NCBI GenBank assembly: GCA_905178155.1
Contig: CAJINV010000013.1
Location: 1,740,281-1,804,280 of the forward strand
From: Amoebophrya sp. A120
Lineage: Eukaryota; Protista; Dinoflagellata
DNA: 64,000 bases
Reading direction: 5' to 3'
Below the pieces are notes generated by a model that was not told the origin of the DNA, ran no database searches, and saw only the letters and a list, made by a program, of their open reading frames with translations. Below, piece by piece: positions 1 through 64,000 of this stretch. How positions within the stretch are numbered: the stretch's first letter is position 1; every line of letters starts with the position of its first letter. Position numbers and translations under genes: made by a program.

Positions 1-449
1 TAACACATCTTCTGTCTCCTGGTGGGAGCATAGCTGGATAGTATAAATGACGGTCGTGGGTGCGAAGGCCTTTGGGCCGTGCCGAAAGGAAAGAGACCGC
101 GCTTCAAATGGAAGAAGTCGTCGGCATACCGCTGCGGGCGGACGATCCTCGGTCATTGGCCAGGGCCGCCAGTGATGCTGTCGCTTATTTATCGACACCA
201 GGCGACTTCAACGACGCGTTATTGTTCGACGTGCGTCCTCTCGTCAATCTTTTTTGCTGAAGTATCTTGGAAATTAATGCATTATGCGCACTGTATTTGC
301 GGGCAAATAAGCCGACGCTTCGGTTCTTTTCGTGATTTTCACTTCAGCATTCAGCTTGGGCGAAAAGTCGCAAGAAGCTAAATTGCTAATATGACAACTC
401 CAAGCATACTAACTCACCGTAAATAAATTTGATTTCGGAAGAGCAAACC

Positions 450-970
450 ATGCCGGGTCCTCAAGGCGTTGCGCACCTTAATATCACTGCGGGCACGCTA
501 GTGGCCGTTGGTGGTATAATGGGTTACACGCGGAAAAAGTCCCTACCCTCCCTCGTCGCGGGAGTGTTGCTTGGGGCAGCGTACTACGGAAGTGCGTATT
601 TGGTCGACCGAGTAGACCCCGTCAAGGGATTCCAAGCGGGCGCAGCGACCTCGGCGTTTCTGACCGCCGCGATGCTGCCACGATACCTAAAAACCAAAGC
701 CTTCATGCCTGCAGGTAAAAAATGGTTAGTTTGTCTTGTAGTTTCCCGCACTTCGGCGAGCGTTGCCGTTTCAATAAATAACTGCCTTTTCTAACGTTGT
801 CGTACGTATTAGTGAGGCCGCCAAGCCGCGATGGATGTGTTGTATCTTTTTGTAGAGTCATGGACAAAAAGTATTTTGTCGCAACCAAACCGCCAGGTCT
901 CTGCGCACTGATTGGCGTCGGCGCTGGAGCTTACAACGGGTGGCAGTTGGCACGATATACGGCGAATTGA
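450..970 (+). CDS. TMEM14-family small membrane protein (exons 450-714, 897-970)
   Basis: GTLVAVGGIMGY-RKKSLPSLVAG...RYLKTKAFMPAG is the TMEM14 signature. GT-AG intron 715-896 joins it in frame to GLCALIGVGAGAYNGWQLARYTAN*. Confidence 0.85.
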
Positions 971-1879
971 GCTCCTTTGGTGTTTGAAACAAGTGCCATC
1001 CTTCTCGTGTGCGGCTTCTGTGTCATTTGTTTTAACCCACGCCAAAAAACCGAAAATGCAGATGGGCCAGCGCGATCGTCCTTTTTATGTGCTAGAAGTG
1101 CTCCTGCCCCATTTGTGCATTGTAGAAAAAATCTCTGTCCACGTCCACTCCGCCCTTCGCGTGGGTGTCAGGCCGTCGGGTGAAGGCAGTCGTACAGCTG
1201 TTTCAACTTTATTTTCTAAAATTGGCTGACTGAGTGCTTGAGTGAGGGAAGGTACTCGAGTCGGTGCTACGAACGAAGATCTTGTCTCTTCGAAGTTCAT
1301 CCTATCCAAATTGAGATTTTTACTTAGCACTATCGGTTCACTTCTATTATCGGTGGAAGTACTTAGTAAAATGGATCATCTGTCACAGTCAGTGTGGAGA
1401 ATTTTGACACAAATAAAGCAATTTACGGTCGAAAAAATCCTCTGTGATCAGAGTGACGAGGGCGGTTCGGTGAGTAGACTTTCGCAGGACTGCTCAAGAT
1501 TTTTTCTTTGTGTCGTACACTTAATGTCTATAAAAAAAAAATCCAATAGAAATTCTCCAACGCCCAAATAGAGATTCTCCGTATAGAGAATCTCCCGCGT
1601 CGAATCTATCGGCTCCCGCTTTGTCTTCGGTTGCGTCTGCTCTTCGCCTTCGCCTGGCGCAAAGAAAAGCTGTTGACCTTCCTCTGGCGCAAAAGGCCGC
1701 TCTCGCTTGACTTTTCAAAGTGCTCTTTTTGTTCCGTGCCCATGGACGGGGAAAAAAGTTCCTGTGCATGTTTCGGCCCCCGGGGGTTCAGCTTTTTCAT
1801 TCTTTATTTGCCCGCCGTCAGTTGCGGGGAAAGAAAGAATAACTCCGCACCGACCTGGCGGCCGGCGTAGGGGAAATAG

Positions 1880-3560
1880 AGAATATTGCGCACACTGTGC
1901 GCGCGCGGGCTTCTTTTTGAGCGGCCAGACGTTCTTGTTCGCCGATGCGCGGCATCTGGCGGCGTGGCGGAAATGAAAAAAATTTCTGCGCGCTGCGTCG
2001 CGGGGGCTTTTTCTTGTGAGCAGCCGGGCGCCTCTTTTCGCCGGCCCGCGCACCACATCAATCTTGTGGCGTGCTGGGATCGAAAAATAAATATGAGCGC
2101 CGCTGCCAGCGCGCCGCGCTTTGTAGCGATGCGGGATCGAATTCAAAAAATTTTCGTGCGCTGCGCGCGCGCGAGTTTGCTTCTCTGAGCGGCCGCGCGC
2201 TCTCGTTGCATGCCCGCGCGCCGCGCTTTGTGGCCATGCGGAATCGAATTCAAAAATTTTTGCGCGCTGCGCGCGCGCGGGGTTTTTTCTCTAAGCGGCC
2301 GCGCACCCTCGCCGCCCCCCCGTGCGCCGCGCTTTGCTGCGGTGCGTGTGGAAGTGAATTCAAAAAAATTTTGCGCGCCGCGCGCGCGAGTTTTTTTCTT
2401 TGAGCGGCCGGGCACTCCCACCGCCCGCGCGTCGCGTTTGGTGGCGGTGTGGGGTCGAATTCCAAAAAATTTCGTGCGCTGCGCGCGCGCCAATTCTTTT
2501 CTTTGAGCGGCCGCGCGCTTCCGTTGCCCGTGCGCCGCGCGGGGTGGCCGTGCGGAATCGAATTCAAAAAATTTTCGCGCGCTGCGCGCGCCCGAGTTTT
2601 TTTCTTTGAGCGGTCGCGCACCCCCGTCGCCCTCCCCGCGCGCCGCGCTTGGTGGTGGTGCGTGCATGTGGAAGCGAATTCAAAAAATTTTCGCGCGCTG
2701 CGCGCGCGCGCGTTTGTTCCTTTGAGCGGCCGGGCACTCCGATCGCCCACGCGCCGCGTGTTGTGGCGGTGTGGTTCGACTTCCAAAAAATTTCGCGCGC
2801 TGTGCGCGCGCGAGTTTGTTTCTCAGAGCGGCCGCGCACCCCGGCCGCCCGAGCGCCGCGCGTCCCTTTTGGCAGGCGATGGGAATGGGGCCGAATTCGA
2901 AAAAAATTTCGCGCGCTGCGCGCGCGCGAGTTTTTCTCTCTGGGCGGCCGCGCACCCCCGTCGCCCGCGCGGCGCGCCTGGTGGCGATGGATGTGGAATC
3001 GAATGCGAAAAGTTTTTGCGCTTCTTTTTCCTTGGCCGGTCGCGTATTTTCGTCGCCCGCGCTTCGCGCTTGGTGGCGATGTGGGGTCGAGCTACAAACT
3101 TTGTGCGCGCTGCGCGCGCGCTTTTTCTTCTACTGGGCGCGCGGCCGCGCACTCCTTTGCGCGCGCCACACATGGTGGCGCGTTTGCTGGGATTGGCAAG
3201 AAGTTCTCGCGCATTGAGGTCGCGCGCGCGGAGTGCGGCGGTGATGGGTTAAATTCTCTCGCGCGGGCTGCAGCCATGCGTCGTGGTTGGATCGATGGAA
3301 TGGGATAAATTCTCCTGCGCTGCGCGCCTGGTGTCCGTTTTTTCGAGCAGGCGGCGCGCGCTCCTTTTCGTGCGCCGCGACCCCCCTGCGTTGTTTGCGG
3401 GAATGAAAAAAAAAACTCCTCGCGCTCCGCCCGCCTGGGCTTTTTCTTTCGTGCTGGCTCCCTTTTTCTGCGCGCCGCACCTAGGTGGCGGCCGGCGGAC
3501 CGACGTTGTGGGGGCCAAAAAAAAACTCGCGCGCTGCGCGCGCGGGCCACCTCTCGGGCA
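1880..3560. repeat. Degenerate ~108-bp tandem repeat (GAATTCAAAAAATTTTCGCGCGCTGCGCGCGCG...GAGCGGCCGCGC)
   Basis: GAATTC-like core at ~2139, 2246, 2357, 2457, 2561, 2676, 2778, 2893 (spacing 100-115 bp), decaying on both sides. Confidence 0.9.
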
Positions 3561-3739
3561 GGCGCGTGGGTGTTCTCGCGTGCCGCGTCTGGCGCCGTGG
3601 GTGGGAGGCCGCTAAGTGGGTCCATCAAAGATTTTCGAGGAGCGCCGCGCGCTCCTACGTTATCGCGCGCCGCACCTAGCTGGTGTGGGCGTGTGTCGCG
3701 AAGATAATCGTGCGGGCTGCCGCTAGACGGCCGGGCTGC

Positions 3740-4100
3740 GCCCAGGCTTTGCAGGCTAGCGAAGCCTTGGTTGAGAGGCTGGCAGACTAGCGCCCAGGCT
3801 TTGCAGGCTAGCGAAGCCTTGGCTGAGAGGCTGGCTGGCAGACTAGCGCCCAGGCTTTGCAGGCTAGCGAAGCGGAAGCCTGGGCGCCAGGCTGGCAGGC
3901 TAGCAAAGCCTGGGCGCCTGGCTGGCAGGCTAGCAAAGCCGGGGCGCCAGGCTGGCAGGCTAGCAGAGCCGGGGTGCCAGGCTGGCAGGCTAGCAGAGCC
4001 TGGGTGCCAGCAGGCTGGCAGGCTAACAAAGCCTGGGTTGCCAGCAGGCTGGCAGGCTAGCAAAGCCTGGGTTGCCAGGCTGGTAGCCAGGCCTCCTGGG
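3740..4100. repeat. ~57-60-bp then 30-bp minisatellite (AGCCTGGGCGCCAGGCTGGCAGGCTAGCAA)
   Basis: About 2.5 longer units followed by about 7 units of 30 bp. The consensus unit has a 7-bp stem AGCCTGG-gcg-CCAGGCT. Confidence 0.9.
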
Positions 4101-4127
4101 TTGCTGGCTGGCAACCTAGCATCACAG

Positions 4128-4396
4128 ATAGAGAATCTCTATCCCAGATAGAGATTCTCTATCCCAGATGGAGAATCTCTATTTGGGATGGAGAATCTCT
4201 ATTTCGGCTTCGCCACTGGTGGAGGAGCTGCTGAAATATAGTAAAAAACATGTGGGAAAACAGTAAGAAACAGAAAAAGAAGAAAAAAGAAAGAAAAAGA
4301 AAGAAAGAAAAAGAAAAAAGTGATACTCTTTATCGAGAATTTCTATTTTCCTCGGAGAATCTCTATTTCAAATAGAGATTCTCTGAGATTTTCTAT
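4128..4396. repeat. Array of palindromic ATAGAGA(A/T)TCTCTAT motifs interrupted by an A/G-rich microsatellite
   Basis: Motifs at 20-bp spacing at 4131/4151/4171/4191, then at 4335/4355/4372/4385. Polypurine tract at ~4265-4320. Confidence 0.85.
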
Positions 4397-4644
4397 TTCG
4401 AGAGCCTCCATTATACATCTTCATGAGCTAGCAGTTTGTGCTTTCCAAATCCGGTACAGTACCCGCAGTTCCACCCAAGAGTACAACTAGAGGCTACCCT
4501 TTTTACTATTCGAACAACGTCCCACCTCCCATAAAAAATATCTCCCACAAGAATTCCTGCAAATCCCAATCGCTGTCCACCCGATTTACTTACTTACAAC
4601 TAGTCCAACTCCAGGGTACTATCAGTATTTTTCCGTACGTAAAA

Positions 4645-5193
4645 ATGTTGTCCGCCGCTCGCGTCCGCCCATGCTTTTTCACCGCGTCCGTAAAGCACCA
4701 GTTGAGGTGTGGGGCTGGTGCGGCAGCAGGATCAGCTCCTGTGGGGGAGAGGAGTAGGAGCGATCTTTATCAGACGACAAGACGATTTTTTGCCTCGTCC
4801 AGCTCCTCCAAGTACTACGACAATTCCAAGGCGCAGAGGGATTACGAGCGCAGCCAGACCTTCATGGAGAAGCTGAAGGAGAAGAACGAAGCGCCGGTGG
4901 AGACAGGTAAAAATGATTCAAGACTGCAGGCAGAGACAACTTCAACACCGCCAGCGGCAGCAGGAGAACCAGCAGCAGCAGCAGCAACTTCTTCGAAAAT
5001 CACCTCTGCGACCGTGCGGGACCAGCAGAAGGTGCTGTTTCCCCGGTTGACCGAGGAAGCGAGCGAGGAGGAATTCGGCGAGGCCGACGAGAAAAGCGGC
5101 AGTATGAAGAAGGAGGTTGGGTTCAAATACCTGGGAAAGGAACCAACCAGCTACGGAGACTGGTCGCACAAGGGACGGGTCACCGACTTTTGA
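4645..5193 (+). CDS. SDHAF4: Succinate dehydrogenase assembly factor 4 (DUF1674), mitochondrial
   Basis: C-terminal EVG...KEPTSYGDWSHKGRVTDF matches the SDHAF4 motif EPTRYGDWExKGRxxDF. The R/S/A-rich N-terminus (MLSAARVR) resembles a transit peptide. Confidence 0.9.
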   Translation: MLSAARVRPCFFTASVKHQLRCGAGAAAGSAPVGERSRSDLYQTTRRFFASSSSSKYYDNSKAQRDYERSQTFMEKLKEKNEAPVETGKNDSRLQAETTSTPPAAAGEPAAAAATSSKITSATVRDQQKVLFPRLTEEASEEEFGEADEKSGSMKKEVGFKYLGKEPTSYGDWSHKGRVTDF

Positions 5194-5935
5194 AGCTACC
5201 ACCGGCCGCACTGGTTGTAGTTCTGAATTGTTTGTATGAAGAAGAGTCCTCTAGGTTGAATCGCGACGGCGTTGACGAAAAAGCAAGAAGAACTACCACT
5301 TTAAATCCAAAAACAAAATGCTATTGTGCCAACAAAAAGAGGATTTACTTGCTAGTAGTACAGCAGTGTGAAGATGATAAACTTACAGCAATCTATAATT
5401 TTCAAGAACATCATCGTTGTGAACACAAAAATGCGGGTGGAAATAAAGCCGGTGAGGTTCTTTTGTTTTCACTTTCAGGCAGCGAACGTCAATGTCTCTC
5501 TAACGGACGTTCACGACTGCTATTCTGCAGAGAAGTGCCTGTTAGTTTTTGTCATCTTTCCATTCGGTTACGGTTTTGAGTCTTCTGAAGTAAAATTTGT
5601 TTCGGTACGATGTTAGTCTGAGGCGTCGCCGAGGGTCGGTTTTAGACGTATCTTTTCTGCCACCACACAAAGTATTAACGGTGCTCCCTTTCTCCACGGT
5701 CGGTATCTAGTGCGAGGATTCGGTTGCGGCACGCTGCGGTCGGCAGGATTCTGTATCTACTTTCGTTAGTACAACCCTCTTCCTCGTCGAGAAAAAAAAA
5801 TTGACATTTTTCTGGAGCAGCTTCCTCACAACTCGTATGCAACATCCAACTACAACTCCCTTCTTGCGGTATATGTAATTGAAAATCATGTATACTTAGA
5901 CTGTTGCGCTCGCAGCCCGTTTTTCAAAAAAGAAA

Positions 5936-6598
5936 ATGTCCAATCCCGGTTACGGCTCCTGTTGGGTCCCCAGTAAGCGAGAGCAGGCCGCTTTACAGTT
6001 TTTCTTCGATACCAGAGAGAACGATATAATCACGAATCTGGCACTACGGGGAGGAAATAAATCCACTAGTTTTAGTACCCCGGCGGCAAGCGGCACGACC
6101 AGGCAGGAGAATGGTAAATTTCGAGCAAAAAAGCGGAGCACCGGAGCAGGCATCAACAACAGAAACAAGTACGGGCGAAAGAGCGTCGATATCGCGAAAG
6201 ACAGACTAGACTTTTCCCGGGATTTCGCACGCAGGAAACTGCTGTTCATCTACAACGCGAACGGCTGCCCCGAATTCGCGGACACGACTATCGAAGACGG
6301 GGTGAAACCTCTCTTGTTCTACTTGTCGCCGATTGCGCATAACAATCTAGCCCACTCCAACGAGCAGTCAATGGAAATCTTGCTCCGCGACGTGTCCGCG
6401 AAGTTGAGTCCGGATTTCAACAAAAACGTGCAAGTGAAAGCACTCTACGATAGCTGTTTGCGCAAAATCGAATCCGTTTCAGAACTGAAGCACGGTGGTA
6501 AATACCTAGCGTGCGAAACGACCTGGTTCAAAAAGCCGCCGGCCAGGAGCCTGGTGCCCTTTTTAACGGACTTGATTGACGTGCAAAGGGCGTATTGA
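5936..6598 (+). CDS. Doublecortin (DCX) domain protein, apicortin-like
   Basis: LLFIYNANG...MEILLRDVSAKL...VKALYDSCLRKIESVSELKHGGKYLAC fits a single DCX domain. Upstream ENGK...GAG...YGRK resembles the degenerate p25alpha GxGxGxxGR motif of apicortin. Confidence 0.7.
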   Translation: MSNPGYGSCWVPSKREQAALQFFFDTRENDIITNLALRGGNKSTSFSTPAASGTTRQENGKFRAKKRSTGAGINNRNKYGRKSVDIAKDRLDFSRDFARRKLLFIYNANGCPEFADTTIEDGVKPLLFYLSPIAHNNLAHSNEQSMEILLRDVSAKLSPDFNKNVQVKALYDSCLRKIESVSELKHGGKYLACETTWFKKPPARSLVPFLTDLIDVQRAY

Positions 6599-7322
6599 AG
6601 AATTGCTATTGATGTGACGCCGCGCCTTTAAAACTAAGGACAGCAGTAAGTACGAAGTTCATGTGCAACATCAAAAGCTACCGCTACGTGGTGCGGTGGG
6701 TAGTCTTTTGCGACACAGATTTATTAATACGCTCTGTCCAGGAGGGTGCAGTAGCTGTTCTGTTTTCAACTTGATGAAATCACCTTGATGAAATCAAATA
6801 ATTTCATCAGCCTGAGCGTTATTGAGAGTAAGTAGCAGGAGAGATAAGCGAACAAGTCTTGGCACACAACTTTTTTGAAAGCTGCGATGTTCATCTCTGG
6901 GTTGGTTCTTTTGAGAGGATTGTTGATGCAGGCAACTCTAGTAAGTAGAGATGCACAGCACACTAAGACAGGCAATTTCGCAGAAAATATGTCTCTTTAA
7001 AAAAGCGATTTAGGTACGCGGAATCAGTATCGCTATCGGCAGACATCAACAATAAAACTGGAAAACTCTTGATGAGCACCGCCTTGAAAGCCAAGTCATG
7101 GGTCACTGGACCGTGGCCGCGCAGGCTGCTTCACACCGCCGAAGTTTGAAATCGTCCTTGGCCGAAACTGCCGCAAGGAAGCTTAGCATCGTAGCGTCCT
7201 CGACGGGGAACAAGAAAAGCAGTATCACAAGCGGCAGCAGCAACACCTTTGCTGCAACACGATCTCCCCTGGCGGATCATCCCCAGTCACTTTCACACCA
7301 CAGCACAACGAGCCTGATCAAC

Positions 7323-8274
7323 ATGGTGGCCCCGGAGGACGCGCTGCAGACATCCTGCACCATTCTCCCCGGATTTTTCGGCGTGTTCGTCCAGGTGGTC
7401 CTCGGGGTTTGCTGTTTCTCGACCCTGATAGTGAAGTGGCGCTTTGAGAAACCCTTCCCGCGGCCCGCGGTGATATTCTTTCGCGATAGTTCGAAACAGT
7501 TCGTCGGGGGTGCCTACATGCACGCCCTGAACATGCTCGCGGCCTACATCTTCGCGACGAAAAAGTCAAATGTATGAAATCGCGTTGCTTGCTTGGTCGT
7601 TAGATATTGCTATCATGTTTGTTGAAGGTGGTGAAGTTGACTTATTGCACCTATATGAGAAGTTGTAGCAAAAAACACGACGGCCAGCATAGAATTACTA
7701 ACGAAACCACCTACAAAAATGAATACAGGGTGACGAATGCGACTGGTATTGGGTGAACGTGGTAATAGACTGTACGCTAGGCACGTTTCTCAACTGCATC
7801 TATCTGCGAATAACGGAGAAGCTCTTCAGCTACTCCAGTGGCGTCTACGAGGACAGTTCCTACGCCGAGATAGGGAATGCAGAGAATACTTCTGCCGCGG
7901 GAACGACCGCTATGGAACAGGAGACCAAATCCATTTTGACCCGGATCAAGCTTTTCTTCAAAGCCTTAACACCGGCGTATAGGTTTCAAATTGGCGCCTG
8001 GATACTGGTGTTGACCTGTATGAAACTGACCATGATCTTGATTTTCTTCCAATTTGGAGAGTATCTCGTGAAATACGCGTCAGAACTCATAGACGGTCTC
8101 TTCGGGCCAACATCCAGCACGAACAAGTTGAAGCTTGTCTTTGTAATGATAGTCACCCCGGTGGTCATGAATATCTTCCAGTTTTGGGTCAGCGATAGCT
8201 TTTTGAAGGCGTCCAATAGCTTCTCGATAAGCGGAGGGAGTATCGATAGTAGGCCTTTGCAGGAGACGCAATAG
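7323..8274 (+). CDS. STIMATE/TMEM110 (YPL162C-like) multi-pass membrane protein (exons 7323-7571, 7729-8274)
   Basis: Motifs C-ILPG-FG-FVQ, KWRFEKP-RP-IFFRDSSKQ, H-LN, ECDWY-VN--IDCTLG, LVFVMIVTP-VMNIFQFW-SDSFLK. GT-AG intron 7572-7728 with TACTAAC branch point at 7696. Start could be 7098. Confidence 0.85.
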
Positions 8275-8727
8275 ATAAAGCTGAGTTTTTTATGCGTTGT
8301 ACTCATTTCAACGACGTTTCAGAACATGTTTCATATGCTGCCAAATTTTGGGACTTGTGGAAATCGTAAAATCGTTTCATGATGAAAGAAGTCCCTTTTT
8401 TCCCGCCATTGTGATTTCAGTGCGACCTCAAAATTAAACACAAAAAGCAGGCGGTCAGTCGCAAATTCGTGCCGCAGCGTGTTCGCGAAGCTTGCCCTGG
8501 GAATAGAACGACAGGAGAGCCAGACGCCAGAGCTGCGATCAGAACTCGAGGATCGCCGTTTATTCTCCTCGCGTCGGACGTCGGAATAGCTATGTGCAAG
8601 TATCCACCATAAAAATAGATCGCGGTCGCGGAAGATCGGCAAAAATTGTTCCTTATGTCTCACTTTCATTGAGTTACCAGTTTTTCTGTTTGCAACAAGT
8701 CGGATCTAAGTCTAGCACTACATCAAA

Positions 8728-9825
8728 ATGCGAACAGCCAGTCTATTTCCGCTCCCAATTGGCACGCAGCTGCTGCTGCGTTTCCCGCCAAAACGGGACG
8801 ACGAAACGGGAACTGAGCGGACACAAAAAATGATAACCACGGTGGAGTTAGCAACCGCAGAGCTGTTGCAGGAGTGGGTTTTGCAGAAACTGCAGCACAG
8901 CACGACGGGCTCAAATGTCGAAGACAACAACTCTTTTACAACTGACAACACTTCTCCGTCTGCGTCCTCACCGGGACGAAACGACCAGTACGAGCTCTTT
9001 TGGTCGAATAATTGGCCAGTGCTGAACGCAAAAGCTGCCCCAACGGGGATCGGGAGCAAGGGACGACGGGGAGGCAGCGGATCTTCAATTTTGCGACCTT
9101 TCTCGCCCAACGAAGTGTCCGTTTCCGGGGCGCAGGCGTCCAACAAGAAGCCGTTTGTTGTCTTGCACGTCAGACCTATGGCTATGTCTAGCCGCATGTT
9201 GCTTCTGCAGCAGCAACAGGAGCAAGAACGACATGGTCAGCAAAGGGCTGCAGCAGGAGCTACAACCACCTCCACCGGTAATAGTATTAAAACACCAATT
9301 GCGACATCTTCCGGGGGCGTTTCATCCCCGATTACAACAGCCACGACTTCGGGCGCCGCGGCAACCTCCGCACAGTCACCCGCTGCGAATCTTCTAAGTC
9401 AGCCGCTCCTGCAGCAGGCAAGTGACAATAACTACACCACCAGCTCTAGTACTTTCTTCGCCCCCAATCGGTTTTATCCGCTGAACACGATGCTAATTTC
9501 GAAAATTGAAACCCAGCGCAACGACAACACGAACGCACTGCAGAAGCGGTTGGTGCACTTGGAAGAACAGTTCAAAAAGAAGGAGTACAGCTACAATCTG
9601 TTGAAACGGGTGTACAGCACGATATTTGGAACCTTCGTCCTCTCCGTTTTGTTCTTGCTCCTTTTCGGTGCTTTAGTCGCGGCCACCGCAAACATCGACC
9701 CAAACTGGCGGGACTACGGGTACGAACAGCGACGGAAATTCATGCTGGAAATTGCGAGAAAATTTTTGCACTTCTTTGACCTAGAAAAGGACTTCCGGGA
9801 AAGCGCGGGAACGCCGCTTTCATGA
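8728..9825 (+). CDS. Hypothetical membrane protein with low-complexity middle, coiled coil and C-terminal TM helix
   Basis: 365-aa ORF with S/T/Q-rich linker and hydrophobic IFGTFVLSVLFLLLFGALVAA. The N-terminus may be a split ubiquitin-like fold (weak). Confidence 0.65.
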   Translation: MRTASLFPLPIGTQLLLRFPPKRDDETGTERTQKMITTVELATAELLQEWVLQKLQHSTTGSNVEDNNSFTTDNTSPSASSPGRNDQYELFWSNNWPVLNAKAAPTGIGSKGRRGGSGSSILRPFSPNEVSVSGAQASNKKPFVVLHVRPMAMSSRMLLLQQQQEQERHGQQRAAAGATTTSTGNSIKTPIATSSGGVSSPITTATTSGAAATSAQSPAANLLSQPLLQQASDNNYTTSSSTFFAPNRFYPLNTMLISKIETQRNDNTNALQKRLVHLEEQFKKKEYSYNLLKRVYSTIFGTFVLSVLFLLLFGALVAATANIDPNWRDYGYEQRRKFMLEIARKFLHFFDLEKDFRESAGTPLS

Positions 9826-10226
9826 TGCAAATTTGATTTTTTTTTAAATCCGCTCCGAATCATGCAGACAATGATCTTCCTTCTGGTAGTCGTGTCGTAG
9901 GATCAAAAAAATGTGTTTATTAAAGACCCAGGGGACGATCATCCACTTTCTCTTTCTTTTGTTCTGAATGAAACGACAACTACGTTCCGGTTGTATTTGC
10001 TTTTTCCCAACCGAGAGAAGCAGGCTCTGGGGGGGGGGCTCGTGGAACTTGGAGCGTTGGAGTGTTTTTTTTTGATTCAGATGTTTGTCCCCCCTTTGAG
10101 GCGCGTTCGAGTTTTTTTTTTATCTATCGTGTCTTGGCGTTGGAATAGAAGCGTTTTTACTCGACCTTCTTTGCCTCCTGTAGGTTTCTAACAACTACTT
10201 ATCTATCAACAAATACGTAGAAAAAG

Positions 10227-11428
10227 ATGAGCAAGACCTCCCCAAACCCCGCCCGGCGTCGCAGTTCTTCTCATAATTTCAAGAAGAAGATTACTGGTTC
10301 GTCGGAAGTGCGGCGGAAACCGTCGCGGAACAAGAGCGCGCGGAACAAGGGACTGACGATACCATCGGCGCGCGGCAGTAGAAGTGGAACAAGCGATGCG
10401 ATCTCAACTTCTGCGCGGGCAAACACAAAAATAAAACCCGCGATGATTGGTTCCCCCCGCCCGGGGACTGTGGTCAGTAGGAGCAAGTCGTTTTATTGCT
10501 GGATGCTGCTGTGCAACTGCATTTCCTCCGTTTTCCAGTTCTGTTACTACACGAAGTTGCTCTTCAACAACTCCACGTCAGTGACAACGAATGCGAACGA
10601 GCTGATCTTTTGCGAACTGGTGCTGGCGATGTTCAAAATGTCAGTGGAACTTTACTACAAGGACTGGCGGTTAGATCGCTGGGATTTACACATCCACCAC
10701 TTTCTTTCGTTCCTGGCCACGGCGCTGTGTCTGGAATGGATCGAATGGAAATCCTTCCCCGCGAAGAAATACAGCGAATTGGTGGTCCACGGGTTGAGTA
10801 TCCACTTCGCTTTAGTTTTCACGTCCGTGAAGCGAATTTTCACGGTCACGGGGGTTTCCGCGCCGGGAATTTTGAATAAGGTCGACACCGTGGACGAGTG
10901 GCTGAAGCGAAACTTCTCGTTGGAGGTGAGAAAATATCAAGTGCAAAAATGTCTGGGTCTGGAAGAGTGCATGTCTGTCATGCTTGTCTAGCATGACCCT
11001 TAAATCTGTCATGCACGTTACCAAAGAGCTTCATTTTTCTGTGATGCAGAAACGCAGTTTGTCATGCAGAATAGGCAACACATAGAAGCTCAGAAACTTG
11101 TCATGCTGCGCCAGCATTTGTGGCCTCATTATGAGACGCCACCCAGCATCACAAGTTTCCAGACCCAGACATTTTTACACTTGATAGAAAACTGCTCGAT
11201 TCGATTTCGCAGCAGGTGTTGCTCCTCGTTTGGCTACCGGTTGTCGGGTTCAGATCTCTCGGGATTCTCTACTACGGGCTCTTCAAGTACGAGAACTCGC
11301 TCGTCGTACTGGTGTTCGGCGTGCTGTTTCTCATGCTAGATTTGAACTGGACAAGGTGGGACCTGTACAGGGAGGCGGCGGCGGGAATCGTGGCGAGGCT
11401 GGGTAGTTACAGGAGGAAAAAGGCGTAA
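10227..11428 (+). CDS. TLC (TRAM/LAG1/CLN8)-like multi-pass membrane protein (exons 10227-10925, 11216-11428)
   Basis: Several TM segments with the WDLHIHH motif and later W---FR and LDLNW. Phase-0 GT-AG intron 10926-11215 joins ORFs 10227 and 11216. Confidence 0.7.
10926..11215 (+). mobile_element. Introner-like intron with 30-bp subterminal inverted repeats
   Basis: 10935-10964 TATCAAGTGCAAAAATGTCTGGGTCTGGAA is the reverse complement of 11157-11186 (29/30). AG|GTG is repeated at both junctions. Confidence 0.7.
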
Positions 11429-12041
11429 AGGTAACCTAGATCTACTACTAGATCGCGATAACCATACCGCACGGTAGAAGGGAAGGGAAGCTGCACCTGA
11501 AGATGAAAACGATGTTTCAGAGAACAAAGGACTGTCGGGCTATATTGCTTGATGTCAACCACAATGTGAAGAAGTACAGCAGAAAATGGTACTATTACAC
11601 ATCAAACTCCCACGAGGACAAGCTCATGCGACGGGACGAGCACCCTACGCGTACTAGAAAACACTGGCAGAGGCCGCATCTCTACGTCAAAGTAGTTTTT
11701 CTTTGTTCGACATCTCCCGTTGGCTATGACAAGGAGTCGGTTTTTATCAGCCATTCTAGCTACGAAGCGATGATCTCTTTCGGTTATTCCAGCAGCTCTG
11801 CCGCGGCATTACCCCCGAACAAATCGGTTTTGCTCCCTCATGCGGTGGTTCAGTCACAGTTTTCGCCACGGTCAGATCTTCCAACTACTGTTTCCTTTAT
11901 CGGAAGCAAACCGCAAAGGAGCCCCAAGCAGGAGTGATAAGCACGTAGTGAATAACAACATAACAGAATCCCAAGAGAGAATAAGAGTTTTCTAAAAGAT
12001 CCTAGCAAGTCATTTAGAAAAAGCAGCTCCGTAACTTAACA

Positions 12042-12904
12042 ATGGCGAACGTTTTTCCACCGGTTGTGTCATCAATGTTCGACCCCAACGCGGCCGCCCC
12101 TGCTGCCCAAGCGGTTGCAAATGTACCCCTACAGGAGCTGCCAACTACGACGAATGTCTACGGTACCGCGCTGCAGTATGTTCAAATGTTGGCAGAAAGC
12201 CCAGGCGCATGCTGCACTGCCGCAGCGGTGACGGTGGTGGTGGCGCAGGCACTGGTGAACTTGTGGATCTGGTCCGTATGGACGTGGAGGTACGTATGTA
12301 AGCGGAATGAAAAATTGTGCTTCTACATGTTGACAGATCTCGTATCATTTAGCAAATTCTGCATCTTCCCAAATTCTACTTTCCCACACGCTCTCTAAAG
12401 TACTTCTATGCTTCGTGTTTTAAATAATTTTTCAGGTTTGCCCAACCTACTTCCTTTCGCGGTGGCGCCGCGGATTCCCTGCTGAAAGAGTTCGAGACCT
12501 ACGGGTACGGGCCAGACATGATGAAGTTTGTCGGTTTCGTGAAACTCGGCGCCGCCACACTTTTACCCCTGGCGGTTATGGACCCGGGCTGCGATTATTT
12601 GCTGTTTCTCTCCTCCGGGGTGTTGCTCTTCCTCATGGTCGTCGCGATTGTCTCGCACTTCAAAGTAAACGACCCGATCAGCCGGAACTTTCCCGCCGGC
12701 TGCATGGCGGTGCTCTCCCTGTACGCACTCGTCATGGGGCTGGAAAAAGGAAGCTCCTACGAGGCGTTTTCCTTTTGGCGGGTGCTGGTGGGCATCGTGC
12801 TGCTCGCCGCCGACGGCTACATGTGGTATGACGCAAAGTACAAGTCCAAGGCGTACGCGACTGTCCCGGCGAGCGACAACGTCTTTTTCAAAATGGTGGA
12901 GTGA
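12042..12904 (+). CDS. DoxX-family membrane protein, paralog 1 (exons 12042-12289, 12436-12904)
   Basis: Spliced WTWR-FAQPTSFRGGAADSLLKEFETYGY...VGFVKL...LMVVAIVSHFKVNDP resembles bacterial DoxX-like proteins. GT-AG intron 12290-12435 is in frame. Confidence 0.8.
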
Positions 12905-13813
12905 GACTAGTAAGCAGCCATGATATTTTTACATTGAAATCCGCTTATCCACAGAACGACGAGAGTTCAAAGAAAAAGAACAAGATTTGTGCAGTTGCGA
13001 AGAGGACATTATTTTCCCATCTGGCTTTCGTTGAGACTCTTTCACGGGTTTCTTCCTGCTGGAGTACTTGATAAAAGACCAATATGGTGCTAGCGACGAG
13101 CCAATGGTTATAAAATTGGCCTGTGCGACAACAGGACCAGCTTTTATTGAAACAAATTTGCCTCCACCACAGCACGAAAACTCGCTCGGAGGCGCAAGTT
13201 TGGTTTCACCACGAAATGATGCGAATAAGGAAGTCGAAATTCATCTGGTATATAGAGGAAGAAAAATCTTGCTAACGCAGCCCAACTCGAAATCGTAGAT
13301 ACACCCCTGATGATATCAAAACTTTTGTAGCCACCGTAGCTTGTTATCCGCAAGAGAATCAAATTTCGAGAGCCGCTCGCAGCTTTTGCGTTTCAGTAAT
13401 GCTAAATTGCGGCTTTGTTGTTGTTCGCTAGACAATTACATGGAAAAAGTACCTCATTCGCCAGAATCTCTGCGAGGCGAGAGTGAGATCGCAAGAGTAG
13501 GAGCGAGCTGTCTGCTTCGAGTCTTGCTGGTGAGGGAAAGAGGGAAGTCGGAATGAATCGATTGGGTAAGAAAGTGTTTCTGCTAGGGCTGTCGAAGAAA
13601 TTCGTATCCGTTGAATTTCGGTGCTCGTCGTAGGAACACGAATATCTACCACTCTTGTGACGTTGTCCCACACACCATTGTACGGTAGTCGTAGTCTAGC
13701 GAGAAATTATGAGAAATACGTGAAAGCTAGCATGGTAAAACCACTAATACCATCACCAATGTGACAAAGTTGTGAACATCATCAAAAGCGAAAATTATTA
13801 CCCCCAAGAACTG

Positions 13814-16800
13814 ATGCAGGGTATCACTATCAGCACCCGTCGAACGGCGCTGCTGCTCCTCCACGGCTGCGCGGTGGTGGTCCATGCGGTGTTGCAGGAG
13901 CAGTTTGTTGACGATAATGCGCAGCTGGATCACGAACAGAATCTACTTGCCGTTACGCCCGACGGCGGACTGGAGCTTCTCCTGGGGGAGTCGAGTTCTA
14001 CGGAACAACTGCGGAACGAACTCCACACGACCCGAGCGACGGAGTCCACCGATGAGCTTCCTCTAGAAGGGCAAGAGGGTAGCTACCACGAGGAAAGGGC
14101 GAGAGGTTCGCAGCCCCCCGACATCTTCACGGCACCGCCCAGCAACGAAGAATTGTCCATCGCGCACGAGTCCTTTCTCGAACAAGCAACGACGCAGGCA
14201 CGACAAGCGACGACCCATAATCAGGCACAGAGCCAAAACCAACAACAGCAGGAGAGTAAAGAGCAAATCTCCATCGGGCGAGAAAGTAAGGAGATGCACC
14301 AATTGGTAATGGAACAAGAGCAGCAGAAGAATAAAGTGTCAACGAAAGTAGAGCAGCAAACAAGGCTGCTGCACCTGGAGAAGCAAAAGCACCTCCAAAA
14401 GCAGAAGTGGATGTTCGACTGGCGATGGAATCGAGCAATCGAGAAGAGCATCCAAGGCAACGCGGAAAAGGCGAGGCGGAAATTGGAAAAGCTGGAAAAG
14501 GAAAGAAACAGGCCGAGTAGCGACCAACTGCTGCAGTTTCTGGAGCTAGACCAGGGGAATTTGACCAGCCTAGGTACGGTAAGGGGAATAAACTGTCGCA
14601 GTCTCAACTTGTAATTTGCGGAAAAATCTTCTTGACACTGTTTTTTTGTCATGCTTTGACAGGCAAGACAGGCACGTGATGTTTCCTCCTGCGTCTGCCG
14701 CATTTTCACATACAGATTAAGATTTTGTTTGTCACGCCGATCGAATTTCTTTGTGTTGCTGAGTCTGCAATAACGGTTCGAGACTGGTGGGACAGTTTTT
14801 TCCTGCGATAGATGCAGCTTTCGATCGGGAAATGGGCGAAGAAATGGCTGGGAGAAGTGGCGATCACGAGCAGAGCACTCTAGATTCGACGGCGCACGGA
14901 ACAAATCTTGTCGAAGCAAACAACAAGGAAAACAACGAGACGACGAGCTCTGCTTCTCCAGGACTACTAGCGCCAGCCTCTTCCGCTGACATCGTCGCGG
15001 ACTTTTCCGCTGTGGTCATGGGAAATCTGAAACCCTTTCTCCACGACGTGGTTCCGGCCGCGTTGGAAAAGTTCAAGAACCAGCGGAAAAAGTTGCAGAA
15101 ACTCGAGTCGAAGGTGAGCCGGGCTTTGAAAGCGCTTGAGGGACTGGATTTCAACGACCTGAACGAAGCGGAGTCCAAGTCGAATTTGCAAACCATGAAG
15201 ACAGCGGCCGCCATGATGACGAAAAAGTTGGTCGACGCCGCCAGCAAGGTCCGGGACTACTTGAAAAAGAAGATCAGAAACCTCCGGGAAGTTGTGGGCC
15301 GTAACTCGACTTCGGATCATGGTTCGGCGGGCGAAGAGCATCAAATTGTTTCGCCTGCTGTGGGGGAGGAGGGTCTTTCAAGCACAAATTTCCAAGTCGA
15401 TGACGAAGTGGTTTTTAAAGCGGACTTGAAAGAAGATGACGATGGTAACAGCAGCGTTCCCGGACGAGGAAAAAGTAGCGTCGAAAAATCCAAGACGTTT
15501 CATCCCGGCGGCACTGTGTCCTCGGACACGACAACATCTTCGACCAAAAATCAGTGCAGCGACCGGTTCTTGCGAATTTGGAAAATTTCACGCGTAAACG
15601 AGGAGCAGCACACCGTGGATCTGCGGTCCACCGGTGGAATCATAATGAGGCTGGGCGACTCGACGTCGCCGGAAAGAGCGGTTGAGGATGAATATGTCAA
15701 CTACATCGAAAGAAGCGTGAACACCACGCAGTTGATTCAAAAGCACCTTGTGCAGCAAGAGCAGCAAACCCTACCGATCCGGGTCCAGGGCTTGGCCGAA
15801 GCGGCCGGCGTTGCGTTCGACCACCCCAGCGCGACACTCTGGAACCACGTCTCGAAACTGGTGCCGCGGTTCGACAACGGGCAGACTCTCCTGAAGGAGA
15901 ACGACGAGGTCGTTGGGTTGTTTTTCGGCGACGGCAGCAATACTGACAAGAGCAACAAAGTCCTATGCACTGCAAAAGTATCGTATTCGTATAAATGCAT
16001 ATACAAATTTGAGAAATAAAATTTGTGATGCGGATTTACCTTAAGAAAAAGATTTGTAATGCATGACTGCAATACGAGTGCGATACTTTTGCACAGGATA
16101 AGTCCACTCGCTGGACGATGATGACGAGTATTCCTCGTGGCTTATTCTAAGTGAAAAACGTCCCCACCCCAGAGTTTTCATGCAAATCTGCATGCCAAAA
16201 AAGTTTCTCATGCGGAGCGCCACGAGGGGCGTTTTCTTGTCGTGTTTTGGAATTTGTGATGCTATAATCAGCATGATATACTAGATTTGTGATGCTGCTG
16301 AACTGCCTAAAGAGGATGACACATCGAGGACAAACTTGTCATGCCCAACGACCAAAGCTGGCTGATTTGTCTAGCGGATTTCCCATCTTGACTCTGGTGT
16401 GGGGACGTTTTTACAAATGATATGGCTCGCGAACGACGTCGGAAGCCTGAAGATGGCGGAGGTGCTCGACCTGGTCCGGGCCAAGAATTTTTCCGGCATC
16501 AAGATCCGACGGAAAAACTCCCCGGTGGAGAAGAATGGTGGTGGTGGCAAAGAAGGTGCTGGCGCGTCGAGCAGTCCCGGTCCGGAGTTGATGCAGAAGG
16601 ACCCAGAAGTGGAGGAGAAGTTGGTGTTTTTCCGCGACCTAATTTCCCGGAAAATCTACTCTTCGCTCCGCAGTAGGACGTCGACCACGGGCGGCGCGGC
16701 TGAGCCTGATGTTCACGCCTCGGGCGGCGACGGTGCAAAAGTTGCCGTTGAGACGGAAGTGAATCTGAATCTGCAGGCGGTGGGTATCTTGTTCGGCGTG

Positions 16801-18474
16801 GAGGTTTGGAAAACGGAAAAGCAAAAAGCGAAAGCCTCTTCTCCAAGAACATCCTCTAAGCGCACTACCTTCACGGTTCGCGGCCAGACCATCCCGATTG
16901 CGATTGGAGCGAGAAAAGCGCGGACGGCGGGAGCTGCGGAGAAAGAGCAAGAAGCGGTTGTTTCCACAACTGGGCTGTCCGTCTGCAGCAGCACGTCTCA
17001 GTTCGTTCCACGGGGTTCGAGACTCCTGTCCGTGACGGACGGGCGTAACGAAACGCACGATGCGAAAGCAGTGGAGGAGAAGATCCAGCGGTATTTGTCG
17101 GCGGCAGCTAGGAAAAGAACCAAATTCGAGAAAATTTTTAAGAGCAAAGCAGCGGGGGATGATATGAAAAACAAAAACGTCGAAAGTGCAGGAGCGCACG
17201 ACAAGGCACCAGGAGGCGGTAGTGCTGCGGAAGATGGAAATAAAGTGAAATCCTTCTACTATGATGTGGGGGAGGTTTTGCCGCATGTGATGCCTGCGCC
17301 GCTCTTGTTGAATTTTGAGACGGTCCGCTACACGTACCCGGGGGAACTTGAGGAGCTGATGGAGGAAGAGGACGGCGATGAAGCCGCGCAAGAGCAAGTA
17401 CCTAGTAGTTCCGCGAAAGACGACCAGCAGAAGTTTCTCACTATGGCAGACCAAGCGATGAAAAGCTATTTCAGCATGGAGGACCTGCTCGACTCCGCAC
17501 ACACACTGGACGAGGGTGGGGAACAAGCGAGCCAAGCGGTTGTGCCCCTACAACCGGGGAACAACAGTTTGTCAACATCTTCCCACACCCCTACTTCTGC
17601 CTCCCCAGCACCCGCGGCATTCATGGAGCTCGTGCATCGTGCGCGCAGCCGCCGGGCCATGATCAGTCAACGGAGTAAAGCAAGAGCAAAGAAGCAACCT
17701 AAGTACCGTGAGCTGGCGGACACCAGCACGAGCGACAACTTTTATCACTGGTTGAAGGAGATTCCGCTGCGGTTATTCGGAATGATCACAACCGATCCGG
17801 CAGTCAAGATACAGGCCGGAGACGGTTCAAGCCAGCTGCAGGTGCAGGCAGCCTATGTTGGGGCGGATTGGTTTTTGTGGATGGTGCTCATCTTCTTTTT
17901 ATTGGGTTTCCTTATTTTCCCGCAATTCTGGGCTGGGCTTCCATTGTTCGGTAGCATCCTCGGCAAGATGGGCCTTGCTCACTCTGCTGGTTTGAGCGGA
18001 TACCTGCCTTTCTGGGGGAAATTTCTAATCACTATCTTTGGAGATCTTTTTGGCCTGGTGAATTGCATGGGGTGCTGTTGGTCCTGGTGGACCCTGTGTG
18101 GCAGAACAACTTCGTACAAGGACTTGAATTGGCAAGGAGACGACAAGCCATTAGCAACCACGTCCGTGGAGTCGCGCGTCTGGGAGCGGGTACGCAACGG
18201 CTTTGGATTCGGAGGTTTGGGGTTGATGGGTTCCACTTACCTACTCTGGGTGAAAACGTCGTCAAGCCATAATCTGATGTCAGGTTTTAGTTTTTATCAC
18301 TACAACAAGTTATTCAGCAAGTTGTGCATCACAAATTTTCTTGGGCTCGTAATTTGTAAGCATGGTCCGCTAAGAGGTATGAACAAGACCGCAAGTCGTG
18401 ACAAAGCGAGTGGCCGTGTTCTTTTGCGCTCTGCAGGGGTCGTTTTTGAGCTGAGGGAGGACCAAGCGCATTAG
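13814..18474 (+). CDS. Large multi-exon secreted/membrane protein of unknown function
   Basis: Signal peptide MQGITISTRRTALLLLHGCAVVVHA. ORFs 13772, 14787 and 16399 join via GT-AG introns (~14574-14811 and 15978-16374, the latter phase 0). Coiled coils and C-terminal TM cluster. 3' end uncertain; a further exon may lie at ~19260-19430. Confidence 0.65.
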
Positions 18475-18692
18475 GAAAGAACTTAGTCCAAAAGCAAAAG
18501 TTTTGTTCCTGGCGGTACTAATGCAGTGCACTTCTATAATGAAAATGAGAATGAGAAGATGCAGAAGGAAAAGTATGCGGGCATCGGGACGGCGTTTTTA
18601 CACAGGATGGTGCTACACCGGCGGCAAAGACGGGCTGTACGATGCTCCCGAGGACGACTACTAGTAGTAATTTACGAGGACTAGTAGTGCAT

Positions 18693-18994
18693 ATCCTGAG
18701 AAAAAACATTGAGATACCCAGCCCAACGTCAAGGTGGGAACTTCGCAAGGCATGTCTGGACCTTTTAGCAGGACTCTCGTATGACAAGTTTGGATAAGTA
18801 TGTAGCGCAGGAGTGCATGGCTAGCGGTCCGGCCGCATCACGAACCCACTCGTATATTCTCACTAAAGGATGACAAATTTCCAAATCCGACTAGAATAAT
18901 GCTTTCGATGATAGGGAGCGGCACATTAGGCGTTCCTTCTAGGCATACAAATACGCATGAAAAATTGGGAGGTGGGTACATTTTTTCTCAGGAT
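18693..18994. repeat. ~300-bp segment bounded by a perfect 14-bp inverted repeat
   Basis: ATCCTGAGAAAAAA (18693-18706) and TTTTTTCTCAGGAT (18981-18994), with ACTAGT outside both arms. Confidence 0.6.
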
Positions 18995-20011
18995 GGGTAC
19001 GGAACTCCGACTAGTGTATCTGTATTCATAGCAAATATATCTTGGTCTTGAGCTGGACGAACAATTTTGCGGAGGTTTCTTTAGGTTTGTTTTCCCGCAT
19101 GACCCAGAAGGTTGTGAATGCGAACCGTAGCTGCATCACAAGTTTTGAGAAAGCCCTGGCATGCCTGTCCTGCGTGAGAAATGTCGTCTCCACTGTCCAC
19201 CCAAAGTAGCGAGTATCTCGTCATGCAGTACAGATTTTTGTTATTGTTTCCTCAGCCAGAGGACGTCGCGTGCGCGTCACAAACTCGAACGAGCTTGGAA
19301 ACCCAGATCGATATTTGCCATGCATAATCTACGTCGAGCCACGACCTTCCGGTGGGATCGATCACACACTAACTGGTTTCCGGTGAAGGACTACCTGCGG
19401 AAGATTCGAAGAGATAACAACGGAAGGTGATACTACTGCTATCGCCTACTGACAACTCGAAAATCAAAATAATGAAAACATAAACAGATGTAGAGTCAGA
19501 TACCGATTTTGATTCGATAAGTCACTACTTTCTAGAAGAGGGCGCACTGTTCTTCAGTGAGTATCTTCCACGAGGGCTGCGGAAGAGAAATAACTGAACA
19601 GATGATGGCAGTGATTTCTTTGCATCGTCGCGCAAGTCCGCTTGTTCATGTGGGAGGACTGTAGATACATAGGATTTTTGCACATCTGAGTAGATCATGA
19701 TCGTTGTCAGCAAAAATCTAAAGTCGTAATTTCAATTTTGTTTCTAGCTCATCTACAGTGCTGCATCTCATTCGCAAGGCGCAATCTGTCGGGCTCTACA
19801 ACTCGACCGTACTAGCACCTGCGAATGAACTAGAAAAAGAAAACTTTTGTTTCAGGAGGGTCGCGGCACCTACAAATGCACCGTACGAGATCCTGATGTA
19901 GTCATCGTCTTCGGTGGTTTCTTTTTATGTCGTGCGTACCGTGTTTGTTCTTTGATCGTCGAGCTGGTTCGTCGTCGATTGGTGACGCGACTGCTTGGCT
20001 TGCTGACCAAG

Positions 20012-22165
20012 ATGGACGGTGCAGCGAATACGATCGAAAATGGCCCAGTGAAAGAAGAAAAAGCAGTAGCTCACGAACCACACGTCACAAGAACGTCTCC
20101 GTGGTCCTCAGACGGCGGCCTGGCCGTGGTGCGCGTGAAACCCCTTGCCGCGGAGGAGGGAGGCGCGGCGTCTTTGGCCGCGGCGCAGCAGCAGGGCAAA
20201 GGAAACCACAAAGAGCTGCGCACTGCTGGCACCTCTCCTGCAGCGCGGCCTGTTGGCGCCGGCACTGCGACCGGAGTTGTGAGTGAAGAGCATGAAGATC
20301 GTGGCAGCGATGTCAAGGCTGATGACGTCGCGGCCCCTGCTAGTTTTCTTGTCGATGCGGAAGAACTACAGAGGCAACAAGATGTTTCCTCGTCTCTCAC
20401 CGTCCACGGTCGCACATTTGACTATCCGCAGTTTGTCTTCCAGGGCACCAGTGCGACGCAGCAAGTTGTGTACGAGCAGTTCATGCCGCGGCGAATCGAG
20501 GATTTCTTCTACCGAGGAAAAAACTGCAACATTATCGCGTACGGGCAGACCGGCAGCGGCAAAACGCACACCATGTTCGGCCCGCCCGGGATGATGGGCA
20601 AAGCGGGAAAAGCAGATTTCGACCTAACCGGGTTTCTCACACCACCAGCAAGTTCGCCCGCTAGGGAGACAACAAAAAACAACAAAACTACACCAGCATT
20701 GCACAACAATCTCGGGCCCGAGCAGCAGAATTTGTGGCTGTGCCCGCGCGGGATTCTGGAAATTTTCCGCCTCGTGCAGCAGGAAAAGCGAGGTCGGAAA
20801 CTGGTTCTCACCGGATCCGCTGTGGAGCTGACGGCAATGGACGGCAATTTGGATTTGCTACTGAAACAAAAGCGCAAAGCCGCGGACGGAGCCATGTTCG
20901 GACGGTTTACCGGGGCGAGCGGCGTCTCGCTGGACCGGACCTGCAGGCCGAGCCGACTGTGCGGCATGACGCAGATTTTTCTGGATACGCTCGACGACAT
21001 AAAAGTGCTGTTCAGCGCGATCAGTACGCGCAACACTTCCGCGACGGGGTTGAACAGCACGTCCTCACGGAGTCACTGTTTCGTCTTTTTGTGGTTGTAC
21101 GAACTGGTTGATGAAATAAATCAAAATGGAAGTTGTAGAACTGCGCAGACAAGCTCGGTATCAACATCGTCGTCCACAGGTAGTACAACGACAAAACCTT
21201 TTCTAGCCTCCTCCCGCTTCCAGTTTGTCGACCTGGCCGGCTCGGAGCGACTGGAAGAAGCCCACGACGGCAATGCGAACTGGCGGACCGGGGTGGCGGG
21301 CGTGATCGAGGGCTGGTTAACAAATTACAGTCTGATGATGCTGTCCTCCTGCGTGCGGGAGTTGGCGCAGACGAAGCCGGAAAAGCGGAAAAATTTTTCG
21401 CTAAGGCTGTTCATGGTGGACGTGGTGTTTCTCTTGGAGGAATCCTCGCTCAATTCCGACCCCAACTCGGAATCGAAAACGCTGATGATTGTCTGCATGT
21501 CCGCGGCGGAGAAAAATTCGCAGCAGTCCCGGTTCGCGCTGGAGTTTGGCGAGACCTTCGCGAGTCTCAGCTTGAGGAAAAACCGAGTGGGGGACCACGG
21601 GGCATCGTCGTCACGTCTGGAAGAAGACGGAACTTTATTTGTAAACGAGGCAATCCAAAAAGCGGAGGTTCTCGAGGTGGTGCGGAAAAAGCACTTGAAG
21701 ATTTTTGAAGAAAACAAAGCGAACCTCCCGGTGCTGGAAGACGGGATTTTCGCTGGGAAAAAGCACAATCGATACGTCATGGTGCGTGCGGCGCTGGCAA
21801 AGGACGCGAAATTTATGCTAGAAGTGATCGACAGGATCACCACGGGCGGTGGTGGTGGTGAGGCGGCTGGTGCTGCGAGCAGCAGCGGCGCAGGAAATAC
21901 AAGCGGTAGTTTGAATGGAATCACGGTGAAGAATGCAGGTTCTGCAGCAAGTAATGAATGCGTTGCAGAGCAAGCGTTGTCGTCCAAACACATCATGGAA
22001 AGCGAAGCTGAAATGTCCAAAAACGTAGAAAACTCGTCATCAATTATAGCTGTGCCGTCTTATGCGCAAGCAGAAGCAAGAGATCAATGGACACAGAGAG
22101 AAATGTCATATTTCTTCAGCAAAGTTTCTCCCGAGCTACACGTGTTCGCATCGATTTTAGTATGA
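20012..22165 (+). CDS. Divergent kinesin motor-domain protein
   Basis: VVRVKP, P-loop IAYGQTGSGKTHTM, switch I NSTSSRSH, switch II FVDLAGSE, KTLMIVCMS. Confidence 0.92.
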   Translation: MDGAANTIENGPVKEEKAVAHEPHVTRTSPWSSDGGLAVVRVKPLAAEEGGAASLAAAQQQGKGNHKELRTAGTSPAARPVGAGTATGVVSEEHEDRGSDVKADDVAAPASFLVDAEELQRQQDVSSSLTVHGRTFDYPQFVFQGTSATQQVVYEQFMPRRIEDFFYRGKNCNIIAYGQTGSGKTHTMFGPPGMMGKAGKADFDLTGFLTPPASSPARETTKNNKTTPALHNNLGPEQQNLWLCPRGILEIFRLVQQEKRGRKLVLTGSAVELTAMDGNLDLLLKQKRKAADGAMFGRFTGASGVSLDRTCRPSRLCGMTQIFLDTLDDIKVLFSAISTRNTSATGLNSTSSRSHCFVFLWLYELVDEINQNGSCRTAQTSSVSTSSSTGSTTTKPFLASSRFQFVDLAGSERLEEAHDGNANWRTGVAGVIEGWLTNYSLMMLSSCVRELAQTKPEKRKNFSLRLFMVDVVFLLEESSLNSDPNSESKTLMIVCMSAAEKNSQQSRFALEFGETFASLSLRKNRVGDHGASSSRLEEDGTLFVNEAIQKAEVLEVVRKKHLKIFEENKANLPVLEDGIFAGKKHNRYVMVRAALAKDAKFMLEVIDRITTGGGGGEAAGAASSSGAGNTSGSLNGITVKNAGSAASNECVAEQALSSKHIMESEAEMSKNVENSSSIIAVPSYAQAEARDQWTQREMSYFFSKVSPELHVFASILV

Positions 22166-22667
22166 CAAAGCAAGAATAAAGGAAAAGCAACGAGGACGTT
22201 GCTCTTGAAAGAAGTCCTGCCTAAACGTACTCGACAGGAGGTCATTTTCTGTGAGGACTTTATCTGTGATTCGGTTTTGAAGATGGAAAGCGGTTTTGAA
22301 AAAAGTGTGAGCCAGATGAATAATCCTCTAGCAGTTGTCCTCAGAGAGGCCTTGCCCCAGTGATTTTTGAGAGAGCGGTCCGAACATTAGACAGGGTGTG
22401 GCAGTGAGGATCAGATCTGAATTTATCGAACAGGTCCTAAAAAAATAGTTGTCATTTACGTACTTATGCACTACAGTCAGCCTTTCTCCTCCTGTTCCGA
22501 AAGGTAGCGCTAGCGCTGTTCACATCAAGGATAGAAACAACCACGCAAGTCGCAACGAAAGGTTTAATATGGTTTACCCTGATGTTCTAGTGCAGTTGGC
22601 GTCTATGCAATTTCATCAGTAGACAGAGCACTCTACGTAATAAAACGGAACAACTACGCAAAGCAAG

Positions 22668-23258
22668 ATGTTTGGTCTGGTCGCGCCCTTCGCGATTCTG
22701 CTTCAAGCTGCCACGACGCTGTGGATTTGGAGCGTGTGGACCTGGCGGTACGCGCTGAAGACCGCGTTCAAGCCGGCCGGGTGTTCCAACCGCGTAGCGG
22801 AGTTCAAGACCTACGGCTTCCCCTCCTGGATGCTCGGCGTGATCGGGTTCTTCGAGCTGTTCTTCGCGACGCTGCTGACGATTGGAATCATGCTCCCGAA
22901 GTGCATGTTTCTCGTCACGGGTTCCCTCGGGCTGATGATCCTGATGACCGGCGCGGTGGCGGCGCATGCGAAAGTGAGGGACCCCTTCGTGAAGTACTGC
23001 GCCGCGCTCGGGATCGGGATCGCGGCGGTCATCGTCTTTGCGTACAGCGTGGTCTATTTTCTGCGGTCCAGCACGAACGACTACGAGACGATAAACGATT
23101 TGATACCGAAAAGCTTCGACGATTTTTTCGTCTTGCTCGAGTCGGTGTTTCTCTACGGGACGTGCGCGCCGGACGGAACGGAACTAGGAGCGGGCGATTG
23201 CGTGTCCGAGATGTTTTCGAAACAAGGGCTGGAGAGTTTCAACGCGTTTCTACTACCG
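22668..23258 (+). CDS. DoxX-family membrane protein, paralog 2, exon 1
   Basis: Shares LWIWSVWTWR, EFxTYG, GF, LM--A---H-KV-DP with paralog 1. Homology breaks at CCG|GTGACA (phase-0 donor at 23259). Confidence 0.8.
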
Positions 23259-23430
23259 GTGACATGCCTGCTGCCGATATGGAGTGGGTTGCAGTAATCA
23301 TGGTTTTGAGTCAGAATCGGAACTTTACGATTTATTTTGTTAAGACTGCTTTTTGCATGCGAAGTGGATTCGACATGACGGTGAGGCACAAAATCTAGCT
23401 GTTTTTGCATGTTTTTTTCAAAAATCAGCT

Positions 23431-24530
23431 CTCGCAAATTTTCAAAAATCAAGGCTGTAGGTATTTTTTACTCAGCCGCCAGGGCCAGCAGCACGGCCGT
23501 GGGAAGGACAGGAAACGACCCATCAATTGTTGACTGCAGTTTGAACCCGCGGCGCAAAAGTTATTTTGTCCGATTTTCAGGGTGAGGCGGAGGTCTCGCC
23601 AATTTTGATTTTCGAAATTTCGCCAGAAATGATGTCCGGGTTTCGCGAAGTTTCTATCGCCGTGGGAGGGTATCATGCGTCCAACCGGCACAGGCGAGCA
23701 GCTCCGTCGGGAAAACGCAGCTTGCGCATCTTTTTGCCCGGAGTCGCATTCCTCAGGTCTCGCAAATTTTTCAAAAATACTGAAAAGATTGTTTTCCTCA
23801 CTGCGAAGCAAGGTCGTTGCGGCTGTCGGCAAAAGAGGCTGCTGATGCCTCGATGAACGGAAAATCGTGGTCGGGGCTCGTTTAGCTGTCTGGGGACAGA
23901 GGAAGGCGCTCGTTAATTTTTTTATTTTGAACCAAAAGGGATTTTTTTCACAGCGCAAATTGATGAGGCAGCTCCTTTCCAACCAGTCAACGCGGAAGCG
24001 GTTCTCAAGCTGTGTCAGACGTGCTACCGGGAAAGGCGAAGTCTCACAAATTTTTTCGAATCCACGCAAAGTTGTCGCAGGGGATGACGGATTCCGGCGT
24101 TAAGAAAGCAGCACACAGAAAAGCACGGGTGGCATACAGGCGAATCACCAACGCGAAATGGGCCTCAAGAAGTTTTTTTCCGTGTCTCAGCAGCCCACCA
24201 CGCTCGCAAATTTTTTCGCACAATGCAAAAAATGTTTCTATACTAAGCGGTCAAAAAGGGTAGCGGGCCGTAGTTCGGCTAGAAAACGTGTCCGCTGGAG
24301 TTGTATGCGAACTCGAGGAAGGGGGGGCTCGCAAATTTTCTAAAATTGATCTGAGACTATTTTTGTACTTGGCGATAAAGGTGTGATACTAGTTGTAGAT
24401 GGTCGACCCATCATCCATCACCACGCGTGGCGAGGGTGACGGCTCCACACGATCCGGTCTCGAACGCGACACGGCAGAAAAACTCGCTTTGCCGATTTGT
24501 CGCCCTGGGGCGACTCTCGCGAATTTTGTG
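23431..24530. repeat. Dispersed CTCGC(A/G)AATTTT motif at ~125-190-bp spacing
   Basis: Copies at ~23431, 23595, 23759, 23909, 24043, 24203, 24328, 24516 (some degenerate). Confidence 0.65.
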
Positions 24531-24545
24531 AAATATCGTTTTTAA

Positions 24546-24593
24546 GGGTATAGAAAATGCAATCCCAAGAACAAACTTAAAAATTTTACATGC
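24546..24593 (+). repeat. Left terminal inverted repeat
   Basis: GGGTATAGAAAATGCAATCCC-aagaacaaa-CTTAAAAATTTTACATGC, directly after TTAA. Confidence 0.82.
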
Positions 24594-26191
24594 TCTGCTC
24601 CGTGCGCGGAAAACAAAGCGAGCGCACGCTTTGCATTATGAAAAACGAAACTGCTAGGAATTTATAGATGGCAGCGACTATACAGAGGCGCAAAACGATT
24701 TCGGTTGGAGAAAGGTAGTAGTTTGCATTACAAAATACACTGATAAGCAATCACAAGATAGCTGCACCCAATGCATGAATAAGCAGCAGCTATACAGTTT
24801 CAACGAAAGCACTACAGGCGGCCGCACTTAAAATTTTCTACGACGTTGCAGTACGTGGGTACTGGTAGCGATTTGTGTAGCGCGGCAAGCTCGCAACTGA
24901 AGATCCAAGTAGAAGCGCACGAGAGCGCCGCTGTTCCGGGGATGCACAGGTCCTGAGAATGTTAGTTTTTTTCATTGAGACGCCAGAGATGAGAACTAAT
25001 GACGAAGCGAAGTGAGGTAGAGAGAGAGTAGCCGCGCGCGTCCTTTTTCAATTAAAAAAAACCTTTAGCAGATGTGTCGCCATGAGGGCGAGCCCGCTAT
25101 GGGCGGCGCTGGGGCGCCTTTTTGTGCTACTTTTGCCGAGCGGCGGGGGAAGGCGCGCGCTTTGATTCCATCCGGGAGAGAATGGAAAAAAAAGCCCCCG
25201 CCCGGGCGCCCCTGGGCTTTCGTTCAAGGGCGCCAATGGGCGAGGATCGCGGAAAAGCGAAGCAAAGCCTTCCGCAGCGCCTGCGGGAGGCAATCGCTTC
25301 CACTTCCGCGCGGGGAACGAAAAGGGGCGCGGCCTTGCTTCTGGTTTACCGGTATCGCGCCGGAGACCCCGGCACGGTCCTCGGCCGATTTGGCGCCGGT
25401 TCCCCCGTACTGGGGGCCGCCGCGAAAGTGGGCCCCCCCTTCTCTCTCCGCGCTATGCGCCAGCTCCGGCAATTGTAGCACGCACCAACTTCGGCCCCTT
25501 GGCCATGTATTTGGCCGCTGCGGCCTACTGCCAGAAATGGCGCAACGTTCGGGGCTTAAAGTCGCCCCGCAATTGGTACCCTTAGCGGCTTGGCCGCGCG
25601 GGCGCTTTATGGAAGATGGCCCGCAACCAGGTGGCGCCGCGTCTGCGGAAAGACGGCAGCCAGCCTGACACCTTGCCGACGTAATGTCGCCGTGCCCACG
25701 CGCGCTGTTTTGAATAAGTTGTGAATCACCGCGGCCCTCCAGAATGAAGGAGTTTATTTTTTTCCGATGATGTTCACGTGAAGAATTACACGAGATGACG
25801 TTGCAAACATTTTGTGGCGAGTTAATGTCTTTCAATATTACAATTTGAACCACACAGCGCGACCTACCAACTGCTTTCGTTCCACCACGCAGGCAGACCT
25901 TTGGTGCCCACAGCCTCGACACCCACCAGCAGCGGCTCAGCCCGTATTAGACCTGCGGCGCGGTTGAAGGGCCACCGGCATCGGTGCTTTTCATTTCCAT
26001 AGACTGTTGATTGATGTTGTTTGTGTGCAGAAGAAGTTCTATTTGTTTATGCTTGGAGTCGAGCAGATGTTTGTGCATTTTTGCACCAGCTATGCAGATG
26101 CGCCCGAGCTGTCTAGTGTGATGCGCGCAGCTTGGGAAACTTATTTCATGTAAAAAACACAACCTTAAACTACATCCCAGGTTCGTGCAGC

Positions 26192-26882
26192 ATGAATTTC
26201 ATGCCGTTGCTCATGGTCGAGGTCGAGCCGGACTACCGCCTTATTGATCGCCATGGCCGTGTGAGCAAGTACTTCTCCCTCACCGCCAGCTCCGTGCACT
26301 CAACGCGTCGTGTTTTTGTTGGAGTAACTCGGACGAGCGTCGTGTTTTTCTACAAGGCCAGGGATCCCACAGTGCAAGAGCTACGAAATAGAACTGCAAA
26401 AGCGGCTGCTTTGAATACAGTGATGATTTGCATTACAGATTATATGTGCCTTGCATGCCAAAAAGAAAGCGAACATGTACTGGCTGCATAATGTTGGCAT
26501 TCAAATCAAAAAGCTTTTGCAGTTTTATTTTGCATACCCGGACGAGGTCGCGATGATGCCAGGACGACGATCGCCACTGTTCGATGCCGCCAAGAACATG
26601 CCTTTGCCGCGTTTTGGATTAAGTAGTTTTATTAGTTTACATTGGAAGCGATACGCAAGTGCTCTGCTGCGAGAACGTCTGTGCATTTCAATTCCACGAT
26701 CAGTGTACTATCGTGGTGTGACTGAGAAAGCATATGACGAATGGCATGCAGACCGTATAGAAAGTCGCCAAGCATGGCTACGCGCTTGGTTCTGCCGACC
26801 CAGACCCATTTTTGTAAAGGAATTATACAGCTGCGTGGATCGAAGCAAGAGTAGCAGCAGTGTGGTAGAAGAAGTGGACTAA
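26192..26882 (+). CDS. Cargo gene A, hypothetical (exons ~26181-26419, 26523-26882; 5' exons possible)
   Basis: ORFs 26132 and 26451 join via phase-0 GT-AG intron 26420-26522. No recognisable domain. Confidence 0.55.
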
Positions 26883-27674
26883 TAAACAACGCAGATGTAC
26901 TATTGTGCGTTACCGTGATTCAATTGGCCCGTGTTATACAGAACTGCAGCTCTGCGGCGAGGAGCATTCTTTGCGTCGGTTGATGCTACATGTACCGTGT
27001 TCAAGTTTGCACAGCTGCTCTGTCTATTCGATAATCAAACGAAAATCTTCTGCGCCAAAACCACAACAAAAGCGTTCCTATGTCGAGGCTGTGATCAAAA
27101 AAAATTTCTAGAGTTGTGATTTGTGGGTTGTGTGAACGAGTTGTAGAACCAACAAAATGCATCAGAGTTGTGAATTATTTTTTTGCGCATTGCCGGATAC
27201 GTTGTGAAGCATAGATTTATTGTGGAAAAAAAGCCTGTCTCACGTGTGCGTGTGAAGTCTGTGTTTTTTGATGAGCTGAAAGCAAGAAGTGTGGGCGTGT
27301 GTGAAGAGTCTGTTGTTTTGTTTTGATATTGGAATCAACTTGAAATACCTATGCAGCGCTCTTGTTTTTGAAATGTATTTGTGCTTCTTGATATTGTCTT
27401 CATAAGAATTACTGCTAGCATTGCACCTGTGCGCTCTTTGATCCCCATAATTCCAACTAATTCCCACAATTGAAAAACTGCCCTTCCAATCACGCTGCTT
27501 TCCCAAATTCATGCTCTTTGGCAAATTGCATTACAAATTTTGACTTTTTTCGCATTGCGTCATCTTTTCGCATTGCGCGTTCGTCTTCTTTTCCAAAGCA
27601 AGCCCGTAGCTGAGAGATTGACGAATAATTGCGAATTTTACCTGAGGCGAAGGCAAATCAAACATCTTTTAAAG

Positions 27675-30380
27675 ATGGCAGATAATAACGCAGGAGGTGG
27701 AGGAGGACCTGGTGGTGCTGGCCAAGAGCAACAGGCGGTTGCTCGCGGCAACTTGCTCGAACTGACAAACGTCAGAAAGCGATCTGGCGGAGTAGCATCG
27801 ACTTTGCTTAATGCAGTGACCGGTCAGGTCAGTCGGTCCTGGACCCAGTTGAGTTTAGTGATGCTACTCAAAATGCTGCAGGTGGCGCTACAAGATTCCA
27901 TTGAAGTGCTAATTTTGTTTTTTTGTTATTGTTTTGTGATGATTTGATGCGTGGCATGTGGTTGTTGTTGATGCAAAATAAACTATTCAATAAATTCATC
28001 ACTACAGCTGGGAGAACTGCAGCTGGTCTGCACGTCCTGCGCCAGAATGTTATTAGCAATTCTGGTGATCACAAGAACGCCCAGTCCGCCACAGCTTGGG
28101 ACCTTCCCGCGTTCCGGGCGTAACCTGTTACTTACGAAATACAAAAACCGCGCGAATTTGGCATGCATGTGGTGCATTATTGTGTCATGCAAAGATTTGC
28201 ACTCGCCTTCATCCACAGGCATTTACACCGGCGCTTGAGAATTTCGTAAGTTTTTAGTTTCATACCAGTACTGCTCCACGCCGCCACTGCCCGGATGACG
28301 TGCAGCTACCGCCAGAGTTGGCAGGACGTACTATTTTTTTTTTAATGTTGGCGCTTTGATGAAATCATGATGCTTTTCTTCATGCAGGATTTGCAAACTA
28401 AATTATACTACTACAACATTGCCAGGCTTGCCACATTTTGGATGGCTTGCAAAACGCCAGCGAGCGCCGGATCCTGGAAACTTGGTTTCGGATGCTGCAC
28501 CACTTTCACAGTCCGGATTTGGACGACGACATGGTCAACGGCCTGTGGCAGGAAGTATGAAAATGACAGATATAGCAAAGCAGCTACTGTTGCATGTAAA
28601 AATTACAAAGCAGTTTTGTATTTGCAAGGAGTGCACGTTTGTAGTATGGCTGCATAAATTTTGTGCTTTGTTATATTTTCAGTTGCATACGTGTACATCG
28701 CTCAGTGGCAGCCCAGCATGGTCGGCCTCGGCGAGTTCACGTTGAATTCACCCGAGCGTGCCCGTCCGCAACGGCAGCTGTTCGCCCCGGTCTTGATGGA
28801 CGCTCCCCGTGTCGCCCCGGAGCAAAACCCGGCTGCTGACGGAGGTAATCCCCCTGCTGCGCCCGCAGCTCCTGCTGTTGAAGCTGCCGCTCCGGCTCCG
28901 GCCGCGGACGAGGGCGTTGAGATGCCCGACGCCAATCCGGTTCCGCCGAAAGCTCCGGCTCCGGTCGTGCCCAACACGCCCGTCGCGGTGAAAGCTCCGG
29001 TTCCGAAGGCCAACCCCGCGCCGAAGGCCAAACCCGCGGCACCCGCGGCTGCTGCGGCTGCGCCGGAGGCCCCGACCACGACCGGTATGATTTTTTTTTG
29101 TTTCAATGAAGTCATGATTCAAAATTGCATGTTTTCATGAAAATATTTTACATGCAAATCATCTACTCCGCAGGTAATGACATGAGCGGCATGTTGGCGA
29201 TGCTCCAGCAGATGATGAGCACGGCGATGCAGTCCATGATGGCCGACTTGAAGGCCGAAGTGAAAGAGACTGTGATGACCGAGATGGCCGTGGCGAACTC
29301 GTTGAGCGACGCCGTCCCCGAGGAACAGCTTGAACAACCCCCGATCATCATCAGTGCTGCCGGTGTCCAGGACGGCGGTGTCTCCAACACCGCGAGTGCG
29401 AACTTGCAGACCCCGATCTCCCAGTCCGGCTTGCCGGTGCGGCAGTTGTTTCTGTCGGGAGAATCTGTCGGTCCGAAGGCTCCCCCCAGTGGGAAGGCTG
29501 GTATAACATCGTTTGTCATGGAGATAGAACTTGTGACGAGGCGGCATGAGTTTTGCAATGCTATATTTGTCCACTTTCTTTACAACAGCTGCGAAGCAGG
29601 GTGCAGTGACCTCGTCTGTCAACCCCGCTGCTGCCGATGCGAAGCCGAAAGCCGTGAAGAAGACGCTGCTACCGCCGGGTAAGATGTTTTTTGTTTTCAA
29701 ATATGAGCGTGTGCATGATGTGGCATTTTCTAAATAATTTTACTTCATAACTAATAACAGAATCTTCTCCGGTTCCGAAGGCTGTTCCGAAGGCTGCGCC
29801 GTTGTCCTCTGGTTTCAAAAAGAAGGAGTTACCCAAGACGACCCGCATGTCCAATCAGTCCGTGACCCCCGCGATCGCGCAGCCCGCCCCTGCGGCGGAA
29901 GCTCCGGCTGCTGCTTCGACCACCGCGGCGTCCTCGGGTGTGAATGTGACCATCGGCGCTGCTGCTGTGAACACGCCCGTGGTGTCCTCGACCGTGAGCG
30001 TGACCGTGCCGGACACCGAGGTCGTCGACCCCGCTGCCAAGCGTCGTCGTCTCTCGAGTACTACTGCGTCTGAAGCGAACTCTGTTATTCCGCCCGCCTA
30101 TGATCCGAACCTGACCTACAGCGCGAACCTGGGCCGTGGTGTGCCGATGGACGTTTTGATGAGCCAGTCCATGTTGAACCAGCAGGAGGAGATGCGTACC
30201 GCGATGCACTGTGATCAGCCCGAAGTTGAGATTCCGGAAGACGAAATCGCGGACTGGATCAACCCGCAGCCTGTCATGATCACTGGTGATAACGGCACCC
30301 AGATCCCGTTTGTCGACCCCACGCCGGATTCGGACGGCGATGTCGTTGATGAAGAAGATGATCTGTTGAAGGAGGATTAA
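27675..30380 (+). CDS. Cargo gene B, multi-exon Pro/Ala-rich protein with NLS-like motif and acidic tail
   Basis: Start MADNNAGGGGG. GC-rich exons (28683-29084, 29174-29500, ~29590-29678, ~29761-30380 plus small 5' exons) separated by AT-rich GT-AG introns. PAAKRRRLS motif; DEEDDLLKED terminus. Confidence 0.7.
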
Positions 30381-31164
30381 AGTGATTCTGAATCATCGGT
30401 GTAGAAAAACAGAGACTTTTCGCTACGGCAGATGTTAAATGAATTGAAGTTAGAGCTCCTTGCTAAGTTTATTGTTTAAAAGTGAGTCGAGTTCATCTTC
30501 ACCTTCTTGATGCATGTCTTGTAAAATTTTTTGTTTTCCAGCAGCAAGCGCATTTCAGTGTCAGTGTTTATAAAAATTTATGAATTTTATTTTCCATTTT
30601 ATCGGGCGGATAAGCTGGTGGAAAAGTTTTTACACAGTTTTTTTGGGAATAGGGTTCCCCATAGTGTCACAGTTCCTACGCCGCGTCATGTGCGGTAGAC
30701 TTATTTTCGGTTTACAACTACTGATGCCGTAGTATGTCATGTTTCTTGTCCCGAAAGCGATTGACTTTTCATCAATGCAATGTACGCGAAATAGCGACGT
30801 GAAAAAGCAACTGTACCTGTTACCGCGAACGAGCCTGCTGCTTGAGTGGGACCATATCAATGTTTTTTTGGGAAAAATCAAAAATGAATAGGAATACTCA
30901 GCACGGCAATGCGCAGCTTCTTTCTCATGTCAATATGATTTGTGTACGTCGAGTTTTGTGGTCGTGCGATGGTTGATGAGGCAAAAGCGCAAGGATGAAT
31001 GACGCCACGTTGCTGATGATGAAGATAAAACTACTTTGCGAAGTTTTGGTGTGAGAGAGTGACGCTGGTATGTGTCAGTCACAATGCGAATGCGTGTCAC
31101 AAGTTTGTCGGCTGTGATAATTAGAAAACAATGAGAGATAGATAAAAAGCACGCAAGTGTAAAG

Positions 31165-31761
31165 ATGCAAAGAAGAGCTGCGTTCGCGGGCACTTCGCCC
31201 GTGGACCTGGATTTGGAAGCGACGGATATCACCGATATTCCGCTCATCGCAGTAAACGAGCTTCTTCTCGGTTTACCTCTTGAAGTGTTCGTCAAAACCG
31301 TCCGCCAGTTGCAGCAAACCACCCGAAAGGACTACGCAAAAGACCCGCAGAAAGGACATCTTCAGCCGAGTAATCTTCGCAACAAGACCCTCAGCTTGAT
31401 GATGCAAGCTTTCCAAGACGAGACTGCGAATCTCGTGCTGCAGCGGCAGGGACAGTCGAAAGAAGCGGAGAAACAACCATGGGTGTACGCCATGCCGGGA
31501 GAAACCGGTCCCGACTTGGTATCGGTTGACGGGTTTTTGGCTTTGGCCAACATGCGATGCAACAAATACTACAAGGAGGCGTTGTCTTCGCGGAAAAAAC
31601 GACCACTGGAGCATAGTAGTGAGCACTTCGCGAAAATTTTTGCAGAAGCCCTGTTGCGACCGCTGGAAGCGTGTGGGAAGGAGTCCGTGATTTTTGACGA
31701 CGTGAAGCTAGGACACGAGGTCGAAGCATCCGCCTTCCAGTGTTTCTGTATGAACTGCTGA
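31165..31761 (+). CDS. Cargo gene C, hypothetical 198-aa protein
   Basis: Single ATG-initiated ORF with coding-like composition, SRKKRP basic motif and CFCMNC end. Confidence 0.65.
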   Translation: MQRRAAFAGTSPVDLDLEATDITDIPLIAVNELLLGLPLEVFVKTVRQLQQTTRKDYAKDPQKGHLQPSNLRNKTLSLMMQAFQDETANLVLQRQGQSKEAEKQPWVYAMPGETGPDLVSVDGFLALANMRCNKYYKEALSSRKKRPLEHSSEHFAKIFAEALLRPLEACGKESVIFDDVKLGHEVEASAFQCFCMNC

Positions 31762-33032
31762 TGCGTCGCGCTCCTCTATCACGCACAGAAGCGCTTGTAT
31801 TGTACTAAACTACATATTTTTGTGATAGTTGTGTGATAGCGGAGCGTGACGCATTTGAGTTGCATACTGGACGGCTCTGGTTGGATCACTTTCACGGGGA
31901 ATGCTTGTATACTTATTTTTTTATAGTTGTATTCCAACTTCAGTTGAATTATTTTGGGAACAATATGTTTCGTGCACTTGTGAGCATTTCATGAGAATAG
32001 AATTTGTGGCTTGTTCAAATTGAGAAGGGATTTTACAAGCGCTCGCTTTTGCACGGCGACCGAGACCATATAGGGCAGTCTAAGAAATTTAAAGCTCGCG
32101 AAAATGCATCACTTTCTGCATAAAACACGCAAAGCAGAAATGTTGCGCTCCGGCAAAACAAAAAGCGCGCTACCTGGAAGCTAGCAAAGCTTCCAGAAGC
32201 GCGAGGGACGAATTTCTGCCAATGCTTACCCAAGACATGCGGCTGCTTTTCATGTTGCGCGCATTTTAGGAAATGACGTGCCGACATTGGCGTACTCAGT
32301 GCGCGCGCGCGTGTGCGCGGGCGCTTGCACATCGCCAGTCGCAAGCACAAAAACAAGCGCAATTTCAAGCATCAAAAAAAGCGCAAAAACTTGCGCAATT
32401 TTGAGCATATTTTCGCGCGCTTTTTCGCGCGCAAAAAAAAGCACGCGAACCGAGGCCATGCCATGCAGTCTAAGAAATTTTCAGGTAGTGCAAAATGCAT
32501 GGCTTTTTGCTGCGCAAAACAGAGCATAAAAGCGAGCACTTTTCACAGCGCAAAAAAAAGCGTCCACAAATAGAGCTCCCAAACTCCTAAAACTCTACTT
32601 GAGGGCGCTCTTGCAGTAGGGCATCTTGTGCATTTTCGCGTGCTTTAACGCGCGCTGCAACTTGATGCAGCGCAAAAAATTGCACATCATCACGTTGCAG
32701 CATGTGAAAAAGCATAAAAAATAGCGAAAAAAAGTAGCAGCTCCACGCCTGCGCGCGGATAGCGTGTCTTTGGCATGCAGCTGTTGTTTTTCAATGGTTT
32801 CGCGGCTGGAGATGGAAATCAAGCATTTGTTTGTGTCCAGGTTATTTCATTTTCCGCAACAAATGTGTTTGTGGGCTGTCGCCAGAGCCGAGCGTGCAAA
32901 TGTCGCAGCCACAAGCCGTGACATTTGTCTCTGGGCCTGATGGTCTGGAGAAATAGCAGTAATTCTATGTTTTCGCTTGTTCTGACACAACCATGCTGAA
33001 GCGTCAGCTTTAAATTCGTATTAAAATCTCAG

Positions 33033-33959
33033 ATACTCCGGCGCGGAGCATCTCAGTCGTGGACCTTCTGACATGGTTTTTGCAATTCGGATCATCGAAG
33101 GTACTACTTCTGGCTGTGATGCAACAAAAAGCACGCTTTTTTGCATGACAAATTATGACGCTTTTCTTCAGTCCGATCATCGTACCATGACGCGTTCGAA
33201 GCTAATGCAAAAACTATATTTCCCAGGGGTTGGACCACATGGCAGATTTTTTCAACGCGGCGTACGCGGAAATTTTGGAAACCTGGCCAAAGGATCAAGC
33301 TGCGAGCTTGGGTATACTTCTTGAGCTTGGTTTGGTTGCATTTATGAAAAACATGCATTGTGATTTGTCATGCATGCTTTATAATTTTTCGAAACAAATC
33401 AGGTTGCCAGTTGGTCGACAAGACGCCGGCGATCGTCACGATTGGAGAGCCCGGTCGACACAACAAGCCGTTCGATCAACTAATCCACTGGTGTGCGGCT
33501 CCCTACAATCCAAAACTCAAACCGAACCTCGAACAATCGCGGATCATCCTGGTTTGGGGATACCTGTGCTGGTTAATGGAGGTGGTGAAGGTGAGCCAGA
33601 TGATGTGGAGCAGGTATGGAAAGCCGATTGGAGTCGCATTGGACGGTGTGCGACTCGGCGGTCGCGAATTTGTCCAGACGAGAATCAGAGGTCCGTGGTT
33701 AGACGAAGTCGACGAATTCTTCACCCTCAACCTCTTCGTCGTCGCGATGCCGGAAGCTAGCTTTGCAGAAATCAAGAAATTTTTGAAGCGATTGGACCAG
33801 GCGGATTACTCCTTCTCGTACCAGGAAAAGAAATATTCTTGCTGGATGTCGGCGCTGTTGCAAATCCTGGCAGCGCTTTGCGGTTGGGGTCGAATAGTTG
33901 GGGCCGGCGCGATGGATGATCATTTTGCTTCCTTTTTCTCTCGGATTTCTCCAACCTAA
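33033..33959 (+). CDS. Cargo gene D, divergent macrodomain-like protein (exons 33033-33100, 33227-33311, 33403-33959; first exon upstream)
   Basis: Phase-compatible GT-AG introns. VVDLLTWFLQFGSSKGLD, AIVT, LIHWCAAPY, L-WGY--WL and IGVALDGVRLGG follow macrodomain motif order (IVNAAN..GGGVD, AVIT, VIHTVGP, L--AY--SL, SIAFPAISTG). Confidence 0.5.
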
Positions 33960-35641
33960 GAAATTTTTTTAGCCACCACGCACCGAGGCCGGGCCCACCG
34001 AGCAGAATTGTCCAGGGTCTCGCCTGTGCGGCCCCAAAAAGAAGCGGCGTCGCACATGTTGGGCCGCTTGCGGTTGCGCCGGTGCTCTTGGGGGCCCGGC
34101 CGCCGCGCTGGGTTGTGGCATTGCGGGGGCCCTTGCGGAGGGGCAGTGGGGTGTTGGCGCGGTCGGTCCAGGCCGCGCAGGCGCCCACCTGGCGCGGGGG
34201 CCTGGCGCAAACTGGCCAGCCGAGGCCGGGAGCCGAAATGAAGCAGGAGGAAAGGGGGGCGCGGGTCCTTGCATGGGCCACACTGGGGAGGGGAGAGGTC
34301 GCGGCCAAGCTTGGTAGAGCGCGTGAAGCGCGGGCGTCCGTCCCATGCCAGGCAAGGAGCACCGAAGCTGGGAGGAGACACAGAGCACAGGATCCATGCT
34401 CGGCCGGGGGCCTGCGGCCCGCAACCAGCGGGGCGCCCCCGCGAAGGCAGGGATCGGCGCGGCGCCTTCGCCATGTCCCGGGCGGGCTCATTTCGCGTCC
34501 AATATCCCCGGTCCCCTTTCTGAATCCCGGCGCCCCAGTTTTCGCCGTCCTTCCGAAGAAGGGTCGCGCGAAAACTTATGATCATCATTTTCTTCAGATT
34601 TTCTCATTATTTTCTCACCATTTTCTCATCATTTTGTCCAGCCGACAAAATGATGAGGTCGCTATAACCGTGGTCGTTAGCTCGTGGAACGGACAAAATA
34701 ATGGGTGTGTGTTTGAGAAAATAACTAGAAAATCTGAAGAAAATAATTTGTAAGATTTTTCATAATTTTCTCCTGTTCTTTCCGAGGTCCCGGACAAGAA
34801 GTTCCGGGCGCCGGGAGAAAATCTGGAGAAAATTGTGACAAAATGATCGCCCAGAAAACGGCCCCCGCCGAATCGCCCCGCGCGGGTGTTTTGGTTGGGG
34901 CACACAAGGGGCCCGGCGCACCGGCGCCATCCCGAGCGCCTTCCCTGCTTCGCGTCTGGGCTAGCTGGCTCTTCTGCCGGCGTGGCACTTCTACGGCCAA
35001 ATAGCCTGCGTTCTTCGGTCGGCCCCACTTAAATTGAGAGGCAACCGCTAACAAAGAAACAACCAGGGGCCAAAATACACACGCACCGAGCGCCCGCGGG
35101 CCTCCGTTTGGGTGGCCCCGCCCCCTCCCCAGTCTCCCGGCCTCTTTTGCCTGCGCAACCCCAGCCCCCCGGTGCGTCCGGCTTGGCGACCGGCCGTCTG
35201 CCTACGGCGCATCACGGCCCAACCCGCGGCGGCTTTATGTTTTAGAGATCAGGCCGGTGTGGCGACATGATCCCGGCAGGAGTTGGCGCGGCCCGCTGTT
35301 TTTGCCGGGCCGAATTTCCGTGCGAAGGCTTGGGGCCGCGCCTTCATCTAGCGGGCGCCGGGCGCTCTCGGGGTCCCGGGGTGGAAAAGTTTTTTTTTCA
35401 AAGAAAAACCGAAGAAATCCGGCAGCAATCTGGGTTGCGTCATTCATCAAACCACGCCGGCCCCAAGAATAGGAGTTGACCAACCCTGCTGCTTCGCCAT
35501 GGATAAATGCAGCGGAAACAGTTACCCGGCTTGGAGAAGTGAACGGGGAGATGTATGAAACAAATTACTCACGTTCTGCCCACGTGCATATTTAGCATAT
35601 TGCAAGCGGTTGTTTTTTGATGCGGATGCGCTACAGACTAG

Positions 35642-38546
35642 AACGGAGTAATTTTTTTCGCTGGATATTCTCCGTCGATCTGCATCTATGATGTTCCCCA
35701 TGATGAAAACAGACAGTCGGCGAAGGTGGCGGACAAAATGTTACCAGTCAAATTAAAACGATTGTACCGATTGCGGTCCACTTCTAGCGGCATGCACAGC
35801 GTGAAATTTTCCGATTTTTTTGGGGCAGTGGTGGAAAAGTGCGATAGCGATGACATAATCCGTCTTGTGGGGGAATTTCGCGAAGATTTAGAAGCCGAGC
35901 TGAACACATCCGACGACGCGGATGATTTTCCGCAAAAAGTGAAAGAGCGGTGCAAGCAGATCCGTAGCGAGCTGGGGAATTTCGCCGCGAAGGAGCGGTT
36001 CTGCCAGCAAGATTATACTTGCTATTTCGCAAAACGGGGGTGGACGACGTTGCGGTTCGCTTTTCGTGCTTTCTTGTACATCGAGAATCCGCGGCGATCC
36101 AGCTTGGAAAACGAAATTTTCGTGTCCGCGCCAAAAGACGGTCGACCGGCGCTGATATTGTGGAAGGACTTGAGTCTTGACCTGACGCTGGCGAAGGCGA
36201 TGGGTGATAATCTTCCTTTCAAGGCCAAACGACAGCCGGCGGATGAGAAAGAAGAAAGTACTTTTTGCGTATTTGTTTACAATGTGCATGACAAATTACA
36301 TCTACGTACAAATCAGATGCATTATCGCGCTCACAATGTGCATGACAAACAGATATTACGCATTACAAACAGGTGTTTTGAAAGACGAGGACCCGGGTTC
36401 TTCTTCTGACGATGACGACGAGAACCGGCACGATAAAGCATTGCTGAAATCGGAAAACAAGAAAGCAAAAAAGACGTGGGATTTTGCGAAAGATACCGTT
36501 GAGGTGGCCGACATGGTCGAGACAGATGAAAACTGGGCCCTTGCGGACTGGGTGAAAGAATTGGACGAAAAGAAGCGAAAACGCAAACAGGACGAGTTGA
36601 AGAACTTGATGGAGGAGCAGCTTATCCAGCTTGGACCCGCAGACAACCCAAACGCCATCATCTCAATCCACACGACCCTAGCAGATGAGTCAATCCGCAT
36701 GAGCGCCCTCATCGTGGAACTGGCGAAGCGGAGCAGTTTGTTCTACCACGGTGCGACGATCGCAATCGGGTGGGTCAACTTGAACGCCCACGGTGCGTTC
36801 TACTCCCAATCGCCATCGATGTTGGCGGATACTGCAGCCTGGTTCAGTGCTTTTCTTGAGGTGGATTTGCAGCGCTCTCTCCGTCTCAACGACGAGGAAC
36901 AATTCGGGGACATCTTCGGAGCCACTTTCTACTGGGTATTTTTTGTTTGCGGTTCTGCATGACCAAAAGGATAGTTTTTTGCATTCCAAAAATATATCCG
37001 CGTGCTGCTGCCTTCCAAAACTTTTATTTTTTTGCTCGTGCACAAAAGATTAAACGGCGCTTGCAAATTAAACTTGTTTGCATGTTTGAGTTGCAGCTTT
37101 TTCATATACCAAAATAATCAGGTCATGCGGAAGGCGATCAAAACGCAACAGTTGCGTTTATCGCAAGAAAAACGGATGCTGATGTACGGCCAGAAACCGG
37201 GGCTCAGCCTCTCGCTTGGCGATTTTCTTACCCTGCCGGAAGGTTTGCAAGGATGGAAAAGCTCGGTGGCCGAGTTGCTCCGAGACCGCCAGTTCTACTT
37301 GAAAACCGAAAACAAGTCCTTCGTTCCGTTTCTGACCGACACCCCGTGCAAATTTCTGCGTCCCGCGGACAAGAAAGCACACTGCAATGAGTTCACTTCA
37401 CCGCACAAAATTCCCTGCTACACGCATTTCCGGGAGAGGACCGTACTGGACAGCTACGAGTTCGAGTCGCAGTTGCTGGCCAAAATTCTGGAGGTGAAAT
37501 CGTTGAAGAAGAACCCGATCGCGTCGAAGTTGATCAACTGCCTCGGAAAGCAGGAAAACAGCTTTTTGATCCGGACCTGGATGAAGATCTACGAAACGAA
37601 GGGTGAACAGGACGCGCAGAACTTCCTGGAGCTTTTTCCCCCGGCATTAATTCCGAGCACGCGCGACATTGAGGCCTACGGGGGAATATTGTCCAAAACA
37701 AGCCGCAAGAACAACAACGCGGGGATTATGCAAAAGGTATAGACTATTTTGCTGCGATGGCTGTAAAGTTTCTACTTCGTATGCTTGCATCCGACTTTCA
37801 AAATAGCAGTGCTGCATAACAAGTTTCAAACATTACAGACATCGCAGTGGGCCCTGCAGGAAGCAGCAATTTCGACTTGGGTGCCGCCGTTTCGCGCATA
37901 CGATGCGCAGTCGGATTTGCTTACACGGAAAGGCTGCATGGACTCCAACAGCGTCCTGGACGGACGGCAGCTGCTGGAAAATGAGAACGACATCGACTAC
38001 GACGCGGTTTTGGATATGTGTTTTCCGGACGGCGGAAGGTTTGAAGATATGGCTACGCTGAGAGCGCCAAGCGACATCATGCGGACTTTGAACCGTTTGA
38101 AAATTGGGGAAAAAACGTGGAACAACGACCCGAAACCGGAAATCCAGAAGCAATTGAAGCTGACTACGAATTACCCGAAACTAGAAGACGTGATGAGTGA
38201 ACTGAAACAATTTATGAACCTCGACCACGCGAAGCACGGTTTAACACCAGAAGAAATCCAGGAATTTTTGAAGTGGAAAACCAGCACGCCGTCGCTGCAC
38301 GAAAGGCGGATTGCCGAAGCAGTGATCGATGAAAATCACACAGACATAATGCAAGGCACCCCCGGGTTCCAGGAATCTTGTAAGCGGGGCCGGTTGCAAT
38401 GCTTGCACTTGTTTTTCGTGTTGCGCCAGTACACCGAGATGAAGAAGCCCCTGATCATCGAGGTGCACCTCTACGGAAAGCGTTCGCGGATCATGCAGGT
38501 TCTAGCCGTGAGTCTCAAGCTGCAGGTGGTGATCGGGATTGTTTGA
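35642..38546 (+). CDS. Cargo gene E, large multi-exon hypothetical protein (~830 aa)
   Basis: ORFs 35726, 36204, 37002 and 37785 join via phase-compatible GT-AG introns 36258-36372, 36936-37121 and 37737-37838. Possible 5' exon near 35499 and 3' exon at ~38800-38937. Confidence 0.72.
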
Positions 38547-39742
38547 GGCCGGCGGATCTGATGAGGAGAATCGTCCGGATTTCCTCGGGATTTCTTAAGA
38601 TTCCCGAAAAATTTTCAAGCTTGGGCACTCCTTGGGCCCTTTTAGGCTGTCCGATTTTGACGCGTCAGGCCTTTGGGGGCGGATTTGGGTCCTTTTGGTA
38701 GTCGTCCGGCCATTTTAGGCCGTTGGTGGGTGTTTGGGGTCCTTTTGGGCTGTCGCTGGGGGCTGTTTCTATTGCGAAACTGTTACGAAACTGTTAGACC
38801 GCGCAGGACTGTTGCCCAAGGGCAAGAAGAAGAGCGACAAGCTGCAGCCACAGGCCCCACTGGGCGACACGCTTTTCGAGGAGCCCGCAGCGGCGGCCGC
38901 CGCAAATGTAGCGCAGGTGGCTGCTGCTGCTGCGTGAGGACGTACCTGAAGACGGCGCTGAAGATGTGGCCTCGCTTTTCGCTTTTGCGTTTAGAACGGA
39001 AAAAAAAAAGACCTTCCGTCTTGGTCGCGGGATATCTTTTGGATAGCTTTTGTCTGGTCCTGAGATTTCCCAGGATTTCTCCTGGGATTTCTTAGGATTT
39101 CTCAGGATTTCTCTTAGGATTTCAATTACTAAGTGGCGGAAGCTCTCCGCCAGATATCTTTTTTTTGTGCGATGGTGGCTACTCCGGAGCACTCAAGGAG
39201 AGACGCCCGGGAGGTCAGAAGTGGCGCCATTTTGACTTGTCAAAAGTGATGCCTTTTGCTTCACGGAATGCATCCGAGTGATGGGATTTTGCATTTTAGT
39301 GATGGGATAGGATTTGCGTTTTTGCATTTTGGTGATGAGATAGGGTCTGCATTTGAGTACTTTTTGCATTATTTAAAGTGGCGGAGTGTGATGGACCGAA
39401 TTTGCATGATCACGCGCGAGAAAGTGCGACGCCTCTCGGGGAGATTGTTTTTTGCGTTTTGAATTTGCACGCGGGCACCCCTTGCGGTGTTGGAGCGGTT
39501 CTGATATCGTAAAACGCGCGCGCAATCACGAAAATTGTGGCGACGCATCTAGCTAGCTAGCCGTCGCCATGTCATTTTATCGGTTCGGCATATGTGTTGA
39601 TCGGGGGCGGTGCGGCGTGATTTGTTTTGTTACTTGAGAGAAAATTGGAACTCGGAAAATTGAAAGAAATCTCAAGAAATCCGGGACGCGGGGGCCATCA
39701 GAGCCCGCCCGTCTCAAGATTGTGTTGAATGAAGACAAAGCA

Positions 39743-42381
39743 ATGCTTTACGAGAAGGACTTGCTCAGCAAGGGGGAAAAATTCAATGCTGGCGAGGACA
39801 TGGTAGGAGATGAGCCCGCAACCGGTCTCCAGCCCTCTCACCACCACCAGTTCGAGCGGTCCTGTCGCGTTATCAGTGGCGAGGGCGTCGGAAAGTGGCG
39901 AAGTGCTTTACTCTACCAAGTGCACAAGTTTTATTTTTCTTTGCTAACAAGAACGACATTTGTGAATTTGTAATGCGAAGTTGTTATGCATCATGGCGTA
40001 TTTTTCCTATTTCAAATAGCGGCGAGGTTTTCTAATTTTCTAATGCAGCTGGCACATGTTTGTTTTCTATTTATCAGCGCTGTACCTGTTCCCAATATTT
40101 TCACAACAAAAAATCACCAGACTTCTCTCGTGCGTTTAAATCGACCTACGACGGCGATGTCGCGGAGCGGTTCAGGGACTGGAATCAGGCGCGTCACAGT
40201 GTGGAGCTGTGCTATCCCAGGAGCCACCACTGCTACACCATTCCGTTTCCGACAAATTTGAACCACCGGTGCTCGCGGTTGAAGGCGTTATTCATTACAT
40301 CTTCCAGGATCGACATGCTCACCAACAAGTACATCCAGGAGCTGCGAATTATCCGCGACGCCAGGTACAAAGTTTTCAACAGACAGCGGGTGCGGATCAG
40401 TTTCTTCTTTGACGCAGAACAATTCCGACCACTCGAAGCGGCAATACAGGCAGGATTTGGCATCATTTCGAACCCCACCGGAGCCAACAGCAACAAATTA
40501 GCCGATCTGAAGTCGACCTGTGAGTACCTTTTGATGGACGAAGCGAAGCGATTTTTCAACTTCAATCCCGACATGGACGGGAAGCAGTGCTTTGAACCCT
40601 GGGAATTTTGGCGGCTTTTGGACTACAGCAGTTGCGTCGAGCGCGACCAGCTCCTGCAGGATGTGCTCGAAGAGCGCGCCCGACCCTTCCGCACGGAAGT
40701 GGATCCGCAGCAAGACGTCGACCCGAGCCTCCAGGCGGAGAATGAAAAGGACCAGAGTCAACCCCTTGACGACTACCGTGTTGATGTGAAATTTCGGCAC
40801 ATGATCCGCAAGCCAGCCACAGCGTCCGACTCGGAGAAGAAGAGGCTGCTCGAAGGGATTTTTTTTGATGCCCCGGAAGGCATCACCGAGCAGCAAATTC
40901 AAAACCAACAGCAACCGATTTACGCCGTGGACTACCACAAAGACAAATCGCGAAAGCCGGAGAAAAACTGGGGGCCGGACCAGCTGCTGGTGTTCTTCCG
41001 CAGGGCGCTAAAAGATATCGATCAAGTGGAACACATCCGGGACATCTTCTTTTGCTTGTGCTACGGAGAATACGAAGGAGAGAGGATTCTGACAAAACAG
41101 GGAGTTTTCAAAAACGACGTGCATAAAGCGGGCCCAGTTAGCACTATGGCGCTGTCGTGCAAAATGTTTGCGAAAAAGGTGTGCGACCTGATGGGAATAG
41201 CAAACAAGCAGTCCGTTTCTCGCGATGTTCAGCATCACGCGCAGCTAAAGATCGAACAGGAAATTTTGAAAAAGGCAAAGGAACCGCTGCAACCGGAACC
41301 CGCTGCCGATCCGGATGAGATGCAGGTCAACGCAAAAAAGATTCTCGAGGCATCTATCGGACTATTTGGGGTGGCGGGGAAATCAGTAGTTGCCGATCTG
41401 GTATTGCTATAGTTTTTCTGTATTACAGCTTGTCACCTATGCGTCGTTTTCTTTTTGTGCTGTGCAAATGAGTGTTTGGAATATTGGAGCATGACAAATT
41501 CTAAACTACACTATGAAGGTTGACACCACCGCGCAGCCCGTGCCACCGGTCGCGGAAGCCGAAGGTCCAAACTACGGAGTGTAAATCTGGCCACGGGTTG
41601 AACTTGTCTTGCTTTGTATTATTTGTGATGCTGAAAAAGATAACTTTGTAATGCAAAAAGTACACTCTTCAACATTTTCAAAAACAACCCGTGGCTGCTG
41701 TTTAGCATGGATACGACGGACACTATTAAAAAGGAACCGAAGTCGGTGGGACGTGAAAAATATGAGGAGCAGCTGAAACAACTACGACTCAAGTACGCGT
41801 CGGGGAAATTCAAAGCGCAGGTCGACCACAGCAGCGAGATTTTTCATAAGGAGTTGGATCTAGTGAAGCTCCACCAAAAATACAAGGACGCCGAATACTC
41901 GGGGGTTTGCGACGGCTGCGGGGAGGAGATTTTGGTGTACAAAAAAACCTTTCTTTCCGGCGGTGGCCCGTGCCTCTCCTTCAAAGAAGCCCACAAAAAC
42001 AACTGGCGGGCCGTGCAGTTGGGACCACAGTCTCACCGTATTAAGCCCGGATTTGACGAAAAACCGATGTGCTACTGTGGCTTTTGGAGATTTGGGCACA
42101 TTTACGAAGGGGAGTCGATGACCTGTGTGGAAATCTCCGACGACCAATTGTTCAACTGCGCGACTTTAACGGCCAAAGCGCGGCGCCGCGAAGACGTGAA
42201 TTCCAAGTGTAATTGTGATGGTGATTTGAAGGTTGTTGAGAAAGACCTACCGAGGTTGCAGCAGAAGTTTACGTACACGAAAGTAAAAAAAGACGACTGG
42301 CAACTAGCTGAAGATGACAGCACTTTCTTTGATGCTCCCCTGCCCTCGACCAAGGAACTGGACAAAAATGTTTTCAAGTAG
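39743..42381 (+). CDS. Cargo gene F, ~745-aa hypothetical protein with Cys-rich C-terminus (exons 39743-39919, 40078-41400, 41519-41580, 41706-42381)
   Basis: All three GT-AG introns are phase-compatible. C-terminal CDGC...CYC...H...CNC suggests zinc binding. Confidence 0.75.
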
Positions 42382-43099
42382 AGCACGACTGTAGTAAGTA
42401 TAAAAAGTGTAGCTGATCATACAACTTTTGATAGTTTTCATTGTGGTAAAACCCCTCGCATAGAGGCCGCGTTTGTATCTTCGTTTTTCACTATAAATGT
42501 TTTCTTCTCGTCGCTTTGACTTCTACCACCATCGGGGATTTCTGGTTGCGAGTCCTTCTCTATTTGTTTCAAGGAGCAAATCAATAAGTGCAGCACCAGA
42601 TCAGTAGCAAAAAGCGTAAAAAGTACAATGTAAAAACTCACCAACGTAGCCGGGTTCAAAAATATAAATGCCTCCGATTGAGACAGGTCCTGCATCAGTA
42701 GCATGGCCAAAAGAGCATCACCCGCGCGCTACAATTTTCAGGGTCTATTGCGGCAGAAGTGTCTGGATCTTTAGCTGGTTCAAATTTCAAAGCAGCGACG
42801 CAATTACAAAAAAGGTCTTCGATTTCTAATATATAGTGTAGGGGGGCGCATCCTACTAAAAAGACACGCTTAAGTATGTGCGCGTATGGCGTATTGGTTC
42901 TGTAAACGATCAAAGAAAAAAGATCAACGATCTAATTCACGTGAAAAAACAAACCGATAATATCAGTGTGGATCTACATCGAACGTTCCACAATGCGACT
43001 AAAAACCACAAACGCGCTGCGATCTGATTTCAATAAAATAAAATCGGTTATCGTGGTGCTGATTCGGTTTTTCGTCGTGACGGTGCAGCAAAATTTCGC

Positions 43100-43147
43100 G
43101 CATATGAAATTTTTAAGATTGAGAAAGGAATTGCATTTTTTATACCT
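43100..43147 (-). repeat. Right terminal inverted repeat
   Basis: Reverse complement reads AGGTATAAAAAATGCAATTCC-tttctcaat-CTTAAAAATTTCATATGC; TTAA follows at 43148-43151. Confidence 0.82.
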
Positions 43148-43230
43148 TTAACGTTTTAAGGAGAAACTTACTTCGTATCTGATTTGGCTCAGAATCAATC
43201 TCGTTTGAAAGAAATTCATACTCGTCGCAG

Positions 43231-43437
43231 CCGGGGAGGATTTGCTTCACTTTGCTGATCCTGATAATATCGGGCGTAATGCTGACCAAATCTTACAAGG
43301 CTGGGGTGTACCGAAGAAAGTTGAGTCAAACGGGAATTTTCGACGCGAACGTGATGCTGCTAGACAAGAAACGGGACGGTGCGGAAACGGCAAGTAGCTC
43401 GGACGAGGAGGAGGTAAAGGTGAAGGTAAAAAAATAG
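43231..43437 (+). CDS. DoxX-family paralog 2, terminal exon
   Basis: After the CGCAG acceptor: PGRICFTLLILIISGVMLTKSYKAGVY...EEEVKVKVKK*, similar to the last TM helix and YK--Y tail of paralog 1. Confidence 0.7.
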   Translation, partial: PGRICFTLLILIISGVMLTKSYKAGVYRRKLSQTGIFDANVMLLDKKRDGAETASSSDEEEVKVKVKK

Positions 43438-45589
43438 TAGGAACGGCGCATGTAATAAGATCATCATGCGAGTGTTTTAGTTTTTTGTCCCGTAAAGCAT
43501 CACACTCAGATTGCAGTACCTTCACTTCGGAACTAGCGAAAGCGTCCCACAGCTTTAAACTTTCGACGGTTTTTTTCCTAGAATGTATGGTATTTTAGAA
43601 AGAGAAAGACTGTGCACCTCGGTTCTTTGAACCGAGAAGCAAACGCCAAATGTGATGTGTAGCAGTAGCTCTCTTTGATTTTGGTTCTTTCTCTTCGTTT
43701 CAGTGTCTAGTGTCTGTGAAGCGGCATGCGTCGTGTCACATATTGGAAGCATGCATTGTAATATTTATCTCATTGCAGAATTTTTTAGAAAGCGCAAGCG
43801 GTAGTAAATCACGCCACTACCGCGTCTGATATAGCCTATCGTTATGATGATATCGTAATGAAGAACAAGAAGATGAAGCACTACTACGCATTAATTCATC
43901 GCAGACATTGATTGCTAGAATTGGGGAATAGGAACTTCATCAGCGTTAAAACCGTATCGTTTTAATCGTTACGTGAAAAACGAAGAAACGCACGAAAGCT
44001 ATGACCACGCATCTCGTACAACACCGCGTGATAGAACTAAGATTCGTAGCGTGCAAGAAAACCGTTTCGTAGCGTGCAACGTATCGTCCACAACCGCAAT
44101 GAAAATGCCAAGAGTATTAGATGTGAAAACCAGTGGTCAAGCAGCTAGAGTAGAATTTTACTTAGTCCAAGGCGCAGTTGCTGTCCGGTCGTCAGTCCGT
44201 ATTTTTTCGTATGCATTCAGACAGTACGACGATGACCGGAGCTTAGCTCTAGTATTTTTTCGTCACTAGTACAGCACTGCAGCCTCTACCTCTAGCTTAC
44301 TGGTGCGCGTGGTTTTAGCTGCTAGACCGATGTTGATTCTTCAAAAGTGTGTTCGCAGAACGAGAAAAGAAAGAAGAACGCAATAAGCTGTAGCCACGAA
44401 CAACATCCATAGTAACCAGTTTCAGAATTGTGCATTTTAGCATGGGGAAAAGTTGTAAACTAGGTGACGAGATGAGTACAAAGTTCTCGACGAGCATGAT
44501 TACCTGAGGAGAGATAAAAGTGGTTCGGTATCATTTTTTCATGCCCTTCCATAGACTTTTCAATGCTAGAGAAGCCACACCAGCCAGATTGCCACAAAGT
44601 AGAGTAGAAAGTAGAAGGTTTTTACGTAAACACATGACCGGCAAGAGAAGTAATACAGCACGAGTTTCCGACAACAGAGCTATTGCTTGTGAAAGTGCCA
44701 TTTGTTTTTTCGTTCATCTGAGACGACGTACACAGCACGAGAAGCTCGTACACAAAAGAGAAAGATCGTTCCGCCCATTTTAGTTCCGAACGTGAGAAGT
44801 GAACTGGAAAACCAATCATCTTTGTGTCATCCAATCAAAAAACCAAAACCCATCGTGTGAATGACCCGCTTCCCACCCGCTTTCCCTCGTCTTACCCGTT
44901 GCCCCATTGTGTTTTGCATTTTGACAAAAATTTCCTGACCAAAAAAACGATAGGCTTTTTTTCTCTACTATGAAATAAGATATGTAAGAACGTGACAAAC
45001 TAGCACTCAATTTTTAAGTATTTCTTCTTTTTCCTTAATCAGAATTACTATTACAAAACTTCGCAAAAACTCTTTTGATATTCATCTTTGCAATCTTTTA
45101 CTTTATTCGATTTATCATTTCTTACCAATACTAGATTTTTATACTTCATTCATTCAACTTTATCAATTATTACCTAAGATTTGGTCACTTCAATACCTAT
45201 TATTTGACTTTGTGAATTTTACTACTATAGCATTATTACCTTTGTTATTATCCTATTTATTTCAAAACATCAACTTATTAAGTTATTGATTTCTATTGCA
45301 CGCCTTTTTCTTTACTGTAGCTAAGCTTGACATTCTTTGGCTATTCGAGTTTTTTTCTTCTGTGGTTTTCTGCGGAGGGGGAAAATTTTGGATATCAGGT
45401 GTTAAGTTTTCTACATTTCTTTCTTTACCAGTTTTACGAAAATTTATTCTCTTTTAGAATTTATTTCCTTTCCCACAAGATGTTGTCAGTTCACTCTTTC
45501 TTCTCGCAAAACAACGGTGACCACATCCACAAGTGCGGCAAGGAATCTTCTGCTGATGCGGTGAGCGGTGCGTCGCAGAACGAGAAATT

Positions 45590-48500
45590 ATGCTAGAAAC
45601 AGAGCCGCCGTCTTTGACTTCTCCCTGTCGCAGGGGTGCGAATCGTGGTGATTGTCTTCGTTTATCCCGGGAAGGTGAACCCTCTCGGGAAAATGGAGAC
45701 GGTTGCCGCGGTGTTGATGCACTTTCTGTGGCGGGAGAATGTAAAACACCTGCACAGGACGAGCAGCCTCATGGGGCGATCATGATGTCAACGAGCAGAA
45801 GAAGACACAACACTTCTACGTTATTCCCTTCCGACGGGAGTGGACGCCTGTCGGTCGGGAATTCGACTTCTTCGAGCTCAAGTTGTTCTAATTTCCGGAA
45901 CAAGAACACATCAACGCAGGATGTTTTGGAAGAAGACGTGTTTTCAAGAAAAAACCACGCAAGGATAATTTTTACCGATGTTGGAGGAAACAAAAACAAA
46001 AGTGGAAACAACAACAAGCAGAGGATATTACCGCAGCTGGAACGCGATTCGGAGTGGACGCCGAAGCGCAGATGCAGCAGCAGTACGTCTTCTAGCAGTT
46101 GTGTCAACAACATTTCCACGTCCTCCTCATCAAATCTCATGCGAGAAGATGAGATGAAGAATTATAGTCACTTCTACCCCTCAAGAAGGAGAAGGCGATC
46201 GAGAATAAACGACCAAAACCTCTTTTCTTGGCGGAGACGGAGAACCACCACCACTTTCGACCCCGGAAGTAGTATATTTCCATGCGGTGCGAAGTTCTCT
46301 TGCGGCGGCGACGCGAATAAAACGCAGCAGCTGCAAGTAGTAGACAGAAAAAATTCTCCAGCGGGTAAAAATAGCTGCGCAGAAATGTTGAGGTGTGCAT
46401 CAACATCATCAGAAAGGAGAAGTGCTTGCTTCTCGTCCTCCATTTTGGAGATAGAAGAAGGAGAAATAACCCTAGCGCGAAGATCAACAGCACCGAGGAA
46501 AACAAGCAGACAGACTTCTGACCAGAAGGACTACAATGACTACAGCAAGAACCACAACAGCCAGTCGTTTTTCGGGAAGTTTCTGTTCGCTTTTTTCCTT
46601 TTCTTCCAGCTGTTCTTCCTCCAAGCCGACGCGTTTGTCCTGGTTAGTAACTACGGTGACATCACGCTGTTGGGTCCGGTGGACATTGACCCGGCACTGG
46701 AGGACCCGAAGATCAACTTCAGGAAGGACGGTTTGATTAAATGGACGCTGAAGACCATGAACAAATACACCATGGCCGCGGCCAACATCGGGCAGGATCT
46801 GGTCGTCTCCGGGGGCGTGGGCATGGCGGACATGCTGATCATAACCCCGGACGCGAGGGCGTTCTTCAACACGACGCTATCCGTTTTCAACAAGGTTGAG
46901 TTCGGCGACGACCTGCGGGTGTTCAAACAGACCACTTTAGGGGACAAGCTATCCGTGACGGACGTGGTCCACCTGGGTGAGGAGGTGTCCGTGGCGCAGT
47001 CCGCGTACCTCGGGTTCCGGTTGTCCGTGTTCGGGCACGTAGACTGCGGCTCGACCTGCACGGTGACGAACTGGTGCTATTTGGGGTCGAGTCTCTCCGT
47101 GAACCAGTTTGTCCGGATGGGATCCACCTTGTCCGTGCGCTCGTTCGCGCGACTAGGGTCGTACCTGTCCGTCGGTTCGTACCAACGGCTGGGCTCGGCG
47201 CTCTCCGTGTTCGGAACGGTGCGGTTCGGGAGCAGTTACTCAGTGTTGGATTTCGTCAGCATGAGCAGTTCGCTGTCCGTCGCGTCGTTCGCGCGGCTGG
47301 GGCAGGCACTGACGCTGTACGAGCAGGCGCGGTTGGGGTCGTCCCTCTCGTGCCTGGACTTCGTGCAGATGGGTTCCATGTTGTCGATCCGAAGTCTGAT
47401 GCGGATGGGGAGTACCTTCTCGGTGTACGGGATTGCGAACCTCGGGTCCGCGCTGTCCGTGCTGGACTTCGCGCACATGGGTTCGTCCTTGTCCCTGCGG
47501 GCCTTTCAGCGCGGCGGTTCGACCATCTCCGTCTACGGGCTGGCGCGACTCGGGTCCACGCTGTCCGTGCTGGACTTCGTGCACTTGGGGTCCAGTATTT
47601 CCCTAAGGTCCTTCCTGCAAGTGGGCTCGAGCATCTCGATCTACGGCTTCTCCAGTCTGGGCTCGAGCTTGTCGATTCTGGACTTCGTCAGCTTCGGGTC
47701 AAGTGCCAGTTTGCGCAGCATGGTACGCATCGGCAGTGCACTCAGTGTGTACGGGATGAGCAGGTACAATAAATGCACTTTCTGTAGTTAGCGAAAATGA
47801 TTTTTTTACCATGCGCGATAGCGATTGCTTTGTCAAAGAACAAAAACGAAGACTTTTTGTAGCCGTCACGCAGTTATCTGCGTTGACAGTAAATGTTGCC
47901 GCTAGCATGCATTGACGAACTTTTCACTTGCAACAAAACTTCCATGTACATCAATCTAAATGAACCCACCAAAATTCTTCTAAAAAACCAGATTCGGCTC
48001 GTCGCTCTCCCTGCTGGACAACATTTCGTGCGGCTCAAGTCTTTCCCTGAGAACCTTCCTCCGGTTCGGAAGCTCCATGTCGGTGTACGGGTTGGCCAAG
48101 ATTGGGTCCTCCTTTTCCATCCTGGATTACACGCAAATAGGCTCGGCCATGTCCGTGAGGAATTTCAGCCGCATCGGCTCCGCGCTCTCCGTGTACGGCA
48201 TTGCGAGGTTAGGTAGCGGCTTATCCGTGCTGGACTACTTCCACCTGGGTTCCAGTCTGTCCTGCCGAGGCTTCGCGCGTTCAGGGTCAAGTCTTTCCGT
48301 CTACGGAATCGGCTTCCTCGGGTCCTGCCTGTCGCTGCTAGACACCGTGCAGCTCGGGTCGACGCTGTCCGTCCGAAGTTTCGCGCGCATGGGAAGTTCG
48401 CTCTCCGTGTACGGTTTCAGTAGGATCGGGTCCTGCTTGTCCTTGTTGGACGCCGGGCACGTCGGATCCACGCTGTCGTTGCGGAACTTCGCGAGGCTGG

Positions 48501-51500
48501 GGTCCTCCATGTCCGTGTTCGGCATGCTGAGACTAGGATCACAGATGTCCGTGCTGGATTCCATCAGCATGGGCAGCGCGATGTCGCTCCGCGGATTCGC
48601 CAGAGTCGGAAGCTCGTTGTCCGTGTACGGGCTGGTCCGATTCGGATCCCTGCTGTCCGTGTTGGACGCGGTCAGCTTGGGCAGTGGAATGTCGCTCCGA
48701 TGCCTCTCCCGGTTAGGGTCCTCCCTCTCCGTGTACGGGCTAACCAGGTTCGGATCCGTCTTCAGTCTGCTCGACCGGGTGCACATGGGCTCCAGTTTGT
48801 CGCTGCGAACCTTCTTCCGGTGCGGATCGACGTTGTCGGTGTACGGAATGACGAGAATCGCGTCGACTTTGTCCATTCTAGATTGCCTGCACATTGGGTC
48901 GGCGTTGTCGGTGAGGACGTACTTCCGCTTAGGGTCCGGACTCTCCATCTACGGGATGACGAGGCTGGGATCCTCCATGTCGGTGCTGGACTTCGTCCAC
49001 TTGGGCAGCTCGATTTCTTTAAGGAACTACTGCCGGATCGGGTCCAGTCTCTCCGTCTACGGATCTGCCTGGTACGGCAGCGATTTGAGTGTGACCGATT
49101 TCGTCTCGCTGAGCTCGAGCTTGTCCATCCGCGCTTTCGCACGACTCGGGAGCTCCATTTCCGTGTATGGGACGACGAGACTAGGGAGCAGTTTATCTGT
49201 TCTCGATTTCACCAACATGGGCTCCACCTTCTCCGTGCGGAACTTCCTGCGTCTCGGCAGCTCCATCTCCATCTACAGCATCGCGAACCTCGGTTCCATG
49301 CTGTCGGTCCTGGACTACGGCACCTTCGGAAGCGCTTTATCGGTGCGTGGGTTCAGCAGGTGGGGATCGGCGTTGTCGGTGTTCGGAACCTGCAAGCTCG
49401 GATCAACGCTCTCCTTGCTGGACATGGCGACGTTTGGTTCTTCCTTCTCGCTCCGGTGCCTGGCCCGGATCGGGAGTTCCATGTCGCTTTACGGCATGAC
49501 GAGGTGCGGGTCGGCGCTGTCGTTTTTGGACTTTGTCTCCGCGGGATCCAGCATGTCGCTCCGGACGTATTTGAGACTCGGGTCCTCCATCTCCGTCTAC
49601 GGCATTATGAAGATCGGTTCTAACATCTCGACGTTGGACTACCTGGCGTTGGGGTCGACACTGTCAATGAGAAGTTACGCGCGGTTCGGATCCGCTTTGT
49701 CCGTGTACGGAATCGGCCGGATGGGGTCGGTGTTGTCGATCTTGGACAGCTCGCAGCTGGGCAGTTCGCTATCCATTCGCGGGTTCGCCCGGTTGGGATC
49801 GAGCTACAGTGTCTACGGTATGACCTACTTCGGATCCGCGCTGTCCGTCCTGGATTTCATCCACTTCGGGTCCAGTGTGTCGTTCCGAAGCTTCCTCCGG
49901 ATGGGTAAAGAGAAACTGTCCGTCTACGGTATGGTCCGCCTCGGGTCCGCGATGTCGTTGCTGGACCACATCCACGCGGGGTCCAGCTGCTCGTTGCGGA
50001 ACTTTGTCCGGCTCGGGAGCTCCTGCTCGATCTACAGCATGACGCGGATCGGCTTGAACATGAGCGTGTTGGATTTCTCGCACATCGGTAGTTCTCTTTC
50101 CGTGCGAGATTTCGGCCGCTTCGGGTCCGCGATCTCCGTGTTCGGCTGCAGTCGATTCGGATCCACCATGTCGATCCTGGACTGCGTCAGCCTGGGTTCC
50201 GGGATTTCCATCCGCGCGCAGTGCAGACTCGGATCCGCGTTGTCCGTGTACGGACTGGTGAAATTGGGGTCCTGCTTGTCGATTTTGGATTACGTCCAGA
50301 TGGGATCTTCTTTTTCCCTGCGGAATTTCGCCCGCCTGGGATCGAGTTTGTCCATCTACGGCTTCAGCATGCTGGGGTCCGCGATGTCGATCCTCGACTA
50401 TGCGTCGTTCGGGTCCGTCTGCAGTATCCGGGGCTTTTTCCGTGCGGGCTCTGCGTTCTCGGTCTACGGTATTAGCAGGCTAGGATCCAGCTTTTCCGTC
50501 CTGGACTTTGTGAACTTGGGCTCGAGCTTCTCGCTCCGCGGTTTCAGCCGATTAGGATCCTCTTTGTCCGTCTTCGGTGTCAGCAGACTGGGGTCCGCTC
50601 TGTCCGTTCTGGACTGGGGTTTGGTCGGGTCCGCGATGTCCGTCCGAGGGTTCTGCCGGCTGGGAAGCTCCATGTCCATCTTCGAGCTGTGCCGACTGGG
50701 GTCCGCGATCTCGTCGCTGGACTACTTGTTATTAGGTTCGGCCATCTCAATCCGCAGCTTTTCGAGGCTAGGGTCCAGCGTGTCCGTGTTCGGGATCAGC
50801 AAGCTCGGGTCCAGCTTATCCGTGCTGGACTTCATCAACTTCGGATCAACTTTGTCGTTGAGGAACTTCTCCCGCCTGGGGTCAAGTGCTTCAGTATACG
50901 GCATGATGTACGCCGCGAGCAGCATCTCCATTCTGGACTTCGTGCAGTTCGGGTCGTCGATGTCCCTGATGAGCTTCTGCCGATTAGGATCCGCGTTATC
51001 GCTTTATGGATGCGGACGATTCGGGTCGAACTTGTCGATTCTGGACTACGTCACGCTCGGATCCTCGCTGTCGCTCCGGTCCTTCATGCGGATCGGGTCC
51101 ACCATGTCGCTGTACGGCATGCTGCGATGCGGCTCGCAGTACTCGATTCTGGATTTCATCAGCTTCGGGTCGGCTGTGTCGCTCCGGTCCTTTTCCCGAA
51201 TCGGGTCGGCCTGCAGCGTGTACGGAATGGTGCGGATGGGATCGATGCTGTCGGTCTTAGACAACATCCACTTGGGATCATCTTTATCCGTTCGCAGCTT
51301 CCTGCGCATGGGGTCCTGCCTGTCCATGTACGGCGTCGCGAGACTAGGATCGAACATCTCGGTCTTGGACTACGCGCAGATCGGGTCCTCGATGTCGACC
51401 CGGGCGTGCGCGCGGTTCGGCAGCACCATGAGTGTCTACGGTATGTGCCGGATCGGGTCCCAGATGTCCGTTTTGGATCACTTCCATCTCGGTAGTTGCG

Positions 51501-54500
51501 CGAGTCTGCGAACCTTCCTGCGCGGCGGGGACAGCATTTCCGTCTACGGGCTGGGTCGGTTCGGCTCCGGTATGAGCGTGTTGGATTACGTCAGCCTGGC
51601 GTCCAGCTTCTCGATTCGGTCGTTCGCGAGATTGGGGTCTTCGATCTCCGTGTACGGTATTGGAAGATTTTCCAGCAGCATGTCCGTGCTGGACTTCACG
51701 TTGATGGGCTCCGCGGTGTCCATCCGGAACTTCTTCCGCATGGGATCCGTGTGCAGTGTGTACGGCATGATGCGGCTCGGGTCGAGCATGTCCGCGCTGG
51801 ACTTTATGCACCTGGGGTCGTCGATCTCTGTGCGATCGATGGTGCGACTCGGGTCCTCCGCGTCCGTCTACGGTCTCGCGCGACTCGGGTCCGCCATGAG
51901 TTGCTTGGACATGATCGGATTAGGGTCCGTCTTGTCCATCCGGTCCTTCGGGCGGTTCGGGTCTGCGCTGTCTTTATACGGTCTGATGCGGGTCGGATCC
52001 AGCATGTCGGTGCTGGACTACGTCAACTTCGGCAGTTCGATGTCGCTGCGGTCCTTTGGCAGGTTAGGTTCGACTTTGTCGATCTTCGGCATCGGCAGGT
52101 TCGGGTCCAGTTTGTCCGTGCTGGACAGCGTCTTCCTGGGCTCCTCCTTCTCGATCAAGAGCTTTATGCGATTGGGAAGCACGGCCTCCGTCTACGGTTA
52201 CATGAAGTTGGGTTCCAGCTGCTCGGTGTTGGACTTTTTAACACTAGGTTCCGCCGTGTCCCTCCGTGGGTTCTGCAGGATCGGATCCTCCTTCTCCGTC
52301 TTCGGACTCGCACAACTAGGATCGCAGATGTCGTTGCTGGACTACGTCACCCTCGGTTCGGCTTTGTCTCTGCGCTCGTGGGCCAGACTGGGGTCAACAC
52401 TGTCCGTGTACGGGTGCAGCCGATTGGGGAGCAGCATGTCTATTCTGGACTACGTGCACTTGGGAAGTTCCATGTCGCTGCAGGCGTTCTACAGATTGGG
52501 AAGTTCCATGTCGACCTACGGAAGTTCCTACTTCAGCCAGGAGTTGTCGGTGCAGATGTGGGTTGCGATTTCGTCGTCGCTGTCCGTCCGGTCGTTCTCG
52601 CGCCTCGGATCCTCGGTGTCCGTGTACGGCATTTCGCGGTTCGGGTCCGCGTGCAGTATCTTAGACGCGATCAGCCTCGGGTCGAGTTTCAGTATCCGAT
52701 CCTTCAGCCGGATGGGATCCACTTTGTCCGTGTACGGGCTTGCCAGGCTCGGTTCTGCGATCTCCATTCTGGACGTTGCGCACGTCGGCAGCAGTTTGTC
52801 CGTGAGGAGTTACATCCGCGCCGGCGCGTTCTCCGTGAAGGACTACACGAGGTTAGCGTCCACGCTGTCCGTCCGGGCCTACGTCCGGATTGGTTCTGCG
52901 CTGTCCGTGATGGGCACAGCCAGGTGCGGGTCCACGCTCTCCTGTCTCGACTGGTGGCACGTGGGCAGCTCGCTGTCCATCCGAAGCTACGGCCGCTGCG
53001 GGTCATCGATGTCCGTGTTCGGGCTGGCCCGCCTTGCGTCCGGCCTGTCCGTGCTGGACTTCGTGCACTTCGGTTCCGCACTGTCCTGCCGCAGCTTCAG
53101 CCGCCTGGGGTCCGCGTTGTCCGTGTACGGCCTGGCGGTGCTGGGGTCGACCGTCTCCATTCTGGACTGCATGATGCTGGGTTCCAGTTTCTCCGCGCGA
53201 ACGTTTTCGCGGTTCGGTAGCTCCATGTCGCTGTACGGGTGCGCCCGGTTCGGTTCCGCTCTATCCCTCCTCGACTACGCACACTTCGGGTCGATGTTCT
53301 CTCTGCGAAACTTCGCCCGGATGGGCAGCTTCTGCTCCATCTACGGTGTGACAAGGCTCGGGTCGAGTGTGTCCGTGCTGGACTTCTTCTCCCTCGGGTC
53401 GACTCTGTCGCTTCGTGGGTTCGTGCGCATGGGATCAAGTCTATCGATCTACGGTTTGAGCAAGTTAGGATCCAGTTTATCGACCCTGGACTACATCAGC
53501 TTTGGATCCAGCTTGTCGCTGCGGAGCTTCTCCCGGTGCGGCTCTTCCTGCAGCGCGTACGGCATGTTCCGGTTCGGGAGCAGCTTGTCTATGGTGGACT
53601 ACTTCCACATGGGGTCCGCGTTCTCCCTCCGAGGATTCGCACGAATGGGAAGTGCTTTGTCGATTTTCGGCATTGCGCGCCTGTCCTCCGCGGTCTCTAT
53701 CCTGGACTACGTGATCATGGCGAGTTCGCTGTCCCTGCGTAACTTCGCCCGCCTCGGGTCCGCGTTCTCGCTGTACGGCGTCGCGCGATTAGGGTCATCC
53801 ATGTCCTGCCTGGATTTCGTGCACCTGGGGTCCGCGATGAGCTGCAGAAGCTTTGTCCGGTTCGGCTCGAGTCTCTCCGTGTACGGGTTTACGAACATTG
53901 GGTCCGCGTTTTCGATCCTCGACGCTGTCACCTTCGGGTCCAGTCTGTCGATGCGCGGGTTCGCAAGATTAGGGTCGTCTTTGTCCGTGTTCGGTCTGTC
54001 CAAGTGCGGATCGTCTTTATCCGTCCTCGACTACATCACGTTCGGGTCCGCGTTCAGTATGCGCAGCTTCGCCCGCATGGGATCCACCATGTCGGTCTAC
54101 GGATTGCTGCGGATCGGCTCCGGGATGTCGATTCTGGACCACAGTTCCTTCGGTAGCTCGTTGTCCATCCGCGGGTTCGTGCGACTCGGGAAGACGATTT
54201 CCGTCTACGGATTTTCTTCTTTAGGTTCCGCAGTGTCGATTCTGGATCAGACCAGCTTCGGGTCTGCGCTCTCCGTCCGTTCGTTCGCGCGGATGGGCAG
54301 CGCCTGCAGCGTGTACGGCTTCAGCACCTTCGGGTCCAGCATGTCGGTGCTCGACTGCGTACACCTCGGCTCCGCACTCTCGATCCGCACGTTGGCCCGA
54401 CTCGGCTCCGCGGTTTCGATGTACGGGCTGGGGTTCTTTGGAAGTTCCATGTCGATCTTGGACTACACGATGCTCGGGTCTGCGTTGTCGGTTAGAACGC

Positions 54501-57500
54501 TATCGCGATTTGGATCCGCGCTCTCCGTATACGGAATCACGCTGATGGGATCGTCGCTCTCCATCCTCGACACCGGCTACATCGGATCCTCGTTTTCCCT
54601 CCGGACGTTCGGCAGGCTAGGGTCCTCGATGTCCGTGTACGGTTTGACCAGCTTCGGGTCCGCGATGTCGCTGCTCGACTTCGCGAGCTTGGGCTCCGGT
54701 CTGTCCGTCCGGTCCTACGCGCGACTGGGTTCGTCCATGTCCGTGTTCGGCTTCGCGCGAATCGGGTCCTCGTTGTCCGTGCTCGACTTCGTGTCCACCG
54801 CAAGCAGCTTCTCGATCCGGTCTATGGCCAGGTTTGGCTCAACTTTATCCGTCTACGGGTTCTGCAAGCTGGGATCCTCGGTTTCCATTCTGGACTACGC
54901 AAACATGGGATCCAGCATGTCCTTGCGAACTTACGCGCGGATGGGCTCGGCTTTGTCCGTGTACGGATTCGTGAAGATGGGATCCGGTTTGTCGATTCTG
55001 GACGCCGCTTGGCTCGGGTCTTCCTTGTCGATCCGATCGCTAGCGAGACTCGGTTCCTCGATGTCTCTGTACGGAATCTGCCGCATGGCCTCGAACTTCT
55101 CGTTACTCGACGCCGGTTCGGTCGGCTCCGCGTTGTCGATTCGGTCCTGCGTCAGGTGGGGCAGCTCGATGTCCGTGTACGGTCTGTCCCGCGTGGGGTC
55201 CTCGATCTCCATCCTGGACTTCGGCAGTTTCGGGAGCAGTCTGTCCTGCCGCAGCTTCCTGCGGTTCGGCAGTTCGATGTCGGTGTACGGGGTCAGCCGG
55301 ATCGGGTCCGGAATGTCGATTCTGGGTGCGGTGTACCTGGGGTCCTCTTTGTCCCTGCGTGCCTGCGCTCGGTTTGGATCTACATTATCCGTCTACGGAT
55401 TCAGCAAGGTCGGGTCCTCCATGTCCGTGCTCGACTTCTTCCACGTCGGGTCGGTCATGAGCGTCCGGTCCATGCTGCGGCTCTCGAGTTCCTGCAGTAT
55501 CTACGGGATTAGCCGGTTCGGATCTTCAGTTTCGTTACTGGATTTCCTGAGCTGCGCGTCGGCCATGTCGGTTCGCTCGATGGCGAGATTGGGCTCTGCT
55601 CTCTCCCTCTACGGCATGAGCTTCTTGGCGTCCTCCGTCTCCATGATGGACTTCATCAACATGGGCTCCTCGATCTCCCTCCGAACCTTCAGTCGCTTCG
55701 GATCCAGTCTCTCCGTCTACGGGGTCACGCTGTTCGGCTCCTCCATGTCGATCCTGGACTTCGTCAACCTCGGGTCGTCCTTCTCGACCCGGAGCTTCGG
55801 CCGGTTCGGCTCGACGCTGTCCCTGTACGGCGTCAGCCGGTGCGGCAGCAACATGTCGCTGTTGGACTTCCTGTGCATCGGAAGCGCTCTGTCCGCACGC
55901 AACGTCGCCCGGTTCGGCAGTTCTCTGTCCGTGTACGGAACGCTGCGATTCGGGAGTGCTCTGTCCGTGCTCGACGTGATCAACGTCGGGTCCGCGATGA
56001 GCATCCGTTCGGTCGTCCGACTGGGGTCCGCGTTGTCCGTGTTCGGATTCAGCCGCCTCGGGTCGAGTTTGTCCGTCCTGGACTTCGTCAGCTTGTCCTC
56101 CAGCCTGTCCCTCCGCGGGTTCTCGCGGTTCGGAAGCAGTATGTCGGCGTACGGGCTGACCAGACTCGGCAGCAGCTTCTCGCTGCTGGACTACTGCCAC
56201 ATCGGATCCAGTGTGTCCATCCGGTCGTTCGCCCGCATCGGGTCGTCTTTCTCGTGCCGCTCGGTGTACGAAGCGCCGGCGATCATCGACGGGGCGTTGC
56301 ACATCGAGGATTACGTGCAGACCTCCAGTACCTTCAGCGTGCGGTCGTTTGTCCGGCTGGGAAGCAGTCTTTCCGTCTACGGCACCGCGCGGCTCGGATC
56401 CGCTCTGTCCGTCCTGGACATGGCCTCGATCGGGTCCGGATTCTCCTGCCGCTCCTTCGTCCGACTCGGGTCGGCGCTGTCGGTGTTTGGCATTAGCCGG
56501 ATGGGCTCGCAGATGTCGCTGCTGGATTTATTGCATATCGGCAGTAGTGTGTCCGTCCGAACGTACGTGCGAATCGGATCCAGTTACTCCGTCTACGGCA
56601 TGGTCCGCATGGGGTCGAGCATGTCGATTCTGGACTTCATGAGTCTGGGCTCCAGCTGCTCCACGAGAACCTTCGCGCGCATCGGCAGCGCCACCTCCGT
56701 GTACGGGTTTTCGCGCCTCGGGTCGGGTTTGTCGGTTCTCGATTACCTGCACTTGGGGTCGTGTCTGTCCGTCCGCAGCTTCGGGCGACTGGGCTCCGCC
56801 TTGTCCGTCTACGGGCTGACACGGATGGGTTCCGGCTTGTCCGTCCTGGACGCGGTGCACCTCGGGTCCGCCATGTCGGTACGCGGATTCGTCCGACTGG
56901 GGTCCAGCTTGTCGGTCTTCGGACTGTCGCGCATGGGCTCCAGCCTGTCGATCCTGGACTACTTCAGCATGGGCAGCAACTTGTCGCTCAGATCCTACAT
57001 CCGCCTCGGATCTTCCATTTCCGTGTTTCAGTCGCGCATCCGACTGGGGGCAAATATGTCTGTGTTGGATTACCTGTTCGTCGGGTCCACGCTGTCCCTG
57101 CGCGGCATGTGCCGCCTCGGTTCCGCCACGTCCGTCTACGGGATGGCGCGCTTCGGGTCCAGCATGTCGCTTTTGGACGCCGTGCACCTCGGTTCCATGC
57201 TGTCGATCCGGAGTTTCGTCCGCATGGGATCCGGTATCTCCGTGTTCGGCCAGGGCCGGTTCGGCGAGCAAATGACGGTCTTCGACTACATGTCGCTCGG
57301 GTCCGCGTTCTCGTGCCGCAGCTTCGCGCGACTAGGATCCTCGATGTCCGTCTACGGATTTGGAAAGTGCGGCTCCTGCTTTTCCATCCTCGACGCGGTG
57401 CACATGGGCAGCTGTCTGTCGATCCGGAACTGGGGAAGGCTAGGTTCCGCTGTCTCCGTCTACGGATTGTCGAGATTGGGTTCCAGCTTGTCGGTGCTCG

Positions 57501-60500
57501 ACTTCACCTCGATGGGAAGCTCGATGTCCTGCCGCGGATTCTTGCGGCTCGGCTCCGCCATGTCGATGTACGGCATGCTGCGAGTCGGATCGAACATGAG
57601 CCTGTTGGACTTCCTGCAGATTGGGTCCGCGATTTCCGTCCGGAACTTGGCGAGATTGGGATCCTCCCTGTCGCTGTACGGCATGTGCCGCATGTCCAGC
57701 AACTGTTCGCTGCTCGACATGTTCCACATCGGCAGCTCCATGTCGGTGCGCATGTTCTGCCGCGTGGGGTCTGCTTTGTCCGTCTACGGGATGGGCCGGT
57801 TCGGAAGTTGCCTGAGCGTTTTGGATATGCTGTCGTTGTCGTCGAGTTTGTCGATCCGCAACTTCGCGCGCATGGGCAGCAGTTGCTCGGTGTACGGCAT
57901 GACCAGGATCAGCTCCTGCATGTCGTTGCTCGACTTCTTGCAGATTGGTTCCGGGATGTCGATCCGGAACGTCGCGCGATTAGGATCGTCCCTGTCCGTC
58001 TACGGTATGGCAAGACTGGGATCGAACCTGAGCTTGCTGGACATGATGTCGCTCGGGTCCAGTCTCTCCGTCCGAAACTTCGCGCGCATGGGGTCCGCGT
58101 CCTCCATCTACGGCATGGCACGCATGGGAAGCTGCATGAGCATCTTGGACTTCGTGCAAATCGGGTCTGGGTTGAGCATGCGCAACTTCGCGCGACTCGG
58201 CTCTAGTTGCTCCGCGTTCGGCATGAGCCGGTTGGGCAGCTGCATGTCGGTGCTGGACTTCGTGAACATCGGGTCTGGGTTCTCCGTCCGGAACTTCTCC
58301 CGACTGGGCAGCTCGCTTTCCGTCTACGGAATGGTCCGGTTCGCGTCCAGCTGCTCGTTGCTCGACGCCTGCCAGGTCGGCAGCAGCATTTCCGTCCGAA
58401 ACTTCGCTCGGTTCGGCTCTGCGCTGTCCGTTTACGGCATGGCGCGGTTCGGATCCAGTCTGTCGTTGCTCGACAGCGCCGCGATTGGCTCCTGCTGCTC
58501 AGTGCGCAACTTCGTCCGCATCGGAAGTAGTCTCAGCGTGTACGGAATCTCGAGATTGTCAAGCGCGGTTTCCATTCTGGACTTCGTGCAGCTCGGCTCC
58601 AGCATCTCCGTCCGGAACTTTGCGCGATTGGGCTCCTCCCTCTCCGTCTACGGAACCTTGCGACTGTCCAGCGGCATGTCGTTGCTCGACTTTTTGCACG
58701 TAGGCTCTGGAATGTCGCTGCGCAACTTCGCCCGCATGGGCAGCTCCTGCTCCGTCTACGGCATCGTCCGAATGGGCTCGCAGATCTCGCTGCTCGACTG
58801 GTTCGCGCTCGGATCCTCCTGCAGCATCAGGAACTGCGCGAGACTCGGGTCGTCCCTCTCCGTCTACGGAATGGTGCGGTTCGCGTCCTGCCTGTCGGTG
58901 CTCGACGCGGTGCATCTGTCCAGCTGTTTGTCCCTGCGCAACTACTGCCGCATGGGAAGTTCGCTGTCCGTGTACGGAATCACGCGGTTTGGGTCCGGCA
59001 TGTCGGTGCTGGACTTGTTCCACGTCGGCAGCTCGTGCAGTGTCCGGCAACTCGTCCGTTTGGGGTCCTCGCTGTCCGTGTACGGCATGGCCAAATTCGG
59101 GTCCTCCATCTCCACGCTGGATTTTCTCCATTTGGGCTCTATGCTGTCCGTCCGGACCTACACGCGCCTCGGGTCCTCGGTTTCGGTCTTCGGAATCGCA
59201 AGGCTTTCCTCCGCGATCTCGATTTTAGATTACTGCGTGCTGTCGTCGGCTGTCTCTGTCCGCAGCTTCTTGCGGCTCGGCAGCTCGATGTCGGTATTCG
59301 GTACCACCAAACTCGGATCCGCAATGTCCGTCCTCGACTTCGTGGCGATCGGCAGTTCCATCTCCGTCCGCTGCTTGGCCAGGATGGGCAGCGCGATGAG
59401 CGTGTACGGCATGATGCGGTTTGGTTCCGGCATGTCGATCTTGGATTTCGTCACCATGGGGTCAAGCTTGTCTCTGCGGAACTTCAGCCGATTAGGTTCT
59501 AGCATGTCCGTGTTCGGAATGGCGAGAATCGGCTCGAATGTGTCACTGCTGGACTTCATCAGCTGCGGCTCCAGCTGCAGTGTCCGAAACTTCGCGCGCC
59601 TCGGGTCCGCGCTGTCTTTGTACGGAATCGCGAGAGTGGGTTCGAATCTTTCCGTTTTGGACTTCGCGCACCTGTCGAGTTCCATTTCCATCCGCAACTA
59701 CTGCCGGGTGGGAAGCAGTCTGTCCGTGTACGGAATGACAAGGCTCGCCTCCGCGATCTCTCTGCTGGACTTGCTGCACCTCGGTAGCAGCTTTTCCATG
59801 CGGGGATTCGCGCGACTGGGATCCAGTTTGTCGGTCTTCGGGATCGCAAGACTGAGTTCTTCCATCTCCGCGCTCGACTTCTGCCACTTCGGTAGCAGCT
59901 TGTCGGTGAGAAGCTTCGCCCGGTTCGGCAGCTCGCTTTCCGTGTTCGGACTCGCGAAGTTCTCCAGCTCCGTGTCGATGCTGGACTTCGTCAGCTTGGG
60001 AAGCAGTTTGTCCCTCCGCTCCTTTGCCCGCCTCGGGTCCACGCTGTCCGTGTTCGGGTGCGCCCGGATGGGAAGTGCGATTTCGGTTCTCGACTGGTTC
60101 CACATGGGCTCCAGCTACAGCATGCGCAGCTTCGGGAGGTTGGGATCATCGCTGTCCATGTACGGGCAGTTGCGACTCGGCTCCTCCATGTCCATGTTGG
60201 ACATGCTGGTCCTCGGTTCCAGCCTGTCCATGCGCCACTACGGGCGGTGCGGATCGGCGTGCAGCATCTACGGAACGGCGAGGCTTGGGTCCTCGATGTC
60301 CATGCTGGACTTCATGCTCGCGGGCTCTAGCATTTCCATCCGCGCGTTCGGCCGTCTGGGCTCCGCGTTGTCGGTGTACGGAATCTCGAGACTGGGCAGC
60401 GGACTGTCTTTATTGGATTTGGTCCACACCAGCTCCTCGATGTCGCTGCGCAGCTTCGCACGGGTCGGATCTTCCATGTCCATCTATGGCTTGGTCCGAC

Positions 60501-63500
60501 TCGGCTCCTGCCTGTCCTGCCTGGATGCGGCGAGCTTCGGCTCCGGGCTGTCGCTCCGGAACTTCCTCCGCGTCGGCTCCGCGATCTCGATCTACGGGTT
60601 GAGCCGCATGGGAAGCAGCTGCAGTGTGCTGGACTTCGTGCATGTGGGGAGTTCTCTCTCCATCCGGTCCTTGTCCCGGTTAGGATCCGCGCTCTCTGTA
60701 TTCGGGATCACAAGATTGTCTAGCAGCATCTCGATCCTGGACTTCCTGTCGTGCGGCTCCGGTCTCTCCGCTCGCGCGTACGCCAGACTGGGATCCGCGA
60801 TGTCGGTGTATGGAACAATCCGACTCGGGTCGAGCATCTCTCTGATCGACTTCTTCCACATCGGAAGTGCGATTAGCTTGAGATCCTTCGCCAGGTGCGG
60901 CTCCTCCATGTCGCTGTACGGGTATGCGAGATTGGGTTCTTCCATGTCGATCCTGGACTTCGCACATTTGGGGTCGGGTTTGTCATCCCGGTCGTTCGGA
61001 CGGTTCGGCAGTTCCCTCTCCGTCTACGGCATCACGGTGTTCAGCTCGCAGATGAGCGTGCTCGACTATGCGCATTTCGGGTCCAGTCTGTCTGTCCGCA
61101 GCTACGTGCGGATGGGCTCCAGCCTGTCCGTGTTCGGGCTGCTGCGGTTCGGCTCCAGCATGAGCCTGCTCGACTACTTCAGCATCGGCAGCAGCTGCAG
61201 CTTGCGACACTGCGCGCGGTTCGGAAGCTCCATGAGCGTCTACGGCTTCACGAAGTACGGATCCGCTCTGTCCCTCCTCGACTTCATGTCGCTGGGCAGC
61301 AGCTGCTCGCTCCGCAACTTCGCAAGGCTAGGTTCGTCCTGCAGCGTGTTCGGCGTTGCGCGACTGGGATCTGGCATTTCCGTTCTGGATTTCATCCACT
61401 TCGGATCCTCCATGTCGGTGCGAAGCTACTCCAGACTCGGCTCCTCCATGTCGGTGTATGGTACCGCGCAGCTCGGGTCCTGCGTGTCGCTGTTGGATCT
61501 GCTCGAGATCGGATCTTCCTTCTCGTGCCGCTCGTACGTGCGACTCGGATCCTCGCTGTCCTTCTTCGGAATCGGGCGGCTCGGGTCCGCGATGTCGGTC
61601 TTAGATTTCGCGCACATTGGTTCCGGCTTGTCGCTGCGGTCGTTCATGCGCATGGGCTCGGCTTCCTCGGTGTACGGACTCGCGCGACTCGGCTCGCAGC
61701 TGTCCATGCTGGACTTCTGCAGTTTCGGCTCCAGCATGTCCGTGCGCGGCTTCATGCGGCTGGGAAGCTCGTTCTCCACCTACGGCATGGTCCGGATCGG
61801 CACGGCGATGTCCGCGTTGGACTTCATCAGTTTCGGCTCCACCATGAGCTTGCGGAAGATGGGAAGACTGGGCTCCTCGCTGTCCGTCTACGGCATGGGC
61901 CGGATGAGCAGTTCCATGTCCTTGCTCGACTGCCTGTGTATCGGCTCGTCGCTGTCCGCCCGGTCCTTCTTGCGGTTTGGAAGTGCGTGCTCGGTGTACG
62001 CGATGACCAGACTCGGGTCCTGCCTGTCCGTGCTGGATTGGGTGCACCTGGGCTCGTCCTTCAGCGTCCGCTCGTTCGCCCGAGTCGGGAGCAGCTTGTC
62101 CGTATTCGGCTGCGTGTTGATGTCGAGCTCCTTGTCGCTGCTCGACTGCGCACACTTGGGCTCGACGTTCTCCGTCCGGAACTTCGCGCGGTTCGGGTCG
62201 ACCTTGTCGACTTACGGTGTAGGCAGGCTCGGATCCAGCATGTCATTGCTGGATTTGCTGCATCTCGGATCTTCCGTTTCGGTGCGGGCTGCGTCCCGAT
62301 TGGGCTCCAGCTGCAGCGTGTATGGCATCAGCCTGTTCGGCAGCAGCGTGAGCTTGCTGGACTTCATGTCCATGGGCTCCGCGCTGTCCCTGCGGTCGTT
62401 CGCGAGGCTCGGATCCAGTCTGTCGGTGTTCGGCGTGACCAAGATGGGTTCGCTGCTGTCCTGCCTGGACTTCGTCACCTTCGGCAGTTCCTGCTCGATC
62501 CGCATGTTCAGCCGACTGGGAAGTTCCGCTTCAGTTTACGGCCTTGCAAGACTGGGCTCGGCGTTGTCGCTGCTCGACACGGTCTCGATCGGCAGCTCCT
62601 TGTCCGTCCGCACCTTCGCCCGGATGGGGTCCGCTGCCAGCGTGTACGGAATGGTCCGGTTCGGAAGTTCAATGTCTTTGCTGGACTGCTTCTGCATCGG
62701 ATCCACCATGTCCATGCGCAGCTACGCGCGCCTGGGGTCTTCGCTTTCCGTGTACGGAATCAGTAGACTCGGGTCCTGCGTTTCCATTCTGGACTACGTG
62801 AACATCGGGTCCGCTTTTTCGATCCGCGCGTTCAGCCGGTTCGGCTCCAGCTTCAGCCTGTTCGGCATTGGCAGACTCGGATCCTCCATGTCTGTGCTGG
62901 ACATGCTGTCGCTCGGCAGTTCCATGTCCACCCGCGGTTTCGCGAGATTAGGGTCCAGCCTCTCCGTCTACGGACAAGTCAGGTGCGGATCGGCGTTGAG
63001 CGTCTTGGACATGACTTACTTGCGTTCGTCCTTGTCCTTGCGTTCTCTCGCGCGGTTCGGCTCCAGCTGCAGTCTCTTCGGCGTCTGCAGAATCGGGTCC
63101 TGCCTGTCCATGCTCGACCAGGTGACTTTTGGTTCCAGCTTGAGTCTCCGCAGCATCGGCCGCATGGGAAGCAGCGTTTCCGTGTACGGAATCTCGCGGT
63201 TCGGATCCAGTTGCAGCATTCTTGACGCGGTCAGCCTCGGCTCCGCGCTCAGCTGCCGGTCATTCGCGCGCTGCGGCTCGAGTTTGTCCGTCTTCGGGAT
63301 GGTCAGGTTCGGAAGTAGTTTGAGCGTGCTCGACACCATCAGCTTCAGCAGCGCGTTCAGCATGCGAGGGTTTGCACGACTGGGATCTTCTTTGTCCGTG
63401 TTCGGCTGCGCGAGAATCGGCTCTTCTCTCTCCGGCTTGGACTGTGTCTCCCTCGGCAGCTCGCTGTCGATCCGCAGCTTCTCGCGGTTGGGTAGCAGCT

Positions 63501-64000
63501 TCTCCGTGTACGGTGTGGCGAAGGTCGGGTCGTGCCTGTCGTTGCTTGACGGTGCGTCGATCGGCTCGAGCTTCTCCATCCGGTCGTTCGCAAGACTCGG
63601 AAGCAGCTTGTCGATCTTCGGATTGGTGAACATGGCGAGCTCGCTGTCTTTGCTGGATCTCGCTTCCCTCGGTAGCTCGATCTCCTGCCGCAGTATCGCG
63701 CGGTTCGGATCCGGCCTTTCGCTGTACGGCACGACCAGATTGGGGTCCGCGATCTCGCTGGTTGACTTCGCGAACCTGGGCAGCTCCTTCTCCTGCCGCT
63801 CGTTCGCGCGGTTCGGAAGCACGATTTCGGTGTACGGCACGGTCAGACTCGGGTCGGCTTTGTCCGTTCTCGACTACGTGCTGTGCGGTTCCAGTTTCAG
63901 CGTCCGGTCCTTCAGCCGCTTGGGATCCTCTCTTTCCGTCTTCGGCTGCGGCAGACTTGGAAGCTCCTTGTCCCTGCTCGACATGTTGACGCTCGGTTCC
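45590..64000 (+). CDS. Giant 12/36-residue repeat protein (>6000 aa, 3' end outside window), predicted beta-helical fibre (exons 45590-47763, 47992->64000)
   Basis: Intron 47764-47991 preserves repeat register (YGMSR-FGSSLSLLD). The codon frame at 47993 equals that at 63962, and the ORF track shows no terminated ORF in that frame. Consensus GSSLSVYGxxRL-GSSLSVLDFxxL-GSSLSxRSFARL. Hydrophobic signal/anchor FFGKFLFAFFLFFQLFFLQADA at ~46570-46635. Confidence 0.92.

Follow-up and report, generated by a model that had tools for sequence, protein, structure and literature searches.

The window analysed here, a stretch of 64,000 nucleotides from Amoebophrya sp. A120, contains a DoxX-like gene that is split by nearly 20 kb of intervening DNA (Table 1). 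The gene starts at 22668 and encodes a DoxX_2 domain (PF13564, E 8e-11 in a Pfam search), and the protein of its first exon is a 100% match to one database entry, P0001, a 273-aa protein of Amoebophrya sp. A120 (GSA120T00024329001). Exon 2, in frame about 20 kb downstream, encodes the final hydrophobic helix; orthologs of the gene, found in Amoebophrya strain AT5.2 and in an MMETSP transcriptome, carry the helix too. The initial annotation of the sequence had described a DoxX gene with an intron of about 20 kb and a downstream exon that supplies the last helix, and RNA-type contigs and ortholog alignment agree that the split gene is real and spliced. A 273-aa gene model with the long intron is already annotated and hence known.

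Table 1. Features of the split DoxX-like gene, its intron and the element inside it, in window coordinates.
Feature	Position	Strand	Basis and remarks
Paralog 1	12042..12904	+	238 aa; one 146-nt GT-AG intron (12290-12435)
Exon 1, DoxX-like gene	22432..23276	+	CDS from 22668; X3 contig 22432-23276, X6 contig 22594-23276; Pfam DoxX_2
Left direct repeat copy, degenerate, GCCGA	23273..23277	+	right copy CTCGT at 43221-43225; ancestry suggested by geometry
5' pairing arm	23275..23349	+	TAT at 23278; duplex with 3' arm
Intron, non-canonical, 19,948 nt	23277..43224	+	loose contig ends in X3, X6 (5' side) and X5, X6 (3' side); joined frame identical to P0001
Intron body, single-copy	23350..24536	.	7 copies of a CTCGCAAATTTT-like motif; DNA depth 42.9, same as flanks
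Target site duplication CGTTT, 5 bp, left copy	24537..24541	.	right copy at 43152-43156
DNA transposon, 18,610 bp	24542..43151	.	ends TTAAGGGTAT / TTAAAGGTAT; other genomic copies diverge at 24541/24542 and at 43151
Left terminal inverted repeat	24542..24593	+	41/52 nt complementary to right TIR
ORFs within element, no Pfam hit	26117..26882	+	ORF scan
Pro/Ala-rich multi-exon ORF group in element	27675..30380	+	short matches to sister element; exon models without clean frames
Multi-exon gene, ~1,900 codons, predicted hAT-fold DDE transposase	31135..42381	+	broken by exonic insert
Nested TIR element, 1,569 bp	33898..35466	.	perfect 12-bp TIR TTGGGGCCGGCG; 6-bp TSD GAATAG; multicopy DNA depth
Right terminal inverted repeat	43100..43151	-	bridged to flank by X2 contig 43050-44479+
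3' pairing arm	43150..43224	+	ATA at 43218-43220
Exon 2, DoxX-like gene	43225..44445	+	CDS stop 43437; last helix; 3' UTR ~1 kb; X5 contig 43223-44445, X6 contig 43223-44168; ortholog alignment

Splicing of the DoxX gene removes a 19,948-nt intron, and the junction and its non-canonical ends are observed directly in contigs from three sequencing runs, X3, X5 and X6. X3 and X6 contigs follow the window to 23276 and continue with the letters of 43225 onward; the exon 2 contigs of X5 and X6 begin at 43223, with exon 1 terminal sequence in front. Because of a shared CG the cut may lie up to 2 nt further left, giving AT..CG, GA..TC or CG..CT as the intron ends, and all three possibilities are non-GT-AG and of the same length. 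X3 and X5 represent one sample and X6 another, all from one study; the RNA nature of these runs was guessed by the tool ('RNA?'), and the evidence consists of contigs, not raw reads. The contigs stop at 22432 and 44445, where the DNA-like runs X1 and X2 give contigs of 8 kb and 95 kb. The analysis covered 7 of 13 listed runs; among them, X11 contributed 0 raw reads and X7 nothing beyond 18-nt matches. The frame joined at 23276/43225 equals P0001 letter for letter, and the same RNA-type data may underlie that annotation, in which case P0001 would not be independent of them. The AT5.2 and MMETSP orthologs provide independent support for the junction, because they keep eight VTCLLPSQ-like residues that a GT-AG junction would delete.

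A canonical GT-AG junction, CCG/GT...AG/CCG, was what the initial annotation had proposed. GT and AG are indeed present at the appropriate places and in the same phase, but a canonical intron from 23259 to 43230, or an inactivated gene ending at the stop at 23297, is next to impossible given the retained residues and the different junction seen in all three RNA-type runs, although the GT-AG junction may exist as a minor isoform beside the main form. Of the two fates considered for the host gene, the junction contigs bear out an element that landed in an intron and is spliced out; inactivation is contradicted by the joined exons and by their frame. Of the checks suggested at that stage, RNA evidence for the exon junction confirmed splicing and displaced its position, and alignment of the joined protein with orthologs gave a local score of 177 for the 23276/43225 junction, 132 for the GT-AG junction and 40 for read-through.

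The distant last exon had originally been deduced from paralog 1, whose similarity to the split gene was thought to break off at 23258/23259. That deduction was right in its conclusion and wrong in its break point: the alignment with paralog 1 already stops at residue 109 (22994), and residues 110-197 have no significant similarity to it (32% of 1000 shuffles score as high). Exon 2 bears a weak likeness to the last helix of paralog 1 (4% of 1000 shuffles reach the score), and the link becomes clear via the ortholog (0.1% of shuffles). Searching metagenomes for orthologs brought up 4 short, distant loci, which were uninformative on the state of the intron, and no empty site among them.

The ends of the intron resemble those of introners, the repeated inserted introns of this genome. 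The intron is laid out as TAT (23278) ... ATA (43220) followed by 5 nt. Scanning the window revealed short elements built in the same way, with perfect 5-nt repeats, and in the two neighbouring introners that were tested (10935-11186 and 15964-16100) removal of the element plus 5 nt yields the longest open frame. The long intron also loses the element plus 5 nt, and its border direct repeat, GCCGA/CTCGT, agrees in 2/5 letters. Its splice sites are non-canonical and RNA-supported, and it has an end-joining inverted repeat that starts with TAT. The introner motif of TAT, 7 nt and at least three A is absent, however: the left arm has no A run, and the right arm has AAA after 11 nt. Nor is the sequence repeated in the genome at 90% likeness, where contig depth over 23067-24400 is single-copy.

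Pairing of the intron ends is extensive. Between the terminal 75 nt on either side, 50 base pairs are possible, including 10 G-U pairs, and the duplex energy is -39.1 kcal/mol on the sense strand versus -14.3 on the antisense strand. The value of the 60-nt terminal duplex was reached by 0/300 shuffles; at 30 nt, 86% of shuffles do as well as the terminal duplex. Among 1,322 windows, the best partner of the intron 3' end is the true 5' end, and the 5' end has a stronger partner than the true 3' end in 12/1,317 windows. Once the transposon and one copy of its 5-bp duplication are removed, an intron of 1,333 nt remains (1,366 bp in the initial annotation), and this reconstructed intron also folds with its ends paired. 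The 10 G-U pairs among the 50 and the collapse of the duplex on the antisense strand, in contrast with the symmetric pairing of DNA-level terminal inverted repeats (TIRs), point to selection on RNA; the TIRs of the transposon give -42.8 and -44.1 kcal/mol on the two strands. Pairing of the ends likely guides the cut, following a proposal made for Amoebophrya introns (PMC7789003). Judged from its sequence features, the 19,948-nt intron is read here as an old, introner-like singleton rather than a family member, with pairing maintained at the RNA level. The initial annotation had assumed a GT-AG intron that skips rival sites; a non-canonical, introner-type intron with complementary ends takes its place.

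An element lies between the two exons, as had been recognized initially, and it has TIRs; its insertion point is 68 nt from the intron 3' end. The assignment of TTAA as its target duplication did not hold. Among thirteen symmetric boundaries tested, the exact repeats in the flanks had lengths of 4 nt (TTAA), 2 nt, 3 nt and 5 nt (CGTTT), and the exact CGTTT repeat sits outside TTAA on both sides (chance ~0.001 per boundary), so that TTAA is part of the TIRs. A sister copy has GCAGG outside TTAA at a left end (X1) and at a right end (X5), which would be a second 5-bp duplication if the two ends belong to one copy. AGGGT, the left flank of a third copy end, could fit the mixed consensus of right flanks in X2 and is not counted as proof. 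A Kolobok-like identity, based on a TTAA target site duplication (TSD) and RR..YY termini, was the first reading and was dropped after the outer 5-bp repeats were found here and in the sister copy. piggyBac, which has a TTAA TSD and termini unlike RR..YY, was ruled out by the outer 5-bp repeat together with the Hermes-like fold described below.

It is very improbable that the element was misassembled into a true intron of 1.3 kb. No record spans the element; at its left end stands a 76-nt repeat unitig with an overlap of just 29 letters, where the rule of the tool is 31. Against these gaps stand a 95-kb DNA contig that bridges the right end and reaches 102 letters inside the element, the exact 5-bp duplication at its flanks, uniform single-copy depth inside and outside (the interior departs from it only at 33.9-35.5 kb), and the absence of an empty-site joint in X2; moreover, Nanopore reads went into the published assembly of A120 (PMC7789003).

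Open reading frames on the strand of the host gene lie along the element, and the initial annotation had taken them for nested genes with several gene ends. The ORFs are there, but they lie within the TIRs, the main one is transposase-like, and they represent mostly one broken gene. A profile built from 14 homologs runs collinearly along the ORFs between 31135 and 42378, covering positions 5-1884 of 1885, and because of this ordered tiling they are assigned to one gene and not to several. The gene is interrupted in an exon by the 1,569-bp insert, which lies between the first two catalytic aspartates of the predicted transposase; with this insert and four GT-AG introns left out, 1,009 codons can be read with no stop. 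Of the roughly 15-20 internal introns counted in the initial annotation, 4 GT-AG introns are thus modelled with an open frame. Models of 7 more, and those of the 5' transposase exons, did not yield clean frames.

Homologs of the gene were invisible to most searches. Pfam gave no hit above the cut-off for the element ORFs, and neither did searches of PDB sequences, Rfam, the ESM Atlas, and viral and metagenome collections give any; word-index searches with the element ORFs returned no homolog or the query alone. One exon, searched without an index, brought up 18 homologs, the longest of 2,161 aa, comprising 8 AT5.2 and 4 A25 gene models, 3 sequences clustered with AT5.2 models and 3 others; the A120 annotation contributes none of them. 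None of the 17 non-repetitive homologs has a Pfam hit. The repetitive one, P0024, was excluded from alignments and profile and included in the counts of conserved residues, which are D80 (19/19), D175 (19/19), D208xxH211 (18/18) and E768 (11/12). The third catalytic residue would be the E of TRDIE, as its conservation and position suggest. In addition, six short matches to the element occur in collinear order on one single-copy X2 contig, which represents a diverged sister.

The fold was assessed on a homolog from A25, P0022, rather than on the protein of the window itself. Its model has a pLDDT of 72.9 and a pTM of 0.70 (a single-sequence fold of the exon with the first aspartate, at pLDDT 39, was unusable). 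In Foldseek, the best 10 rows were all Hermes, with E values of 0.003-0.08 and none under 0.001; in VIA, Hermes came first with Z 11.5, a value within the range reachable by helical models (rmsd 4.5, 381 aligned), and integrases and other transposases followed at Z of 8.0 or less. The family and its element share with hAT/Hermes transposons the DDE core, the C/DxxH signature after the second D, TIRs and, on P0022, the Hermes-type RNase H fold with its large helical insertion domain. Hermes transposase has ~600 aa; the proteins of this family have 1,800-2,160 aa, and the element, at 18.6 kb, has extra ORFs and ends that start with TTAA. No Kolobok or Dada structure is known from the PDB, so the Hermes match does not separate hAT from sister superfamilies. 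On the strength of the model, the predicted transposase would work like a hAT transposase; membership in hAT, whose Pfam domains were not detected in the element ORFs or the homologs, is not claimed.

The target duplication bears on the same classification. At 5 bp it differs from the usual 8 bp of hAT elements, falls within the 5-7 bp of hAT5/6/7 and has the length found in hAT5 (PMC12730594), which is described within an animal lineage and is likened to this element by TSD length. Kolobok elements share the C/DxxH signature and would share RR..YY ends if TTAA were the TSD, but here TTAA lies in the TIR with a 5-bp TSD outside, and the conserved Cys finger between DxxH and E is missing (PMC9587614). 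A giant transposase family of this fold appears to be new: a literature search found no description of it, of a 20-kb end-paired non-canonical intron or of this element, and no paper that brings together Amoebophrya, transposase and hAT.

Expression of the element was judged from the same RNA-type runs. Among the pieces listed, no RNA contig longer than 51 nt falls on the element ORFs in X3, X5 or X6; the contigs that do fall on the element comprise short matches with other sequences, diverged end copies and one exact X6 contig, 42856-43252 (depth 5.9), which runs unspliced from the right end of the element into exon 2. Contigs drop rare forms, so that presence can be read from them and absence of element transcripts cannot. 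Two 20-nt matches of an expressed X3 contig also occur in the element; they are not collinear and are taken as chance. The contig pattern fits a silent element within a late-spliced, polyadenylated precursor, and the X6 contig is also compatible with trans-splicing or read-out transcription. The conflict with same-strand gene ends largely vanishes, because the ORFs are mostly one broken transposase gene without an RNA contig.

Taken together, these data suggest that an intron of introner origin, 1.3 kb long, later received an 18.6-kb hAT-like transposon in its loop, which has been tolerated through end pairing and apparent silence, a reading to which we assign a probability of about three in four. 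An introner-like insert would have become the 1.3-kb non-canonical intron, and the transposon would then have inserted in its loop with a 5-bp duplication. The 1,569-bp insert probably came last, although it could predate the move of the transposon; in the present copy it leaves the transposase broken. The polymerase likely reads through the silent element, producing one pre-mRNA that would span 20 kb. The intron ends would pair, and the non-canonical machinery would cut at the base of the hairpin whatever the size of the loop, which pairing of the element's own TIRs may shorten.

The RNA evidence could also be produced by exons that are transcribed separately and joined in trans through complementary intron ends, the element having split the intron. 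Split introns of Giardia provide a model for such joining. The intron-end duplex on the sense strand only, the lack of an RNA contig over the 18-kb interior among the pieces listed, and the X6 contig that enters exon 2 from the right end of the element with no counterpart on the 5' side would all suit it. Yet the reconstructed 1,333-nt intron and the short neighbouring introners show the pairing too, which hence predates the insertion, the exons lie in order on one strand, and the same 3'-side contig is to be expected from a late-spliced pre-mRNA captured by poly(A) selection, as in the late intron removal of Euglena (PMC6221363); trans-joining is accordingly improbable.

Somewhat better placed, but still unlikely, is a mechanism in which the end pairing is a mere transposon relic and the intron is removed stepwise, with internal GT-AG introns and the TIR loop going before the outer intron, or is recognized by protein exon definition. 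In its favour, pairing of the element TIRs is possible at about -43 kcal/mol, no fewer than 4 GT-AG introns lie inside, and, according to PMC7789003, no machinery is known for the splicing of non-canonical Amoebophrya introns. The G-U content of the end duplex and its collapse in antisense, set against symmetric TIRs, argue for RNA-level selection rather than a relic. Stepwise removal as such is compatible with end-guided splicing of a transposon-filled introner, and the two are not exclusive.

The locus can be placed among the introns already described in Amoebophrya. In A120 more than 60% of introns are non-canonical, many of them repeated introners bounded by TIRs and by direct repeats of 3-5 nt. 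The median intron measures 247 bp and the longest annotated one 35,152 bp; the intron analysis of Farhat et al. 2021 was confined to 40-1000 bp (PMC7789003). This intron shares with A120 introners the non-GT-AG ends, the TAT start, the 5-nt repeat geometry and the end-joining hairpin, but it is ~80 times the median length, with a degenerate repeat, a single-copy body and a transposase-type gene (PMC7789003). Euglenid nonconventional introns likewise have non-canonical borders and paired ends; they belong to another lineage, have CAG/CTG end motifs and, in the accessible parts of the reports, are described with no multi-kb cargo (PMC6221363, PMC12501133). The A120 introner families of Gozashti et al. 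2025 (PMC12130899) are mostly TIR elements whose superfamily, as here, is not assigned, and a final hAT class occurs in none of the Amoebophrya rows of their Dataset S2 that were covered (114/118). One of them, fam135, has 4 non-canonical members, an 18.8-kb alignment and hAT5/hAT6 terminus hits and is filed as non-LTR/unknown; it is too short to be this 19,948-nt intron (PMC12130899). Another, fam38, has a 5-bp TSD and TA ends and is filed as Ginger-like (PMC12130899).

A tentative proposal, which we hold to be rather doubtful, is that the introners of Amoebophrya owe their mobility to the Pfam-invisible giant hAT-fold transposase family of A120, A25 and AT5.2, which would be the enzyme so far missing. 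The 5-bp duplication of the element has the length of the 5-nt introner repeats seen here, its ends, TTA plus two purines, match the published A25 introner motif, and they continue as triplet, 7 nt and A run, the architecture of the A120 motif (PMC7789003). On the other side, A120 introners begin with TAT, not TTA; AT5.2 has many such genes, yet 99.98% of its introns are reported as canonical (PMC7789003); fam38, Ginger-like and with a 5-bp TSD, is a rival mobiliser (PMC12130899); and no spliced short derivative of the element has been shown. Farhat et al. excluded a transposase-driven spread of introners on the ground that A120 had no transposase, and mentioned two putative transposases of A25 (PMC7789003), which might belong to the giant family.

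Two puzzles attach to Amoebophrya, a parasite of algae: how non-canonical introns in the tens of thousands are removed from its transcripts, and what mobilises them. A transposon in a long intron is ordinary in itself. For the first puzzle, the locus amounts to a natural experiment in which splicing survived the growth of the loop from 1.3 to 20 kb and the arrival of canonical splice sites; such survival is expected if pairing of the ends defines the cut. For the second, it brings forward a candidate enzyme family, missed by annotation, that overturns the view of A120 as a genome with no transposase, since at least a broken copy and a sister element are present. The possible link between this transposase and introners appears to be new.

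An exact contig from X6, one of three contig runs to which an RNA type was assigned by a tool's guess, extends from the right end of the large element through the unspliced 3' arm of the intron and into exon 2 of the DoxX gene (42856-43252), with a depth of 5.9 as compared to 10.8 for the spliced contig. A 51-nt match with six differences was observed between 25274-25324 and a 3.5-kb contig with high coverage from X5, another of these runs. The match is in frame with a GC-rich ORF, and it could represent a captured host-gene fragment or a chance match.

Concerning the loose ends at 24541 and 43151, the flank of a sister copy, another genomic copy of the large element, ends GCAG-G. This sister copy appears to be located at a splice donor-like site, where the empty site would read CAG/GTACTT, and hence its TTAA end would recreate a GT.

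Two stretches occupy gaps of the transposase gene (see table). The inverted repeat of the 560-bp stretch is similar to the terminal inverted repeat of the large element, and a search for a flanking duplication around this stretch found none; its sequence is consistent with a possible MITE of the large element's kind. The second region may be a further insert or a non-canonical intron. Elsewhere, the GC-rich region is probably another non-coding mobile element. The repeats of the very long gene encode a 12-residue LGSSLSV-type repeat, and a Pfam search with its first ORF returned no match. The reading-frame check on TAT...ATA elements covered two of five (10935-11186 and 15964-16100).

Features located in the window
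Feature	Position	Details
Putative MITE-like stretch	32089-32648	560 bp; gap of transposase gene; 20-nt inverted repeat TTAAAG...AAAATGCA
Inverted arms, short tandem repeats	38575-39695	Arms 38588-38619/39651-39682; gap of transposase gene
Typical A120 introner	10935-11186	TAT...ATA; direct repeats matching at 4-5/5
Typical A120 introner	15964-16100	TAT...ATA; direct repeats matching at 4-5/5
Typical A120 introner	16143-16422	TAT...ATA; direct repeats matching at 4-5/5
Typical A120 introner	19023-19326	TAT...ATA; direct repeats matching at 4-5/5
Typical A120 introner	32408-32572	TAT...ATA; direct repeats matching at 4-5/5
Kinesin motor gene	19829-22165	Immediately upstream of DoxX gene
Very long repeat gene	45557-64000	Extends beyond window end; 36/108-nt repeats
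GC-rich region	1700-4400	Internally repeated, with inverted repeats

Among published A120 introners, the family fam135 is listed with four members as non-canonical, with an alignment of 18.8 kb and termini that match hAT5/hAT6 (PMC12130899, Dataset S2 row 553). Going by that entry, fam135 may be a second non-canonical intron with an element like the large element inside.

Follow-up and report, generated by a model that had tools for sequence, protein, structure and literature searches.

A giant multi-copy inverted-repeat transposon of Amoebophrya with a predicted, likely hAT-related DDE transposase of its own

In the available part of PMC12730594, hAT elements usually make 8-bp target-site duplications, with 5, 6 and 7 bp in hAT5, hAT6 and hAT7, of which hAT5 and hAT6 are animal lineages. 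Dada elements, as the accessible sections of PMC3706591 describe them, have an intron-containing transposase of 1,402 aa with a DxxH signature and a C-terminal zinc finger, make 6-7-bp duplications and include members from Perkinsus. The giant DNA transposons of eukaryotes named in the available part of PMC6431247 are the Polintons, Teratorn and the 16-20-kb EnSpm elements of Chondrus. In Amoebophrya itself, introners are short, non-coding sequences with inverted repeats and short direct repeats, located inside genes; those of strain A25 have ends starting with TTA plus two purines, and the main A120 class starts with TAT (PMC7789003 and PMC12130899, available parts). In the same part of PMC7789003, Farhat et al. 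(2021) report that A25 has two putative transposases and A120 lacks any, and therefore rule out transposases as the general driver by which introners, thousands in number, were spread. All 22 rows examined out of the 118 for Amoebophrya introners in the supplement of PMC12130899 are listed without a superfamily.

The window analysed here is a 64-kb stretch of Amoebophrya sp. A120 DNA, in which inverted repeats border a span of 18,602 bp between two TTAA motifs (24542-24545 and 43148-43151). We hold with considerable confidence that this is a multi-copy Amoebophrya terminal inverted repeat (TIR) transposon with its own predicted DDE transposase of 1,976 residues, likely related to hAT and likely moved by cut-and-paste with a 5-bp duplication of variable sequence. 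The TIR match figures of the first-pass annotation were reproduced exactly (18/21 identical, a spacer with 3/9, then 16/18); with TTAA included, 41 of the 52 positions are the same in both arms (79% alike). The pair, I1, ranks among the longest inverted repeats within the window, with a binomial p of about 2e-12 per pair, or about 0.004 across all position pairs. The features of the ends are as follows.

24537..24541, no strand: most likely left target-site duplication, CGTTT, 5 bp (sequence)
24542..24593, + strand: left TIR, 52 bp, starts TTAAGG (inverted-repeat search, read depth, contig flanks)
43100..43151, - strand: right TIR, 52 bp, TTAAAG read inward from the end (inverted-repeat search, contig flanks)
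43152..43156, no strand: most likely right target-site duplication, CGTTT, 5 bp (sequence)

CGTTT is found directly outside TTAA at both ends as a perfect repeat, and it is the sole direct repeat among the lengths of 2-10 tested (chance about 0.0015). TTAA most likely forms the outermost bases of the 52-bp inverted repeat rather than a target duplication, and the duplication made by the element is most likely 5 bp long and variable in sequence. A TTAA-specific 4-bp duplication is very likely absent from this element. The earlier view of TTAA as the duplicated target thus gives way to the CGTTT repeats, and to the corresponding 5-mers deduced in two further copies. The expected empty site should read ...ATATCGTTTTAAGG..., with a single CGTTT and without the TTAA of the element, and not ...ATATCGTTTTTAACGTTTTAAGG... 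as had been proposed; an empty allele ...CGTTTTTAACGTTTTAAGG... would contradict our preferred reading. No empty allele was seen in two DNA runs from one sample.

The suggestion of a multi-copy element was borne out by other copies with different flanks in the same sample. The left end (24542-24617) has twice the read depth of the interior, two contigs depart at 24541/24542 into foreign flanks starting at TTAA, and 76 nt of the left end are identical between two copies with different flanks. At the right end, three contigs have variant ends and two others depart at 43151 into foreign flanks. All six ends examined, three left and three right, stop at TTAA. The left flanks of the other copies end in AGGGT and GCAGG, and a two-contig consensus of their right flanks begins with ACAGG, which is the column-wise tie of the two 5-mers if ties are printed alphabetically (chance about 0.0017). 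On this unpaired consensus and the assumed tie-printing rule, two other copies appear to carry 5-bp duplications of their own. In addition, contigs from the same sample that all have a single-copy depth of 20.9 point to a diverged sister element, matching gene B and the transposase in collinear order; these matches are short (23-78 nt), at 80% likeness, where chance joints are possible.

The element lies within a host gene.

22668..23276, + strand: host DoxX-like gene, exon 1 (Pfam DoxX_2, E 1e-10)
23277..43224, + strand: host non-canonical intron, 19,948 nt, enclosing the whole giant element (contigs, orthologues)
43225..43437, + strand: host DoxX-like gene, exon 2 (contig joint, orthologues)

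The joined translation of both exons equals P0013 (Amoebophrya sp. A120) letter for letter, and the DoxX-like orthologues are gapless across the exon joint (LLPSQ). Presumed-RNA contigs (X3, X4) exit the window at 23276 and resume with the letters from 43225 onward. Minus the giant element and one duplication, the intron measures 1,333 nt. The element would have inserted into a pre-existing non-canonical intron, and the host gene would therefore still be spliced; 18.6 kb of inserted DNA are apparently tolerated there.

Most of the interior is a single predicted gene, into which two smaller elements, N1 and N2, are nested.

31165..42381, + strand: predicted DDE transposase gene, 13 exons, 1,976 aa, formerly genes C-F (splice signals, relatives)
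+ strand: transposase exons 1-7, 31165-31747, 33033-33100, 33227-33311, 33403-33897, 35473-35552, 35642-36257, 36373-36935
+ strand: transposase exons 8-13, 37122-37736, 37839-38542, 39724-39902, 40121-41325, 41519-41580, 41706-42381
33642..33644, + strand: predicted first catalytic Asp codon, D326 (invariant in 7/7 covering relatives)
35502..35504, + strand: predicted second catalytic Asp codon, D421 (invariant in 7/7 covering relatives)
35690..35701, + strand: DxxH signature, D454 and H457 (invariant in 7/7 covering relatives)
37671..37673, + strand: predicted catalytic Glu codon, E1014 (invariant in 8/8 long relatives)
41706..42381, + strand: last transposase exon, conserved Cys/His cluster, predicted to bind zinc (alignment of relatives)
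33898..35466, no strand: nested inverted-repeat element N1, 1,569 bp, ends TTGGGGCCGGCG, 6-bp duplication GAATAG
38543..39717, no strand: nested inverted-repeat element N2, 1,175 bp, ends TTGAG, 6-bp duplication GATTGT

The gene model, built from splice signals and relatives rather than transcripts, has zero internal stops once 10 GT-AG introns and the two nested elements are removed; the acceptor at 35642 is possibly about 30 nt off, as a 10-residue insertion in the alignment suggests. Exon 37839-38540 as a query gave 12 protein matches among 1.84 billion. Two of these, P0006 and P0010, are repeat proteins and were dropped, and the ten true relatives comprise six from AT5.2, two from A25 and two further fragments. 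The eight long relatives are 20-37% identical, and all eight match the model of exons 2-13 with E from 4e-68 to 8e-45; the model is collinear with relatives 1,059-1,990 aa long. An N-terminal profile from four relatives matched only ORF 31135-31758 among 1,479 ORFs (E 6.7e-7). Searches of Pfam, a PDB profile library and NCBIfam gave no sequence-level match to known transposases. The first-pass description of an element with no recognisable transposase holds for Pfam, PHROGs and NCBIfam but not for the fused 13-exon model with its DDE residues, and the alternative it had offered, a highly diverged transposase, is the one that the data bear out.

The second Asp and the Glu are 593 residues apart in the window protein and 456-626 in the seven relatives that cover both. 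The fold was modelled on relative P0008 and not on the window protein (mean pLDDT 52, 10 sequences); the Glu-bearing segment is below pLDDT 50, and the placement of Glu is of low confidence. In this predicted model three strands, the first bearing the D326 equivalent as core strand 1, are followed by helices, the strand of the second Asp and then the DxxH strand, which is the RNase H topology. The top five Foldseek matches in PDB are all Hermes, at E 0.017-0.037, none reaching 0.001. Against a baseline in which models without a clear match typically score Z 7-8, VIA-align with Hermes gave Z 8.7 (rmsd 5.7, 326 aligned, model 85-888), and in a wide search Hermes (Z 8.1, rmsd 8.8, 253 aligned) did no better than the cores of retroviral integrases (Z 8.0, rmsd 2.7, 81 aligned); these fold scores are middling. 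Among the language-model neighbours, those assigned to a Pfam family belong to DUF659 and ZBED/FAM200 RNase-like clusters, which we take to be hAT-derived; their scores of 0.79-0.82, below 0.9, make them leads only. The conserved D, D and E are placed on a predicted RNase H fold. Most relatives share a C-terminal pattern CxxC...H...CxCG(F/W/Y)W...C...CxC, and this Cys/His domain had no fold match.

The element has the traits of the C/DxxH clade of DDE transposons (hAT, P, MuDR, Kolobok, Dada), that is, TIRs with a duplication in several copies, DDE and DxxH. Its likeness to hAT would lie in a predicted RNase H core into which a large helical segment is inserted, the C/DxxH after the second Asp, the Glu on a late helix, the short TIRs, the duplication of variable sequence and Hermes as top structural match. 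The duplication of 5 bp is not the usual 8, yet lies inside the range given in the available part of PMC12730594. Unlike hAT, the enzyme reaches about 2,000 aa, whereas hATx-6 has 674 aa in the accessible text of PMC8721813. Further differences are the roughly 590 residues between second Asp and Glu, some 960 residues after Glu with no fold match, the C-terminal zinc cluster, the TTAA termini, two extra genes and a length of 15.9 kb minus the nested elements. Neither an N-terminal BED finger nor the hAT dimerisation domain gave a Pfam match in the ten relatives and the window ORFs, and divergence could hide the latter. The triad of piggyBac is DDD; that family was rejected on the Glu as third residue, the DxxH and the 5-bp duplication. 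Dada resembles the element in its long intron-containing transposase, DxxH and C-terminal zinc finger, but inserts into small-RNA genes, keeps second Asp and Glu 176 residues apart and bears an N-terminal CCCC finger (PMC3706591, accessible sections); it was rejected because the target here is an intron of a DoxX-like protein gene and the N-terminal alignment has no conserved Cys. With giant eukaryotic transposons (PMC6431247, available part) the element shares a size of 16-19 kb and several genes, but no polymerase, capsid or viral gene was found, and its size is mostly a huge intron-rich transposase gene plus nested insertions.

A Kolobok-type element, with TTAA duplication, RR...YY ends and a very diverged Kolobok transposase, is an improbable alternative. 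It would account for the six of six ends stopping at TTAA with GG and CT just inside, and DxxH, accessory genes and TTAA at the boundary are all common to Kolobok (PMC9587614, accessible part). However, it leaves the two coincidences of about 0.0015 and about 0.0017 unexplained, and the Kolobok signature fails because TTAA most likely belongs to the termini and the duplication is likely variable and 5 bp long. The ends read TT...AA once the boundary is redrawn, and RR...YY only if TTAA is counted as duplication. Kolobok cores in 8 of the 20 places of Data S5 are compact and carry a Cys/His finger and a third motif of the N-E-S-x-N/H type, whereas the third motif here, compared by eye, is R-D-I-E-x-x-G-G about 590 residues on. 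Between DxxH and Glu all Kolobok lineages but Kolobok1 have a zinc finger; no Cys is invariant anywhere between second Asp and Glu here, which is compatible with Kolobok1. Fold and feature neighbours are those of hAT, and Pfam gave no match to KolX, RecQ, DnaQ, lambda-exonuclease or a His-Me finger. We know of no Kolobok structure for comparison.

Even less probable is a domesticated transposase descendant serving the host, with the inverted repeats as relics. Domestication would fit the great length of the relatives, their identity of only 20-37%, their annotation as genes in both A25 and AT5.2, and TIR arms that are just 79% alike; against it are the identical 76-nt left end in two differently flanked copies, the perfect duplication, the nesting in an intron of another gene and the six diverged AT5.2 paralogues, which keep the triad wherever covered. 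The least probable reading is that of a Pack-type or virus-like element, non-autonomous and moved in trans, with unrelated orphan genes as cargo; it is largely refuted by the fused gene: genes A and B lack relatives in the searched libraries and the transposase of the window copy, interrupted twice, may be dead, but 11.2 of 18.6 kb are one gene with invariant DDE/DxxH residues, PHROGs and viral contigs gave zero matches, and no viral fold was found at E up to 0.001.

The first-pass annotation was right about a giant multi-copy TIR element with a diverged transposase, and wrong or unsupported on TTAA targeting, Kolobok, cargo and six genes. With its genes C-F merged into a single one, the gene count of the element falls to about three, and about two of the supposed orphans stay unexplained. 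Two of its GC-rich structured spacers are N1 and N2, which interrupt coding sequence; the GC-rich block at about 25050-25700 stands without such an explanation.

25050..25700, no strand: GC-rich block, 64% GC (composition)
25858..26882, + strand: putative gene A, spliced, uncertain model (ORFs 26117-26491 and 26427-26882, exon limits by eye)
27675..30380, + strand: putative gene B, multi-exon, second half Ala/Pro-rich (ORFs)

No convincing inverted repeat with a duplication was seen in the GC-rich block. Gene A had no relative and no match in Pfam, PHROG or PDB, and gene B no family match above cut-off in Pfam or PHROGs. Gene B has two short matches to sister contigs (side 27 nt), one near 28312 and the other at 30228-30254, and is probably common to the sister element. 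Rather than host genes captured as cargo, A and B probably serve the family as accessory genes, with weak evidence for B and none for A.

In the proposed mechanism of this transposon, the enzyme would bind the bipartite 52-bp ends, perhaps via its C-terminal zinc-binding domain, the RNase H triad would cut, and the ends would be joined to the target at a 5-bp stagger. Hermes joins its ends at an 8-bp stagger. The roughly 590 residues between second Asp and Glu would form an enlarged helical insertion domain. N1 and N2 would have jumped into the transposase gene after insertion of the giant element, and the window copy would make enzyme only if both are spliced out as introners, depending otherwise on sister copies.

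Both nested elements show introner traits, an inverted repeat and direct repeat within coding sequence, to which N1 adds repetition in the genome. N1, lying between the D326 and D421 codons, has about twofold depth with 3-4 differences per 696 nt, and another copy of it is bordered by TTGTAC on both sides. N2 is at single-copy depth, and its excision with one duplication copy restores the reading frame. Unspliced N1 leads to a stop at 33957 and retained N2 to a stop at 38544; no presumed-RNA contig across either joint is among the matches listed. N1 and N2 differ from the giant element in duplicating 6 bp rather than 5 bp, and no longer stretch of sequence is common to them and its ends.

Compared with the introners of PMC7789003 and PMC12130899 (available parts), the giant element is long and coding, rather than short and non-coding, but both its ends start with TTA plus two purines, as in the A25 consensus; N1 and N2 come near with TT plus three purines. 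Because of this match the transposase family is a testable candidate for an introner transposase, and may be the engine behind some introners. As a counterpoint, strain AT5 has six copies yet almost no non-canonical introns. The argument of Farhat et al., as given in the available text, is removed since the transposases are too diverged for domain libraries, occur in three strains and have ends matching A25 introners.

The known DDE anatomy is here stretched by an insertion of about 590 residues and a C-terminal extension of about 960 without fold match. A more speculative possibility, put forward tentatively, is that the element belongs to an undescribed superfamily-level DDE lineage, of which it would be the first autonomous member, with enzymes of about 2,000 residues so far only in Amoebophrya; its paralogues would be the missing transposases that spread inverted-repeat introners, both the A25 TTA-purine-purine class and the TTG-ended nested elements. 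If true, splicing of nested introners from the transposase message would tie expression of the enzyme to the non-canonical splicing of the parasite.

The terminal inverted repeats of the giant element (24542-43151) are as the first-pass annotation gave them, with 18 of 21, 3 of 9 and 16 of 18 positions identical in successive segments, TTAA at both ends and 18,602 bp enclosed. With TTAA included, 41 of the 52 positions of the arms agree, where about 0.004 such matches are expected across all position pairs of the window. Directly outside TTAA, on the left and on the right, is CGTTT, the sole direct repeat when lengths from 2 to 10 are compared (chance about 0.0015). Copy number and the flanks of other copies were read from contig breakpoints in public runs. 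In two DNA runs, both from one sample, the whole window is covered, the first 76 bp of the element are at twice the interior depth, and two contigs depart at 24541 and 24542 into foreign left flanks that terminate in AGGGT and GCAGG. At 80% likeness the right end is found in three variant versions, and two contigs depart at 43151 into foreign right flanks. The two-contig consensus of these right flanks (agreement 0.6) starts ACAGG, which is the column-wise tie of AGGGT and GCAGG if ties are alphabetical (chance about 0.0017). Alphabetical printing of ties is an assumed rule that the A-rich, T-poor consensus fits, and the reading convention holds for a nested element, the other copy of which has TTGTAC on either side.

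Because CGTTT is present on both sides and matching 5-mers are indicated for two other copies, TTAA most likely forms the outermost part of a 52-bp inverted repeat, the element most likely measures 18,610 bp, and the target duplication is most likely 5 bp and variable in sequence. A Kolobok signature had been proposed for the element, which in the available text of PMC9587614 consists of a TTAA duplication and RR...YY ends. With TTAA most likely inside the repeat and a 5-bp duplication outside it, that assignment is given up.

Five contig joints share one single-copy depth, 20.9, and most simply belong to one contig. Their matches come in window order (near 28312, then 30228-30254, 35990-36060, 37922-37999, 38116-38138 and 40834) and thus suggest a sister element, diverged in sequence, whose genes have the same order, the matches being short and of a kind on which the tool warns. 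No empty allele of the element was seen in the two DNA runs of the one sample.

The roughly six plus-strand genes described earlier (A-F) are reduced in number, as C, D, E and F form a single gene. A stop-free model of 1,976 residues extends from 31165 to 42381 when ten GT-AG introns and two nested elements, N1 and N2, each with one copy of its duplication, are removed.

Elements nested in the predicted transposase gene
33898-35466, N1, element with its own inverted repeats and a 6-bp duplication
38543-39717, N2, element with its own inverted repeats and a 6-bp duplication

Of the GC-rich structured spacers that had been reported between genes, two are N1 and N2. A search of 1.84 billion proteins gave 12 matches to one exon; ten are true relatives (six from Amoebophrya AT5.2, two from A25 and two nameless fragments), and two repeat proteins were discarded. 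When the model of exons 2-13 is compared with the eight long relatives, which are 1,059-1,990 aa in length, E values fall between 4e-68 and 8e-45 and the alignments span both nested joints. A profile of the N-termini of four relatives has gene C as its sole match among 1,479 ORFs (E 6.7e-7). It is the crossing of the nested joints by the relatives, and the selection of gene C only by the N-terminal profile, that make C-F one gene. A control on the nested joints was weak, with shifted cuts still open in 96/169 and 55/169, and the joints therefore rest on the duplications and the relative alignment, not on frame alone. Genes A and B are without explanation; for B, two short stretches match the sister element. 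A 70-nt direct repeat (32051-32119 and 32441-32510, 74% alike), related to sequence on other contigs, is present in the first intron (1,285 nt) of the transposase gene and may be another nested element. A GC-rich block (64%) close to the left end, at 25050-25700, has single-copy depth; a search for an inverted repeat with duplication found neither this nor ends.

N1 is placed between the first and second predicted catalytic Asp. If N1 is retained the protein stops at 33957, and if N2 is retained it stops at 38544, so that the giant copy would be autonomous only if both are spliced out. Introners, the transposon-made introns of Amoebophrya, are spliced. The second copy of N1 is near-identical, and N1 is so taken as a recent arrival. 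Among the contigs listed from X3 and X4, public runs that are RNA by guess, transposase exons are covered for at most about 20 nt, which is no sign of silence, and none of these contigs spans either nested joint. Three raw RNA runs with the same species label gave 0 reads on the window and are not a test of expression.

The statement that the element has no recognisable transposase holds in so far as no meaningful family came out of sequence searches against Pfam, PHROGs, NCBIfam and PDB; relatives and fold nevertheless predict a DDE transposase. Identity among the relatives is 20-37%, and D326, D421 and D454-x-x-H457 are invariant in all seven relatives that cover them, as is E1014 in 8/8. 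The model of a relative, P0008 (mean pLDDT 52), has an RNase H topology with D/D/DxxH/E in place, the Glu segment being of low confidence. The top five PDB hits of this model are Hermes, a hAT transposase (E 0.017-0.037). VIA-align gives Z 8.7, rmsd 5.7 and 326 aligned residues against Hermes, and in a wide search Z 8.1, rmsd 8.8 and 253 aligned, tied with integrase cores. Among language-model neighbours, those with an assigned family fall in DUF659 and ZBED/FAM200 RNase-like clusters (0.79-0.82). Motif, predicted fold and element anatomy concur, each line singly being middling. The C-terminal half, modelled in a second relative (P0002, pLDDT 59), matched no fold clearly (the lowest Foldseek E was 0.85 and the highest Z 5.2), which does not demonstrate a new fold; the C-terminal end of the protein has a conserved Cys/His cluster. 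A reading of exon 37122-37736 as carrying a MULE-like TD...CxxH motif was abandoned, since the relatives are without it.

Wider searches added little. An atlas search with exon 40036-41409 gave no usable match, and a word-index protein search with exon 37122-37736 found nothing among longer proteins. With the family profile the word-index search returned P0008 alone, i.e., itself, and therefore lacks the power to find members of this family. Pattern scans from four relatives gave candidates, none confirmed (0/272 metagenome, 0/67 prokaryote-genome and 0/14 viral contigs). One transposase exon had no match in viral contigs, and up to E 0.001 there was no hit in a viral-structure library. A scan with the 22-nt end motif hit no viral contig and two metagenome contigs; the matches (L001:10001-10022 and L002:6756-6777) are exact and were rejected as chance, being in AT-rich DNA with no further likeness.

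The element is inside an intron of a DoxX-like gene. X3/X4 contigs depart from the window at 23276 and resume with letters from 43225 on; the joined exons are identical letter for letter to P0013, a DoxX-like protein of Amoebophrya sp. A120, and orthologues continue across the joint. Because one of these runs also contains 42907-43070 with zero differences, the cells of that run probably have the element and remove a non-canonical intron of 19,948 nt by splicing, as we infer from contigs in which the transcribed allele is not visible. The outer host intron (23277-24536 and 43157-43224) has TAT...ATA tips and an inverted match that is weak and gapped; it is possibly an old introner. Beyond the tips, neither an inverted repeat with duplication nor an exact direct repeat was found. 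By eye, the plus-strand ORF 12428-12904 looks like a paralogue of the host gene. Elsewhere in the window, 46600-64000 (plus strand) encodes a very long protein built from repeats of 12 residues in groups of three (36- and 108-nt period), broken by at least one GT-AG intron, the first ORF having no Pfam match over cut-off. At 1700-4400 short palindromic and tandem repeats form a GC-rich array with hairpins, which is probably another repeat element.

A link between the transposase family and introner spread should be considered, and it is a tentative one, rather more doubtful than probable. In the accessible parts of PMC7789003, A25 introner ends begin TTA plus two purines and those of A120 begin TAT, and a general transposase-driven spread is ruled out because A120 lacks a transposase. 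Both ends of the element are TTA-purine-purine (0.0016 per position), A25 encodes two transposase relatives, and N1 and N2 begin TT plus three purines. However, the duplications of N1 and N2 are 6 bp, and no longer sequence is common to them and the giant ends; TAT is the main A120 class, with two TAT elements elsewhere in the window; and AT5 has six relatives, yet 99.98% canonical introns (PMC11453091, available part). The two TAT-ended inverted-repeat elements, at 10935-11186 and 15964-16100, have perfect 5-bp direct repeats (GAAAA and AGTCC), the duplication length of the giant element, and fit the published A120 introner end of TAT, seven bases and AAA. In the portion of the PMC12130899 supplement covered, the A120 introner family fam135 has four copies of about 1,180 bp, a 16-bp inverted repeat and hAT5/hAT6 terminus motif matches, with coordinates up to about 18.8 kb, and fam103 is similar in size. 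N2, at 1,175 bp, is similar to fam135 in size, a lead only.

Hermes serves as a model for cutting and staggered integration. From the ends, copies, open model, invariant residues and location, which are observed, we infer the enzyme steps: the enzyme would bind the two-part ends, the D-D-E site would cut, and integration would follow at a 5-bp stagger in the Hermes manner. The insertion would be tolerated because it landed within an intron. By this analogy the element likely works like hAT, yet it is not classed as hAT: its protein is without Pfam hAT domains and almost three times longer, the second Asp and the Glu are about 590 residues apart, and it has a predicted C-terminal zinc cluster and TTAA ends. 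Duplications of five and six bases occur in hAT5 and hAT6 according to the available text of PMC12730594. In the open-access literature searched, which takes in 22 of the 118 Amoebophrya rows of the PMC12130899 supplement, no description of the transposase family was found. The element is regarded as a real transposon with its own predicted giant DDE transposase, of a kind previously unannotated, and its family is possibly a new lineage of DDE transposons.
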